DNA from: Chiloscyllium plagiosum
Lineage: Eukaryota
Length of the DNA stretch: 64,000 nucleotides
Reading direction: 5' to 3'
Assembly (NCBI RefSeq): GCF_004010195.1
Contig: NC_057710.1
Coordinates: forward strand, 138,008,075-138,072,074
Shown here: positions 1-64,000 of the stretch, one piece after another
Layout of the letters: each line of letters opens with the position of its first letter
Position numbering within the stretch: position 1 is the first letter of the stretch
The notes under the pieces: generated by a model
Told to the model about the DNA's origin: nothing
Seen by the model: only the letters and a program-made list of their open reading frames with translations
The model's database searches: none
Made by a program: the position numbers and the translations under genes

Positions 1-528
1 GGTCTCCAAATTTGAGGAAAGACATTCTGGCTATTGAGGGAGTGCAGTGTAGGTTCACGAGGCCAATTCCTGGAATGGCGGGACTACCTTACGCTGAAAG
101 ACTGGAGTGACTGGGCTTGTATACCCTTGAGTTTAGAAGACTGAGACAGGATCTGATTGAGACGTATAAGACAATTAAAGGACACTCTGGAGGCAGGAAA
201 TATGTTTCCGCTGATGGGGGAGTGCCAAACCAGAGGAAACAGCTTAAAAATACGGGGTAGACCATTTAGGACAGAGTTGCGGAGAAACTTCGTCACCCAG
301 AGAGTGGTGGCTGTGTGGAATGCTCTGCCCCAGAGGGCAGTGGAGGCCCAGTCTCTGGATTCATTTCAAAAAGAGTTGAATAGAGCTCTCAAGGATAGTG
401 GGATCAAGGGTTATGGAGATAAGGCAGGAACAGGATACTGATTAAGGATGATCATCCATGATCATATTGAATGGTGGTTTAGGCTCGAAGGGCAGAATGA
501 CCTACTCCTGCACCTATTGTCTATTGAC
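1..528 (+). mobile_element. 3' end of a CR1-type LINE (in LYAR intron)
   Basis: Peptide FRTELRRNFVTQRVVAVWNALP is the typical CR1 ORF2 C-terminus; followed by 3' UTR and a (CTATTG)n-like tail. Confidence 0.9.
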
Positions 529-539
529 TTAGATACCTT

Positions 540-790
540 TATGCATTTCAGACCTCCAGCAGCTCCTCTTCCATAATATGGACTGTTTAAGACATTACTA
601 TTTATTTGCCCAAGTTCCCAGTTTGCATGTCTTTTTCCACAGTAGATACTGAGGCAAAATATTCGTTTAGTATCCCACCCATTTCGAGTGGGTCTACATA
701 GAGACAGCCTTGTTGATCTTTAAGGAGTCCTATTCTCCCCTTAGTTGCTCTTTTGTCCTTAATGTACTTGTAGAATCTCTTTATTGATTT
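540..790 (-). mobile_element. Internal CR1 ORF2 fragment
   Basis: KRFYKYIKDKRATKGRIGLLKDQQG...ILNEYFASV matches the same segment of the CR1 at 38707-39591. Confidence 0.85.
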
Positions 791-958
791 ATTCAAAGTG
801 ATAATCGTGATTCATTAGCTATGATTGATTCACTGCCAATCCTGGAACTTTCTAATAACTTTGGGAAAACCAAAGCAAGTAACGCATTGTATTTTGACCT
901 AAGGTCAATTGCAGGTGATCTATTGGAGTTGGAATTGCAGTTGTGCACATTGACTTAC

Positions 959-1042
959 TTTGGAGAGAGCAGCAGCAAAGATCTCCCAAACCTGCCCCTG
1001 TAGTGCCTCACTGTAGATCTGCAAACTGTTTTTCATCCAGTT
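959..1042 (-). CDS. LYAR: LYAR coding exon 4 (NWMKNSLQIYSEALQGQVWEIFAAALSK); gene continues beyond the left edge
   Basis: ttgcag acceptor, gtaagt donor, 84 bp phase 0-0; matches recalled vertebrate LYAR NWMKNSLKVHNESILDQVWNIF. Confidence 0.93.
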
Positions 1043-1734
1043 CTGCAATACAATGGAAAATATATAAATACCTGTGTATTTTCTCTGCATGTAATTTGTG
1101 CTGTTTCTGAAATTGACTATTGCTATTAAGTCAATCCTTCAAATTTTTATTTTTAAGACCATCAGAAACAAGCTTTCTTAGCACAATTCGAATTCAACTT
1201 TGGACCTTTGAAAATTCTTCAAGCTGTTCAAAACAAGATGAAAATGCTGGCAACACACGCACACAAAATATATCAACATCTGTAAAGAGAAAATTATGTT
1301 TCAGAATGCATCTTTGACTCTCAAAGATTATGGATTTGGAACATTAGAATCTATCTTTACAGATGCTGACTGACTTTGTGGGTATATTTATTAATTTTGT
1401 TTTTATTACAGATTTTCAGCACTTTGAAGTTTTCTTTTCATGTATTGATAGGTTGTTTGTACGTCAGTATATTAAACTGTACATTAAGTCACAGATGCCT
1501 CAAAATGCATACTTTCAGAATTTGGTATTCACATAAACATTTATAAATTGCCTGTATTTGAACACGCATACACACATATACACGGAAACCAACCTAGGTA
1601 TCACTTTGTTACAGCTGCACAGCTGTCTTAAAATGCTGAGCTGTTGTAAACTCTCATCTGAAAAAGTGTAAACAATTCAAGCTGCAAAGATCTCTGATCA
1701 AAGATAGGCTACTAATGAAAGTAAGAGCTGGTAA

Positions 1735-1950
1735 AGTTGCCTCGGTCCTATCAGATTATAGAGCTGCTGTCTCATTAGAAAGATGGAAGACTGGTGGTAA
1801 TTTAATCTAAGGGTCACCACACCTCAGATGAGGGGAGAAGTTGAGAAGGAGAGTCCTTCATGATAATGTCAGCAGTTGCAAGAATTTAATCAATGATGTT
1901 GGCAACAGTCTGCATCATAAACTGACCATTCAGCCAACTGAACTACTCAA
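1735..1950 (-). mobile_element. Degenerate tRNA-derived SINE (non-HE1 family)
   Basis: Minus strand starts gtagttcagttggctgaatgg (A-box-like) with a decayed B-box ~45 nt later; body resembles a recurrent elasmobranch SINE (from recall). Confidence 0.55.
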
Positions 1951-2457
1951 CACTAATAATTCTGAAGCACATTGCATTTACTCTATTAACACTATATTAG
2001 GTGACATTGAGAGAAACTAAAGGAGACTTCCAAGTAATGGCTACAATTTTAAAAGCTTGAGAAAGTGACTTCCACTCCTCACATGCAGTTGCATTAACAA
2101 CTCCCAATTTAACCTTATTTCACATTACCTATCACAATGAAGGACGGTTACCTAAACAAGCCAAAATTCATAATGCTTTCCACTTGCTGTTGTGCAGCAA
2201 GTAACAAACTGTGAATATAGAAAAGTAGTTTTATACAGTAAATGATGGTGTACCCTGGGGAGTCTGTTTAAATTATATGCTTAGTGAAATTATTGTTTTA
2301 TCCAATGTTTTGAAACATCCCATAGGAGCTTTTTCCATCTTATAAACTGCTCAAATTCTGCACTTGTGTAAATTTTATGAAAATGCACTGTGGCAAATAT
2401 GTCACAATATAAAAATCAGGTTTATCATTAAACAGAAAAAAGTCAAAACACACAAAC

Positions 2458-2565
2458 CTGAAATTTGGCTTTTTTTCGAGGTATGTTATCATAAGAATTG
2501 ATTTGTTCCAGAATTTCACGCACCTTGGGGTTAACATTTGATTCATTCATGATTTGATGGACTGT
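2458..2565 (-). CDS. LYAR: LYAR coding exon 3 (TVHQIMNESNVNPKVREILEQINSYDNIPRKKAKFQ)
   Basis: ag/gt bounded, 108 bp phase 0-0; DNIPRKKAKFQ is the conserved LYAR motif. Confidence 0.95.
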
Positions 2566-2720
2566 CTATATATGGGAAAACAGACTAAAGTTAACAGACA
2601 GAGAGGGAGCGCAAGAGCAAGACAGAGACAACAAGGTTCAAAACCCCAACAACCAATGAAAGATAAACTAAAACCATAGTTCTGTGGCAGCCTGACTCCA
2701 ACCATTTATGCAGCTTCTCG

Positions 2721-2975
2721 AATAGAATCCCAACATGTGGAAGCAGGCCATTTAGCCAATCGAGTCCACACTGACCCTCCAAAGACCCATCAGGACCCAA
2801 GCCTCTACCCTAACCCTGTATTCCCATCGCTAATCCACCTAACCTGCACATCCCTTGATACTGTGGGCAATTTAACACGGTCATTCCATACAACCTGCAC
2901 ATCTTCGGACTGTGGGAGGAAACTGGAGCATCAGAGGAAACATATGCAGACACAGGTAGAATTGCAAACTCCACA
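2721..2975 (-). mobile_element. HE1-type SINE, 5'-truncated
   Basis: Homologous to the copies at 23067-23456 and 32946-33250. Confidence 0.85.
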
Positions 2976-4054
2976 ATTTTCAAAATAAAACCCAAGTTCT
3001 CACAAGCTGTTTACTTTTTTGGCTTGGAAGAGACCACTTGGCAACCTTTGTTCGTTTAAAAAAAAAAGGACAAAATACACCTCTTAAAGTTTCATCACAA
3101 ATCTAAAATGCATACAACCTTTATTAAATAATACACACAATGTATGAAACACAGTTCAGTTCCTGAAAAAAAGAGTCATAGTTAAATATGAGTCATAGTT
3201 AAATATTAACTGCTTCTCTGTCCAGAGATGCTCAAAGACCTGCTGGGTTTCTCCAACACATTGTTTCCATGTCAGACTCACTATTACAATCAATAACAAA
3301 TGCTACAAACAAAAACTGCAGTAAACAATGATAAGAAAATATAACTTCATTTCCTTTTGCTTGATTACTGCACTTAAAAGCAGTATAAATTAGCAGCAGG
3401 TTTTCTTTTATAAAGGAAATTCTTTCATGGGTTACACATTTCTGGAGTAGGGGTAGGGACAGAATCACAGTGCCACAAGAGGGTCCCTCTCAAGGGGCTG
3501 AATTACCTCTGGCTGCTCATATGTTTAAATATTAAAGTACCAGAATCCAACTGCTCTTGAACTGGAGTCCACATTCAACAAAACAACATACACTGTATAC
3601 ACTCAAATCATTTTAAACTTCACTGCAGTTTCCAAAATTTTCTATTTTGATTTTTGAAATGACAGCATTTGCTTACACTGGAACTACGGGCAAACGTGCA
3701 CAATGTACCAGTGTCGGCAAATGTAGCCTTTCAAAATCTCCTGAAGTCAAGCGATCAGAATGGTTCAAGAAATTCTTGAATACACATTTAGTGCTTTTAT
3801 TAAATCCCCAAAAATCTCACTTAAGGCCTGCTGGTCATACGTGGTCTTATTTGATGTAATAAAAATGTATTCAACAGTGTTATGTAGAAACTTTTACACG
3901 ACTACCATCAACAACATAAAAGGTGGGCAAGATTTGATTAGAGTTGAGCAGCCCGCTACAACTGACAAACATTTTAAAACATGGATGAACTATTGCAGCC
4001 TTTTGAGTTCCTCGAAGCACACTAAGTGTGAGATGCAAAGAAAGATTTATTTAC

Positions 4055-4169
4055 CTCTATCCACTGCTGTTGTTTCAAATCACCTTTTTTGGCCTTGGCT
4101 TCAAATCCTTTACCACCATACTTTTCATCTTCACTGATGCATTTAATATGTGTCTTGTAATCCTCTCCC
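4055..4169 (-). CDS. LYAR: LYAR coding exon 2 ((W)GEDYKTHIKCISEDEKYGGKGFEAKAKKGDLKQQQWIE)
   Basis: tag acceptor, gtaaat donor, 115 bp phase 2-0; completes the second C2HC finger (HIKC). Confidence 0.96.
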
Positions 4170-4645
4170 CTATAAACAGTTGCAGACTTCTTTTCAGAGG
4201 ATTGTCAACTATTATTTTATTTCGATTATGTAGGAGTGAGCTTTTATTTACAATTTCATTGACCATAGTTAACAATGTAAGCGCAAACTTAAAGAGTAAT
4301 CTTCAAAGCTACAGCTGCAAAGATTAAATAGTTTAGCTCCACATATGCTGACAGCATGTTGAACTATATACAGTGCTATCAATTCAATCATTTTGCAACC
4401 ATCATTAGATAACAGCAGCAGGAAGACGGTGGGGGGAGATCACAGCTGGCACAATGTACAAGCATTATGTCAGCAGCAGCAGAGGTAACCAAAGTACAGC
4501 CTTACAAGCAATGGGAATGCCAATAAGTCATCTCAGATGAACATCAAAGTAAAACAAAACAAACTCTTAATAAAACCCTTAAAATTTAGATAGAATATGA
4601 CATCCATTAACAAGCTATAACCTCTTACGTACCCATGACACTTAC

Positions 4646-4767
4646 CAAAAGTCCTTCCCACAGTCAATACATGACAAACATGGACAATTCCGACAACTAT
4701 TAAAATGCTTTTCCACTTGAGCTTTCTTAACTGATGCTCCACATCCATTACAGATGAAGACCACCAT
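4646..4767 (-). CDS. LYAR: LYAR coding exon 1 (MVVFICNGCGASVKKAQVEKHFNSCRNCPCLSCIDCGKDFW); exon probably extends as 5' UTR to the acceptor at 4815
   Basis: ATG at 4767, gtaagt donor, 122 bp; LYAR-type C2HC zinc fingers CxxC...HxxxC and CIDC. Confidence 0.97.
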
Positions 4768-4975
4768 TTTTTTTTATTCTACGTCCCTTCTCCTCACTCA
4801 CCACAAAGCAATACCTGTAACACCAAAAAATATATCTCAGAAATGGAAAAATAATCAGTCCAAATATAGGCTTTACTAATGCTGATGTTCTCTTATTATT
4901 GCAGTTGGCTTTAGGATAATGGATGAAATAGTAAACATCAAATAAATCCTGTTATTCACACTTCTGTCCAGAGTC

Positions 4976-5110
4976 AGTTCTGATGAAAAGCCATTAATTT
5001 AAAAGATTAACACTGTTTTAAGCTTTCCATTCATGCTGCTTAACTTGCTGAGTATTTCTAGCATTTCCTGTTACACTTCAGGTTTCCAGTATCTACAGTA
5101 TTTTGCTTTA
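4976..5110 (+). mobile_element. Degenerate Penelope-like terminal unit (family B)
   Basis: cagttctgatga...atgctgcttaacttgctgagtatttctagcat...tttccagtatctacagtattttgcttt, homologous to 26156-26260. Confidence 0.6.
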
Positions 5111-5734
5111 CCAGGTGATAGAAAATTGGACCTATTCAAATAGGTCAGGGGATTTAACGAAGAAACTCAGTCAAATCTATTACAACAGTCACTAAGAGTG
5201 AGCAAATCACGAGAAAGGTGCAAAAGATATTAAGCACAGTACTAACGCTTACTTTCAGCAGTTAGCAAAAATGTTAAGGAGCAAGTAAAGAGGGAATTTC
5301 AGAGTTTAGGTCCAAGGCATTAGGAGGTTTGAGTGCCAACAGAGAGAAGAAGAAAATCATGAACAGAGAAAAGGCAAGAACTAGTCAAGCACAGAAGAGC
5401 TGTATGGCTGAATCAAGGACGAGAAATAGGAAGAGGCAAAATTACTTCGAGATTTTAAAAATCACGGCCTTGTTGCGCCAGAACGCAATGTAGATTCGAG
5501 GACAGGAATGATGGGTGGACAGGACTTAGTGCCAGTTAAGATCTTGGTAGCTGAGTTATGGGTACATTCCATTGGCTAGAAATTGGAAGGCCATTCAAGA
5601 GTGCAATGAAATAGATATGTGTAGGGATAGAGGAGAATTTCAGAAATAAGTATTTCTACCAAAAGCAGATGTAAACAAAGTTACACAGGTGAAAGAAAAT
5701 GGTACCAGTAATGGAAAAAGATAGCTCTGAAACC

Positions 5735-7856
5735 ATGGAAGGCAATGACATTATCATAATGTCAATGGACTAGTTATCCAGACCCCAAACTAATGTTAAC
5801 TTCTGGTAGAATTCAATAAAATATAGAACAAAAAGATGGCTTAACAGCAACCATGGAATCATTGTCGATTGTCATTTTAAAATAAAAGCTGCTCTACTAA
5901 GTCCTTTAGGGAAGGAAATCTGCCATTCTTACCTTAAATAAACCAAAGAATTGCAGATGCTGGAAATCTGAAATAAAAACAGAAGTCGTTGGAGGAACTC
6001 CACACATCTGGCAGTATCTGTGGAGAGAAAGCAGAGTTAGCATTGAGTCACAACTCTTCTTTTGAACTGTTTCTGTGTCGTTCTCACCTGTCTGGCCTAA
6101 TTAGTCTCCAGCCCCACAACAATGTGGTAGGCTAAATGCCCTCTTACATGGTCTAACAAATCATTTAGTTGTATCAAACTACTGCAAAGTTTAAAGGAAC
6201 AAAATGAAACAAGACAGACGGCTGGGATTAATCTCGAAATGACAACAGAAAACACAGCCTTGTCAACCTTGCAAAGTCCTCCTGATCAACATCTGGACCT
6301 TGCTCCCAAAATTGAGACATTCTCCACAGATTAGTCAACCATAATCATATTACAGAATGATATCTCAGAGACAATATCCCAGCCACTACCATCACCAATT
6401 CTGAGTATTTCCCACCAGCAGGACACAGGCAGCAGAGGTGGTAACACAGTGCTTTCCAGTCAGGAGGGAATTGTTGAGGAAGCCCTGAATATTGACTGAA
6501 GATCCTATGAAATTTCATAGGTGTCAAGTCAAACATAGGCAAAGATTTATGCTGCTGATTAGCATCTATCTCTCTGCCCTTCCTCTCCCTACCTCTCACC
6601 CAAAGCACTAAGCCTGTGCTGTGGTATAGATTTCATGAAGCATTACAGGCCATCAGCAGCAGCAGAACTGTACCCAACCACAATCTGTAACCCAGCACAT
6701 CCCCACTCTACTATCAGTCCTGATTCAGTGAAGGGTCCAGGAGGTTATGTCAAGAGAAGAACCAGGCACACCTAAAAGTGAAGCTACAATACAATATTAA
6801 TTGCATACCCAGCAGAAAAGGCATGAAATAGACAGGTCTAAGCGACACTGCAACCAAAGAACTAGATTTAAGCTTCTCAGTGCTGTGATAATAATTAAAC
6901 CAACAAGAGATGGAAACTCTACAAACAGCCTTATCCTCAACAATAAGGGGTGCCATTGTATCTTTTCTAAAGACAATGCTGAAGAATTGCATCCACGCCA
7001 AGCCAAAGTGCTGAGTAGATAATCCACCACAACCAACTTCAGAGGTGCCCAGCATCAAGGGATACCATGTTCATCCAAATCAATTCACTCCAATGGGATA
7101 TCAAGAAGTTGCTGAAGTCACTGAGTGCTGCAAGACCTTTGAGCACTGACAATATTTCAGTAATAGTACTGAAGACTTGTGGTCCAGAACAGATTGTGCC
7201 ATTAGGCAAGCTGTTCCTGTACCACTGTACAACACTGGCATCTACTGATAATCTGGAAAATTACCCAGTGAAGTCCTGTACACAAAAAAACAGGACAAAT
7301 CCAGCTGAGACATTTATTGGCCTCTTCATCTGGTCATGATCATCTTAGCACTCGCTGATGCTCAGCTTGAGTTCTGTCAAAGCCACTCGACACATAAATA
7401 AGAACAGAATTCATGAGATGAGATGAGAATAACTGACCTTGACCTCAGGGCAGCAGTTGAGCAAGAATGGGCAGCAAAATTCCCTAGCAAAGCTGGAAAC
7501 ATTGGGAAAGAGGGCAGTGGGAGCAAAGAGACAGAGACAGAGGGAGAGTACATGCAAGAGAGAGTGCGAGAGCACGAAACACACAGATAGATATGGATTC
7601 TTCCTCATACCTGACACAAAGGAAAATGGTTATATTTGAGGATTATTCATTTCGACAAAAGCTCCTCAGGGTAGTGCCCAGGGCCCAACCAGCGTCAGCT
7701 GATTTAATAATGACTTTCCCTTGATCGTAAAATCGAATTAGGACTGTTTACTGATGATTATAGAATGTGAAGCAAAATTGACGACAACTCAAATACTGAT
7801 ATAATCCTTGTCCTTTTGCAGCAAAGCCTGGACAACATCCTGACCTGGGTTAACAA
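5735..7856 (+). mobile_element. Old, fragmented CR1/L2-group LINE (endonuclease to RT remnants), interrupted by a minus-strand Penelope-like unit at ~5940-6069
   Basis: Remnant peptides DIKKLLKSL...PLSTDNISVIVLKTCGPEQIVPL and PQGSAQGP...NDFP (RT motif) with many stops. Confidence 0.65.
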
Positions 7857-7967
7857 ATCGAGAATGTGGTGCTAGAAAAGCGCAGCTGGTCAGGCAGCTT
7901 CAGAGGAGCAGGAGAATCAACATTTCGAGCATAAGCTCTTCAAGATCCGGAGGCCTCACTTTCTCCC
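7857..7967. mobile_element. Penelope-like unit (family A) with inverted 5' part, flanked by a 10-bp TSD
   Basis: gggttaacaa at 7847-7856 and 7968-7977; body inverted relative to the tail cctcactttctcc. Confidence 0.7.
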
Positions 7968-7979
7968 GGGTTAACAAGA

Positions 7980-8226
7980 TACAAGGGGTAAATTTTTTTT
8001 ACAGAGAGGGTAGTTCGCATGTGGCATGGACTTCCTGAAAAAGTGCTGGATGTGGGTATTATCAGAACGTTTAAAATACATTTGTGTAAGTACATGAATA
8101 AGAAAGGTTTGGAGGGACATGGGCCAGTAGAAGGCAGGTAGGACTAGTTTAGTTTGAGGTTATGTTAGGCGTAGACTGGTTGGACCAAAAGAGCCTGTTT
8201 CCATGCTGTACGACTTTATAACTATA
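7980..8226 (+). mobile_element. CR1 3' end
   Basis: FFTERVVRMWHGLPE-like frame, then the 3' hairpin region ggaccaaaagagcctgtttccatgctgta and tail. Confidence 0.8.
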
Positions 8227-8546
8227 GACAGGCAACAAAGGCAGGCAGAGTCAACAATGCCCAGATCTCATGAACAAATAAAAGAAATTCAGCTTGTAGC
8301 TAAAAATGATGTCAAGGTTGCATCAAGAGTTCACTCTCAGATAGTGGTCAGGAGGGATATAGTCTATGACAAGAACCAAATATAATAGCTTTGTTCTTCC
8401 CAATATTCAATAGAGGCACTTGACAGTCAATAGCATCAGACAATTGACAGATCACAAGTTAAGACATTCATCATAATGAAGCTGAAGGTTTATGTTGATG
8501 GGCAGATGAGAGTAGAATTGTTTGGAGCTGACTTGAAGAGAGATTG

Positions 8547-8679
8547 AGATTCCTGATGAAGGGCTTTTGCCCGAAATGTCGATTTTTCTGCTCCTCAGAT
8601 GCTGCCTGACCTGCTGTGCTTTTCCAACACCACTCTAACCTTGACTCTGATCTCCAACATCTGCAGTCCTCACTTGTAC
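8547..8679 (+). mobile_element. Penelope-like ~133-bp unit (family A) headed by a minimal hammerhead motif
   Basis: ctgatga-a-gggc-tttt-gccc-gaaa-tgtc at 8553-8580; flanked by cttgaagagagattg / cttggagagagattg (14/15 identical). Confidence 0.75.
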
Positions 8680-9024
8680 CTTGGAGAGAGATTGGGTGGA
8701 TATTTACTGCAATTAGAAATTGCAAATTCAGGAACATGTAACCCAATTTCCCATCACAATACTGACAGACTAAAATCAATATGAAAAATACTGCAGCCTC
8801 AGGTAGGGATTGTGAGCTCATCCAGCACAAGTAGAATACTTGAGTTGCACCACTTTTAACACTCACTCCTTTCACCACTAACATACAGAAGCAGCAGTCT
8901 GTGCTAGTTATAAAATACACTGCAGTAACTCTCCAATGCTACTCTGACAATTTAGAGACTCGAACATGCTTTTTTAGTAGTTTCACCAAAACTGTTGGCA
9001 GTGCCATTTTTCAATTTAAACATT

Positions 9025-9220
9025 GAACTAAAGTTGCATTTGCTCTCCATGAGAGCCTAAAAGATCACTTTGAAGAGGAAAGTTATCATGCAGTTAAGAC
9101 TTATATTTTGATCTTATTGACTGCTACATTACAACAATGACTATAGTTCAAAAGGATTTCACTGACCCTAAAGTACTTTGGATTGTCTTAAGGTTGTGAA
9201 AGATGCTATAACATTGTAAA
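9025..9220 (+). mobile_element. Degenerate DeuSINE (SacSINE1-like) fragment
   Basis: ctacattacaacaatgactatagttcaaaaggatttcactg...gttgtgaaagatgctata resembles the 3' half of shark Deu-domain SINEs (from recall). Confidence 0.55.
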
Positions 9221-9579
9221 CATTTATTTAATTGCAAATGTTAAGAAAAAAATATTACATTAGAGAGACTGAAACTCTCAAATCATCTTTAGGTATGTTA
9301 ATACATGTACCAAGCACGTGGGGTGGAGTGTAATGCAAAGTATAGAATAAAAGTTGACAACTCAAGTGGGGAGAGGGGAGCAATGCAGCTTACACCTCAG
9401 TGGGTCTTTACTGAAGAAATGCAGCACTGTTGAATGTGGGTTTTGTTAAACCTGACGGCCCTGTTTCGATTAAAGTACATTTACAAACGACTTAAAAATA
9501 TTGTTCAACTTAGAGCAGGAAGCCAGACAAGTTCTAGAATCAACATTACCAAAAAAACCAGGAACAATCTGAAATGGAA

Positions 9580-9960
9580 TGAGTTACCCTTCGATTCCGC
9601 TCGCTGCGGTACAGGACGTAAAACTTGCACAGCGAGGATGCACCGTCTGCTCTTTGCCCTCCTCAAGCAGGTCCCCCACCCCTCACAACGCACCCGAACT
9701 CACACGTGTGGTACCGGAACAAGGTGCAACACTCCGACTCTTCCCCTATGTCCTCATCACTGAGGTTCCGGGTGCAGCGTTCCTATAGGGCTCACTGTCA
9801 AAGGGGAATAGAGATGCCAGAAACCGGGGGCCAGGGCAGCACGGGCGACACGAGGGAGCGAAATCTGTAAACAATCAGGTAAAGAACCTTGCCCAGGAAT
9901 GGAACGCAGCCCGGTCCGGGGAAGGTTCCAATCGTTTGTTGCAAATGGGTATCGCCCAGT
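9580..9960. promoter_or_regulatory. Putative bidirectional CpG-rich promoter and non-coding first exons of LYAR (-) and ZBTB49 (+)
   Basis: Only clearly CpG-enriched non-repeat segment, between divergent genes; outward-facing donors gtgagt (minus, 9698-9703) and CAG|gtaaag (plus, 9879); CACGTG at 9703-9708; CCGGAA at 9714 and TTCCGG at 9766. Confidence 0.75.
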
Positions 9961-10555
9961 CCAAAACAGCGGAGGAGGATGGCTCCTTTTAACTGTGACC
10001 TAAACGACTGGAAAGGGGTTCAGAGGAGCCACAGCATCAGTTGGTTCGGTTGTCGTTCTCCTCTAACAGCCTCCCCTCTTCCTCCTGTTTGCACGTTCCG
10101 CCATCTGGTTACTTTGTGCCTCTCCCATGCTCGTACATTCTAGGCCCCGGGTCCCTTTTACTAATTGTTGTCCTGGAAACCCTCTCCTTGGGCTTGACAG
10201 TGCTTTTGCGAGAAAGGATGGAGTGATTGAGGATCATAATCTGTACTGCAGGATGAAAATCTGTTCAGGAGGAAAGCAGAATGGAAAACCCTTAGCTTTT
10301 CATTTTAATTTTGAACGTACTATGATAGTATCTTGTTGCTTTTTCTAAAAAAAATCTTCATTCACTTTATGAAATTTAATCTAATCTTTAAGTGTTTCGT
10401 GTATTCAATCGGAATTTGTTAATTTTTCGACTAGATGTGATTAAGGGTGGTATGACTTAAAGCATTTAACTTTGATGGGGAATGTAATACAGGATTACTA
10501 AAGAAGCTGTCAATACAGACAAGATAATTGCAGAGCTATGTACAGCAGCCCTTCT

Positions 10556-11620
10556 CAGAGTCATAGAGATGTATAGCACGGAAACAGACCTTCGGTCCAA
10601 CTCGTCCATGCCGACCAGATATCCCAACCCAATCTAGTCTCACCTGCTAGCACCCAGCCCATTTCCCTCCAAATCCTTCCTATTCATATGCCTTTTAAAT
10701 GTTGCAATTGTCCCAGCCTCCACTACTTCCTCTGGCAGCTCATTCCATACACGCACCACCCTCTGTGTGAAAACATTACCTTTTAGGTCTCTTACATATC
10801 TTTGCCCTCTAGTTCTGCACTTCCCCACTGCAGGGAAAATACCTTGTCTATTTACCCTATCCATGTCCCTCATGATTTTACAAACCCCTATAAGGTCACC
10901 CCTCAACCTCCAACGCTCCAGGGAAAACAGCACCAGCCTATTCAACCTCTCCCAATAGCTCAAATCCTCCAACCCTGGCAACATCCTTGTAAATCTTTTC
11001 TGAACCCTTTCAAGATTCACACCATCCTTCCGATAGGAATGAGACCAGAATTGCATGCAGTTTTCCAAAAGTGACCTAACCAATGTCCTGTGCAGCCACA
11101 TCATGACCTCCCAACTCCTGTAGTCAAAACTCTGACCAATAAACGAAAGCATACCAAATGCCTTCTTCACTATCCTATCTACTTGTGACTCCACTTTCAA
11201 GGAGCTATGAACCTGCACTCCAAGGTCTCTTTGTTCAGCGACACTCCCTAGGACCTTACCATTTAGTGTATAAGTCCAACTCAGGCTTGCTTTCCAAAAA
11301 TACAACACCTCACATTTATCTAAATTAAACTCCATCTGCCGCTCATTGGTTCATCTGATCAAGATCCCATTGTAATTCAAGGTAACCTTTTTCACTATCC
11401 TCTACACTTCCAATTTTGGTGTAACCTGCAAACTTATTAACTAAACCTGTTAAGTTCACATCTTTTTGTCATTTATATAAATTATGTAGCAGTGGACCCA
11501 GCACTGATCCTTGTGGCACTCCACTGGTCACATGCCTCCAGTCTGAGAAACAGCTCTCCACCACCACCCTTTGTCTTCTACCTTTGAGCCAGTTCTGTAT
11601 CCAAATGGCTAGTTCTTGTC
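10556..11620 (-). mobile_element. 5'-truncated CR1 (RT C-terminal region and 3' UTR)
   Basis: ORF 10640-11335 MEFNLDKCEVLYF...QRDLGVQVHSSLK...FTQRVVRVWNELP; (CTCTATGA)n tail. Confidence 0.93.
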
Positions 11621-12639
11621 GCAATTTTACATGTCATTTCGCACTAACAAACCTAGATCTAGTCCATCTGTCACCACTAACAATAATTGCAATTAAACAA
11701 CATTTTAATCCACCAGATTTTTTTTTTGTTTTGTTATTCTTCATGACATGGAATGTTTTAAAGCAAAACACACTGTAAATTACTGGACAGGTCAGCAGGC
11801 ATCTATAGAGAGAGAAACAGAGTTAATGTTTCAGGTTGATGACTATTCATCGGAATTAGCAAAAGTTAGAGATGTTTAAGGTTTTAAACAAATGAAAGAA
11901 TAGGTTAAAGAACAGAGGGGCAAGAGAGGTTAAGTATCAAAAGGGTCGCGAGGCTGAAGAAAGTGTTCATGGAACAAGTGAAAGAAGAAAAGATCTCAAG
12001 ATGACATCTAAATGACAAACTTCTTACAGAGTGTGAAAGGCTTCAAAATATCTGGGAGACGGTGCTTCTTCTGAGCCACAGTCCGCAGTCAAAGCTGTGA
12101 AATAGAGGCAGGTTGGCACCTGATGTTAGGAGACATTTACATTTGTCAAACTCTGTGGAAAACTTGTACGATTTTCATTTACTTTGCACCTTAACAGTAT
12201 ACAAAAAGCTTTATCCTTACTTATCTGTGATGGATTTCAAGGTCTGATCTCTTCATGCTTAATATTTTTTAAAAATGTCAATTTTTAATGTAGTTTTTGA
12301 TTCTAGTATCTTTAGGAATGTGGCATTCCTCTCATTAATGTAGTCAACAGCATTGCGGCTTTTCCTCTGACAATTAGCAATTTGAGATATGTGAACTATT
12401 AGCTGCAAATTAAAAAGAAATGCTAATACTATTGGATTTAGTTTAATTTCAGTACTTCCTTATAATGTATAACAAATAATTCTCGCTTCTAAATTTTTCC
12501 AATTAAGTATTATATTAAACCAGTGTTACTAAACAGCTATCTAAATTATGAATAACATGGAGAGTATTTTCTTAATAATGAGGAGTATAAAATATGTCAA
12601 TAATTGTCAAAGCTTAACATTCTATTCTTCAACAGAAAT

Positions 12640-13220
12640 TAAGCAGTGTATAAGTAAGAACGGAATGCATTTTCATAGCTTGCCCCAATTTTCTCCTGAC
12701 TCTTAATATTCCATTTCTTTCTGAGCTGAGACACAAAACTTCATATCCGACGCAGCTGCATAACCACCAACCTTCGCTTCAAATATTTTTGTCATCTCTA
12801 CTCTTTATCTCTTTATCCACTGCAACTGAAAATCATCATTCACGTCTTTACTTTTTCAACACTTTGTTCATCGTTTCCTGGAATCCACCATAAACTTCAA
12901 CACATCCTTAAAATTGCAGCATATCCACCATCCTTCTTAAAGCCCCATACATCTACTACGCTGGTTCTTGTCAACCTTTATTACCACCCTGTTGCTCTGG
13001 AACGTTAACTTCAAAATTCTTGTCTATAAAATCTTTGTTCCTTCTGTTATGCCAACTCAGGTCTGCTGTGCATTTCATTTCCCCTGTTCTTTCATTGATG
13101 GTAGTCACTCAATATACCCAACACATTGGAATTTACCTTACCTAAAGCAACCTGCTTTGCGACATTTCTTCACACTTTTCAAAGTCTGTTTAGATCCAGC
13201 ATCTTCACGTATTCTTGAAA
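12640..13220 (+). mobile_element. Highly degenerate L2-like LINE 3' region
   Basis: Remnants of HKLQHI..IAA and NFKILVYK, typical of the L2 ORF2 C-terminus. Confidence 0.5.
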
Positions 13221-13435
13221 AACCTCCAGTAACTCCTCCTTGTCCTGTCCAATTTTAAATCTTTTGGTGCTGCATTCTGCACTTTTCCCACCCAGAGCTA
13301 TCACACTTGAATCATCTTATTTTTGAGACAGCTGACACCTAAAAGTTTAGTTCCCCTCCAAAACTGCAGGAAAAGCTCACACAATGTTTGCTATTTTAAG
13401 TGTTAAAATGGGGAACATTGCTTAGTTGTTTAATT

Positions 13436-13670
13436 TCACCTCCATCCCCACCCCATTCACCTATTGTATTCTTTGCGACCTTCACCCCAGCCCCACCCCC
13501 CTATTTATCTCTCCATCCTGGAGGCTTCCTGCCTCTATTCCTGATGAAGGGCTTTTGCCCGAAACATCGATTTTCCTGCTCCTCGGATGCTGCCTGACCT
13601 GCTGTGCTTTTCCAGCACCACTCTGATCTAAACTTTGGTTTCCAGCATCTGCAGTCCTCACTTTTGCCTA
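13436..13670 (+). mobile_element. Penelope-like 3' terminal fragment (family A) with hammerhead motif and upstream pyrimidine-rich segment
   Basis: ctgatga-a-gggc-tttt-gccc-gaaa-catc at 13541-13568; downstream part ~85-90% similar by eye to 8581-8679. Confidence 0.75.
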
Positions 13671-14126
13671 GCTTGAAGAATAAACCATAGAACAAATTAC
13701 AGGGGTGTTAGTCTCAACTTTTCAATGTTGTGCCAAATGTATGGACTAATTACAGCTTCAATCTAAGGAGTAGGAGTAAACCACATACATTTTTGAGTCT
13801 CTTCTAACATTCAGTATGATTATGGCTCATGTTTGACATAAATTACTTTTTCCCACTTCCTCCAATGCCTTAATTCCCTGAGAGACCAAAAACCATAAGC
13901 ATCTTTGTTATTCCAAGTGCTACTGTACTTGATGTCTGCTATCTGCTTTCCTGTTGATTGACCATGGGCCTCTATTTTTATCAGAATATCACAAGAGTGT
14001 AAAGGAACTGTAAAGATTAGGAATTGATCATTTGGAAAGTTAAGATGTACAAAACTGTAATTCAGGACAGCAAGCTGGGAAGTTACATATAAGTTGGGTT
14101 TTCCTTTCTCAGCTATTTGAAACTGC

Positions 14127-14196
14127 GGTGTGGACTTGTTGGGCCGAAGGGCCTGTTTCCACACTAAGTGATCTAATCTAATCTAATCTAAAAAAT
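14127..14196 (+). mobile_element. 70-bp 3' tail of an HE1 SINE flanked by a perfect 71-bp direct repeat
   Basis: ggtgtggacttgttgggccgaagggcctgtttccacac plus (ATCTA)n; 14056-14126 identical to 14197-14267. Confidence 0.9.
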
Positions 14197-15491
14197 TGTA
14201 ATTCAGGACAGCAAGCTGGGAAGTTACATATAAGTTGGGTTTTCCTTTCTCAGCTATTTGAAACTGCTGAATGCTCTTGTACTTGAGCAACTTCATGTTT
14301 TAATTGACTTATGGAATGTGGGCTTTGTTGGCTGGCCGGCATTTATTGCCCATCCTTAGTTGCCCTTGAGAAGGTGGTGCTGAGCTGCCTTCTTGAAACA
14401 CTACAGTCTCATGCTGGAGGTAGACTCATGATACTCTTAGGGAGGAAATTCCTTATGTGAAAGTGAATCTTGCTGCTGTTTTATATTTCTCCTGACATTT
14501 ATTTTCCCTTTTTTTATTGAAAAGAAATGGATGTAAAAATTACAACCAATGTAAAATAGTTTGCCTATTCACGATTACTCTTTTACAGTATCAAGTCAAA
14601 TGTGTGCCCAATCTCTTTCAAAATAATCACATTGACAACTTCACTTAATTAATTGTGTTTTCACATCCCTAACTATGACCTCTATACAGCTTATTTCATT
14701 CCTCTGAACTCTTCAAAAACTCTACTCACCACTATTTCACTCTTTGCTATGATATTTCTTTCCACATATACCTCAATCATTCAACTCCGATTGTCTCTTG
14801 TTTCTCATTTGTATGCCACAAGAAAGCCAGTGGAATGCTGTCCTTATATCTAGAGAACTGGAGTACAAGAGAGCAGAAAGTATGTTGCAGTTATACAAAA
14901 TCCTGGCTTGCCTCCCTCTGGAGCCCCTGAGCAGATCTAGACACCATGACGTCGAAAGGATGCATTGGTCCTTTGTAATGTCTTTGAGCATCCAAGCTGT
15001 TGCTCATGCAATTAAATTGAGTTACTCGGCCTAAACTTGGGAAGGTTAAAAATACTTGCAAGGTGGTAATCCTCAAATCACGTTACTTTTTAATCTAGAA
15101 ATGTGAAGGATATTCTGTAATAAAGGGAAATAAAATCCTCCATGCCCACAATTATGTTATAGTAGTGAAAAGAGTTTTGAACAAAACATTATAATTGTGG
15201 ATGAATTTTTACATAATTATAAAATATTAGATATGGTGTATTTCTGGCAAAGAGATAATTGTTTAAAATCACATTGAAAGTTGAAACAAATGTCTTTAGA
15301 AAAACAGGTAATGAATATTGAATTAACTATGATTTCTCGCTCAATCCATGGTTAGTTAAGTTTTAATCCAAAATTAAGGTAAGGTGACACTTATTCTTCT
15401 AGATTAAAGTAGTCAAATTAAAGCTCAAGCACCATTAAGTTTCATTGCAGTCAAACATTATCATTTGGTTACAAAAGTAATTGATCATGTA

Positions 15492-15710
15492 CAGGTAGTT
15501 CATCTACAACACAATGGTTGTATTCTTGTGCAGCCCCACATTATAGAAAAATTATGCTTTAGAAACAGTGCTTAAAGTGTTGGTAATGTAATCATGTTAC
15601 AACCAACACATGTTTTAAAAGGATGCACTTTAGAAACAGTGTTCCTAATCAATCAATCGCATTACAGCGAATTTGCGTTAACGAAACATGTGTTCTAGCA
15701 GAACGACCTG
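15492..15710. mobile_element. Tc1/mariner (Tigger/pogo-type) MITE
   Basis: TIRs caggtagttcatctacaacaca / caggtcgttctgctagaacaca (18/22) with TA on both sides. Confidence 0.8.
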
Positions 15711-16325
15711 TATTCTGAGCTGGAATTTCTTACAGAAATATCAAATCCTCTTTATGTTCACCTAATTCCTCCCCATTTTCTTCATCTTCATCCAGTTTTA
15801 GAAAATAGTGCTGGATGAAAATCTCAATTACCTTTTTTAAGATAAAACCATACGGTAACCAGGGAGGATGTAATATCTTTGAACTTTCAACCTTTATTCC
15901 AACAACTTGTATTTATGTAGTCCATTTAATGCAACAAGAAGTCCTGACCAGTGATTCCTACCCAGTGCTTTGATGAAAGCATACCGTAACCTGCTAATAG
16001 CACATCAGAAATTTTTTTGAACCTTGCACATTTTAACTAAAGCAAAACTATATCTGTTGATAATTTTGCTTTAGTGCCAGTCATGATTGAATGGGAGAGC
16101 AGACTCAATGGGCTGAATGACTAATTTCTGCTCCTATGTCTTATGGTCTAAATTTGCAAAATCTCTTGTGTGATTGTAAGCCATGATGAGTGACTTTCTG
16201 TCTAAATTGAGTTTGAGCCATCCTGTTGTATGAATAAAACCAAGTTCCTTCCAACTGATTGATTCTGTACCATTTTATAAAACTGTTAAGTCAGAGTTTC
16301 TTTCCTGTTCTAGGTCAGCTAAAGT

Positions 16326-16483
16326 ATGGCAGCTGAAGTACTGGGAAACCACAGCTGCCATCTCTTACAGCAGCTTCATGAGCAGCGTATCCAAGGCTTC
16401 CTGTGTGACTGCATGTTAGTGGTGAAGGGTGTCTGCTTTAAGGCTCATAAGAACGTGCTGGCTGCATTCAGCCAGTACTTTAG
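16326..16483 (+). CDS. ZBTB49: ZBTB49 coding exon 1, BTB N-terminal half ([53 protein letters not shown]); exon starts at 16314
   Basis: ttctag acceptor, AG|gtaggt donor; near-identical to the recalled human ZBTB49 N-terminus; absent from the ORF track because it is short. Confidence 0.97.
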
Positions 16484-17482
16484 GTAGGTATGAACTATGT
16501 ATGACGTGTAATTTGAATTCTGTGCTGGAATTAGACTAGGGCTGAAAGTCTATATTTTCATCTCAACCAGTCTTTGCTAATAGTCATGTCCACCCATAGC
16601 ATTGTTTATGTGCATATAATACGTTATTAATCTTACATATAGCAACAACTTCCTCTAAGTGCTATAGGTGCTCCTTACAAAATTTTCCCCACCTCACAAC
16701 ACCTAATTGCACTGTTTGAGCTGCCCATGAGCTTTGATTGGATTGTTGAAAGAGAAACCTTTACTTTATTGTGCATGTTTCAAACTTTTCTTATTTAACT
16801 TTGTTCTATAACACTACAATTCACTTTAACACTATAATTCACATTACAGTGTGCCAGAACCCACCTAATATTGCTTGGACCCTCAGCTATTCGTAATTAC
16901 TTCAGACATTTGAAGTCAATCTGTTTGCATTTTAGTTCCAAATTATATTTAACGCACCACACATTTTTAGTTTAGAAGCTGTTGGGAAGGCTATTGTTGT
17001 TTAAATAATCTAGAAATCGTTAATTAAATTTTACATGTACATTTTCAAGTGCTTTAAATGTACTTTTAAAGTACTTGAAAGTACATTTTGACTTTGATGG
17101 TAATTATCTCTGTCAGTCCACCACCCTCCTTCACTCCTGTCCTGAGAAATCCATTCCCAATTGGTCACAGTTATCAGATGAAGCCATTGGATTGTTAATC
17201 TAACTGTTTCCCCAGCCAAGAACTTAGTTAACACTGGTGGTAAATCATCTCCAAAGACATCCAGGGAGTAGAGTTTTATCATCCAGTTATAATTATTAGT
17301 TGACAAAAATATTCTTGCTGAGAACTACCTTGAATGCCTTTAATGTATTCTTAAATTGCTTTACTGTAACTACATTTACTGAGTGAACTGAAAGTGTCAA
17401 GTTTCACATTTTCACTACTGCAGAAAATGCTGTGGCTGTTTAGGGTCGAATACTTTGGCTCGTTTTTAGTAAAACTATTTGA

Positions 17483-17802
17483 GGGGCGGCATGATGGCTC
17501 AGCGGTTAGCACTGCTGACTCACAGTGTCAGGGATCCGGGTTCAATTCCAGCGCAAACCTTGTGTCTGAATGGGTTTCCTCTGGTTGCTCCAGTTTCCTC
17601 CCACAATCCAAAGATGTGCAGGTTAGGTGAATTGGCCATGCTAAATTGTCCATAGTGTTCAGGGATGTGTAGGTTAGGTGCATTAGTAAGGGGTAAATAT
17701 AGGATAATAGTGTAGGGGAATGGATCTGGATGGGTTACTCTTTGGAGGTTCGGTGTGACCTTGTTGGGCCAAAGGGTCTGTTTCAACACTGTAGGGATTC
17801 TA
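17483..17802 (+). mobile_element. HE1-type SINE with internal deletion
   Basis: tRNA-like A box tggctcagcggttag and B box gggttcaattcc; HE1 body and tail. Confidence 0.88.
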
Positions 17803-17891
17803 TCACTGTATGATCTATGGTGAGTAACATCGAGTTGCAAGTTTGTCTTTTCAACTTGAAGTAATTTTGTGTTCTGTCTCTAATCTTTCAG

Positions 17892-19075
17892 GACCTTATT
17901 TCAAAATTCTTCAGGCCAGAGTCGTGATGTCTTCCATTTGGATATTAAAAATATTGGTGGTATTGGCCAGATTCTGGATTTTATGTATACTTCGCACCTT
18001 GATCTAAGCCATGAAAATGTCCAGGCGGTGTTGGACATTGCTCAGTGTTTGCAAGTACCAAATGTACTCAGTCTATGCTATACTTTCCTAAAGGCTTCAG
18101 CAAATGTCATTGGTGATAGCAGCAACTTGTCAGCTGTTGGCAGTATTTCGCTGCATGGGGCCCTGACAACCAACACAGAGGATATGCTGGAGAATACGGA
18201 TGGTACTGAGATAAACCATGACTGCTCATTTGGGATACAGACTCATATCCATAAACCTCAAGAGCTGGGGCTTTTATTTAGACCACTGCCAGAGATTTCT
18301 CAAGCTGAAATATCAGCAACTTTGCAGAATCAAAATCCTGGACTCCCAGACAGGACTTCTTCAGATTATCCAATGAGGCAAAATGCTCAACAGCCTTCTA
18401 AATTGTACAACTGTTATGGAAAAGAAATGTTCAAACAAAATCTGTCACCTTTTTTCAATAGTAATCAAGGGGAGCAAAGAAGAATGGACCTCGACAATGG
18501 TATAAGTACAGCAGTAACCACGAAGGATGTATCTTCCCTTGAGCCTACTGAATGCAACAGTGCTGCTCAGGAGCAGTCCTCATCAGGCATGACGATGCAC
18601 ACAGAAGAAAGATGGTCCTTTAGTCAGAGTGTGGGGGACATTGAAACTCAACCAATGAGACAATTGCTTCACGTGAAAAAGAAAGTCCCTCTGAAGAAGT
18701 ATGATTATTTGTGGCCCAAGAAACTGCTCGAGGCACCTTCTGTGCTCCCTAAAGTGAATGAAATATCCGAAGCTGAGAAAGTAAATGGACACAGTTCAAG
18801 GGAGCTCCCCAAAGAGAACTTAGGACAAGGCAATTGTGCTGGGGAGAAGGATCAGGAACAAGTAAAACTGACTGACTCACCTTTGAGAGAAAGTGATCTA
18901 GGACCGGTTGACCATGGAGCTACTGGAGATTCTGAGGAAGTTCTTGATCAGTCTTTAAATAACTCAAATGTTCAGTCTCAGTTTTGTCAGTCACAGAAGC
19001 AATATTGTTGTGAACTATGTGGAAAAACTTTTAAACACCCGAGCAATCTTGAACTACACAGACGTTCCCATACAG
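17892..19075 (+). CDS. ZBTB49: ZBTB49 coding exon 2: rest of BTB, long low-complexity linker, zinc finger 1
   Basis: tttcag acceptor, 1184 bp phase 2-1; DVFHLDIKNIGGIGQILDFMYTSHLDL ... YCCELCGKTFKHPSNLELHRRSHT. Confidence 0.96.
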
Positions 19076-19339
19076 GTATAGTAAGTGTTGGGAATACTCC
19101 ATTTTGGTCTTTATGCTTGACTTGCTATTTATTTGCTAAAGGCTAATTCTCCCCAACATATCACATCATTTCTTATGCAACCTTCCTTAGTGGACACTGT
19201 CTTCCCACTTTCTGCCACAGCTTTTCCAAGACATGGGTATGTGATACCAGGACCAGTTCAGATAGTGAAGTGGTAAATACTGTTTTACTGGGAGCTTGAA
19301 TACAGAAGGAGAAAGGTGTACTTTAGGACATGAAACACT

Positions 19340-20010
19340 TACATGCAGGTGACACAAAGATAGGTGGTGGGCAGGAAGTGTTGAGGAAGCAAGGAGGCTG
19401 CAGAAGGACTTGGACAGGCTAGTGGGCAATGAAGAAATGCAATGTGGAAAAGTGATGTTATGCATTTGGTTAGAAAGAATAGAAATGTAGACTATTTTCT
19501 AAATGGAGAAAGACTTTGGAAATCTGAAGCACAAATGGACTTGGGATTCCTGGTTCAGGATTGTCTTAAGGTTAACATGCAGGTTCACTTGGCAGTTAGA
19601 AAGGCAAATGCAATGTTAGCATTCATTTCAACAGAATACCAGAGCAAAGATGTACAGCTGAAGCTGTATAAGGATCTGGTTGGACTGCATTTGGGATTTT
19701 GTGAGCAGTTTTGGACCCTATATCTAAGAAAGGATCTATCTATCTATCTATTCCTCTGATCATATTGTATGTCTCTATCTATCTATTCCACTGATCATAT
19801 TGTATGTCTCTATCTATCTATTCTTCTGATCATATTATATGTTTCTATTAAATCCCCTCTTAGCCTTCTTCTCTCCATTGAGAACAGAACCAAGGCCCTC
19901 AGCCTTTCCTCATAAGACCTTCCCTCCAGACCAGGCAACATCCTGATAAATCTCCTCTGCATCTTTTCCAGTATGTCCACATCCTTCCCGTAATGGGGTG
20001 ACCAGGACTG
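19340..20010. mobile_element. Two opposed CR1 fragments (plus 19340-19735, minus 19811-20010) joined by a 35-bp tandem triplication
   Basis: ORF 19442-19759 is CR1 RT C-terminal; minus part matches 42121-42330. Confidence 0.8.
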
Positions 20011-20082
20011 TATATAATAAATGTATGTAATGATATGTATGCAATATTCATAAATTAATTTTGAAGTGGAGTCATGGTTAGG

Positions 20083-20636
20083 CTACTTTTGGAATATGAT
20101 GTGCAGTTCTGGTCTCCCTCGTATTAGAAGGATGTTGTGAAACTTGAAAGGGTTCAGAAAAGATTTACAAGGATGTTGCCAGAGTTGGAGGATTTGAGCT
20201 ATAGGGAGAGGCTGAATAACCTGGGGCTGTTTTCCTTGGAACGTCGGAGGCCGAGGGGTAACCTTATCAAAGTATGTAAAATCATGAGGGGCGTGGATAG
20301 GATAAATAGACAAGGTCTTTTCACTGTGGTGGGGGAGTTCAGAACTAGAGGGCATAGGTTTAAAGTAAGAGGAGAAAGATTTAAAAGGGACCAAAGGGAC
20401 ATAATTTTCACACAGTGGGTGGTGTGTGTATGGAATGGGCTGCCAGAGAAAGTGGTGGAGGCTCATACAATTAGAACATTTAAAAGGCATCTAGATGGGT
20501 ATATGAATGGAAATGGTTTAGAGAGATATGGGCCAAGTACTGGCAAATGGGACCAGATTAGGTTCGGATATCTGGTCAGCATGGACGGGTTGGACTGAAG
20601 GGTCTGTTTCTGTGCTGTACGTCTCTATAACTCTAT
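20083..20636 (+). mobile_element. 5'-truncated CR1
   Basis: KLERVQKRFTRMLPELEDLSYRERL...WNGLPEKVVEA; 3' tail ctctataactcta. Confidence 0.92.
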
Positions 20637-21411
20637 TGGCAAAGTGGTCAAACACAAATGCAACTGCTTAGAAAATTTACTCCTTAGGGCTAAAGAAAAT
20701 TCACTTACGTAGCACAACCACATTGATTTTTTTCTCAGCAACAAAACCACCACAGGCTGCTAACATCGTGGGTTGCTTCAATGCTATCATCTGCAAACAC
20801 TGGTTGAGCAGGTAGTGCCTGACAGCACTGGCTGTCCTGAGGATTTCATGTGGTTTGTGCAGCAGAGTTCTGAAACTCCACAACCTGAACCAATTTTCAG
20901 CCCATTTAGCTGACAGGGAAATTGTTTCAAGAGGACTGTTTCATCTACTTTAGATGAATCCATTTACCCCAAGTAAATCTTTCACACTTACATATGTAAA
21001 AAGAATATGGAAATATAATGAGTACAAACTATATGAAGATAGATTATTTTAATCTGCTCAATGTTGTAAAGATATTTTTAAGTAAAGCTACAGAAGAACA
21101 CCAATGTTCTGATTTGGTAGAATCCCAAGACCGCTATTAATTATGCGGTCAGTAACTTCATTGTGTTCAAACAGGTAAAAATGAGTAGAACGTACTCTAA
21201 CGTCACGGTTTCATTTGTAGGGAAGCTAGATAGTAGCCTTTATAATGATTAACTGAACTACAGACGTTGTGGTAGTGTACAGAACTGCTTGTGAATTCTG
21301 TATTTGCTTAATATTGTAGATAATCAGTACACATGTACAAAGAAGGTTGATGTCCACTAGGAATAATTTTGTCTATCTTCTTAATATATGTATTTCATTG
21401 TATTTCAACAG

Positions 21412-21458
21412 GAGAAAAACCGTTTGAATGCAACATCTGTGGGAAACACTTTTCACAG
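21412..21458 (+). CDS. ZBTB49: ZBTB49 coding exon 3 ((G)EKPFECNICGKHFSQ)
   Basis: aacag acceptor, CAG|gtaaaa donor, 47 bp phase 1-0. Confidence 0.95.
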
Positions 21459-21639
21459 GTAAAAGTTATTTCTGAAGTACATTCAGAGATATTCTAAACT
21501 TTTTGTTTGCTGTTTTAAAAAAAAATAGAATCGAAGCGTCCAAATATTAGCACCTTGTCAGTGGTGCTGGATTTGTTGGATTGATATCTTCTTGGATTTC
21601 AATAATTTAACCCAGTGACTTAACAATGGTGATCTCCAA

Positions 21640-22841
21640 GGGTAGGATTTCCCCAGGCCCTGAACAATGTGGGCAATAGTGAGAGAGTTGAGGAAAAAAC
21701 TGGCAATAATAAGAAACAGATTCTCAATGTTGAGAAAAGATTTGCTGATTTTTATTTCCCCCCTTGCTGTTTAGGCAGGAAGTTCTGAACCTTTCTAATG
21801 AGCAATGACTACCTTGTGTTTGCGTCTCATTAATAGCGAATGTCACTTAATTTCTGTGCAGCTCTCTATCCTTGCTTTCCTTCCCTCAGAAACCCAACAG
21901 CACAGATTCCTGACCGGTATGTTAAAGTAGTTACCTAGTGCCACAGCTCACAGCTTGCATCTCTGTGCCCACACTCAGCTGTGCCATTCCCCCACCATTT
22001 CCCCGCACGTTCCCTGGACACCATTCTCCTCCATCCATCCTTCACACAACCAAATCATTCACACAACCAGGCATTGTCGGACCACCAGCCTCACCACACA
22101 ACCATTCCTGCTTTCGAAACAACAGCCTGAAAGCTGATGGGCTTGACAGAGGTAGCAATGCAAAACGAAATGTGAAGCTTTGGGCTAATTCTGACTATTG
22201 GGCAGACCCTCACAAAAGCACAAGCATGCCACCTTTGACCAAACTTCCAACTGCTCAATAAGCAAGCAAAATGGATGCTAAAGCATTCACAGTGGATGGA
22301 GTAGGTTTATTTATTTGTCTGCAGGGATATTGTTCATGATGTGATGCTCTGCTTGGTGGCTGTCAGGCATCCATAGGTGCAGTGATATCATGCGTCTGCC
22401 TCTGCACTACATGTGCAGCCTAAACATTGACTGACAATGCACCCTACAAAGCTTGGCCTCAAAAGCTTGACCATTCCATTGCTTATAACAATTGAATCCT
22501 TGTCGTCTCTGAGAAACTGATGTGACCACAGGTCAACCACCTGTGTTTGCCGGTTCACAAACAGATGCCAGAGGTTTCATTGCTGCACAGGGCTACTATC
22601 CTTGCACACTGACCTGTACGTATGTCAGAACGTGGTCTGTTATAGACTGTGATGCTATAAGAGTTTTGCCCGTCCTGCTGCACAATCGCAGAAGCCAGAT
22701 ACCAGAGAGGTCAGTTGCATGACTAAGGAGCTGAAGAGCAAACAATTGTTTGATAAAAGTCAACATGAACCATGCTGGACCACTCACCATGAATCTCCCC
22801 ACAAATGACCATTTGCCAACAAAACTGGGAAAATTCAACCC
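21640..22841. mobile_element. Possible degenerate non-autonomous DNA transposon (PIF/Harbinger-like ends)
   Basis: Imperfect TIRs gggtaggatttcccc / gggttgaattttccc; 3-bp flanks caa / cat. Confidence 0.4.
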
Positions 22842-23066
22842 CATGTCTTTTGCTTGTACCCCTTCAATTTCCGCAGATAGACCAAATAAATATGAGATGA
22901 GACAAAGCTTGATGCAAGCTCTTTCTTACATAGTAAGATGAATAGTTAGAGCCATTGTTATGACTGGTATTCCCAGTTCAATTAATGCACTTTGCCTTTA
23001 TGTCCTGACATAAAATCAGCATCTCACTTCATAACATGTTTTAAACTGTTATGTTTATGAGCCTTA

Positions 23067-23456
23067 GTGGGCGGCATGGTGGCTCAGTGGTTAGCACTGC
23101 TGCCTCACAGTGCCAGGGACCCGGGTTCGATTCCTGCCTCCGTCGACTGTCTGTGTGGAGTTGGCACATTCTCCCCTTGTCTGCGTGGGTTTCCTCCAGG
23201 TGTTCCAGTTTCCTCCCACAATCCAAAGATGTACAGGCCAGGTGAATTGGCCATGCTAAATTGCCCATAGTGTTAGGTACATTACTGTGAGGCAGCAGTG
23301 CTAACCACTGTGCCACCGTGCCGCCCACACGGAGTCAGGAGTAAATATAGGATAGGGGAATGGGTCTGGGTGGGTTGCTCTTTGGAGGGTTGGTGTGGAG
23401 TTGTTGGGCCGAAGGGCTTGTTTTCTTACTGTAGGGTATCTAATCTAATCTAATTC
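23067..23456 (+). mobile_element. Full-length HE1-type SINE carrying an inverted copy of a SINE head at 23285-23328
   Basis: A box tggctcagtggttag, B box gggttcgattcc, (ATCTA)n tail. Confidence 0.92.
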
Positions 23457-26155
23457 TTTGCTGGGATTTTTCACCTCAACAGCTTCTCTGTTGCAGAAAC
23501 TAGAATGTATTTTAGTCTCTTTATTTATGCTTTATTTTCTGTTGTTCACAGTAAGAAACAAATTTCAAAAAGCATCCAATGCTTTAGATATGCAGGATTT
23601 ATTATTAATTAAAGCCACTAAATTTCTTATGATTTGGAGTCTAAAAGAAAACATTATCACAGTGAGCATTAATGCATTACCGTTTAAGTGGCTTTTTTCC
23701 CTTTGAATAAAGTCTGTGGAAAGTTGCCTCGAGGTTCTGAACTATATCAAGGATTTGCCTTAATGCGGAATTGGCTCCTCATTGTGACTAACTTCAGATT
23801 GTGAATGAAATGTGCCACAGTTAATATTACTTTGAAATACCAAGATAATGGTTCCAACATGAATACTGTTCTTTGTGGCCAGGATCCCTCCAGAAATGTT
23901 TGTCAAAGTTAACCCAGGAACCTACATCACCATTTGGTGCATGTTTGGAGAAGGTGGTTCGCCTAGGATTTTATTGTAAACAGGGAGACGTTACCACTCC
24001 AAGCTTGTTGAAAGATGTTCATGGCACCCCGTGGTTACTCAGTTTCATTCTGATCAAGTAGCTGTTACAGGAGAAACTAGCCTGATACAGTTCACAACAA
24101 AGCTAGCCATTGCTGATATTTCAGGCTAAACTACAAAGAACTGAATATGGAAATTGTTCCAGTCACTACAATCAGCTTATGAAAACTGGAAGTTGGCCAA
24201 ATGCATTTATTATCATCAGAATACTGGCCAGTACAGGTAACAGTCACCTTGCTCAAGTCTTTGGGCATAAAGGAAAGATCCTCACCAGAAGTGAGGTACG
24301 GGTCGGCTCCTAAATTCAGATTGAAAAAGGAAAGTGGTTCATATTGGGAATTCAGAGCTGAGGCATTACAAGGTCATGTCTTTATTGAGACATTGTACCT
24401 CACAACTGAGTACATATGCTCAATTACACCACATTTCCCTGTTCCAGGATGATAAAGCACGTAAAGTCTCAATCAGCCATTTATATTAATTCTAACTTTG
24501 ATCTCTACATACATCCTGTCAATAGATTGCAGCAGAATAACACCGTGGAGCTCACAAAATACATTTAACTCTCCTCAATTTATTCTAACCATTCTGTCGC
24601 CATGGTTATATTGGTTCTTCAGCACCACAATTATATTATCCTTAGCAGTGCTTCCCATCATTTTATTACTATAAATACACCAAATTAACAGATTTCAAGC
24701 CATAACAACATGGATGAGTGAATTTTACACGTTCTATTATTCCATCATCTAAGAAAGATTCTTGCCTTACACCTGCATCCACTTTCATGGTCAGTGGAAA
24801 GCTATTTTAACTTCTTGTTTGCTGGTACCATGACAGCCCAGAATGTTGGGTATCTGATAATTGTGAATTCATCTTCCCATACTTGACATCTCTCAAATAG
24901 TGTCTTCATAGTTCTGCTCAATATTTCTCGACACCTTCCCCAACTATCAGTAATAGCTAAACTTCTTTATTTTCCAGTCATGACCTAATTCTTGATGCAC
25001 TCCAATCGAAGATATCTAATTTTTTTTGTCAGTTAGAGAAACAATTGAATCCAATCTAACCATTTCTTTGAGCAATATGTATATTTGTATTTCTTTTGTT
25101 TACTGTCATGCTGAAAGCTCAAGACAGACTCCATGGGCTGAATGGTCTATTTCTGCTCCTGTTGTCTTACCGTCTCATTCAGAATTCAGATGTTAATCGG
25201 GCAGTGAATCAGTGATTAAGGGGAAAAGGCAGTAAAGTGGAATTGAGGAACAGACTTGATGGAATGAATGGCTTACTTTCTTACTTCTTATGGTGTTCAA
25301 AAATAATGGATTACATCTAGGTTATTCTCAACATTTAGAAGAAAAGCATTCAAACTTTCAACTTCTGACCTCACTGTCACGGTAGAGAAGTTGCCTGGCT
25401 AATTACAGCCATTTGAATCTTCTTAAAAATATTGATGGGATTTGATCATTATGACCCAGAAATTCCAATGGCAGGTTGTCTTTTCTGCAGCATACACTGG
25501 AGTTGTGTGCCAGACTATGCGAAATTCCTGACAGAGCTGACTGAGGAAATTTTCCAAGAAATTGAAAACTTTGATAGTCAATTCCTCTGTATCTGCAACC
25601 ATCCATAAATATCCCATATAGTCAATGTCGAAGAACTGCACTTGTTAAGCTTAATAGAATACAGGAGATGTTTGAGGATTAAAAACCTACTCTAACTCCT
25701 GAGTAGCTACTAAACTGAACCCCTGACTCACCACAGATGCCCCACTCCCAACAATATTTCCCCTTAATCCCCAACACCCTCTACCTCAACGCTACTGAAC
25801 CAACATCATTGCACTATGCCCCGTTTCCAAACCGCTACAATTTGACTATCTTGATCTTGAAACCTCCTTAGCCCAACAAGCCACTGACTTGACCCAAAGC
25901 AGTTGCAGGGTGGTCTGTTACAGGGTTAATCCCGAATACCCATTCCTGACATGAACCTGCCTTGTTGCCTGGCCATGGTACAAGGGGCTAGTATCTTTTT
26001 CCCACATTACTCACTGGAAAATCTCAGTGTCAGTGTGGGAACAGGGTTTTAAAGAAACCCTATAATTGACCCAAACTACTCTCATGTGGATTACATACTA
26101 CTTGCGTGCAGGCAGCTTTTCCAAACTTGACCTGGCATCTCAGGAGCATCTTAAA

Positions 26156-26260
26156 AATTCTGAAGAAGGGTCGCACAACCCGAAATGTTAACTCTGATTT
26201 CTCTGCACAGCTGCTGCCAGGCCTGTTGAATTTTTTCCAGCAATTTCTGTTTTTGCATCT
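26156..26260 (+). mobile_element. Penelope-like unit (family B) with hammerhead motif
   Basis: ctgaaga-a-gggt-cgcaca-accc-gaaa-tgtt-aact at 26160-26193. Confidence 0.65.
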
Positions 26261-26455
26261 TAAAAGTGATTGGCAGTTCTATCAATGACTGACCTCATGC
26301 TTGACCATGTATAAAGTATGCTTTAATCAAAAAATGATGTGGACAATTATAAATGTATATTTTTATACAGTGGGAAATTGCCTGTTTGGGTTTGCAAATC
26401 TCTGAGTTGTTGATGTCAGTATATTAACTTGAATTTCTACTTTATTTTCTACCAG

Positions 26456-26529
26456 GCAGGAAATCTGCAAACTCATTTACGACGACACTCTGGTGAAAAG
26501 CCATACATTTGTGAGATCTGTGGCAAAAG
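26456..26529 (+). CDS. ZBTB49: ZBTB49 coding exon 4 ([25 protein letters not shown])
   Basis: accag acceptor, AG|gtgatt donor, 74 bp phase 0-2. Confidence 0.95.
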
Positions 26530-27704
26530 GTGATTGTGGCAACCTTTTTTTTTTAACTTCAGTCATGGAATACATTGTGTTGAATTTTCCTATACCATTG
26601 GGAACCTATGACAGGATCATTTCTGTGTCCTGACCCCAAGATGTCGGATGTGTGTTTCATTTTATGGGAATCATTCGCTATTCCACTCTTATAGCGAGTG
26701 AGCTCTGGAAGTGCAACTGCAGGACATAATGGCCCACTTCAGTGTAGTTCAAGGGCAATAAGGGATGGAGAATAAATGTTGGTCCAGCCAAAAGTGCCCA
26801 CATCCAATGACTGAATTTTTTTAAAAAAGTTCTGAAGCATTGACAGTGTTGAGATGGATCACTGTTGAGAGCTGTAATGTTGGATCAGTAGGGAGTCTGT
26901 GCAGCCACTATCAGCGTCAGTGGAGCAAATGAAAATTCTAATGCCCTCTCGCTGTTAGAGTAATCCATTCCTATCATTTCAATTTGCAATGCAAGTCCAA
27001 TATATGGGCAGACAGCAACCTTGCCATTTGCATCAGTGGGCTCTTCAACAGTCTCAAAAGGATCAAGGTTACCAGCTCCCATTGTGGAGCCACCACCAGA
27101 CACGGTGGGAAGGCCCGTACATTACTTACACGTGTTTGTGTGTCCAATGCAGGGGCTAATTACCCTTTAAGCATTTAATTGAGTACCTGCTGCTGCCATA
27201 TGTTCAGCTGATTGTGTCTGGTTGGATCAGGCTGTGATAGGTAGGCGGGTTGCTAAGTTGGGTTGACAATAAATGGAGATGCCGAGAGTCCTGAGTTTGG
27301 TAAATCCCGAATATAAGGATAGATATTTTTTCAAAGCTCTCCAGGCAATCAGGCCATGATTTATTCAGAGTGTGCAGTATCTTAGAAAATGATTGTCATT
27401 ATCATGCAGAGCGTAAGTGAAGAAGAAAAGAGTGAAAACATTTTTAAATCTATGAATGTGATTTAATGGTGTAATATTTCTGAGCTACAGGCAGAATGAG
27501 ATGATCAGATTGAATGGTACGCACAGCTGTGATGAGTAGTTTGTAATTTTACCCTGGTGTTTTTGATTACATGAATGTTTTTAGAAGGAGAAAGAGTCAC
27601 TAGCTTCAGGAGAGTGAATAGTATTTTGAAAGTTGAAATAGTCCTTTGTTTTACAAAGAAATGCAAAATTTGTTCTTTTTCTAAGGTCTTCTTCTTTATT
27701 TCAG

Positions 27705-27787
27705 GTTTGCTGCATCTGGTGATGTGCAACGCCATATTGTTATTCACACAGGTCAAAAACCTCATCTCTGTGACATTTGTGGTCGAG
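27705..27787 (+). CDS. ZBTB49: ZBTB49 coding exon 5 (FAASGDVQRHIVIHTGQKPHLCDICGRG)
   Basis: tttcag acceptor, G|gtttgt donor, 83 bp phase 2-1. Confidence 0.95.
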
Positions 27788-28595
27788 GTTTGTGTTTGAA
27801 GTATTTCATTTCTGTTCCTATGTAAGCAGTTAATGTATAAATTCTGACCTTTACACCAAAATCCATTGTAGAAGGCAGAGATGGGGGTCAATCTCGGTTC
27901 ATTATTTTGGCTTCAAAACCTCTGTAACTATTAAGTCAAAAGGAAATTGGTACTGCTGTGCCTGTTTTTAGTCATGCTGGACAGAGTTCTCTTATTTTAG
28001 ACTATGTACTGAGGTAGGTGTAAAAGCAGGAGGGACATTGGTGCACAGGTCTGGCTTTCCCACACAATTACATCTTCTCAGTTTATTACGTATTCGCCAG
28101 TGGGTAAAACACCACATTTTGGGGCAAGAAGTTCTGTCCTTCTCAGGAACCAGTGGGGTTCCAACATTCAGGCACCATATTTTAAAGTCAGGTGGTCAGC
28201 ATGGATCAACTTCAAAAGACCAACTGTTGTGGTTGTAACCCATGTCCCATGTAAGCCTTTGTGCTCAGCCACATATCCCTGGACACTACCCTCATATCTT
28301 GTATCCTTCAAATGTATGAGGCTTTTTCAATTAATATTTTGGGCTGGGTTACAACTCAAGTCGCAAGTGAAAAGTCAAGGCTGTTCACATTTCACTTAGA
28401 CTTCAGGTGACATTTGTTTTGAACAAACTACCAAACATGTTATTCAGTTGGCCAATTACTGCAATCAGTCTGACAATGTTAGTCATTTCGTGTGTCATGA
28501 CTTTCCTGTTCTTATTCCTTGTGCTTCCATACCTATCAATAAACCATTCTACAGCTCAGCAGTACAAACAGAGGAGCTTCTCCTTGTCAACCAAT

Positions 28596-28621
28596 CTCTC
28601 TCTCTCTCTCTCTCTCTCTCT
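28596..28621. repeat. (TC)n microsatellite
   Basis: About 13 TC units seen directly. Confidence 0.95.
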
Positions 28622-29203
28622 GAGAAAAGCACTAACTCACCTGTATGGCTTTCTTGATTTTATTTTTGATCTTGCCACTGGACACATGCCTGACCTCTTC
28701 CCTTCCTGCCTTCATGACTCCGGCAAACAGTAACTAGCTTTGTGGAAGATCAGAGTTGTAAATCTCAAGGCAGACTTGTTTGTTTTCACTGGAATTTAGA
28801 AGAGTGAGATGTGATTTGATTCAAGTATATAAGACTCTGAATTGTCTTGACCAGGTGGAAATAGAAAGGGTGCTTCTTTTTGTGGATGAGTCCAGATCAT
28901 TGAGGCACTGTTTTAAATTTAAGGGTTGTCCTTTTTAGGACAGATATGAAGAGAATGTTTTTCTGAGGAATGGCCGACTTTGGAACTCAGGGCCTCAGAA
29001 AGAGATGGAGGTGGGGCCACTGAATATTTAACAGCTGTGCAGTAAAGTGGTGTCCCGTAGCCACTTATGAAATCAAAAAGCTGTGTTTGGAACCAAAAAT
29101 AAAAGTTGCCTTAACTTTGTATGCATTAAATTTGTTTATAATTTATGTATTTAAAATGGTGCCGGACTACGGCAACTTATACACATTTTACTGTATTTTC
29201 ACA

Positions 29204-29332
29204 TTCCTGATGAAGGGCTAATGCCGGAAACATCGACTCTCATGCTTCTAAGATGCTGCCTGACCTGCTGTGCTTTTCCAGAGCGACAGTTTTCGACTCT
29301 GACTTTGCAGCATCTGCAGTCCTCACTTTCTC
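29204..29332 (+). mobile_element. Penelope-like ~129-bp unit (family A) with a perfect 13-bp TSD
   Basis: ctgtattttcaca at 29191-29203 and 29333-29345; starts ttc-ctgatga-a-gggc-taat-gccg-gaaa-catc. Confidence 0.8.
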
Positions 29333-29939
29333 CTGTATTTTCACAAATACATGTAACAATAAATTACCACTCTTTACTATTTATAAAGTGGTGTACATTG
29401 ATTCCCTTACCAAACAGAAATCTAAGGGGCAAACCAAAATGTGCAATTCAAACCTTAAAAAGTGTAGCCATGATTCTACTGAATGGTGGGGTATTGCGAG
29501 GGACTAAATGGCCTACATCTGTTTCTCATTCATACGTTTCCTCAGTGCAGAAAATTGATGGACTATGCAAACCTCTTCATACCCTTTCTTTGGGAGGAGT
29601 GGCTTCACATTTGGGAGTAGGTTGAAGAGGAATTTAGAAAGGCACAGTTAGTTGAACAATGGAAGAAATAAATCTTGTAACACTATAGGATTCTGATTTT
29701 ATATCTCACCTTATGTCTGAAAAATACAAGGGTTGATAGGTTTAATTGAGGTGATCAAATAAGATTAGCCCACAAGCAGTATAAGAGCTTACATACAACT
29801 TTTCCTGTTACGTATTGATTCTGTACTGACATACTTTTTGCAACACTGCTTGATACTAATAAACTAATCAAAGTCTTTGAATACTTGTGTTGCAGTATGT
29901 AGCAATGAATCTTTTAAATCTAATTTGTTAAAATTTTAG

Positions 29940-30101
29940 GTTTCAGTAACTTCAGTAATTTAAAGGAACACAAAAAGACACACAGTGCAGATAAACTGTT
30001 TACTTGTGACCAGTGCGGAAAGTCTTTTAACATGCAGCGGAAACTTGTTAAACACCGAATCCGTCATACAGGAGAGCGGCCATATAATTGTTTAACATGC
30101 G
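29940..30101 (+). CDS. ZBTB49: ZBTB49 coding exon 6 ([54 protein letters not shown])
   Basis: ttttag acceptor, G|gtaggt donor, 162 bp phase 1-1. Confidence 0.96.
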
Positions 30102-31145
30102 GTAGGTTTATTGTTAAAGCATCTAGAAATGTTTGCGCTCTGAAATATTTTCAACCAAGTAAAATGTCATTGGTTTGCTGATAGCTCAGCAAGCTTTATC
30201 AGACATTAACCGAATCACACAAATTATGTGGATTCTGGTGGTGCTGAATATTTTAGTTATTGCCATAATAAAGTATTGAGCTATATAAATTATGAGATTG
30301 AGGGTTTGATTTGACTGGATAAAGAAGGGGGTTGTCTTAACGTACTGCATTTTAAATTCTGATGGCACACACAGGTATCTCCAAAACATAAAACAATGAA
30401 TTTGTGTTTTGGAGAGTTATTGTATTTTTTGTATAATGTACTTTATTTTTACAACGGGTAAGGAATGTTTAGTTTATGGCCTGTGTTTATTGTTTATAGC
30501 AATATAGGCTGTGTCCATATCATGAATGTGATTTTAAAAAAAAGAGTATCTTTATCGTTCAGATACTTCAGTCTACTTCATTTTTCTGCAAAGTGATCTT
30601 ATTGCAACATCTTTAATACTATCCTCAGGATCATTTGCACTGGAATACTTATAAAAACATATTTGTCTGAAGTCCTATGCTACGTATAATTGGTTGAATC
30701 TAAGACTGTTAGGTCAATATTTCATAATGTATAGGAGGGTATGTATATGTCTGATCCTGCAACAAAACAAAAGAGAAGAGAATTCTTCAAGGTTAATTCA
30801 TTAAGGGAATTCTATTAGAAAGCATTTTTTCTTTCTAATCCATTTCCGTTAAACTTGACATGTACTTCTGTGGGTGATAAACACCTCTCAATCAAATGTC
30901 CATTCTTTCTTTCATGATCCACAGCAGTCTGTATCAGCAGGTTCTTAGATGATTGGATAATATGTTTTATGATCCGACTCATAGATAAATATACTTTCAG
31001 ACACAGTCGATGGATGTATTTAATGTTAATTAATTGAACACTATAGAGCAAGCACTGGCATTTTTAGAAGACCTTTTCCTTGGTGTTGTTACAGAAACAC
31101 AGTATACTTAGCAATTACTCCTATGTCCTTTCTTTTAACTTGCAG

Positions 31146-31837
31146 GAAAACGGTTTGCAGGTTCTGGTGACTTGCGTCGCCATGTCCGAACACACACTGG
31201 TGAACGGCCATATAATTGTGAGACATGTGGCAAGTGCTTCACCCGTTCTGCTGTGCTGCACAGACACAAGCGAATGCACTGCAAGTACAATGGAGACCAT
31301 GACGTAAGAAATGAAGAGATTGACAGCTCTGAGGAAAATTATCGACAGCCTGCAGAGCAAAGATCACCAGACTCTGAGCCGCTCAGCCAGGCTATGCAAG
31401 TTGCACTGCTGCCAGTCTCTCCATTAGACAAGCTTCATGGTGACCCAGAACAACCTTCAGTTGGGGTGACTGAGGCATCAGCAACCATGCATGAAGATTC
31501 TCATTCTGAATATAATTCTTTGGTTCAACAACAAGTGGATGATCATCAAAACAAAATGGTATTGAGTCCTGCTAAAACTCACAAGCCTCAAGCTTCCCAT
31601 CATCCTCACACTCACGTGGTTGACAGCAGCCCAAGGTCTGAAGAGTCCTTGCCATCTCAGAACCCCTCAACTGTGCGATCATCAGTGACAAGTCTGGACA
31701 TTCACATTAATGTGCCCTTTGGAAATCACACACCTAGTGTTTCATATCGAACAAATGAAGGACCATTCCTCTCCAGCCTAACACTGTGGGGTCTGGCAAT
31801 GAAAACCTTACAAAATGATAATGAATTAGATCAATGA
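31146..31837 (+). CDS. ZBTB49: ZBTB49 final coding exon: fingers 6-7 and C-terminal tail ending [18 protein letters not shown]; spliced CDS is 2400 nt / 799 aa
   Basis: ttgcag acceptor; in frame with upstream exons; C-terminus matches recalled human [18 protein letters not shown]. Confidence 0.96.
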
Positions 31838-31957
31838 CAGACTTTTTATCTTAATTCAGCTAATATAAGCAACCGTTAGATTGCACTTGAGTTTTATTTT
31901 TGGCATAATTGCTGAGAGGGAGAAAGAAGTCTTGTGAAATGTATTTTTGTAAGTTTT

Positions 31958-31963
31958 AATAAA
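31958..31963 (+). terminator. Candidate ZBTB49 polyadenylation signal AATAAA
   Basis: First canonical hexamer, ~120 nt after the stop; a longer UTR cannot be excluded. Confidence 0.5.
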
Positions 31964-32945
31964 TACACTTAGATATTTAATAGAATATGGTCAGTGGGAT
32001 CCATACAATACGTGGTTGTGCATCTTTTTAATTAACTGTCTTGAAATATAATGCTACAGCAGCTTGTTTTAATGAAAAAAAACAAGTTAATTGCAATAAT
32101 TGTTTTCAGTTAATTGCAATGATCATTGACCTTTATCAATTACATACTTTGTAGCGTTGCTTTTTCTTTGATTCCTTTTAGTTCTCATTTTGAGAGGTAA
32201 AATCAGAATCCTAACAGACATTTCAGTGTAGTTTTCCTTTGCTACACCCATTACACCAGATCTCTTTGGATCAATATTATTTGTCATTGGGATCAGCTGA
32301 AATATGTAACTATACACAAAATCTAGACATTTACGTTACAGTATTTATAAAGGCTTTTAAGAGCTACTTTGTTAATGTTGCACACTTTTGTTTTTGATGG
32401 TATGCAGAGTTAAAAAAATTCCAATTGCAACTACAAGTCCATTAATATTTGTGCATATTTTGCAAACGTTTGTCCCACTTTAGACATCCTCAATTTATGG
32501 ATAGCAAACTCCAAACGTAGTTTCTTTAATCATCTGAAATTGGTACCTTATGAGAAAAAAACAGTCCTTAAGACAGGGCTGAACAAGAAGGATAAATACT
32601 TGAAGCACGAGACCTTGTATGCCTCCAGAGGTATAGATTGTCCAACCTGACTGGTAGCTCATAATTCAGCAGAAATTCACCAAGGCCCCTTTGACAGCAC
32701 CTCCCAAACCTTTGACCTCAATCACTTAGAAAAACAAAGGTGCAGACATATGGGAGCACTACTACTTGCAAATTGCCCTCCAAGCCACACCTCCCTGACT
32801 TAGAATGATTATTGTTCTTCCTTCATTTTCACTGGGTCAGAATTCTAGAACTCCCTTCCTAATAGCATTGTGGATGCCCCTAAGCCATAGGTTCTGCAAT
32901 GGTTCAAGAAGACAGCTCACCACCACCTTATCACAGGCAAATTAT

Positions 32946-33250
32946 ATTAGATTAGATTACATTACAGTATGGAAACAGGCCCTTCGGCCCAACAAGTCCA
33001 CACCGACCCGCCGAAGCGCAACCCACCCATACCCCTATACCTAACACTACGGGCAATTTAGCATGGCCAATTCACCTGACCTGCACATCTTTGGACTGTG
33101 GGAGGAAACCGGAGCACCCGGAGGAAACCCACGCAGACACGGGGAGAACGTGCAAACTCCACACAGTCAGTCACCTGAGTCGGGAATTGAACCCGGGTCT
33201 CTGGCGCTGCGAGGCAGCAGTGCTAACCACTGTGCCACCGTGCCGCCCAC
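32946..33250 (-). mobile_element. Young HE1-type SINE nested in the 3' end of an older LINE (32660-33310)
   Basis: Intact A/B boxes, many retained CpGs, (ATCTA)n tail; host sequence resumes on both sides. Confidence 0.92.
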
Positions 33251-35799
33251 AAATAGAGATGGGAAATAAATGCCGGCCCAGCCAGCAACATTCACCTTCC
33301 CTGCACCAAATAAAAATAAGGAAATTATATGACTGATTCATAGCAAACTGGTCAGACGACCATTAACAAGCAATGTAACAATTTGTCAATCATAGAGCAA
33401 AAATATTGGCGTCTGATTGAAGAATTGCAAAGAAACAATGGGACTGAAAATCAGAGTTGCAGCGAAGCTTAAGTATTACTATCCAGGAGAAAGCTTTTCT
33501 TCAAAAGAAACTTGAGATTTGTCTGATATTAATTGTTTCTTGATTCATTGTGGTTTGTTTCTCTTCCTGTATCTGCACATCTGGCATACCCTCATTCTAT
33601 TTGCCTATGTACATTTATTGTAATTGTAATGTCTCTGAATTCTCATTTCTTTCTGAAAGCCTGTTTTTGCCATTTACCTTCTTCCACTACTTATTTTCTT
33701 GTTGGTTTATATTCATTTTGTGTATATTTCCTTTTTAAAATTTACCAAAAATGACAGTATAAATTTCAAGGAGTGCATGTGTGTGCGCACGCATGTGTGT
33801 CTTTGTGTCTTCGGATCTGGTTTAAGATGCGGCAATACAATGTAAAGATAATGCTGGTGTTGAGTTGGATCTGAAGATGTAAGTTGGCAGTTGTGTGTGA
33901 GAAATCACTATTTCGGGAGTCATTTCAAAATATAAAGTTTTTTTTAAATATGCATTTTCCCCCAATTTACCTGACTTTCAGATACAGTTTAATAGAAAAC
34001 ACAGATCAGATTTCTGTATAGAGCAAGAATTACAACTTACTGCAAGTAATTTCATTCTAGCTATAGGTAAATTTTATATGCAAATTAAAACTCTAGTGAC
34101 CTTTATCAACTTATCCTTACCCACACACCCACACAGACGGACAATCAAAGTAAAAATAGTTTTTAAAAAATGAAAGAACTGTGGATGCTGTAACTCAAAA
34201 ACAAAAACAGAAATTGCTGGAAAAGCATAGCAGGTCTGGCAGCATCTGTGGAGAGAAATCAAAGTTAATGGTTTTGGTTGAGTGATCCTCAGTGGTCAAA
34301 ATCGAGTGAAATAGGTTGTGGACAGGAGAAAACTGGAAAGACAGTTTAGTAGTCTTTGTTCCTAGCTTCTGTTGTTGAGATGATCTTTCTGACTCTTCTG
34401 TGGGCCAGCACATTACTTTAATTGTCTTTCTCTAGAAGTTCCAATGTTTGTTGAGAGACACGTGACTGATATGCTCATTTAAAAAGTCTAGCTTACCAAT
34501 TAAAAGTCAAAGCATCTGGCAGCATCAGTGGGAAGAAAGTTTTTATTTCAGATATCCAGCATCTGTAGTTTTTTCATATAATACCACTCCTCAACTAAAG
34601 AAGAATTAACACTTCTCTCTCTGTACTTGTTCTCAGTTCCAAGCTGTTCAGTTACCTCACAACCAACCTCACAGTTGTTAGTAGGCAAAATAGCCTCTGT
34701 CACTGATAACTGGTCACTAGTCCATAGACTAATCAACGTCTTGCTATCAGCAAAAGCTATGTCAGTACATCCACTCAACTACAAATCATTTGGCAATTCA
34801 TCTTTCAATTACTGCTTATTCAGACAGTTGTTTGCATGGTGCCTGATGTAGGTGTCCAGTTATTTGCTTTCAAATCTCCAACCACCCTGTCAAACACTCA
34901 TTTTTAAAACAGCTCTCCTATTGGAGAGCTCAAATATTAACAGTGCCATGCTTTAAAGGATACCTTAAAGGCAAGACGTACATGTGAGTAGACATTGGGA
35001 TAAGTTTACAGCCAAAGCAAAGGTCGAGTACGATAGGCATCATTTCTGTTGCAGGTGGAGCACCTCAATGAGGCAGAGTATCCAATAAAATTTATAAGAT
35101 GAGGGCATCACTGGCTGGGCCAGCATTATTGCCAACCCTAGGTTTTCATTGAGAAAATGGTGCAATCAAGCAGTCTTCTTGAACAATGTACAGTTCAATG
35201 CTCAGTACAGTGGGAGATTGCAAGATACCCTGACATATCAATGAGTGTGAATGAGTCCTGCACCAACTTTGCACAGGGCTTTGTGGCTAAGTCCATCAGC
35301 ACTGGGTTGAACGTGGTGCAGCATCGAGTAGGCAATATCTCAGCTTTCATTGTGGTACAAGCAGAAGCCACACAATGGCTGAGTAGTGCAGCAGAGACTT
35401 AATGTTTGTTCAAGTCAGCTTGATGTATGTCTGGTTAGCAGTGTTCAAAGGAAACCCTGGAGTCTCCCAGCATTCCAGTAATGTTTCCTCCAATATTTTA
35501 GGAGGAAAGTTGACCCATCACTCCAGCAGAATGACAGTGGCTGTGTGGAGCATGAACCAGTTGTCTTCTGTCAGGGTGACAGCGTTTGTGCCTCCCACCA
35601 CTGACACTCTGCTCCTAGCCAGCCCAGACTGCTGCACCCATGCTGAGATGGTACTGTGCAGAGCGGGAGTTTTTAAATCCAAAGCTGTTCTGGATCACCA
35701 TCCAAGGCCATCTTCAGGGTCCCTAGTGGAAATTAGTGAAAATTAGCTGTTGGCCACCAGCCACACTAGGTTAAGACATGTTACTAATTAACCAATTTG

Positions 35800-36510
35800 C
35801 AGGTAAAAGTGAACTCAGAAATGTGGTAACCAATGAGGAGGCTTACAGCAGACTTCAGGAGTACATTGACAGATGTGTGAAATTTAATGCTGACAAAAGT
35901 CAAAAAGAAGAAAGTCAGTGTAAACTAAATGAATGAGTTTTGAAAGAGGTGCAGGAACTGAGAAAATTGGAGATATGTATGAACACATCTTTGAAGGTGA
36001 TATGATAAAGTGAGAAGTTTGTTACAAAACGTGTTCAAGTCAGAGAGAGAGTACAAATCAAGGAAATTGTGCTCAATCTTTGCAAAATGCTAATTAAGCT
36101 TCACTTGGAGGTTTCTGTTCATTCCACACTTGAGGAAGGTTGTTCAGACTTTGGAGAAGGTGCAAAACAGACATTAGAATTGTACCAGAGATGAGGAGCT
36201 TCAATTTAATGAAGAAGCTGAAATTGTTCTCCTTAAAGCAGAGAAAGTTGAGAGGAGCTTTATTAAACATGCTGAAGTCATGAAGGATTTGGTGAATAAA
36301 CGAGGGGAAACGTTTCAGTTACAGAAGGGTTGATAAACAGAAAGCACAGATTTAAGATAACATGATGACATGATAACAGATGACATGAGAAAACGTTTTT
36401 TGCAGCAAGTTGTGATCTGCAGTACATTGTCTGAAAAGGTGATGGCAGTAGATTCAAAAGTAACTTTCAAAGAGAATTAGATAAATATTTGAGGGGAAAA
36501 CATTAACATG
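35800..36510 (+). mobile_element. Old degenerate CR1 3' region
   Basis: Remnants of LQEYIDR..KFNADK and LEKVQ..RIVPEMR..EEAEIVLL, with frameshifts. Confidence 0.7.
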
Positions 36511-38053
36511 GTCTGAATTTTGCGGACAGATTAAGTATACAGTTTTTATAATGACAATAGCAATTGGCAATTTTTGAATCAGCAAGTGCCTCCAGATTAT
36601 CCTCTTCCTTTTTTTAATTTTGAAAACACTTGGATGCTTCTTTCCATATTGTCTTAATGTAGTTCACGTTATTTATTTTGCCACACTTGCTGTTCCTTCC
36701 ATTTTTCCGATTTGCCAGGGTCTATAAGATTCTTGTTTTGCATTATCTTTGTATTTTTGTTTTTTCACCTTAATATTTAATCACCATTTTGTGGAGGTCT
36801 CGTTCCTTAGGGGCATGCACAGTTGTGCAACATATTTAACTTGTTTTCAATTATTGCACTTAGTACCTTAAACATTGTTTCAAGGTTTTCATGGTGGGAG
36901 CAGTAACATTGAGTAAAATGGCATTTGACAGCTGTATAATGTAAAATCTGCACTATTAAGAGTTCCTTAGACAAACTGGTAGACCTTAATGTTTCAGCCA
37001 GCAGAATAGATGAGTTCAGTCTAGAGTTGAATAAACTGAAATATTCAGTTTAAATCAAAAGACATGATTTAAAAGTAATATTCATTTCTGCATACAAAGA
37101 GGCAACAATAACAAACTTAAAAGAGTAAAAAAAGGTATTGATTAAAATACTTTAAATACTTTCAATGATCAAAGACAAGACTACTTTAACTGTTTTTAAC
37201 AATGTGAACAGAATGTAGGGAGGCAATGGCAATGAAAACAAACATCACAGAGGAACTGTTTTAAGACAGATTTTCAACAAGAGATGACTATTACCATGAT
37301 TTAAAATATGAAGCTTGATGTTGTCACTTGAGGAGCCCACCTAAAATTATTGTTTACTCCTTTGCATTCATTTTAAACATTGATTTAAGTCCTCTTGCCT
37401 GCCTTTACACATACATTTTCTTGCACTTTCATATTGAAGATAATCAATTAATTTGACTAAAATTGTGCTTTGACTGCTTCACTTCATCTCTAGTCTTTCT
37501 GTGACTTCATCGAATGATGGACATTAAACGCAGAAATACATAACTAACCATCTGGTAACCTCCTGGGAGTTATTTCACACTCTAACATGATGGAAGGAAA
37601 GACAGCAATCTGGGCAAGGGACATGTTTTGTGTTCAAGAAAACACAAGGTAGGGATTAAAAACCAGGTCAACCCTGTGTGTGTTTGTGGAAGAAGGTGAG
37701 CAGGTGAGCTGACCTGCTCATGTGTACTGGCTCGGATTTGAGTGCGCACATGTGTGGTGAATAATCAAATAATCACCCAATAGTCACCTCTTTACCTGAG
37801 GTAAAGGACTCTCTCACTAACCAGCATGCTAGTCAAACAAAAATAGGACAAAAGAAGGATTTTCTCACTCAGGGTGTTGCCAGTCAACTTGAAATTAATC
37901 CGATAAGAATACAAACTGAAAGAAAGGCAGCTAGAGGAAAAAGAACATAGAACATTACAGCACAGTACAGGCCCTTTGGCCCTTGGTGTTGCGCTGACCT
38001 GTGGAACCAATCTGAAGCTCATCTATCCTATACTATTCCATTTTCATCCATAT

Positions 38054-39788
38054 GGAGTCACAGAGTCATACAGATGTACAGCATAGAAACAGACCCTTCG
38101 GTCCAAACCGTCCATACTGACCAGATATCCCAACACAATCTAGTTCCACCTGCCAGCACCCAGCCTATATCCCTCCAAACCAAACCTATTCATATACCCA
38201 TCCAAATGCCTCTAATATGTTGCAATTGTACGAGCCTACACAACTTCCTCTGGCAGCTCATTCTATACTGTACCACCCTCTGTGTGAAAACGTTGCCCCT
38301 TAGGTCTCTTTTATATCTTTCCCCTCTCACCCTAAACCTATGCCCTCTAGTTCTGGACCCTCCAACCCCAGGGAAAAGACTTTGCATATTTACCCTATCC
38401 ATACCCCTTACGATTTTATAAACCTCTATAAGATCACCCCTCAATCTCCGTTGCTCCAGGGAAAGCAGCCCCAGCCTGTTCAGCCTTTCCCAACCTCCAA
38501 CCCTGGCAACAACGCTGTAAATCTTTTCTGAACCCTTTCAAGTTTCACAACATCTTTCCAATAGGAAGGAGACCAGAATTGCTCGCAATATTCCAGCAGT
38601 GGCCTAACCAATGTCCTGTACAGCCGCAACATGACCTCCCAACTCCTGTACTCAATACTCTGACCAATAAAGGAAAGCATACCAAACGCCTTCTTCACTA
38701 TCCTCTCTACCTAATCCTTGTGGCACTCCACTGGTCACAGGCCTCCAGTTTGAAAAACAACCCTCCACCACCACTTCTACCTTTGAGACAGTTCTGTATC
38801 CAAATGGCTAGTTCTCCCTGTATTCCATGAGGTCTAACCTTGCTAATCAGTCTCCCATGGGGATCCTTGTCGAATGCCTTATTGAAGTCCATATAGATCA
38901 CATCTACTGCTCTGTGCTCATCAATCCACTTTGTTACTTCGTCAAAAAACTCAATCAAGTTTGTGAGACATGATTTCCCATGCACAAAGCCATGTTGACT
39001 ATCCCGAATCAGTCCTTGCCTTTCCAAATACATGTACATCCTGTCCCTCAGGATTCTCTCCAACAACTTGCCCACCACTGAGGTCAGGCTCACCGGCCTA
39101 TAGTTCCCTGGCTTGTCTTTACCACCCTTCTTAAATAGTGGCACCATGTTAGCCAACCTCCACTCATCTGGCACCTCACCTGTGACTATCAATGATGCAA
39201 ATGTCTCAGCAAGAGGCCCAGCAATCACTTCTCTAGCTTCCCACAGAGTTCTCGGGTACACCTGATCAGGTCCTGGGGATTTATCCACCCTTACCCGATT
39301 CAAGACATCCAGCACTTCCTCCTCTGTAATCTGGACATTTTGCAAGATGCCACCATCTATTTCTCTACAGTCTATATCTTCCATATCCTTTTCCACAGTA
39401 AATACTAATGCAAAATACTCATTTAGTATCTTCCCCTTTTTCTGCGGCCCCACACAAAGGCCACCTTGCTGATCTTTGAGTGGCCCTATTCTCCCCCTAG
39501 TTATCCTTTTGTCCTTAATGTATTTGTAAAAACCTTTTGCATTCTCCTTAACTCTATTTGCCAAAGCTATCTCATGTCCCTGTTTTGCCATCCTGATTTC
39601 CCTCTCAGTGTACTCCTATTGCCTTTATACGCTTTTCAGGATTCACCCGATCTATCCTGTCTATACCTTACATATGCTTCCTTCTTTTTCTTAACTAAAC
39701 CCTCAATTTTTTTAGTCATCCAGCATTCCCTATACCTACCAGCCTTTCCTTTCACCCTGACAGGAATATGCTTTTTCTGGATTCTCGT
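38054..39788 (-). mobile_element. CR1 with internal deletions, nested in the tail of another CR1 family (37942-38053 and 39789-40100)
   Basis: ORF 38707-39591 KSPGPD...NYRPVSLTSVVGKLLE...SQHGF...DFNKAFDK; (CTCTATGA)-type tail at the left end. Confidence 0.93.
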
Positions 39789-40564
39789 TTATCCAATGAT
39801 CATTTAAATGCCCTAAAAGTTGGCAAGTCTACTACAGTTGCAGTCAGGGCATTCCATGTTCCAACTACTGTCTGGGTGAAGAAACTACCTCTGACCTATA
39901 TCTATCACCCCTCAATTTAAAGCTATGTCCCCTCATACCAGCTGTCACCATCCGAGGAAAAAGGCTCTTACTATCCACCGTATCTAACCCTCTGATTATC
40001 TTAAATATCTCAATTAAGTCACCTTTCAACCTTCTTCTCTCTAATCTTCCCTCTAATGAAAACAGTCTCAAGTCCCTCAGCCTTTCCTCAAAAGGCCTTC
40101 CTAGTAATAGTCATCATTTGTTGAAACTCTGTCTTAAAAAGAGGAATGAATGAAGCATGTAAAATGATCCCAGCATCCCAAACCATTCAAGCATCACAAA
40201 CTAATACAGTATTCCAATAATTCAAATAAATCCTGCACCACAAACTAACCATGAATCCTCCAAGAATACCACAGATCCCAATTCTCATTCTTTCACTGAA
40301 ACCAACTGTTTCTCAAACTAAAACAGCATTCAAAATTTTCCCACTCTCAGATTCGCTGCTGAGCCCAAAACTCACCAATAATGTAAGATTCATTCACCAC
40401 CCTAAACTTAAATATTTTCCTGTAACCTGTCATTTTAAGCAATTCACCAATTCAAATTTCTCAACACCCTGCACTCATTTACCACCATAAAATCAGCCAT
40501 TTCTGTCAGCTGGTACAATGCACTAATCTCTTTCAATTCATTAAACTTCCTTTTTCATTTATCG

Positions 40565-41640
40565 AATGTTGATGCTTCTGGTTAGGCCCCTATTTAGTAC
40601 CCATCCTTTATTGGCCAAGAGGAGGCAGTGGTGAGCTGCCTTCTTGAGCTATTATGGTCCATTTGGTGTGGGAGCACCCATAGAACTCTTGGGTGAGGAG
40701 GGTGGGTGTTGGGATGGGGGAATACTGGGGAGATCCACAATCTTGATTTAGTGACACCAAAGGAAAGGCGATCTAGGTCAAGGTTGTGTATGTCTTGAAA
40801 GACATTTGCAGATAATAGTATTCCCATGTACCAGCTGATCTTGTCCTGAGGTGATAGAGGTCATATTACTTTACATTTATCAGCTCAAGCCTGAATATTG
40901 TACAGGTTTATGTACACATGTACACAGATTGCTTCAGTATCTGAAGAGTTACGAATAGCGCTGATGATTGTGCAATCATCAATGAGCTCGGACCACTATC
41001 CTGAGGAACATTTGCAGCGATGTCCTGAAATTGAGATCATTGACCTCTAACAGCTACTATGTCATCCTCTGGGCCAGATGTGGCTCCAAGTAGTGGAGAG
41101 TTTTCTCCTTGATTTCAGTCAACTTCTATTTTATTGAGGTTCCTTGATGTCACACTTGGTCAAGGGCAGCCTTGATATCAAGGATAATCATTGCCACCTC
41201 ACCTATGGAATTCAGCTGTTTTGATTATATTAGGACAAAGGTTTTAATGACATTTGGAGCCAAGTTATGCTAGCAGAATCCAAACTGAGAATTAGCAAGC
41301 TGACTATTAGTGAGTAAGTCCTATGTGATAACATCACTTTGTCAATGATTAAGAGTCAACGGATCGGACGGTAACTGGCTCTGGTGCAGAGCAAGTCTGG
41401 GCTGTCTTCCATGTTGCCAAGTTGACATCTTGAGTTTGGCTTTTTCTGGAGCATCAGTATTCAAACACTCCAGCTTTGATGTTGTTTGGGCCATTTCCTT
41501 TGCTGTATCCCGTGTGCTCAACTGTTTCATGGTTTCAGATGAATCATGGTCAAATTGTGAGGCTGGAAACTTTAGGATTATCAGTGATAGATTGTCTGCT
41601 CTGTACTTGTAGTTGGAGATGGTTGCAACCACTTCATTGC
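40565..41640 (-). mobile_element. Old CR1/L2-group LINE remnant
   Basis: Same 3' end type as 32660-33310 (aagaaggcagctcaccactgcc...gggtactaaat) and an RT-like segment. Confidence 0.6.
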
Positions 41641-41812
41641 AAATAGAATTTCACATTGCTATTTTACATCTTTGCCTGTCAGATCAACTGATACTGTAGC
41701 TACAAGAATCAAGCTGCACAGGTTACCTGTCCTTAGTGCCATACATGTTAGAAACCTGCCTAGGGGAGTGCTACACTTTCTCTATTGGGAGTGTAGTATA
41801 ACATCTTGTCAT

Positions 41813-43445
41813 TAGAACATAGAACAATACAGTGCAGAACAGGTCCTTCGGCCTTCAATGTTGCACCAACCTATGAACTCATCTAAGCCCATCCCCCTAC
41901 ACTATCTCATCATCATCCATGTGCTTATCCAAGGATTGTTTAAATCTCCCTAATATGGCTGAGTTAACTACATTGGCAGGCAGGGCATTCCATGTCCTTA
42001 CCACTCTCTGAGTAAAGAACCTGCCTCTGACATCTATCTTAAATCTATCATCCCTCAACTTGTCTTTATGCACCCTCATATAAGCTAATGTCATCATCCT
42101 AGGAAAAATACTTTCACTGTCTATCCTATCTAATCCTCTGATCATCTTGTATGTCTCTATCAAATCCCCTCTTAGCCTTCTTCTCTCCAATGAGAAAAGA
42201 CTCAAGTCGTTCAGCCTTTCCTCATAAGACCTTCTCTCCAGACCAGGCAATATCCTGGTAAATCTTCTCAGCACCTTTTCCAATGCTTCCACATCTTTCT
42301 GTAATGGGGCGACCAGAACTGCATACAATATTCCAAGTGCGGCCACACTAGCGTTTTGTATAATTGCAGCATGACATTACGGCTCCAGAACTCAATCCCT
42401 CTACCAATAAAATTTAACACACTGTATGCTTTCTTAATAGCACTATCAACCTGGGTGGCAACTTTCAAGGATTTCTGTACATTGACTCCATGATCCCTCT
42501 GTACATCCACACTACCAAGAATCTTTCCATTGACCCAGTATTCTGCCTTTCTGTTACTCTTCCCAAAGTGAATCAACTCACATTTATCTGCATTGAACTC
42601 CATTTGCCATTTCTCAGCCCAATTCTGCAGTTTATCCAAGTCCTCCTGCAACATTCTTCCACACTGTCCACTAATCCAGCGACTTTAGTGTCATCTGCAA
42701 ACTTTCTTAACCATCCACCAATGCCTGCGACCAAGTTATTTATAAAAATAACAAACAGCTGTGGTCCCAAAACAGATCCTTGTGGCACATCACTAGTAAT
42801 GGGACTCCAGGCTGAATATTTTCCATCAACCACCACTCGCTGTGGCTCCAAGTAGTGGAGAGTTTTCTCCTTGATTTCAGTCAACTTCTATTTTATTGAG
42901 GTTCCTTGATGTCACACTTGGTCCTGAACTGCTGTGCTTTTCCAGCACCACTCTAATCTAGATTCTGGTCTCAAGCATCTGCAGTCCTTGTTTTTACCTA
43001 GTTGATTTCAGTAAAACCTTTGATAAGGTTTCACATGGTAGGCCGTTTGAGAAAATGCAGAGGCATGGGATTGAGGATGATGTAGCAGTTTGGATTAGAA
43101 ACTGGCTTTCTGTAAGAAGACAGCGAGTGGTGGTTGATGGAAAATATTCAGCCTGGAGTCCCATTACTAGTGATGTGCCACAAGGATCTGTTTTGGGACC
43201 ACAGCTGTTTGTTATTTTTATAAATAACTTGGTCGCAGGCATTGGTGGATGGTTAAGTAAGTTTGCAGATGACACTAAAGTCGCTGGATTAGTGGACAGT
43301 GTGGAAGAATGTTGCAGGGGGACTTGGATAAACTGCAGATTTCTACCCTCATCCACATGCTTGGTCACCTTCTCAAAAAACTCAGTGAGGTTTGTGGAAC
43401 ATGACCTGCACTTGACGAAACCATGTTGACTATCTGCAATCAAAA
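41813..43445 (-). mobile_element. Rearranged CR1 with an internal inverted duplication and two captured fragments
   Basis: RT motifs [18 protein letters not shown] and KFADDTK occur on both strands (42624-42843 vs 43120-43339). Confidence 0.9.
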
Positions 43446-43699
43446 TTTTCAGTGTGGAATCATTGCATGTTGGAAAGTCTTCAAACAGTTGTTACCATTA
43501 GCTTTTGTTGAACAACAGGCAAAATGAAAAAAGAAACAAACAAAAGGAACTGCATTTGTTTCTGGGAAAAACAGGGGCTGCTCGTATTTCAAACAACAAA
43601 ACATTACATCAAATGAGAAATCACTTTATCTAACTTTATGAAAAAGCAGCTGTCACGTCCTGTCTGGATTGTTGTGCCTATTGGTGCAGTGCTCTGTCA

Positions 43700-44600
43700 T
43701 GCTGAAGGTGATGTTCTTCCTTCTCATTGGCCTCATATCCTTCCTTGGAACACTGCTGTTGCTCTGCCAGTGTCTCCCACATCCACTCATTGCCTGCTTC
43801 AGTTGTGCAGGGCACAGCATGCTAGGATAATGCAGCACATTCTTTCTGGACTGTACTGAAGATCCCCACATAGTCCGGATAGATCGTGATGAAGAGCTGA
43901 TGCTTGAACGGCGATCCTCCTGCTCCTCAGATGCTGCCTGACCTGCTGTGCTTTCTCAGCACCACATTCTTCAACTCTGAGCACCAGCATCTGCCGTCCC
44001 CAGTTTCTCCCAGATAGATCTAAGCACAGCATCTCATCTACATGAGGTCTATTGTCTGATTCACAATGGTTCTGCTGAAAGGATGGGCAGCATTGCAGTT
44101 AGTCTTGGCCTCAGTGATGAGATTGTGTAAGGGAGTCATCAGACAAGGTTATAGAGGGCCCTTGTTTCACAGTAACCATCCCTTGGAAGGCAACCAACCC
44201 TTGAAATGGAGCAGGAACATGAGAGTTCTCAGGGACTCTCAAGACATGGGCATCTTGACAGCTCTTAAGATACTTGACACAGACTTTCAAGATGTGATAC
44301 TGATGATTGCAGATGACCTCTACATTGACGGAATGGAATCTTTTTCTGTTGATGAAGTCAGCTGCATTATGATATAATACTCCCCGTGCGATGTGTGTGC
44401 AGAATGCCTTGTCCCTGCGGGAGCCCAGTGACATTGGCAAAGCCTGCTGCCCAGGCTGCAGCACTGAGTTTGCCACAGGGAAACAAGATGAAATGGTGTG
44501 GTCTGACACATATTGCATCAGTGACAATATTTAGTCCATTCCCTGGACCACATCTGTGTCCTTTGAGTTTGATTGTACTTATTTGTCGTCTTAACACTTG
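43700..44600 (-). pseudogene. Decayed PIF/Harbinger (HARBI1-like) DDE transposase, interrupted by a Penelope-like unit at 43886-44012
   Basis: FCTHIA...NAADFINRKRFHSVNVEVICNHQYHILKVCVKYLKSCQDAHVL and LQYSPERMCCIILACCALHN correspond to Harbinger motifs IDCTH, NRKGFHS.NVQ, GS.HD and C.LHN. Confidence 0.85.
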
Positions 44601-45448
44601 CACAAATAATTTGCCAACTTGCTTACCTTACTCCTAAAATCACTGAACAGGATATTCTTCTTGACCCTGAAGCATAGTGGGCTTATGTCCAAAACCTGGA
44701 TACACAATGATGACTGTTTCCAAGATGATGCATATCTGTTAACTACATTTTATTGGCTAAGCCAGCATTTTATATTTCTGTAGTTACCTTGTGAGGAAAC
44801 TTAGTATGTATTAATTTACCAAAGCCCCCTGAAATCCAGTTGGGCATGTCTACTGGATGTTTTGATTACCTCAGTGGAGTTTTTAAATCACTGGCAAACA
44901 CATGTTGTCAGCTTATTTTGTGAATTTCTCATTGGCTCTTTGCTTTCTTAGTGACCACAAAAGACAGTTCATATAATTCCCTCTCGCACCTTCCCAGTAA
45001 TGGATTTAGGCCGATGGCCCTGTCAATGTCTGGCTTTGTTAGTCCCATTTTTGGCAAAGAGAACTTTGCGTCTTGCAAACAGGTTTTTGTTATTACTCAC
45101 AGATCTTCTTCTCCAGAAGTCGTTGGCTAGCTTATAACTGTTTCCTCTTCCTAAATTGTTTGTAATATTTTCCCTTGTGCCCAATTAAATTGGGTTTACC
45201 TCTGTACATCACTCAATCGTAATGGTTTTGGTCTTTTAACCACTGGATTGTGTATAGCCTCATTCCGTTTGACAATAAGTTTGAAAAAGACCCAACTTGA
45301 CCCCAGGACATGAATATCTTTCCAGTGGAATTGCACAGTCCTTTGCCAGGTCTTCAGTCTTTGAAGTAAATAGCCCACTTCAAATCTGAGATCAGCATTA
45401 AGTTGGTTACAGCCTTGCCTATTGAGCAATACGCTGAAATCAAATGTA

Positions 45449-45659
45449 CAGTAATCTCCCTGTACCCACAGGGGATACATTCCAGGACGTACTGCGGAAT
45501 TCTGAAACTGCGAACCCATTCATTTAAATGGGAAGCCCACCCTCACGGCAGCCCCTGCTCCTTGGTTCAGGAATGTTCCCTGTAATATGTTCGAGCCGCA
45601 GTGAACTGCAGATAACTGAAACTGTGGAAAACGATTCCACAGATATGGTGGTCACCCTG
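45449..45659. mobile_element. Tigger/pogo-type MITE
   Basis: TA-cag...ctg-TA ends; subterminal ggggatacattccaggac and gataactgaaactgtggaaa resemble Tigger-derived MITEs. Confidence 0.7.
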
Positions 45660-46844
45660 TATTGTAATCGGAGCAGGCCAGATGCCTTGCAACATGGAGT
45701 TTGGATACTGCACTAAGGTTTTTGCATGAAAAACAAGATCTACAATGTGTTTTTCCCTAGTTTCAAGATCAGTGTGCTGTTCTCTCAAACAATCATCTTA
45801 TCACATACTTTGGTAATCATCCTGCGAAGTCGTTTGAACCATCCCAAGAAAACATAGATTATTTTCTTGCCAGAGTAGAAAGCTCAATTTATGAAGGCAC
45901 ATTGGGTGTTAATTTGGTCACAAAGTTTGGACTACAAACATCTTTTAAAAAAAAAACGTAAGTGCTAGAACATTTGGCTCCATTGTGTCAATATCATTGC
46001 TGCTGCTTTTGATAGTTTGCCTCAAAATGGTCTCTGTGGCACTAGCCATGCATTTGCAGATGAATTCACCGTCCTTGGGAGATCATGGAATTTCTTGTCG
46101 TTGCCACGTCCAGACAGCAGGTAAGGTTCCCCTATTTGCTATGGATCTAGGCTGGATACCCTAAAATGTAAGCTCCTGGATGAAGAGAGATAAATCAGCC
46201 CCTTTTTTTTATTCACCCACCCTCTCAGTTGGTTGCAAGATTAAATTAAAAACTAGCCCTTTGCCTTGTGTAATCTCTTTTTCCTATAACTTACATTTTA
46301 AAAGAAGCCAACTTAACCAGGCTTTCTTTAGTTTACAAGGAGTGAGTTCATGAATTACTGAACATGAAAATATTTAGTGGCACACAAAATCCTGGCATTC
46401 CCTCCCTAATGACATTGTGGGTCAACTCACAGCACATGGATTACAGCATTTCAAGATGGCAGCTCAGCACCACCTTCTCAAGGGCAACTTAGGAACAAGC
46501 AATAAAAGCTGGTTCAGCCACCGAAACCCATGTCCCACAGAAGAATAAAAGAAAACACAAATGCACATAAGTTAGTAATAAAATAGAAGTTCAAAAAAAA
46601 CAGAGGCACAGGATAGTCTCTGAATTGTTTGCTAAGAGTGAATTGTTGAACATTATAGCCATTGCAGTGAACGATACTTGTTTCAAGATTTTTCGTTTTT
46701 CTGGATGGTTGAAATTCTGTTGTTCTGATTCATTTTAATTGTGATTGAGTTCCAGCATTCAGGGTGAGAGAGAGTCCTTTTGTTATCCTGTGTTATTTTA
46801 TCTCTGGCTTGCTGGTTGGCTGATGTCTAGCACTCAGAATCACA

Positions 46845-48420
46845 GAAGCTTGGAATTATTATGGTGCAGAAAGAGGCCATTTGGTCCATCATGCCTGCAC
46901 TGACTGTATTATCTAGTGCCATCTTCTACCTTTTCCCCATTTCCCTGCACACCATTACTCCATTACTATCCAAAAAATGATCCACTGCCCTCTTGAATAC
47001 CTCATTTCCAGGTAGTGCATTCTAAACACTACCAACAAAGTGTTTTCTCATATCACCACTGATTTGTTTGCACATCATTTAAAATCTATGCCCTCTCATT
47101 CTTGATTTTTGTATAAGCAGAATCAGCTTCTGCCTATCTACTCTGTCCAGCCTATTCACGATTTTGAAAACCTCAATCAAATCTCCTTTGAGTCTTCTTC
47201 CAGGGACAACAGACCCAACTTCTTCAATCTGTCCACATAACAGAAGTTCCTCATTGCTGGAACTATTCTTGTGAATTGCTCCTGCACTCTCTCCAATGTA
47301 TTTGCATCTTTCCTATCATTTGGCACCTGCAAAAGTATACAATAATCTAGCTGAGGTCTGACAAGTGTCTTTTCCAAATTCAAAATCACCTTCTTGCTCT
47401 TGTATTCTGTGCCGCTATTAATAAAGTGGAGAACACTGGATGCTTTATTAGCTGCTCTCTGAGTCCCTGAAGAAGGGTTACACGCGAAAGATCGACTTCT
47501 CCGCCTCCTGATGCTGCCTGGCTTGCTGTGTTCTTCCAGTCTCCTGCTTGTCTACTTTGGATTCCAGCTTCTGCAGTTTTTTTGTCTCTCTCCATCTCTC
47601 CTGACACCTTCAATGATCAAGCCACATGTATACCCAGGTCCTACTGCTCCTGAGCTCCCTTTACAATTGTACCCAAAGTTTTCTATCATCTTTCAAAATG
47701 CTTCAGACGAAAGTGCATCACATCACACTTGTTGACCCTCATCTACCATCTATCCACTCACTCCACCAACTTTCAATGTCTTTTTGGATTTTTACACCGT
47801 CCTCCTCAGTTTACAATTCTTCCGAATTTAGTGCCATCTGCAAACTTTGAAACTGTCCCATACGCACCAAGACTTAGATCAATATCTGCCTGGAAAAGCA
47901 AGGGCCCTGATACTGACCTCTGGGCAACACTACTATGAACCTTCCTGCAGCCTGAAAACTATTCATTGGTCATACTGCCTGTTTCCTAACACAGCCAATT
48001 TTGTAACCATGTTGCCTCTGTCTCTCTTATATCATTATCTTCAACTTTCCTCACAAGTCTGCTGTGAGGCAGTGTGTCAAATGCCTTCCAGAAATCCCCG
48101 AATGCCAGATTATTCTTACAACCCTTTCTGAAAAAGACCATAATATTGGAAATTCTCCAGCCTTCTGACATCTCTCTGGAGTCCAGGGAAGACAACCAGT
48201 GTCTCTATAATTTCTATCCTCGATTCCTTAAAATCACTGAAAGTCCTTGGATGTATCTCATCAGAACCCAGTGCTTTGTCAACTTTAAGACCCATCAGTT
48301 TATTCAAGACTTCTTCATCATTTAATTCTGGTCACTTCTGGTGGCAGAGTTTCTTCCTCTATCACTGAACCACTCTATGACTGAGGCAGCATCCTCCTCC
48401 TTTAAGAAGACAGATACAAA
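46845..48420 (-). mobile_element. Old CR1 remnant containing a plus-strand Penelope-like unit at 47461-47585
   Basis: LVRPQLDYC...LERVQEQFTRIVP, DFWKAFDTLPHSRL and KVDKALGSDEIHPR remnants. Confidence 0.8.
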
Positions 48421-48977
48421 TTATTATAGAGTCATAGAGACATATTGCATAGAGACAGACCCTTCGATCCAACTCACCTGCATTGGCCAACTTTCCAAAA
48501 CTAAACTAGCCCCACTTGCCTGCGCTTGGTCCATATCCCTTTAAACCTTTCCATCCAATTTTTTTTTAATGTTGTAACTGTACCTACATCTACAACGTTC
48601 TCTGGCTGTTCCTCCTACATGTAAACTATTAAAAAGTTTTCCCTAGCGTCACTTTTAAATCTTTCGCCTCTCACTTTATAAAATGTCCCCTAGTTTTGAA
48701 CTCCCACACCCTAGAGAAAAAAATCTTTGCTATTCACCTTATCTATGGATTCTGGGTAATCCAAGATGGAGGATGGGAAAATTTCTGGCTGTAACAGGCT
48801 GCTCCTTTTTTGAGGTATTTTAGGAGTTGGAGGTGATCTCCTTGAATTACAGGAGTAACAATTACTGTTTTATATGCTGTTGGATTGTTTTGGAACTTCA
48901 GAGACAAAAAGTCAAAGCAACAGCACTTTTAGAAGGGAGAGGAACAGACAAATCAGTACATGGTGAGGTGAGTGTAG

Positions 48978-49056
48978 GAGAGAGAGAGATAGAGAGAGAA
49001 AGAGACAGAGACACAGACGCAGACACAGACAGAGACAGAGAGACAGAGAAAGAAAG
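48978..49056. repeat. Compound (GA)n/(GACA)n microsatellite in the CR1 5' region
   Basis: Seen directly. Confidence 0.9.
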
Positions 49057-51689
49057 AAACCCACATTGTTAACTGACACAGCAGTGAACCTGCACAGTTA
49101 CTGCCTTTGCTGTTTGAATTCATACATCGCTGGACATTGGAGTGCATCTGGGAAAATTAACGAACAGTGAAATTCCCAAATGATCTTGGAGGAATGTGTT
49201 TGGGAGAGATCACAGCACAAAAATGTAAGTGAATATTTTAAGCATGGCCTTATAGTAGTCTGTAGTAGTGAGTAGAGTGGGTTCTTTCTTGATTATATGT
49301 TATATTGAGATATGTCTCTTGATTATATTTAAAAATATAAGCCATAAGTATTAATTTAACCTTATGGAGCAGTGTTTTGTAGAGGAATAAGACAGTGCTA
49401 TTTACTTGGTCTGTATATTGAAAGAAACAAAAATAACCTTTAGTAGAGTGACATGGTCTTCTTGTCAGATGTGGGAGTTTAGGGAGAGTTTACCTGTTAA
49501 TGAGGATTAGGCCTGCAATAAATGCCATTGGTTGCGAATCCTATCAGATTGAATGGATCGGTTGGCAAGACAGGGAGAGAAGGGATATTACAGAGAGTTA
49601 TGCAGGAATTCAAAAGGGATGCCCTCAAGAGTAGTTAAATCTGGATTACTCCCGATGATGTGAGCCAGTGAAGGCAGGAAAAAGAGGATAGAGCAGATGA
49701 ATGCATAGATGAGGAGCTGGTGTATGGGAGAAGGATTCACATTTTTGGATCATTGGAATCTCTTTTGGGATAGAAATGACCTTGACAAGAAGGACGGATT
49801 GCACCTAAATTGGAAGGGGACTAATATACTGCAGGGAAATTTGCTAGAACTGCTTGGGAGGATTTAAACTATTAGGTTATATAGTGAGGAAAGAGATCTA
49901 GCTAAGACTAGTATGGTTGAGTATAAAAGTGAGTCAAAACGTCAGGGCAGGCAGGGACAAAGCAGAGAACAAGATAGCACTGATAAATTAAACTGCATTT
50001 ATTTCAATGTAAGGGACCTAACAAGGAAGGCAGATGAACTCAGGGCATGGTTAGGAACATGGGACTGGGATATCATAGCAATTACAGAAACATGGTTCAA
50101 GGATGGGCAGAACTGGCAGCTTAATGCTCCAGGATACAAATGCTACAGGAAGAACAGAAAGGGAGGCAAGAGAGGAGGGGGAGAGGTGTTTTTGATAAGG
50201 GATAGCATTACAGCTGTGCTGAGGGAGGATATTCCTGGAAATACATCCAGGGAAGTTATTTGGGTGGAACTGACAAATAAGAAAGGGATGATCACCTTAT
50301 TGGGATTGTATTATAGACCCCTAATAGTCACAGGGAAATTGAGAAAATAATTTGTAAGGAGATCTCAGTTAACTATCAGAATAATAGGTTGGCTATGGTA
50401 GGGGACTATAACTTTCCAAACATAGACTGGGACTTGCATACTGTTAAGGGGTTAGATGGAGAGGAATTTATTAAGTGTGTACAAGTAAATTTTCTGATTC
50501 AGTATCTGGATGCACCTACTAGAGAAGGTGTGAAACTTGACCTACTCTTGGGAAATAAGGCAGGGCAGGTGACTGAGGTGTCAATGGTGGAGCACCTTGG
50601 TGCCAGCGACCATAATTCTCTTAGATTTAAAATAGTGATGGAAAAGGATGGACCAGATCTAAAAGTTGAATTTCTAAATTGGAGAAAGGCCAATTTTGAT
50701 GGTATTAGGCAAGAACTTTCAAAAGCTGATTGGGGGCAGATGTTCACAGATAAAGGGATGGCTGGAAAATGGGAAGCCTTCAAAAATGAGATAACGAGAG
50801 TCCTGTCAGGGTGAAAGGAAAGACTGTTAGGGGTAGGGAATGCTGGATGAGGGTTTAATTAAGAAAAAGAAGGAAGCATATGTCAGGTATAGACAGTAGA
50901 AATCGTGTGAATCCTTAGAAGAGTATTAAGGCAGTAGGAGTACACTTAGAGGGAAATCAGGAGAGCAAAAAAGGGACATGAGATAGCTTTGGCAAATAGA
51001 GTTAAGGAGAATCCAAAGGGTTTTTATAAATGCATTAAGGACAAAAGGGTAACAAAGGAGAGAATAGGGCCCCTCAAAAATCAGCAAGGCGGCCTTTGTG
51101 TGGAGCCGCAGGAGATGGGGAGAAACTAAATGAGTATTTTGCAGTGGTATTTACTGTGGAAAAGGACATGGAAGATATAGAATGTAGGGAAATAGCTGGT
51201 GACATCTTGAAAAATGTCCAAATGACAGAGGAGGAAGTGCTCAATGTCTTGAAACACATAAAAGTGGATAAATCCCCAGGACCTGATCAGGTGTACACTG
51301 GATCTCTGTGGGAAGCTAGGAAAGTGATTGCTGGGCCTCTTGCTGAGATATTTGTATCATCAATTGTCACAGATGAGGTACAGGAAGACTGGAGGTTGGC
51401 TAACGTGGTACCACTGTTTAAGAAGTGTGGTAAGGACAAGCCAGGGAACAAGAGACCAGTAAGCCTGACATCAGTGGTGGGCAAGTTGTTGGAGGGAATC
51501 TGGAGGGACAGGATGTACATGTATTTGGAAAGGCGAGGACTGTTTAGGGATAGTCAACATGGCTTTGTGCATGGGAAATCATGTCTCACAAACTTGATTA
51601 AGTTTTTTTGAAGAAGTAACAAAGTGAATCAATGAGGGCAGAGTGGTAGGCGTGATCTATATAGACTTCAGTAAGGCATTCGACAAGGT

Positions 51690-52401
51690 NNNNNNNNNNN
51701 NNNNNNNNNNNNNNNNNNNNNNNNNNNNNNNNNNNNNNNNNNNNNNNNNNNNNNNNNNNNNNNNNNNNNNNNNNNNNNNNNNNNNNNNNNNNNNNNNNNN
51801 NNNNNNNNNNNNNNNNNNNNNNNNNNNNNNNNNNNNNNNNNNNNNNNNNNNNNNNNNNNNNNNNNNNNNNNNNNNNNNNNNNNNNNNNNNNNNNNNNNNN
51901 NNNNNNNNNNNNNNNNNNNNNNNNNNNNNNNNNNNNNNNNNNNNNNNNNNNNNNNNNNNNNNNNNNNNNNNNNNNNNNNNNNNNNNNNNNNNNNNNNNNN
52001 NNNNNNNNNNNNNNNNNNNNNNNNNNNNNNNNNNNNNNNNNNNNNNNNNNNNNNNNNNNNNNNNNNNNNNNNNNNNNNNNNNNNNNNNNNNNNNNNNNNN
52101 NNNNNNNNNNNNNNNNNNNNNNNNNNNNNNNNNNNNNNNNNNNNNNNNNNNNNNNNNNNNNNNNNNNNNNNNNNNNNNNNNNNNNNNNNNNNNNNNNNNN
52201 NNNNNNNNNNNNNNNNNNNNNNNNNNNNNNNNNNNNNNNNNNNNNNNNNNNNNNNNNNNNNNNNNNNNNNNNNNNNNNNNNNNNNNNNNNNNNNNNNNNN
52301 NNNNNNNNNNNNNNNNNNNNNNNNNNNNNNNNNNNNNNNNNNNNNNNNNNNNNNNNNNNNNNNNNNNNNNNNNNNNNNNNNNNNNNNNNNNNNNNNNNNN
52401 N
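51690..52401. other. Assembly gap (712 N) inside the CR1 RT domain
   Basis: Run of N; both flanks are collinear CR1 ORF2. Confidence 0.99.
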
Positions 52402-52849
52402 CTTTTTCACACAAAGGGTGGTACGTGTATGGAATGAGCTGCCAGAGGAAGTGGTGGAGGCTGGTACAATTGCAACATTTTAGTGGCATTTGGATGGGTA
52501 TATGAATAGGAAGGGTTTGGAGGAATATGGGCTGGGTGCTGGCAGGTGGGACTAGATTGGGTTGGGATATCTGATCAGCATGGACGGGTTGGGCTGATGG
52601 GTCTGTTTCCGTGCTGTACATCTCTATGACTCTATGTCCCTCATGACTTTATAAACCTCTATAAGTTCATCCCTCAACTCCTATGCTCCAGTGAAAAAAG
52701 TCACAACCTATCTGTAGAACTCAAACCCTTCAGTCCTGGTAATATCCTGGTAAATTCATTTTGAATCCTCTCCAGTACTGGAACCAATTAGACTTGGCAT
52801 TGTGCAGTGAAGTAGAATTATCTCATAGTGAAGGCATGCATCAGTAGCA

Positions 52850-53720
52850 GCAACCATAATGGAATTGAATTTTACAATCAGAATGAGAGAGAAAAAAACA
52901 TTTCTTTTAAATTTAAATAAAGGTAATTATGATGGCATGAAAGCAAAGCTGACTGAAGTGAATTGGTAAATTAGGTTGAAGAATCACTCAATAGAGCTGT
53001 GGTGGCAGATATGGAGGACAGTGTAAGAAACAGCAAGCAGCGACTAAACAAAAATGAGTTAAAAATAGGGCGTCTGAGAAAGCTAGCCAGAAATATAAAA
53101 GCAACTGGTAAAAGCTTCGACAAAATATTTTACAAAGAAATGAATTAGAGAATTGATAATAGAAAATAAGATGGCAGATATAAATATGTATATTGTATCA
53201 GCTTTCACTAAAAAGGATAAAGGAAACATCACCAAATCAGTTAAACATGAGGGAAAAGGAGGGAGAAACTCAGGAAAATTAGATCTCATAAGAGAAGTGG
53301 TGCTGAGTAAATTGTTGGATTTGCAGGCTAGGAAGTGCTTGGGTTCTGATGGACTTCATCCCAGGGCCTTAAGAGAAATGGCTTGTGAGACAGTTGGTGC
53401 ATGGGTTACACTTTTCCAAAACTCCCTTGATTTGAGTAAAGTTCCTTTCGATTGGAAGATAGCCAACGTAAGTTTATTCAAAAAGAGAAGGAGATGGAAA
53501 GCAGGAATCTACAAACCAGTTAGCTTAATATCTGTCACAGGGAAAATATTAGATGTTATTGTTAAAGCAGGACACATAAATAAGTTCAAGGTAATCAGGC
53601 AGAGTCAAAATAGATTGTGAAAGGGAAATCATATTTAACCAATCTATCGGCGTACTTGGAAGAAGTATAATGTTGTTGATAAGGGGAACTGATGGATGTA
53701 CTTAGATTTCCCAGAGGCTC
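52850..53720 (+). mobile_element. Old CR1 ORF2 fragment
   Basis: KCLGSDGLHPRALRE...VPFDWKIANV...YKPVSLISVTGKILD. Confidence 0.85.
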
Positions 53721-53784
53721 CTTGTTCGCATGTATGTATTAAATCTACAGTATAAATGAATGTTTGATGATACATTTGTTTGGA

Positions 53785-53877
53785 CAAAGCCAGGAGTCAT
53801 ACAACACCAGATTATAGTCCAATGAGCTTATTTGAAATCACAAGCTTTCAGAGAGCTGCTTCTTCGTCAGGTGACTT
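53785..53877 (-). mobile_element. Penelope-like terminal fragment (family C) with hammerhead motif
   Basis: Minus strand aagtcac-ctgacga-a-gaagcagctctct-gaaa-gctt-gtgattt. Confidence 0.65.
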
Positions 53878-54689
53878 CCTAGCACCTCAAAGTTTGTTTG
53901 GGCTTAGGAATAGTTTGGCAAAAGGTCTCAGGGAACAATTGTCTCTATTTGTCTCTGAAAACTGTTCCTATTTCTTTTCATCCTGGGCCTGTCCTGTTTG
54001 AGAGCCCCTCCATGGGATGCAGACATGAGAACTGGGAAAGTAGGGCAAGATTTGAAGGTGTGTGTATAGGTTTCAATTCCTTGCCTGTGCCTTTCTGTGA
54101 GCAGATGGAATTTACCTGTTGGCTTCCTTATCCAGTCATCAGGTTTCTTATAGAGTGCGCTTCAGGCACAATTAATGGAGTTCAACAGCTCCTCAGAATG
54201 TAGAGCACCTAATTAGCAAACTGACAACAACCAAATCCTGACTGCTTGCACACTTTAACATAAATCTGAAAGAACAAGTTTGGCTATAGTTCTTGTGTAG
54301 TGTGCATAAGTAGGAAAATGAAAACATGAGACACAGACATATTGAGTGTTGAACAGAGGTATGTGAAGAAAATCATTGGAGCCTGCTCTACTCGGCTCAA
54401 ACTAAAACAATCTAATTTTATTAACTTCTAAAAACCTTTACACTCTCCCTCTGTTGCAATGTTGCTCACCTTTTTCCTCTGGTTGTGTAATCTATCTTTA
54501 GTTGTGTTTAGTAATTGTCATTTGTTCAAATTTATACAAGACAGTCTGGGTTTTAGCTTGTCCATAAGCTATTTTTTACAGATGTCTTTAAATCTGGTTT
54601 TTATTTTGGGGTGCTCTGGACAAGTGAAGAGGAATAAGCTAAATTTTCCTTTCTCTTCATCAGTCAATTGTCCACAACAACATACATTT

Positions 54690-56442
54690 TAGAGGGAGTA
54701 TTTTAGACTCCAAAAATTTTAAAAATAGCAAAAGAATAAGGAGGGAATGGGATAGGCAAATTAAGAACTATAGAGGTAATCTGTGTGTGGACCCTGAAGA
54801 CATGAACACAGTCCTCAATGAAAACTTTGCACAGTTTTCACAATGCAAAAGGACAGCACCAGTGCAGACATCAAAGTGGGAGACTGTGAAATATTGGAAG
54901 AAATTAACATATATGGAGACAGAAGTTACAAATAGGTTTAGTGCCTTACAAGTGGATAAATCCACAGACCTGGTTGAGATGCATCCCAAGGTGTTGAATG
55001 GAAAGGCTGAAAATATCAGGGACCCTGGTAATAATTTGCTGTTCCAAAGGAGTCAAGGAAGACTAACATTGTCCTATTATTTAAAAGGGAAGAAAGAATA
55101 GACCAGGAAATGACAGGCCAATTTAACCTTGGTAGTGGGCAGGTTGTTAGAATGAATTCTGAGAGACAAAACATATTTGCACTTTGTAAGGCATGGATTA
55201 ATCAGGAATTTTCACCAGGAATTTGTTGAAGGAACGTTGTGTTTGACAAATTTGATTGAATTTTTTTGAGGAGGTAACCAGGCATATTGATGTGGCTAAT
55301 ACATTTAACTTGGTCCACACAGAATTTAGCCAGGCTTTTGATAAGGTCCCTCATGGCAAATTGCTCCAAGAAAACAGAAGCCAGAGGGATCCAAGGCAAA
55401 GTAGCCTGTTGGACCCAAACTTTGCCAAGAGGCAGAAGGCAGAGAGTAATGATGTATGTCTGGTTCCTTCAGGGTCCTATAGGGCTGAATGCTGGGGCTC
55501 TTGCTGTTTGTGCTCTGCATTAATGATTTGGATTTAAATTGAAGGGGTATAACTAAGATGGTTATGGATCACATGAAAGTTGCTAAGGTAGTAAATAATG
55601 AGGAGGATAGCTATAAACTGCAGGAGGATATCATCAGACTGGTCAGCTTGGCAGAGCGGTGGCCAACGAAAATCAATCCAGAATAATATGTGATAATGCA
55701 CTTTGGCAGCACTAACAGGGCAAGGGATTACACTATTCAATGGTAGAACCCTGAAAAGTACTGAAGATCAGAAGGCGCTTTGTTTGCATATCTATAGATC
55801 CTTGAAGGTAGCAGGACAGGTCAGTAAAGTGGTTTAAAAAGAATATATTGGATAAGGCATAGAATACAAGGGGGGAGTTTATGCTGGAAGTGTATAAATT
55901 AGGCCACACCTGAAGTATTCTCTGCAGTTCTCATGACCACGTTATAGGAAGGATGCGATTGTACTGGAGAGGACGCAGAGGAGATTCACCAGGATGCTGC
56001 CTGGCTGGAAGGTCTGAGCAATGAGGGATGATTGAGTAGACTAGGATTGTTTTTCTTGGAGCAGCACAAGGGGGCCTGATAGAGGAGTAGAAGATTGTAG
56101 AGGAATAGATCGGGTGAAAAGGAAGGGACTTTGTCCATTAGTCAAGAGGTCAATTACTAGGGGACATAGATGTAAAGTGGAAAGTTAATGGGGGAGTTAA
56201 GGAAAACTGTCCTCATCCAGATGGTTGTGATAGCCTGGAATTCACTACCTGAAATGGTAGTCAACTCAGAAACTCTCAAAAGATTTGAACAGTATTTAGA
56301 TGTTTACCCTCATTACTGCAGCCTGCAGGGCTATGGACCAAGACTCAGAAAATGGGATTAGAGTAGATCTTTGTTGACCAATGCAGACATGATGGGCCAA
56401 AAGGCCTCCTTCTGTGCTGTAAACATCTATGAGTCTATGACT
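54690..56442 (+). mobile_element. Old degenerate CR1 (RT to 3' tail)
   Basis: VDKSTDLVEMHPKVL and FFEEVTRHID...EFSQAFDKVPHGKL remnants; tail tctatgagtctatgact. Confidence 0.85.
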
Positions 56443-59400
56443 CCTGCAGTTTTCAGTAAAAGGCACAAGGTATTCAGGTGAGCTTACATCAGAGGGAAAG
56501 ATAACATTTATTCACAATACTCCCTGGAATGTAAATGTAATGAACGCTTTCTTACTCATTCAGACACAAACAAACACACACACAAAAACACACAAAATAC
56601 ACGCAGTCAGATTAAGAGAATACAAGAAATGAATCATGTTCCGATAGTATCCTTTAAGGTGTATATAGTCAGGTCTGGATGGACTCCCTTGTGCAGTTCT
56701 TTGAAGAAGAATAGAAGTTTGAAGTCTATGATTTTTCAGACAAGTTCCTGGCCAAGTTTCTGGCAAATCCTTTCAGATGAAAATGAATTTGAACTCCTTG
56801 TACTGCCCAATTTAATTGATTGTTAGGCAGGTCTCTGTTCTTTTGGCTGCGGAAATTGTCCCTTCTGTCTTATTGGTAACCAGACTGACTGGCTTCTGCC
56901 TTGCTCATGCAATAATAAGATTGATAATCTGAAAACAGTTTGGGCATAAAGTGCCTAGTTCCATTGTCCATTTAGAATGATTTGCAAGTTCAAAGACATT
57001 GCTATACTATTGGGAGATGGATTGGTGATTGACATCAATTTATAATGAACTAGTTTGCGCACAGCTTTATTTGTTATATTTCAACTTGGAGACATGAAAT
57101 CTGCATTTGAGTTCTAGGTAAGCACACAAGGAATAGACAATATGAATTCAACAGCTGGTTTTCTCTTGCTATGTCCACACGGAGGGCACTCCATCCACTG
57201 TTATTTAGATTTTTAAGAACTTTCTAAAAGCATGTTCAGACATGAATTAATGCTTTGTTCATGCAGAAATCACAGAAGACCACCTGATTGGCAGTAATTA
57301 CCTTGGGTCAAGGTAAATTGTTGATCTGACATATGGTCCTTTCATTTCTGAAGTAAAAAAAATTCTATCATCTCCATACACTCACGCACTTATGACAAAC
57401 ATGACAGGGATCACCTACAGCGTAAACGGCTGCTGCGATAGGTTTCATTCCTGCTGGGTAGACAGCACTAAAATCACCCATAAAATGTACAAGGTTTGGC
57501 AAAGTGCTGAGATTCAGCATTGAATTTACTTGCAATATATTTGTCAACTGGAAACAAGTTGCAGGAGATGTAATCTGGGAGGGATTACATGTACACGCCC
57601 ATTCCACCAAATAACTAGAGGAAGGGATCAGTTGTAAAATACCAGTTGTCAGAAGGAATAAAAGATACCTACCAGAAACTACTAAAGGAAAAATGGCAAG
57701 CAAAGAACATCCAAGTAAGTTACAAATTTAAAAGGCATCTGGATGGGTACATGAATAGGAAAGGTTTAGAGGGATATGGGCCAAATGGGACTAGGCCAGG
57801 TTGGCATGTCTTGTAGGCATGGGCGAGTTGGACTAAAGGATCCTCTGTGTATATCTCCCCTATTAACTAGTATTCATTCTAATACTGGACAGAATAATTA
57901 ATGGCTCGTCTGCAAGTAAAAACTGCAGCCATGTTCTTGAAACCAGAGCTAGCTCAGGTGTACTGCAGGGGCAGGGAGCAGGTTGAGAAATATCTAACAA
58001 CAGGGGATTTGATAGATAGTCAGGGGAAGAGAGAGGGATTTCAGTTGTGAATTCAAAGTGGCATTTTGCTGCCCTGGTGCCAAGGTCCAGGAGTCATGGA
58101 GAAGCTGCAGAATATTCTGAAGAGAATTAACACCTAATGGTCATGGTCCATATCCATACCAACACCATTGGTGGATTGAGGTCCAGCAGGCATGTCTAAG
58201 GAAGACAAGAAAGAGACTAGCAAGCAGGATCTCAAAAGGTGGTAATCTCCAGTTTACTCTCAGCACCCTAAGTTAGTGATTGAAAATAGGAGGCTGGAGC
58301 AAATGAATGTGAAATAGGAAAGATGGTGTGGTAGGTAGTGTTTTAGATTCCTGGGACAAAGGGAGAAGTTCCTGGAGTGATGGGATCAGTTTTAAGGCTG
58401 CACCAGAACTACCTCGTGGGGCATGTGTTAGTGCTGTTGCAGAAATTTCAAACAAACTTGACAGTGGGATGAGAACCACAAGGTAAAATGCAATGGGAAG
58501 AAACAAGGTGCACAAAGAATTAGGAGAGAAAGCATGCATTAGAGTAAGATAAATCAGGCCATGTTTTTGGGGCATGTACGTGAATGCATGGAAAATGTGT
58601 GGAAAATCAGGTTGGTGAATGGGAGATGCAGGTTGTCTTGTGGGAATATGGTAATGCAACGATAATAGAGATTTCAATCTAAAATGGCAGGACTAGATCC
58701 TAAATCTCAGTGTTTTGTTCTGTGCTGCCATGCACTGTTCTTATCCCTGGTGTCTCTATCCCTGGAAGGGCTTTGATAAAGTATCACTTTGTAGGTTTGT
58801 CATGCAACATTGTCATGCAACCATGGCCAGAATCGTACCAGGCTTTGAGCAATGTGGATGATGGTGATATGTGTGATAAATTCAGTGAGTCCCATCTCAA
58901 CACTGTGATCATCTTGCCATATCATGTTCGCTTTCCCTAAACAAATTGGGGAGAATCTTGCTTGCTAGTGTAAAATTCTCAATTTACGCTTAATATTACT
59001 TATTAAACACTTTACTGACAGTCCAACTCACTTTTGGTTGTGATTTAACAAAACTCACTATTAAAATTACCATCAGGAAACCTCATCATGGATACCAAAG
59101 CAGGCTCTTGGCAGGTTCAACATACCACTTGTTTCAAGGGATCTTCATGTTGGACACTGGGCACCAACATCTCAGGGCACTCTCCATGAGCACTAGCCAC
59201 ATACATCCTATGTTCTGAGGCATTGACATCTAACATGTGCCACTGTCTGTGAATCCTTTTTGCACATATCCAATCCACCTATAATATATTTCTGTCTTTC
59301 AATACTGTATCTCGGGATGTACCAGCAAGCATCGATGTAATGCTGCAGTAAGAACGCTGTGCTCAGGGACATGTACTCAGCTCACTGTCTGGACCAGGTG

Positions 59401-60019
59401 GCTCTCAAGACTCTTTGCTTGCTTTCCTGCTGCTCATTCAATCTGACCGTACCTCGTTAATCGTAGCAGCACTGCCTTGTATTGTCTTGCCTTGCTAATT
59501 TGCATATTTGACTAATCTTGTTTGTGGAGGTAAATTTAATTATGGCTCTCAATAAGGAATTAGGTAAACACCAGCAAGACTATGAGGAAAAGGATTAGCT
59601 GAGATACTCTTGTGGAGAGCTGGCAATGGACATGCCTGGGCAAATGTCCTCCTGCATTAAATCATTGTACAATTCTGTATGATCAGTGTGATTTTGAGAG
59701 ACGTTATATAGACAACAAAAGATATACAAACAGCTGGAATGATGAGATGAAAACTTAAAGGATTCAAGCTATTTAATGTTAAAATGTATTTATTCCAGTT
59801 TGCAAGATTGAGGTAATTAGAATACCTTCACCGTTGAAAGATGTTAGTAGTCCTTTGTAGTTTTCAAATTGGAAATAATTCAATGATCTACGGTTACATT
59901 TTGTTTTTAATTACAGACCTGAGTGAAGTCTTCTAAGTCATTAGAGTACTGAATCTTCAATTATTCTGAAATTTTAGACAGGCACTTAGAAAAGAACAAT
60001 CATTAATAGATAGATGGAA

Positions 60020-60233
60020 TTAGAATGATACTGTCGGAAATAGTGTGGAATCTGAAGTCAGAGTCCCTATTGCAGTTGGTAGTTGAATGAGATGCTCTGC
60101 AAAGAAATATGGAAGGTGGTTTTTCTTCACCCATGTATTTTTAGAGCTTTGGACTGAAGCAAAATTATATCTACATTCATTGCCTTTCAAAATATTTACA
60201 AAAGGACTAGGTCTCTTTTTTTTACATGTGTCA
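60020..60233 (-). CDS. Candidate terminal coding exon of an unidentified gene (DTCKKKRPSPFVNILKGNECRYNFASVQSSKNTWVKKNHLPYFFAEHLIQLPTAIGTLTSDSTLFPTVSF*)
   Basis: T-rich tract plus ag acceptor at 60234-60235, 70 open codons to TAA, AATAAA ~225 nt downstream; no recognised homology. Confidence 0.3.
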
Positions 60234-61639
60234 CTAATTTGAGCGAAAAAATAAGTTTGACTAAAAATTACTGAGGGACTATTTTCAATAGCTAACACAA
60301 CTTGTAAGAGTTTCTACTTCATAAAAAATGTGCACAAAACATGACAAAATAGCCACTGACAACTTAGTTACAAAAGCTGGATTGGGTGGATTCAAATATG
60401 GAATCTTTGAAGTGATAGGGGACAGTTTTCGGAGGCAGCCATACATGCATGGAGAGGAAGCACTGTGTAGGAGAGGGGACAGTGGCTTGCTGGGGTGCCA
60501 GGGTTAAAGGGGTGTTTTTGATGGGAGTGGGTTGATGACAGCAGATTTTCAGAAGAAAGGTACTACACCTGAAGTGGGAGAATTAGCTTTATGGATGGCA
60601 GGGTGGGGTGGGGAGGAGAGGAAGTTGGAAACAGGATTGAGATTGTAGTAGATGGGTCTCATAGACAGGATGAGCTCAGCAGGAGATGGAGGGGGGTGGG
60701 GTTGGATAACTACAGACAGATGAGTGGTCAGGTCTAGAGTGGGGGCGTCTGACAGTCCATCCCCATGGCAATGTGAATCATATACACATTAACTTAAAAT
60801 GTTAATTAACTAGCCTCTGGACACTCAACTTAATTTGATCATAGAATTTAATAGCCAGTTTAAGGCATCATGGTGTAAAAAATCTGAAATTCCTAGTATC
60901 TTTCTGGGATTTGGAGACCAGCAATCTATCCACTATCAACACAGCTGCCATGGTCATTACTTATAACCAGTGTGACTATCTCACCCTTCCTCCCCAGTAA
61001 GACAGCATGGGAGCCCCAATGCCTCCCTCACTTCCTACTTTAACTAATAAATCAAATGAGCCAGGTTCATTGATGGACAGAACTCCAAACAGATCACATG
61101 ACACCCTTTATTTCTAATGTATAGAGCCCCAAAACACAAAAATTGGACCAGGGTAACTTTCTGTTAATGTGAAGCCTCCTTAAGGTTGTCTAAAGGCTGT
61201 TGAAACCTCAAAAAAGAGAGCTGCACTTAACCTGCAGGTAATCCTGGCAGAAGATCTCACAGAGAAAGATTATGCTGCAAGTGCATCTCTGCTTTTCGTG
61301 CCGCGGTTTTAGGGGAATTGGTGGAGGGTGTCAACAGGAGAAGGGAAGATGTCCAGATGAGATACTAGGCAGGGTTAACAGTAAGAAGGATCACATCACA
61401 GAGAGGTGCAATAATTGTGCTTGATGTCTTGACAATGGTGGCTAGGTAAGAATCCCAACTAAGTGTGGGGCTTGAATTGCCCATTATTTACATTGCACTA
61501 GCTAAGTTCCAACCAACATGCTCCCATCCACCTAAACTGTTCCATTTCTGCTTCCGAGCGCTGTCCTACAATCACTGTCATGCACTGTCCCACTTTCTGT
61601 TCCTGTTACTTTTATTGGCACACTCTCTACCTGCTACTC

Positions 61640-61890
61640 TCCTCATTTAGATTCTTCACCCACTATGCACTCCACTCTCCTCACTGACCTCTCACAATTA
61701 CCCCTCCACCTGCATCCACCTATCACTTTCCCAGCTACCTTCACCTCAGTCCCACCCCCCACCCCCCAATTCATCTCTCAGCCTCCTTCCCCCTCCGCAT
61801 TCCTGATGAGGGGCTTATGCCCGACTCTCCTGCTCCTCGGATGCTGCCTGACCTGCTGCGTTTTTCCAGCACCACACTATTTGACACTGA
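61640..61890 (+). mobile_element. Penelope-like 3' terminal fragment (family A) with a deleted hammerhead core
   Basis: Homologous to 13436-13670; ctgatga-g-gggc-ttat-gccc-ga followed directly by ctctcc. Confidence 0.72.
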
Positions 61891-63424
61891 TAATAATCCC
61901 CCTTCTTTCTTGTAACATTCATCATGTCGGAGGGGTGGTCAATCTGGGAATGCACCTTAATGGAATTTTGGAATTCTGGGCAGCACCCAGAACTACGCCT
62001 GAAAGCAGAAGACATTAACAAATAAAGGTTCTCCATCGTTAGGAACGGAAAACCTGCCACATTTTCTGGTAATCAGACACTTTATTGGTAGTTGGCAGAT
62101 TTTCTACTGGCATTAGTACTCAGATTGAGAAGAAAAAAGGCCGCCAACAGAAGCTGGTAGCTGTAGCACAAGGCAGTACCCAGCAAGGGTCATGGCTGCT
62201 GTCATTACAGCCCTCACCAGATTCCCAGGATGACGCAAATAACCTGGAACAGATGAATGTTCTTGGGTGGTGGGAGTATCTTGCAGGGTGGGTTTTGACA
62301 GATGAAGGGGTCTGAACTAAGGGGGGGTGTCAGCAGCCACCCCGTTGACCTATGTCCAGTCTCTCAATTGAACACAGATTAGTGCGGATCAGAGGAACTA
62401 GCTGTCACTCTGCCTACACTGTCAGGTGGCCTCCCAGCAGGCAATGGGGTAGGAACCTGGGAGGCCCTGCCCAGAACCTCATTCCAGTTGAGGTGGAAAT
62501 ATGGTGGGGCTCTGGTACATCATCATTCCTCTATATCCTCATTACATTTTCTTCCTGCCTCCAGATTTCCCACCTCAGAACTGGAAGATTCTGTCCTCTA
62601 ATGGCCCAGATCTTCCAGTCTCCGCATACTCAGAGACCAGGCAGAGGCCAAGAGACGTTTATTAGGACCGGACACACTAATCCTATAGGAATTGCTTGGG
62701 AAGCTTATAATTCCAAAGGACAATTTCCCTGCTTCATGTGACTCTTCAAGAAAGCCTTCAGCTCTGAGTTAGAAGCAGAGACTCCAGTTAGTTCCAACAT
62801 ACTTACTTGGAAAATTGCCCAGGAAACGTTAAACAGAATATTTTTGATTGGGTTTAATTTATAAAAAAAATTGATTTGGCATGTTTGTTTACAGAATCAC
62901 ATGTGTTTCAGTGCAACAGGAGACCATTCCATCCATCATACCTGTACTGGCTCAATAAATGAACATCATTACCGAGAGCCAGTTTCCATCTTCCCCATAC
63001 CTTGCACATTATTTTTCTTCAAATAATAATCCAATACCCCACTGAAAGTTTCAATTTGACTTGCCTGCATCATATTTCTAGGCAATAGAAATGCCTTAAC
63101 TATGCCCTAACTACCCCCCTGTATGAAATAAAAAAGTTTTTCTTTATTTCTTTTGCAGGTCTATGCCCAAATGTTTGTTTTTGCAGCTTTCATTTTTGCA
63201 TTGTGGCCAAGAAGGTGCAGTGAGGGTCCATGATCAAAGAAAGCTAGTTGTGGAAGTGTTGTTGAAGGGAAGATCCATTTCCTGGTGGCATACTTGCCTG
63301 AGTCTTTCACAGGTAATTTGACCAAGGGGTCAAGTTTGGATGCCTCCCACCTCTCCTTGCTGATATTATTATCTGGCACCTCAGATTACAGCTGGTGGTA
63401 AGGGATGCCCTCACAATGAATAGG

Positions 63425-63773
63425 AATCATAGAATCCCTACAGTGTGGAAGCAGGCCTTTTGGCCCATTGAGTCCACACTAATCCACTGACGAAAATCAC
63501 ACCAATACACTGCCCCCCTCTACCCTATCCCTGCAACCCTGCATTTCTCATGGCTAAACCACCCAGCCTGCACATCACTGAGCAATTTAGCCAATCCACT
63601 TAACCTACACATCTCTGGACTGTGGGAAGAACCAGAGAATCCAGAACAAACCCATGCAGACACAGGAGAATGTACAAACTCCACACAGACAGTTGCCCGA
63701 GGGTAGAATCGAATCTGTGTCTCAGGTACTGTGAGGTAGCAGTGCTAACCAGTGGGTCACCATGCTGCCGTCC
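63425..63773 (-). mobile_element. Diverged HE1-type SINE
   Basis: Homologous to 32946-33250 from tRNA head to tail. Confidence 0.85.
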
Positions 63774-63871
63774 ATGTAACAGCATGCCTCTCATTGTATT
63801 CAGGCTTTGTAGGTCTGCATGAATCATGCACCAGACTTAGCCAGGCTTTGCTTCGCTGTAATTGTTCAAGA

Positions 63872-64000
63872 ACAGCTGGCACAATTGGTAGCACTCCTGC
63901 TCCTGAGCCACAGAATAATGAGTTCAAGTCCCACTATAGAACTTGAGTATGTAAAGGACTACTTATACATTAAAGAGGGGGGCCTGCACTGTTGGTGCTG
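63872..64000 (+). mobile_element. 5' tRNA-derived head of a DeuSINE-like SINE, running off the window
   Basis: A-box-like tggcacaattggtag and B-box-like gagttcaagtccc. Confidence 0.55.

What the first reader, a model, noticed from the sequence alone, without database searches (positions are those of the whole stretch)
8547..8590. Minimal type-I hammerhead ribozyme motif recurring in short Penelope-like repeats, with helix II covariation
Seen: 8553-8580 reads CUGAUGA-A-GGGC-UUUU-GCCC-GAAA-UGUC. This is the hammerhead core (CUGANGA...GAAA...UH) around a 4-bp helix II, with an extra A after A9. Homologues lie at 13541, 29207, 43886, 47467, 61803 and 7915-7942 (minus). Helix II covaries (GGGC/GCCC vs GAGC/GCUC at 7927-7938 vs GGGU/ACCC in family B) while its loop varies freely. 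Helix III is replaced by a tiny palindrome: the variants AUGU and ACAU are both CpG-decay products of an inferred ACGU. Established: Penelope-like elements carry minimal hammerheads that lack a stable helix III and are thought to cleave as dimers, and an extra A after A9 is tolerated in a natural viroid hammerhead. Inference: these copies come from a self-cleaving RNA retroelement now sitting in introns of both LYAR and ZBTB49. Helix I is weak in family A and individual copies are mutated, so activity of these particular loci is doubtful.
Basis: partly seen in the sequence, partly recalled or inferred. Interest (0 to 1): 0.75.

Follow-up and report, generated by a model that had tools for sequence, protein, structure and literature searches.

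The report
Shark Penelope stub carrying minimal hammerhead
This is a real but already known type of tiny self-cutting RNA motif inside a 130-base leftover of a Penelope-type jumping gene that litters this shark genome; such leftovers mostly start at the motif's first letters, so they were likely copied from the uncut front end of the element's RNA, and this copy is probably inactive.

Summary
The motif at 8553-8580 is exactly as described. It lies in a 131-bp insertion (8549-8679, 15-bp target-site duplication) that is the terminal repeat (pLTR) of an RT + GIY-YIG Penelope-like element of a bamboo shark, with roughly 600,000 copies by extrapolation. Across lineages the core is conserved; helix I, helix II and the 3·8 pair covary (one young lineage has U3·A8). 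This is the published minimal hammerhead of Penelope-like elements; this scan has noted it 287 times.

Corrections: four of the six listed homologues lack an intact core or helix II, and the 8553 copy is antisense to LYAR and upstream of ZBTB49.

Extra results: 5' ends pile up at the helix I 5' strand, 30-33 nt below a TATA-like box (61 of 129 events). 3' ends fall in two clusters about 38 nt apart. 22 of 25 head-to-head pairs join one long and one short arm. Ends at the cut site are rare and ambiguous. Most stubs are therefore likely run-off cDNAs of uncleaved RNA. A decayed sister copy (5934-6069) overlaps a spliced LYAR 5'-UTR exon. Cleavage and the start site were not tested.

The parts
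8549..8679 (+). Focal insertion: short pLTR stub of a family-A1 Penelope-like element, from the first base of helix I to the distal 3' end class
   Evidence: 5' end called at -4 and 3' end at about +127/129 relative to C3; 89% identical to the 13537 copy
8532..8546 (+). Left target-site duplication (15 bp), followed by 2 extra bases (8547-8548)
   Evidence: 14 of 15 identical to 8680-8694
8680..8694 (+). Right target-site duplication
8549..8552 (+). Helix I 5' strand (AUUC); A8549 is the inferred transcription start of the source element
   Evidence: sequence; 5'-end pile-up; start site inferred
8553..8580 (+). Minimal hammerhead core: CUGAUGA 8553-59, extra A 8560, helix II 8561-64/8569-72, GAAA 8573-76, decayed palindrome AUGU 8576-79, predicted cut after C8580
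8581..8584 (+). Helix I 3' strand (GAUU): C-G, U-A, U·U mismatch, A-U
13440..13670 (+). Family-A1 copy carrying at least 100 nt of the element's 3' UTR upstream of the motif (core at 13541); sense in ZBTB49 intron 1; ACAU mismatch
26156..26245 (+).
29203..29335 (+). Family-A stub, G10.1-G11.1 mismatch, sense in a ZBTB49 intron
43884..44018 (+). Family-A stub with broken core (C3G, GAAC)
47463..47590 (+). Family-B stub, broken helix II
61678..61886 (+). Family-A copy with upstream 3' UTR; GAAACGUC deleted
7866..7942 (-). 5'-truncated family-A stub lacking C3-A6, GAGC/GCUC helix II
34168..34289 (-). Decayed family-C stub
5934..6069 (-). Decayed family-C stub overlapping a spliced LYAR 5'-UTR exon (donor at 5932-5931; likely acceptor CAG 6020-6018 with branch-point-like CTAAC 6040-6036)
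   Evidence: score 64 vs shuffle maximum 15
42923..43005 (+). Family-A fragment truncated downstream of the ribozyme

Best explanation
The motif is the minimal type-I hammerhead in the terminal repeat of an abundant RT + GIY-YIG Penelope-like retrotransposon, and the 8549-8679 copy is a likely inactive stub, probably made by copying the uncut front end of the element's RNA. Shown: motif, covariation between lineages, linkage to the ORF, partial tandems, target-site duplication, sharply clustered 5' and 3' ends. Inferred: a promoter in the upstream repeat starts transcription at or near the first base of helix I, so the ribozyme is the first ~36 nt of the mRNA. The element's protein nicks target DNA and starts reverse transcription internally, about 85-95 or 124-130 nt downstream of C3, as shown in vitro for the anole element. 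On the 5' repeat it then runs off the RNA's 5' end after only ~90-135 nt. Priming of both target strands, one at each start site, would give the head-to-head pairs with one long and one short arm. In the source elements the ribozyme would cut slowly, as a dimer through the ACGU palindrome or with help from the element's protein, removing the 5' ~32 nt; cutting is evidently not needed to make most insertions.
For: ORF linkage: a 242-aa frame ending about 160 nt upstream of the motif carries GIY-YIG and a CX4CX2C linker; its longer relatives carry RVT_1 and/or GIY-YIG; in 16 of 20 fetched loci the repeat lies within ~330 nt downstream of the ORF's C-terminal match, and L066 shows endonuclease - repeat - new ORF in partial tandem. 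77 of 110 long family-A copies have a same-strand ORF match upstream against 2 of 46 short ones within 400 nt (the long set is enriched by the protein search). Covariation: majority pairs per lineage change on both sides at I.1, I.2, I.3, II.4 and 3·8; on 11 picked copies 5 of 10 pairs have double changes, score 0.378 vs 0.223 +/- 0.029, slid controls <= 0.093. Core identity between lineages 0.85 vs 0.37 upstream and 0.53-0.55 in two downstream segments; within 18 sampled long copies 5/179 core vs 95/653 flank differences. 5' ends: 10.3% per nt at -5..-1 against 0.82% downstream and 0.94% upstream in 154 sampled family-A copies, repeated in a second sample and in lineages B, C, D. 24 of 25 head-to-head pairs have an arm ending at -10..+5; 22 of 25 are long + short, permutation P = 1.3e-4. 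TATAAAT or TTTATCT begins 30-33 nt upstream of A2.4 in 6 of 7 lineage references.
Against: No cleavage assay and no mapped RNA 5' end. TTTATCT (lineages A, B) is a poor TATA box, and the initiator match is cheap in pyrimidine-rich DNA. The one mapped Penelope promoter (D. virilis, PMC2377424) is TATA-less and starts well upstream of the ribozyme, with an intron between. 6 of 154 arms end exactly at the cut site (window 26-29: P = 0.015), so some templates may have been cleaved. 35 of 129 events end inside or below the ribozyme, which run-off alone does not explain. The covariation rests on four or five related lineages and on copies I picked as intact, so the shuffle counts are not probabilities. 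In the window's own lineage pair I.3 is a U·U mismatch (156 of the 203 parsed copies) and a competing hairpin is more stable than the hammerhead fold (-9.0 vs -5.2 kcal/mol). The GIY-YIG hit on the window-linked frame itself is below Pfam's cut-off (E 0.025).
Confidence: 0.88

Rival explanations
1. Same element and motif, but the fixed 5' edge of the stubs is not a transcription start. It would be a reverse-transcriptase stop or template-switch point set by RNA structure, bound protein or a 3' splice site at the start of helix I.
For: Lineages B, C and D have YAG at positions 2.5-2.3 after a pyrimidine tract, and in D. virilis the intron ends at the 5' end of helix I (PMC4209133). 79 of 154 arms have an inverted partner, and palindromes at inverted junctions have been read as self-priming, possibly on an antisense template (PMC3846280).
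Against: Lineage A, the most abundant, has no AG there yet shows the same edge. An enzyme stalled by the fold should stop at the 3' side of the ribozyme, which it meets first. Non-inverted copies show the pile-up too (6.9% vs 0.74% and 0.26% per nt, n = 75). A canonical TATAAAT lies at -30/-31 in C and D.
Confidence: 0.3
2. Self-cleavage is an obligatory step: the template is a monomer cut at both repeats and possibly circularised (the Cervera and De la Pena model), and the stubs are truncation products of it.
For: Conservation and covariation show selection for the fold in source elements. 6 of 154 arms begin exactly at G1.1.
Against: 4 of those 6 are inverted arms whose junction falls where the two strands of helix I give microhomology. 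Counted by event it is 3 of 129, and among non-inverted copies the excess is not significant (P = 0.26). A circular template gives no reason to stop 4 nt above the core. In vitro the anole element inserts equally well with a dead ribozyme (PMC11167929).
Confidence: 0.15
3. The 8553 copy is a domesticated ribozyme that regulates LYAR or ZBTB49.
For: It keeps every core base and lies about 1 kb from the shared promoter region (CpG-rich at 9501-10000).
Against: It is antisense to LYAR and upstream of ZBTB49 exon 1. It has a decayed palindrome, no second sense copy nearby and a weak helix I. About 80,000 equally intact-looking copies are expected genome-wide (26 per 1.149 Mb).
Confidence: 0.03
4. 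The hammerhead-like pattern is a chance product of a repeat's sequence.
For: Rfam finds no hammerhead here, and the 36-nt fold is only modestly more stable than shuffles (z = -1.9).
Against: Five pairs, including the tertiary 3·8 pair, change on both sides between lineages whose upstream flanks are 37% alike, at the position where Penelope-like elements are known to carry this motif.
Confidence: 0.02

Closest known systems
Minimal hammerheads (min-HHR) in pLTRs of metazoan Penelope-like elements (Cervera and De la Pena 2014, PMC4209133; parts 1-2 of 4 of the text read, one of two supplementary files searched)
   Same: Type-I topology, no helix III/loop 3, palindromic 15.2-16.2, extra base between 9 and 10.1, G10.1-C11.1, short helix I, mostly single dispersed copies, pairs in opposite orientation, a U3-A8 variant.
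   Different: Shark (no 'shark', Callorhinchus, Leucoraja or Chiloscyllium in the searched supplementary file). Helix II is only 4-5 bp. Estimated copy number is far above the 4,000-9,000 they report for coelacanth and Xenopus. The most abundant lineage has a U·U in helix I.
Poseidon element PAc of Anolis carolinensis (Frangieh et al. 2024, PMC11167929; parts 1-2 of 4 read)
   Same: Hammerhead at the pLTR-ORF junction, two 3' end classes about 30-40 nt apart downstream of it (the 'tail'), insertions made mainly from uncleaved RNA, both target strands primed in vitro.
   Different: Here the likely ORF start lies about 170 nt below the ribozyme rather than in stem II, and the linker has the CX2-5CxxC motif of Neptune/Nematis. 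The paper does not describe a fixed 5' edge at helix I in the parts read.
Neptune clade of endonuclease-bearing Penelope-like elements (Craig et al. 2021, PMC8557442; 12 passages read)
   Same: C-terminal GIY-YIG, zinc-finger-like linker, partial tandems, inverted 5'-truncated partners, tail often at only one end.
   Different: Clade placement by tree was not done; the linker alone does not separate Neptune from Nematis.
Non-LTR retrozymes (Li et al. 2026, doi 10.64898/2026.07.22.740005; part 1 of 5 and passages read, supplements closed)
   Same: Short non-coding type-I hammerhead repeats related to pLTRs; one chondrichthyan was sampled.
   Different: Defined by tandem arrays of hammerhead units; the copies here are single stubs or head-to-head pairs with sequence continuous with the autonomous element.
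Adineta vaga Penelope elements (Arkhipova et al. 2013, PMC3846280; 8 passages read)
   Same: Putative TATA plus initiator in the pLTR, head-to-head inverted pLTRs with palindromic junctions, 8-10 bp TSDs, tail on one arm.
   Different: Start site was not tied to the ribozyme in the passages read; the authors favoured self-priming on an antisense template.

Membership tests
min-HHR of Penelope-like elements | Core CUGANGA ... GAAA ... UH | tested here: met
   Intact at 8553-8580; majority in lineages A, B, C; UUGACAA in 30 of 40 lineage-D copies
min-HHR of Penelope-like elements | Helix II with G10.1-C11.1 and an extra base after A9 | tested here: met
   Extra A in 196 of 203 A copies; II.4 C-G in A, U-A in B, C, D
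min-HHR of Penelope-like elements | No helix III; palindromic 15.1-16.1 for dimer pairing | tested here: met
   ACGU is the majority or the CpG parent in all lineages; the focal copy has AUGU
min-HHR of Penelope-like elements | Helix I of 4-5 bp with covariation | tested here: met
   Perfect 4 bp in A5, B, C, D with double changes at three pairs; in the focal lineage only 3 of 4 pairs form
min-HHR of Penelope-like elements | Located in the pLTR of an RT + GIY-YIG element | tested here: met
   (A 77/110, B 5/13, C 2/3, D 1/8 long copies with an ORF match upstream)
min-HHR of Penelope-like elements | Self-cleavage as dimer or with protein help | not testable with these tools
   Needs an in vitro assay; the genomic footprint at the cut site is inconclusive
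Endonuclease-bearing Penelope-like element | Single ORF with RT followed by GIY-YIG | tested here: met
   L066 and others match a 723-aa RVT_1 + GIY-YIG protein over residues ~100-717, with stops and frameshifts
Endonuclease-bearing Penelope-like element | Partial tandems, inverted partners, optional 30-40 bp tail | tested here: met
   L004, L022, L066 tandems; 25 head-to-head pairs; 3' ends at about +81-96 and +124-130
Neptune clade | CX2-5CxxC linker between RT and endonuclease | tested here: met
   CX4CX2C seen in translations; motif definition from PMC8557442
Neptune clade | RT phylogenetic placement | not tested
   No named Neptune, Nematis or Poseidon reference proteins were fetched
Rfam hammerhead families (Hammerhead_1 and others) | Covariance-model match | tested here: not met
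   No hammerhead family among the 2 matches at E <= 10
Non-LTR retrozyme | Tandem array of two or more non-coding units each with a complete hammerhead | tested here: not met
   Window copies are single and kilobases apart; one two-unit tandem of 118-nt units was seen in L061

The most novel reading that the evidence does not exclude
The shark genome is a fossil record of the Penelope replication cycle at very large scale. The ribozyme is the first 36 nt of a TATA-driven capped mRNA and acts as a slow self-decapping switch between translation and copying, not as a monomer-release device. A dimeric RT primes both target strands at two sites 38 nt apart, and both cDNAs run off at the cap and are joined through the ribozyme's own helix I complementarity, giving hundreds of thousands of 90-135 bp stubs and asymmetric head-to-head pairs. 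Some stubs carry a ready-made splice acceptor just below the cut site and are being recruited as host exons, as at LYAR.
Probability: 0.3. Interest if true: 0.62.

Novelty: new member of a known kind. Interest (0 to 1): 0.33.

Why it matters
The motif itself is published, and the focal copy is probably dead. What matters is the open question of what hammerheads do in Penelope-like elements. This genome offers several hundred thousand dated insertion junctions and natural variants (perfect helix I in A5, B, C, D; U·U in the most abundant lineage; U3·A8 in a young lineage), which make that question testable by junction statistics, CAGE and a small cleavage panel. A sister stub overlapping a LYAR 5'-UTR exon suggests these stubs can supply host exons.

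Tried and rejected
Rfam scan at E <= 10: no hammerhead family. Sequencing-run search with an element stretch: no RNA holder listed; not used as evidence. Laying four runs on window 1-20000: useful for host splice joints only. Depth over the repeats comes from other copies; run X21 laid nothing; the one raw run is poly(A) single-cell and showed no start or end pile-up at the motif, which tests neither cleavage nor the start site. A closer lay on 5780-9950 was not obtained, so the upstream boundary of the 5933 exon and its joint to LYAR exon 1 remain inferred. Cleavage footprint: looked promising (3 ends exactly at +28 in each of two samples) but weakened once inverted arms were separated. Untemplated G opposite a cap: no consistent extra base in the 12 TSD-bounded junctions. 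Unknown-subfamily artefact for the 5' pile-up: only 1 of 46 copies ending at -12..+5 had an element-like upstream flank. Lineage A4 had too few long copies for a reference and was left out of the end-calling. Copies with an N at the junction (11 of 165 sampled family-A copies) and anchors scoring under 30 (52 of 248) were dropped before counting ends. Lineage-D loci are biased against ends at the cut site because the query began a few bases above it. The 120 sampled stretches were round coordinates that I chose on large contigs, not random draws. Lunse et al. (PMC5785218) is not held; I saw only its title and a summary passage in PMC6765202. Literature searches that found no paper on shark Penelope hammerheads or on run-off stubs: (listings only); the library lacks most subscription papers, one supplementary file of PMC4209133 could not be searched, and the supplements of the 2026 preprint are closed, so a shark example may be in print there.

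Full report
Observation. A sensitive self-comparison finds a dozen related segments of about 80-230 bp. Most listed homologues are damaged: only 8553 and 13541 keep CUGAUGA, helix II and GAAA together, and each has a CpG change in the ACGU palindrome. Rfam has no matching model.

What the repeat is. A search of the window's genome (3.56 Gb) with the 13541 copy returned near-identical copies whose similarity runs up to 1.2 kb upstream. That upstream DNA encodes the C-terminal part of a protein with a CX4CX2C linker and a GIY-YIG endonuclease that ends about 160 nt before the motif. The protein has 175,360 first-look candidates in the genome (candidates are not copy numbers), and its longer relatives carry RVT_1 and/or GIY-YIG. 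In 16 of 20 fetched loci the repeat follows the ORF's end within about 330 nt. L066 shows endonuclease, repeat and then a new ORF starting about 170 nt below the motif, the partial tandem typical of Penelope-like elements. The linker points to the Neptune or Nematis group (PMC8557442, passages); no tree was built. The host is a bamboo shark: the ZBTB49 exon is 100% identical to a Chiloscyllium plagiosum record.

Abundance. In 120 stretches of 10 kb (1,148,972 non-N bases) I anchored on a box downstream of the ribozyme, so copies were not selected for the motif. That gave 248 anchors, 196 assignable to lineages (A 165, C 20, B 8, D 3). Extrapolated, this is about 600,000 copies. 26 of the 165 family-A copies look intact, or about 80,000 genome-wide.

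Is it a ribozyme fold under selection? Extra lineages were collected with queries from the part below the cut site. Majority pairs per lineage: I.1 is C-G in A and B and U-A in C and D; I.2 is U-A except C-G in D; I.3 is U·U in most of A, U-A in A5 and G-C in B, C, D; II.4 is C-G in A and U-A in B, C, D; II.2 is G-C, G·U or rarely A-U; the tertiary 3·8 pair is C-G except U-A in the young lineage D (30 of 40). The same U3-A8 swap was reported in Schistosoma (PMC4209133). On 11 copies picked as intact, 5 of 10 pairs show double changes (18 of 500 shuffles) and the covariation score is 0.378 against 0.223 +/- 0.029, with slid controls at or below 0.093; relatedness and my picking inflate this. 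The core is 85% alike between five lineage references against 37% upstream, and among 18 sampled long copies it differs at 2.8% of non-CpG sites against 14.5% in the flanks (partly subfamily variation in the flanks). The window's own lineage is the weak one: a competing hairpin is more stable than the hammerhead fold, whereas in A5 and B the hammerhead fold is the minimum-energy one.

How the stubs were made. 5' ends of 154 sampled family-A copies stop at 10.3% per base at -5..-1 relative to C3, against 0.82% below and 0.94% above; the second sample of 56 repeated the first of 98, and B, C and D show the same edge. Counting head-to-head pairs once, 61 of 129 events end at -10..+5, 4 at -59..-11, 29 further up and 35 below. 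3' ends cluster at about +81-96 and +124-130, matching the two internal start sites and 30-40 bp tail shown for the anole element (PMC11167929). 12 of 59 short non-inverted copies have a target-site duplication against 0 of 289 shuffled pairings; the focal copy has one of 15 bp. In 24 of 25 head-to-head pairs an arm reaches the 5' edge, and 22 of 25 combine a long with a short arm (P = 1.3e-4). TATAAAT (C, D) or TTTATCT (A1, A3, A5, B) begins 30-33 nt above the first base of helix I, and 6 of 7 references match the recalled initiator consensus there. I infer that the RNA starts at helix I and that most stubs are run-off cDNAs of uncleaved RNA (about 60% likely). Against this, the mapped Drosophila promoter is TATA-less and starts upstream of an intron (PMC2377424, abstract and discussion read), and B, C and D have an AG at the edge that could be a splice acceptor.

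Cleavage footprint. 6 of 154 arms begin exactly at the base after C17. Four are inverted arms joined where the two helix I strands give microhomology, which fits a cleaved template or a fold-back equally well. Among non-inverted copies the excess is not significant (P = 0.26).

Locus. Spliced joints place LYAR on the minus strand (coding exon 4645-4811 and below) and ZBTB49 on the plus strand from about 9588. LYAR exon 1 likely ends at a donor at 9587-9586 (inferred), which puts 8553 in LYAR intron 1 but antisense. The three sense copies in ZBTB49 introns (13541, 26160, 29207) are each damaged. Activity at this locus is unlikely. Separately, the joint 4811-5933 is seen in three runs of two organisms, with at least 72 letters on the shorter side in one read. 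The exon lies in a decayed lineage-C stub (5934-6069) that has a branch-point-like CTAAC, a pyrimidine tract and CAG at 6040-6018. Its upstream boundary was not observed.

Verdict. A new member of a known kind: the minimal hammerhead of Penelope-like elements (PMC4209133). My literature searches found no shark case and no description of the fixed 5' edge, but the scan's own index holds 287 similar notes, several with the same reading; these are not independent support, and my reading was written down first. The long-plus-short arm asymmetry and the LYAR exon are what this window adds. Interest 0.33.

Noticed in passing
window 5933-6069 (minus): A spliced LYAR 5'-UTR exon lies inside a decayed lineage-C pLTR stub; the likely acceptor (CTAAC, pyrimidine tract, CAG) starts at the dead ribozyme's cut site. 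Joint 4811-5933 is seen in runs X20, X7 and X1 (two organisms). Upstream boundary not observed.
   Followed up: partly
lineages C and D, e.g. L211:1469-1540, L190: Both lineages carry a pyrimidine tract and CAG followed by ATG about 20 nt below the cut site, a ready-made splice acceptor that lineages A and B lack. It could promote exonisation genome-wide.
   Followed up: no
L206-L230 (lineage D): Young lineage (96-99% identical copies) with the U3·A8 core, a self-complementary AGCU helix I, a canonical TATA box at -31 and many perfect inversions centred on the AGCT; a good candidate for a cleavage assay.
   Followed up: partly
25 head-to-head pairs in L076-L155 and L256-L295: 22 of 25 pairs have one arm with the tail and one without; none has two long arms.
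   Followed up: yes
window 9588-9876: ZBTB49 exon 1 and the inferred LYAR exon 1 appear to overlap on opposite strands in a small CpG-rich region (head-to-head genes).
   Followed up: partly
window 42621-42843 and 43120-43342: A 223-bp inverted repeat, 99% complementary, flanking a 276-bp spacer that holds a truncated family-A stub.
   Followed up: no
window 38944-39705 and 50848-51608: Two about 760-bp inverted copies of another repeat, 89% complementary.
   Followed up: no
L085 minus strand, about 5675-5820 from its end: Tandem array of a 36-nt unit derived from the lineage-B box downstream of the ribozyme.
   Followed up: no
L061, minus strand: Two-unit head-to-tail tandem of a 118-nt stub, each unit with a mutated core; resembles a nascent retrozyme.
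   Followed up: no
window 14126-14165: Many RNA reads end here with poly(A)-like tails and heterologous upstream sequence: the 3' end of another, expressed repeat family.
   Followed up: no
window 51690-52401: Assembly gap of 712 N.
   Followed up: no

What the first reader, a model, noticed from the sequence alone, without database searches (positions are those of the whole stretch)
29191..29345. Discrete ~130-bp ribozyme-headed mobile unit: independent TSD-flanked insertions share both ends
Seen: four insertions each have their own flanking direct repeat: 8547-8679 (15 bp, 1 mismatch), 29204-29332 (13 bp perfect), 43886-44012 (8 bp gatagatc) and 47461-47585 (6 bp ctctct). All are 125-133 bp, begin within ~6 nt of the CUGANGA core and end at an equivalent pyrimidine tail. 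They have no tRNA/Pol III head and no ORF. Random 5' truncation should give scattered 5' ends. Self-cleavage of a type-I hammerhead would place the 5' end after the GUC, not before the core. Inference: either a non-autonomous SINE/retrozyme-like unit mobilised by a Penelope RT/GIY-YIG protein, or a strong RT stop at the folded ribozyme. This is my best candidate for an undescribed system here, although solo Penelope terminal repeats are known in general.
Basis: partly seen in the sequence, partly recalled or inferred. Interest (0 to 1): 0.7.

Follow-up and report, generated by a model that had tools for sequence, protein, structure and literature searches.

The report
Penelope run-off stubs headed by hammerhead
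The ~130-base inserts are real, very abundant jumping-gene stubs that start at the front edge of a small hammerhead ribozyme motif, and they are likely dead-end copies of a Penelope-like retrotransposon's RNA leader rather than a new kind of mobile element.

Summary
The observation mostly holds. Three of the four flanking repeats are beyond chance (13, 15-17 and 8-11 bp); the 6-bp one is not. The window holds 13 family copies. Two more carry real duplications, and two extend upstream and share diagnostic letters with the short ones. In two DNA runs laid on a long copy, depth rises about 17-23-fold over 18 bases in front of the core. The 3' end lies as far behind the core as the published internal RT start of Anolis Poseidon. 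Best reading: RT starts about 125 nt inside an uncut Penelope-like RNA and likely runs off its 5' end. A stop at the folded ribozyme predicts the wrong edge. An independent SINE or retrozyme is less likely but not excluded. No partner ORF could be shown. One lead is not in the papers I found: head-to-head copies join the -4 end to the predicted cleavage site. This scan has noted the same family on other pieces of this genome several times.

The parts
29191..29203 (+). left target-site duplication of the focal copy (b); its last base is shared with the unit's first base
   Evidence: 13 of 13 identical to 29333-29345
29203..29238 (+). minimal type-I hammerhead motif, decayed: helix I 29203-29206/29235-29238, core 29207-29213, helix II 29215-29226 with one broken pair, GAAA 29227-29230, predicted cut after 29234
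   Evidence: sequence; helix pairing across copies; fails strict descriptor; no Rfam hammerhead match
29251..29315 (+). conserved 3' stem (arms 29251-29259 and 29307-29315); likely part of the RT-binding or start signal (inferred)
   Evidence: 89% of cells paired, no two-sided change
29316..29333 (+). pyrimidine-rich 3' end; inferred internal RT start
   Evidence: depth falls to single-copy level just behind the equivalent place in copy e; distance matches Anolis Poseidon
29333..29345 (+). right target-site duplication of the focal copy
8532..8696 (+). copy a: unit 8549-8679 starting exactly 4 nt before the core, TSD 15-17 bp
43875..44020 (+). copy c: unit 43886-44012, TSD 8-11 bp
47455..47591 (+). 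copy d: unit of a divergent subfamily (55-68% to the others); 6-bp flanking repeat not beyond chance
13435..13670 (+). copy e: long copy, about 100 nt of C-rich upstream sequence plus the unit (13537-13670); same subfamily as a; no convincing TSD
61713..61892 (+). copy f: long copy, upstream part 72% like that of e; 8-nt deletion in the hammerhead; 3'-truncated; same subfamily as b, c, g
7844..7977 (-). copy g: about 30 nt of the 3' end inverted against the rest, which reaches to about +3 of the core; 13-bp TSD with 1 mismatch
26146..26265 (+). copy i: third subfamily group, starts 3-4 nt before the core, 3' end short, 11-bp perfect TSD
4976..5112 (+). copy k: old member of the i-type group; no clear TSD
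5936..6068 (-). copy l: old member of the i-type group; degraded flanking repeat
34168..34294 (-). copy j: old member of the i-type group
42923..43000 (+). copy h: 3' half only, between two LINE RT fragments

Best explanation
The units are likely dead-end run-off copies of the RNA leader of Penelope-like retrotransposons: the element's RT/GIY-YIG protein would nick the target, start reverse transcription about 125 nt inside an uncut RNA, and run off that RNA's 5' end, which is inferred to lie about 4 nt before the hammerhead core. Shown: the target duplications, both fixed ends, the hammerhead anatomy, long and short copies in the same subfamilies, and head-to-head and tandem joints. Inferred from Anolis Poseidon: the internal start, the uncut template, and the need for RNA beyond the start site, which solo units lack and which would make them non-remobilisable. 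Inferred only: that the 5' edge is a transcription start; that long copies come from read-through, circular or template-jumped RNA; and that a minority of cDNAs run off at the ribozyme cut and are joined head to head with a second cDNA.
For: TSDs in 5 copies beyond or near the null's tail. Depth relative to +4: 0.24/0.24/0.16 at -6 and 0.058/0.044/0.094 at -14 in X2/X14/X21; the best upstream depth is 0.08/0.08/0.02 of the subfamily-specific 3' part. The top 5'-side loose end is at -4, in 753 and 767 contigs, with agreement 0.32 and an AT-rich consensus, i.e. unrelated flanks. Window copies a, b and i start at or within one base of this place. The 3' ends lie 118-129 nt behind core C3; in Poseidon the RT starts are 111-118 nt into an ORF whose ATG lies about 6 nt behind C3 (my reading of the printed template), uncut RNA is the main template, and RNA to +172 is needed. 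Three concordant diagnostics put long e with short a and long f with short b, c, g. Head-to-head orientation reproduces 7 of 7 reported junction overlaps, tail-to-tail 4 of 7; such inverted and partial-tandem forms are Penelope hallmarks.
Against: No Penelope RT or GIY-YIG in 179 window ORFs and no link to one by two protein searches, so the partner is not shown. The upstream part of copy e differs from the common form at several sites and from the other subfamily, so upstream depth is undercounted and some breaks at -4 may be long copies of another subfamily; the loose-end consensus keeps about 4 C-rich letters before -4. The tree leaves the 7 close copies unresolved. A recalled initiator pattern fits the -4 A in only 2 of 10 copies, or 2 of the 4 (e, f, k, l) that may keep upstream letters. 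The RNA run shows no place where many molecules start or end, although a poly(A) single-cell library tests this poorly. The Poseidon rules come from one lizard element in vitro.
Confidence: 0.62

Rival explanations
1. Retrozyme-like monomers: rare head-to-tail dimers are transcribed, cut by a dimeric hammerhead and ligated into about 130-nt circles; RT starts at the tail and goes round once, which would also give both ends.
For: Tandem joints that return exactly to -4 exist (13621 to 13537: 14 contigs in X2, 9 in X14). The helix III letters are mostly the palindrome needed for dimers (G at 13566 in 60%/55%/72%). Vertebrate retrozymes are reported as pLTR derivatives with solo monomers, also in one chondrichthyan.
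Against: Tandem joints number about 2 per 100 unique-flank breaks (14 against 753), though not all joints were counted. Described animal retrozymes mostly have canonical hammerheads, about 150-300-nt units and arrays. A monomer would lack the RNA beyond the start site that Poseidon needs. Long copies share the subfamilies.
Confidence: 0.15
2. An independent SINE-like family: short master copies with their own start site are transcribed and mobilised in trans by Penelope proteins.
For: Very high copy number (13 in 63 kb); both ends fixed; non-autonomous Penelope-like elements exist in Chlamydomonas.
Against: No B box and no poly(A) tail in 5 of 5 units. The same short form recurs in at least three subfamily groups only 52-68% alike, and long and short copies interleave. 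98% of laid RNA reads run on into unrelated flanks, on both strands.
Confidence: 0.1
3. RT is stopped or derailed by RNA or cDNA structure at the hammerhead, for example by fold-back of the new cDNA on helix I.
For: The 5' peak is the outer edge of helix I; the 13574 joint class fits helix-I fold-back; a second group of joints starts at 13588-13596, near the 5' arm of the 3' stem.
Against: A block by the fold should leave ends at its 3' edge (+28 to +33), not after full traversal. Helix I has only 3 of 4 pairs in most copies (one pair unpaired in 7 of 9).
Confidence: 0.08
4. Solo pseudo-LTRs left by recombination between the two terminal repeats of full-length insertions.
For: This would keep the TSD and both ends; solo pLTRs are reported in Adineta and ascribed in part to recombination.
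Against: It does not explain inverted copy g or the head-to-head joints at the same edge. It needs very many recombinations between 130-bp repeats, and the Adineta solos lacked TSDs.
Confidence: 0.05

Closest known systems
Solo minimal hammerheads of truncated Penelope-like elements (Cervera and De la Pena 2014, PMC4209133; parts 1-2 of 4 read)
   Same: Type-I minimal motif, extra base after the core, palindromic vestigial helix III, several consensus families per genome, mostly single motifs ascribed to truncated elements.
   Different: The parts read name no shark, report no TSDs or 5'-end peak, and give up to about 9,000 motifs per vertebrate genome; here the density is about 1 per 5 kb.
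Poseidon of Anolis carolinensis, internal RT initiation (Frangieh et al. 2024, PMC11167929; parts 1-3 of 4 read)
   Same: Same letters around the cut site, RT start about 117-124 nt behind the core, uncut RNA as template, both target strands extended.
   Different: There the ORF starts at stem II; here no frame is conserved through the unit (2-nt indel between subfamilies). They found no RNA reads ending at the cut site, and the text read describes no 5' peak of genomic copies.
Inverted and partial-tandem pLTR insertions (Arkhipova et al. 2013, PMC3846280; Craig et al. 2021, PMC8557442; passages)
   Same: TSDs of 8-10 bp, head-to-head inverted pLTRs (one example 37 bp shorter than the direct one), solo pLTRs, partial tandems.
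   Different: The passages do not tie the junctions to the hammerhead; solo pLTRs there are few.
Animal non-LTR retrozymes (Cervera and De la Pena 2020, PMC7229834, passages; Li et al. 2026, bioRxiv 10.64898/2026.07.22.740005, parts 1-3 of 5)
   Same: Non-coding, type-I hammerhead, pLTR-related, dispersed monomers, longer TSDs.
   Different: Defined by tandem units and circular RNAs, mostly with canonical hammerheads; the chondrichthyan average unit is 363 bp. Here tandems are rare and the motif is minimal.

Membership tests
Endonuclease-bearing Penelope-like element (terminal fragment) | Minimal type-I hammerhead in the terminal repeat | tested here: met
   Descriptor finds 4 sites in the window against 0.2 expected. 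Helices 85% paired against 26-44% when slid; two-sided changes in helices I and II. The focal copy itself fails through decay.
Endonuclease-bearing Penelope-like element (terminal fragment) | Linked ORF with telomerase-like RT and GIY-YIG endonuclease | tested here: inconclusive
   None in 179 window ORFs of 72 aa or more; protein searches blank; no genome held.
Endonuclease-bearing Penelope-like element (terminal fragment) | Fixed 3' end about 120 nt behind the hammerhead, no poly(A) | tested here: met
   compared
Endonuclease-bearing Penelope-like element (terminal fragment) | Variable-length TSDs; inverted and partial-tandem insertions; 5'-truncated longer copies | tested here: met
Non-LTR retrozyme | Tandem arrays of hammerhead-bearing units | tested here: inconclusive
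   No tandem in the window; a tandem joint in 14 and 9 contigs against 753 and 767 unique-flank breaks, counts incomplete.
Non-LTR retrozyme | Canonical type-I hammerhead with stable helix I | tested here: not met
   Helix I of 3-4 bp, no helix III stem; no Rfam hammerhead match.
Non-LTR retrozyme | Monomeric linear and circular RNAs | not testable with these tools
   Only a poly(A) single-cell sample was on offer as raw reads.
Pol III SINE | tRNA/5S/7SL head with A and B boxes, simple-repeat tail | tested here: not met
   Recalled box patterns: B box 0 of 5, A box 1 of 5, poly(A) 0 of 5; no Rfam match in the window.

The most novel reading that the evidence does not exclude
The genome preserves a fossil map of the Penelope replication cycle. 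Hundreds of thousands of solo units are integrated 'strong-stop' cDNAs that mark the RNA's 5' end, and the head-to-head copies whose short arm stops at the scissile bond are the genomic footprint of minimal-hammerhead cleavage in vivo, an activity so far undetected in RNA data.
Probability: 0.35. Interest if true: 0.65.

Novelty: new member of a known kind. Interest (0 to 1): 0.38.

Why it matters
As a family it is an expected kind of Penelope debris, though unusually abundant and worth correct annotation in shark-like genomes. Its value is as a read-out. How pseudo-LTRs arise, and whether the weak minimal hammerheads cut in vivo, are open questions in the papers read. The two sharp break classes here (-4, and +28 to +33) give exact positions to test by 5' RACE and in the existing in vitro system.

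Tried and rejected
No whole genome is held, so no assembly-wide breakpoint histogram, TSD-length spectrum or partner search was possible. Rfam: 0 matches at gathering level in the window; only unrelated weak matches at E<=10 on two copies. A 19-base pattern gave 48 metagenome loci whose best profile scores were 22 bits over about 40 bases around the seed, treated as chance; 0 in viral contigs; a 25-base pattern gave 0 in prokaryote genomes. Protein searches with one frame of copy a found nothing. Empty-site test by paralogous flanks within the window: no left and right flank pair hit adjacent places. Run X22 laid no reads (no test). No RNA holder was listed for 28600-31900. The tree did not resolve the 7 close copies. 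An ORF starting in the unit, as in Poseidon, was rejected because frames differ between subfamilies. A recalled initiator motif gave weak support only. The whale-shark repeat library (supplement 20 of PMC8455134) could not be read; it and the closed supplements of the 2026 preprint may already list this family. A search of the three text supplements of PMC11167929 found none of my terms, and its figure S2 (genomic coverage) was not visible. The 2017 paper on dimer cleavage is not held and is known here only through a review passage.

Full report
Setting. The focal copy lies in sense between exons of a BTB/zinc-finger gene (Pfam hits at 17884-19143, 29924-30178 and 31139-31834; the name ZBTB49 is recalled). 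No genome is held. Positions below are relative to the first C of CUGANGA.

The observation. With the same search geometry at 1500 random positions, 7 reach the scores of copies a (8549) and b (29204), 13 that of c (43886), and 123 that of d (47461). So a, b and c are real duplications; d is not shown to be one. A profile of five copies gives 19 hits, 13 with E<=0.005. Two further copies have duplications: i (11 bp perfect; 3 of 400 in a broader null) and g (10 bp perfect, 13 with 1 mismatch; 10 of 400). With a's repeat extended to 17 bp, a starts at -4; b and i start at -4 with one base shared with the target; c starts at 0 to -2. Copies e and f extend about 100 nt and at least 90 nt upstream, into C-rich sequence that is 72% alike between them. 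Copy h and a fragment at 3218 begin inside the unit.

Anatomy. The head is a minimal type-I hammerhead: a 3-4-bp helix I, the core plus one extra base, a 4-bp helix II, GAAA, a vestigial helix III and a predicted cut after +27. A strict descriptor finds a, e, i and an unrelated element at 53870, against 0.2 expected per window; b, c and d fail through decay. Over 11 copies the four helices are 85% paired, against 26-44% when slid. There are 13 two-sided changes (0 of 500 shuffles reach this, but relatedness inflates the test, and two of the five measures are not above the shuffles). Across the laid records the palindromic helix III letter is the majority (60%, 55%, 72%), although copies a, b, c and e each lack it. 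Behind the head lie a conserved stem and a pyrimidine-rich end. Rfam finds nothing. Copy b folds no better than shuffles, so it is likely inert.

Genome-wide 5' ends. I laid two runs of contigs (X2, organism A; X14, organism B) and two RNA runs on long copy e at 87% likeness; X22 gave no reads. Relative to +4, depth at -6 is 0.24, 0.24 and 0.16, and at -14 it is 0.058, 0.044 and 0.094 (X2, X14, X21). The best upstream depth is 0.08, 0.08 and 0.02 of the subfamily-specific 3' part. Of 18 loose-end rows shown (797 not shown), the top 5'-side one in all three runs is at -4: 753 contigs, 767 contigs and 269 reads. In the contig runs agreement is 0.32 and the consensus is AT-rich except for about four C-rich letters next to the unit, so most of these run into unrelated DNA within about 5 nt. 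Caveats: contig depth is no copy number; not all records were counted; and e's upstream part differs from the common form and from the other subfamily, which exaggerates the step. Depth falls to single-copy level just behind +129 to +139. Window density (about 1 per 5 kb) and depth point to hundreds of thousands of copies (a rough inference).

Joints. Among 15 joint rows shown (93 not shown), three opposite-strand joints link -4 to +28, +29 and +33: 46 of 58 opposite-strand contigs in X2 and 43 of 47 in X14. Head-to-head orientation reproduces all 7 reported overlaps, tail-to-tail only 4. Position +28 is the first base after the predicted cut. One to four bases of possible microhomology blur each class, and +33 also fits fold-back on helix I or a pause at the fold. 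Reading these joints as run-off from cut RNA is therefore likely at best. A tandem joint returning to -4 occurs in 14 and 9 contigs. Window copy g has about 30 nt of the 3' end inverted against a part that reaches about +3, like twin priming (recalled term).

Lineage. Three concordant diagnostics (helix II loop letter, the letter at +32, a 2-nt indel) group long e with short a, and long f with short b, c and g; h shares the indel state of a and e. The tree separates the i/j/k/l group (97/94) but leaves the seven close copies open. The short form thus recurs in groups only 52-68% alike, as a repeated by-product would.

Mechanism. In Anolis Poseidon, RT starts 111-118 nt into an ORF that begins at stem II, uncut RNA is the main template, both target strands are extended, and RNA to +172 of the ORF is required. 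By the printed template the start lies about 117-124 nt behind the core, with the same letters at the cut; here the 3' ends lie at +118 to +129. If that rule carries over, the competent start site is the one near the RNA's 5' end, and the default product is a short run-off cDNA that lacks the downstream signal and cannot move again. Drosophila Penelope transcription does start inside the upstream repeat. That -4 is such a start here is inferred: a recalled initiator pattern fits 2 of 10 copies (background 1.3% per position), and the poly(A) RNA run shows reads on both strands, 98% running into flanks, with no start peak. A block by the folded ribozyme would give ends at its 3' edge, not beyond its 5' edge. 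The circle model also explains both ends and stays open.

Membership and novelty. It works like a Penelope terminal fragment and meets the tests for motif, 3' end and insertion architecture. The partner ORF is not shown. It fails the tests for a Pol III SINE and for a canonical-hammerhead retrozyme. Solo minimal hammerheads, solo and inverted pLTRs and dispersed retrozyme monomers are in print. In nine searches of the held library and the texts read, I found no report of the -4 peak or of joints at the cut site; subscription papers, Repbase/Dfam entries and unseen supplements may hold one. Earlier scan notes describe the same family and the 5' clustering on other pieces of this genome; they are unchecked and not independent support. 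Verdict: a real, abundant new member of a known kind, with one testable mechanistic lead. Interest 0.38.

Noticed in passing
window 29182-29203 and 29324-29345: The focal repeat extends to 22 nt at 86%: the target sequence just left of the TSD resembles the unit's own 3' end. It is not seen at a, c or i, so it may be chance or a hint of target likeness.
   Followed up: partly
window 53785-53875 (-): An unrelated hammerhead-headed element that passes the minimal descriptor with a 6-bp helix I; not hit by the family profile.
   Followed up: partly
window 13586-13596 (joints): Several partial-tandem joints return to 13588-13596, near the 5' arm of the 3' stem: a possible second class of cDNA ends.
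   Followed up: no
window 13642-13740: A contig of organism B covers the 3' junction of copy e with 5 differences, suggesting that this insertion predates the split of organisms A and B (just at the 31-letter bridging limit).
   Followed up: no
window 47461: One G between the weak left repeat and the helix I start of copy d could be an untemplated cap-derived base; copy a is ambiguous in the same way.
   Followed up: no
window 41900-43491: Copy h sits between two LINE RT fragments of opposite orientation.
   Followed up: no
window 44114-44530 (-): Fragment of a DDE_Tnp_4 (Harbinger-type) nuclease just behind copy c.
   Followed up: no
window 61808-61830: Copy f has an 8-nt deletion between two short repeats that removes the hammerhead's GAAA and cut site.
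   Followed up: no
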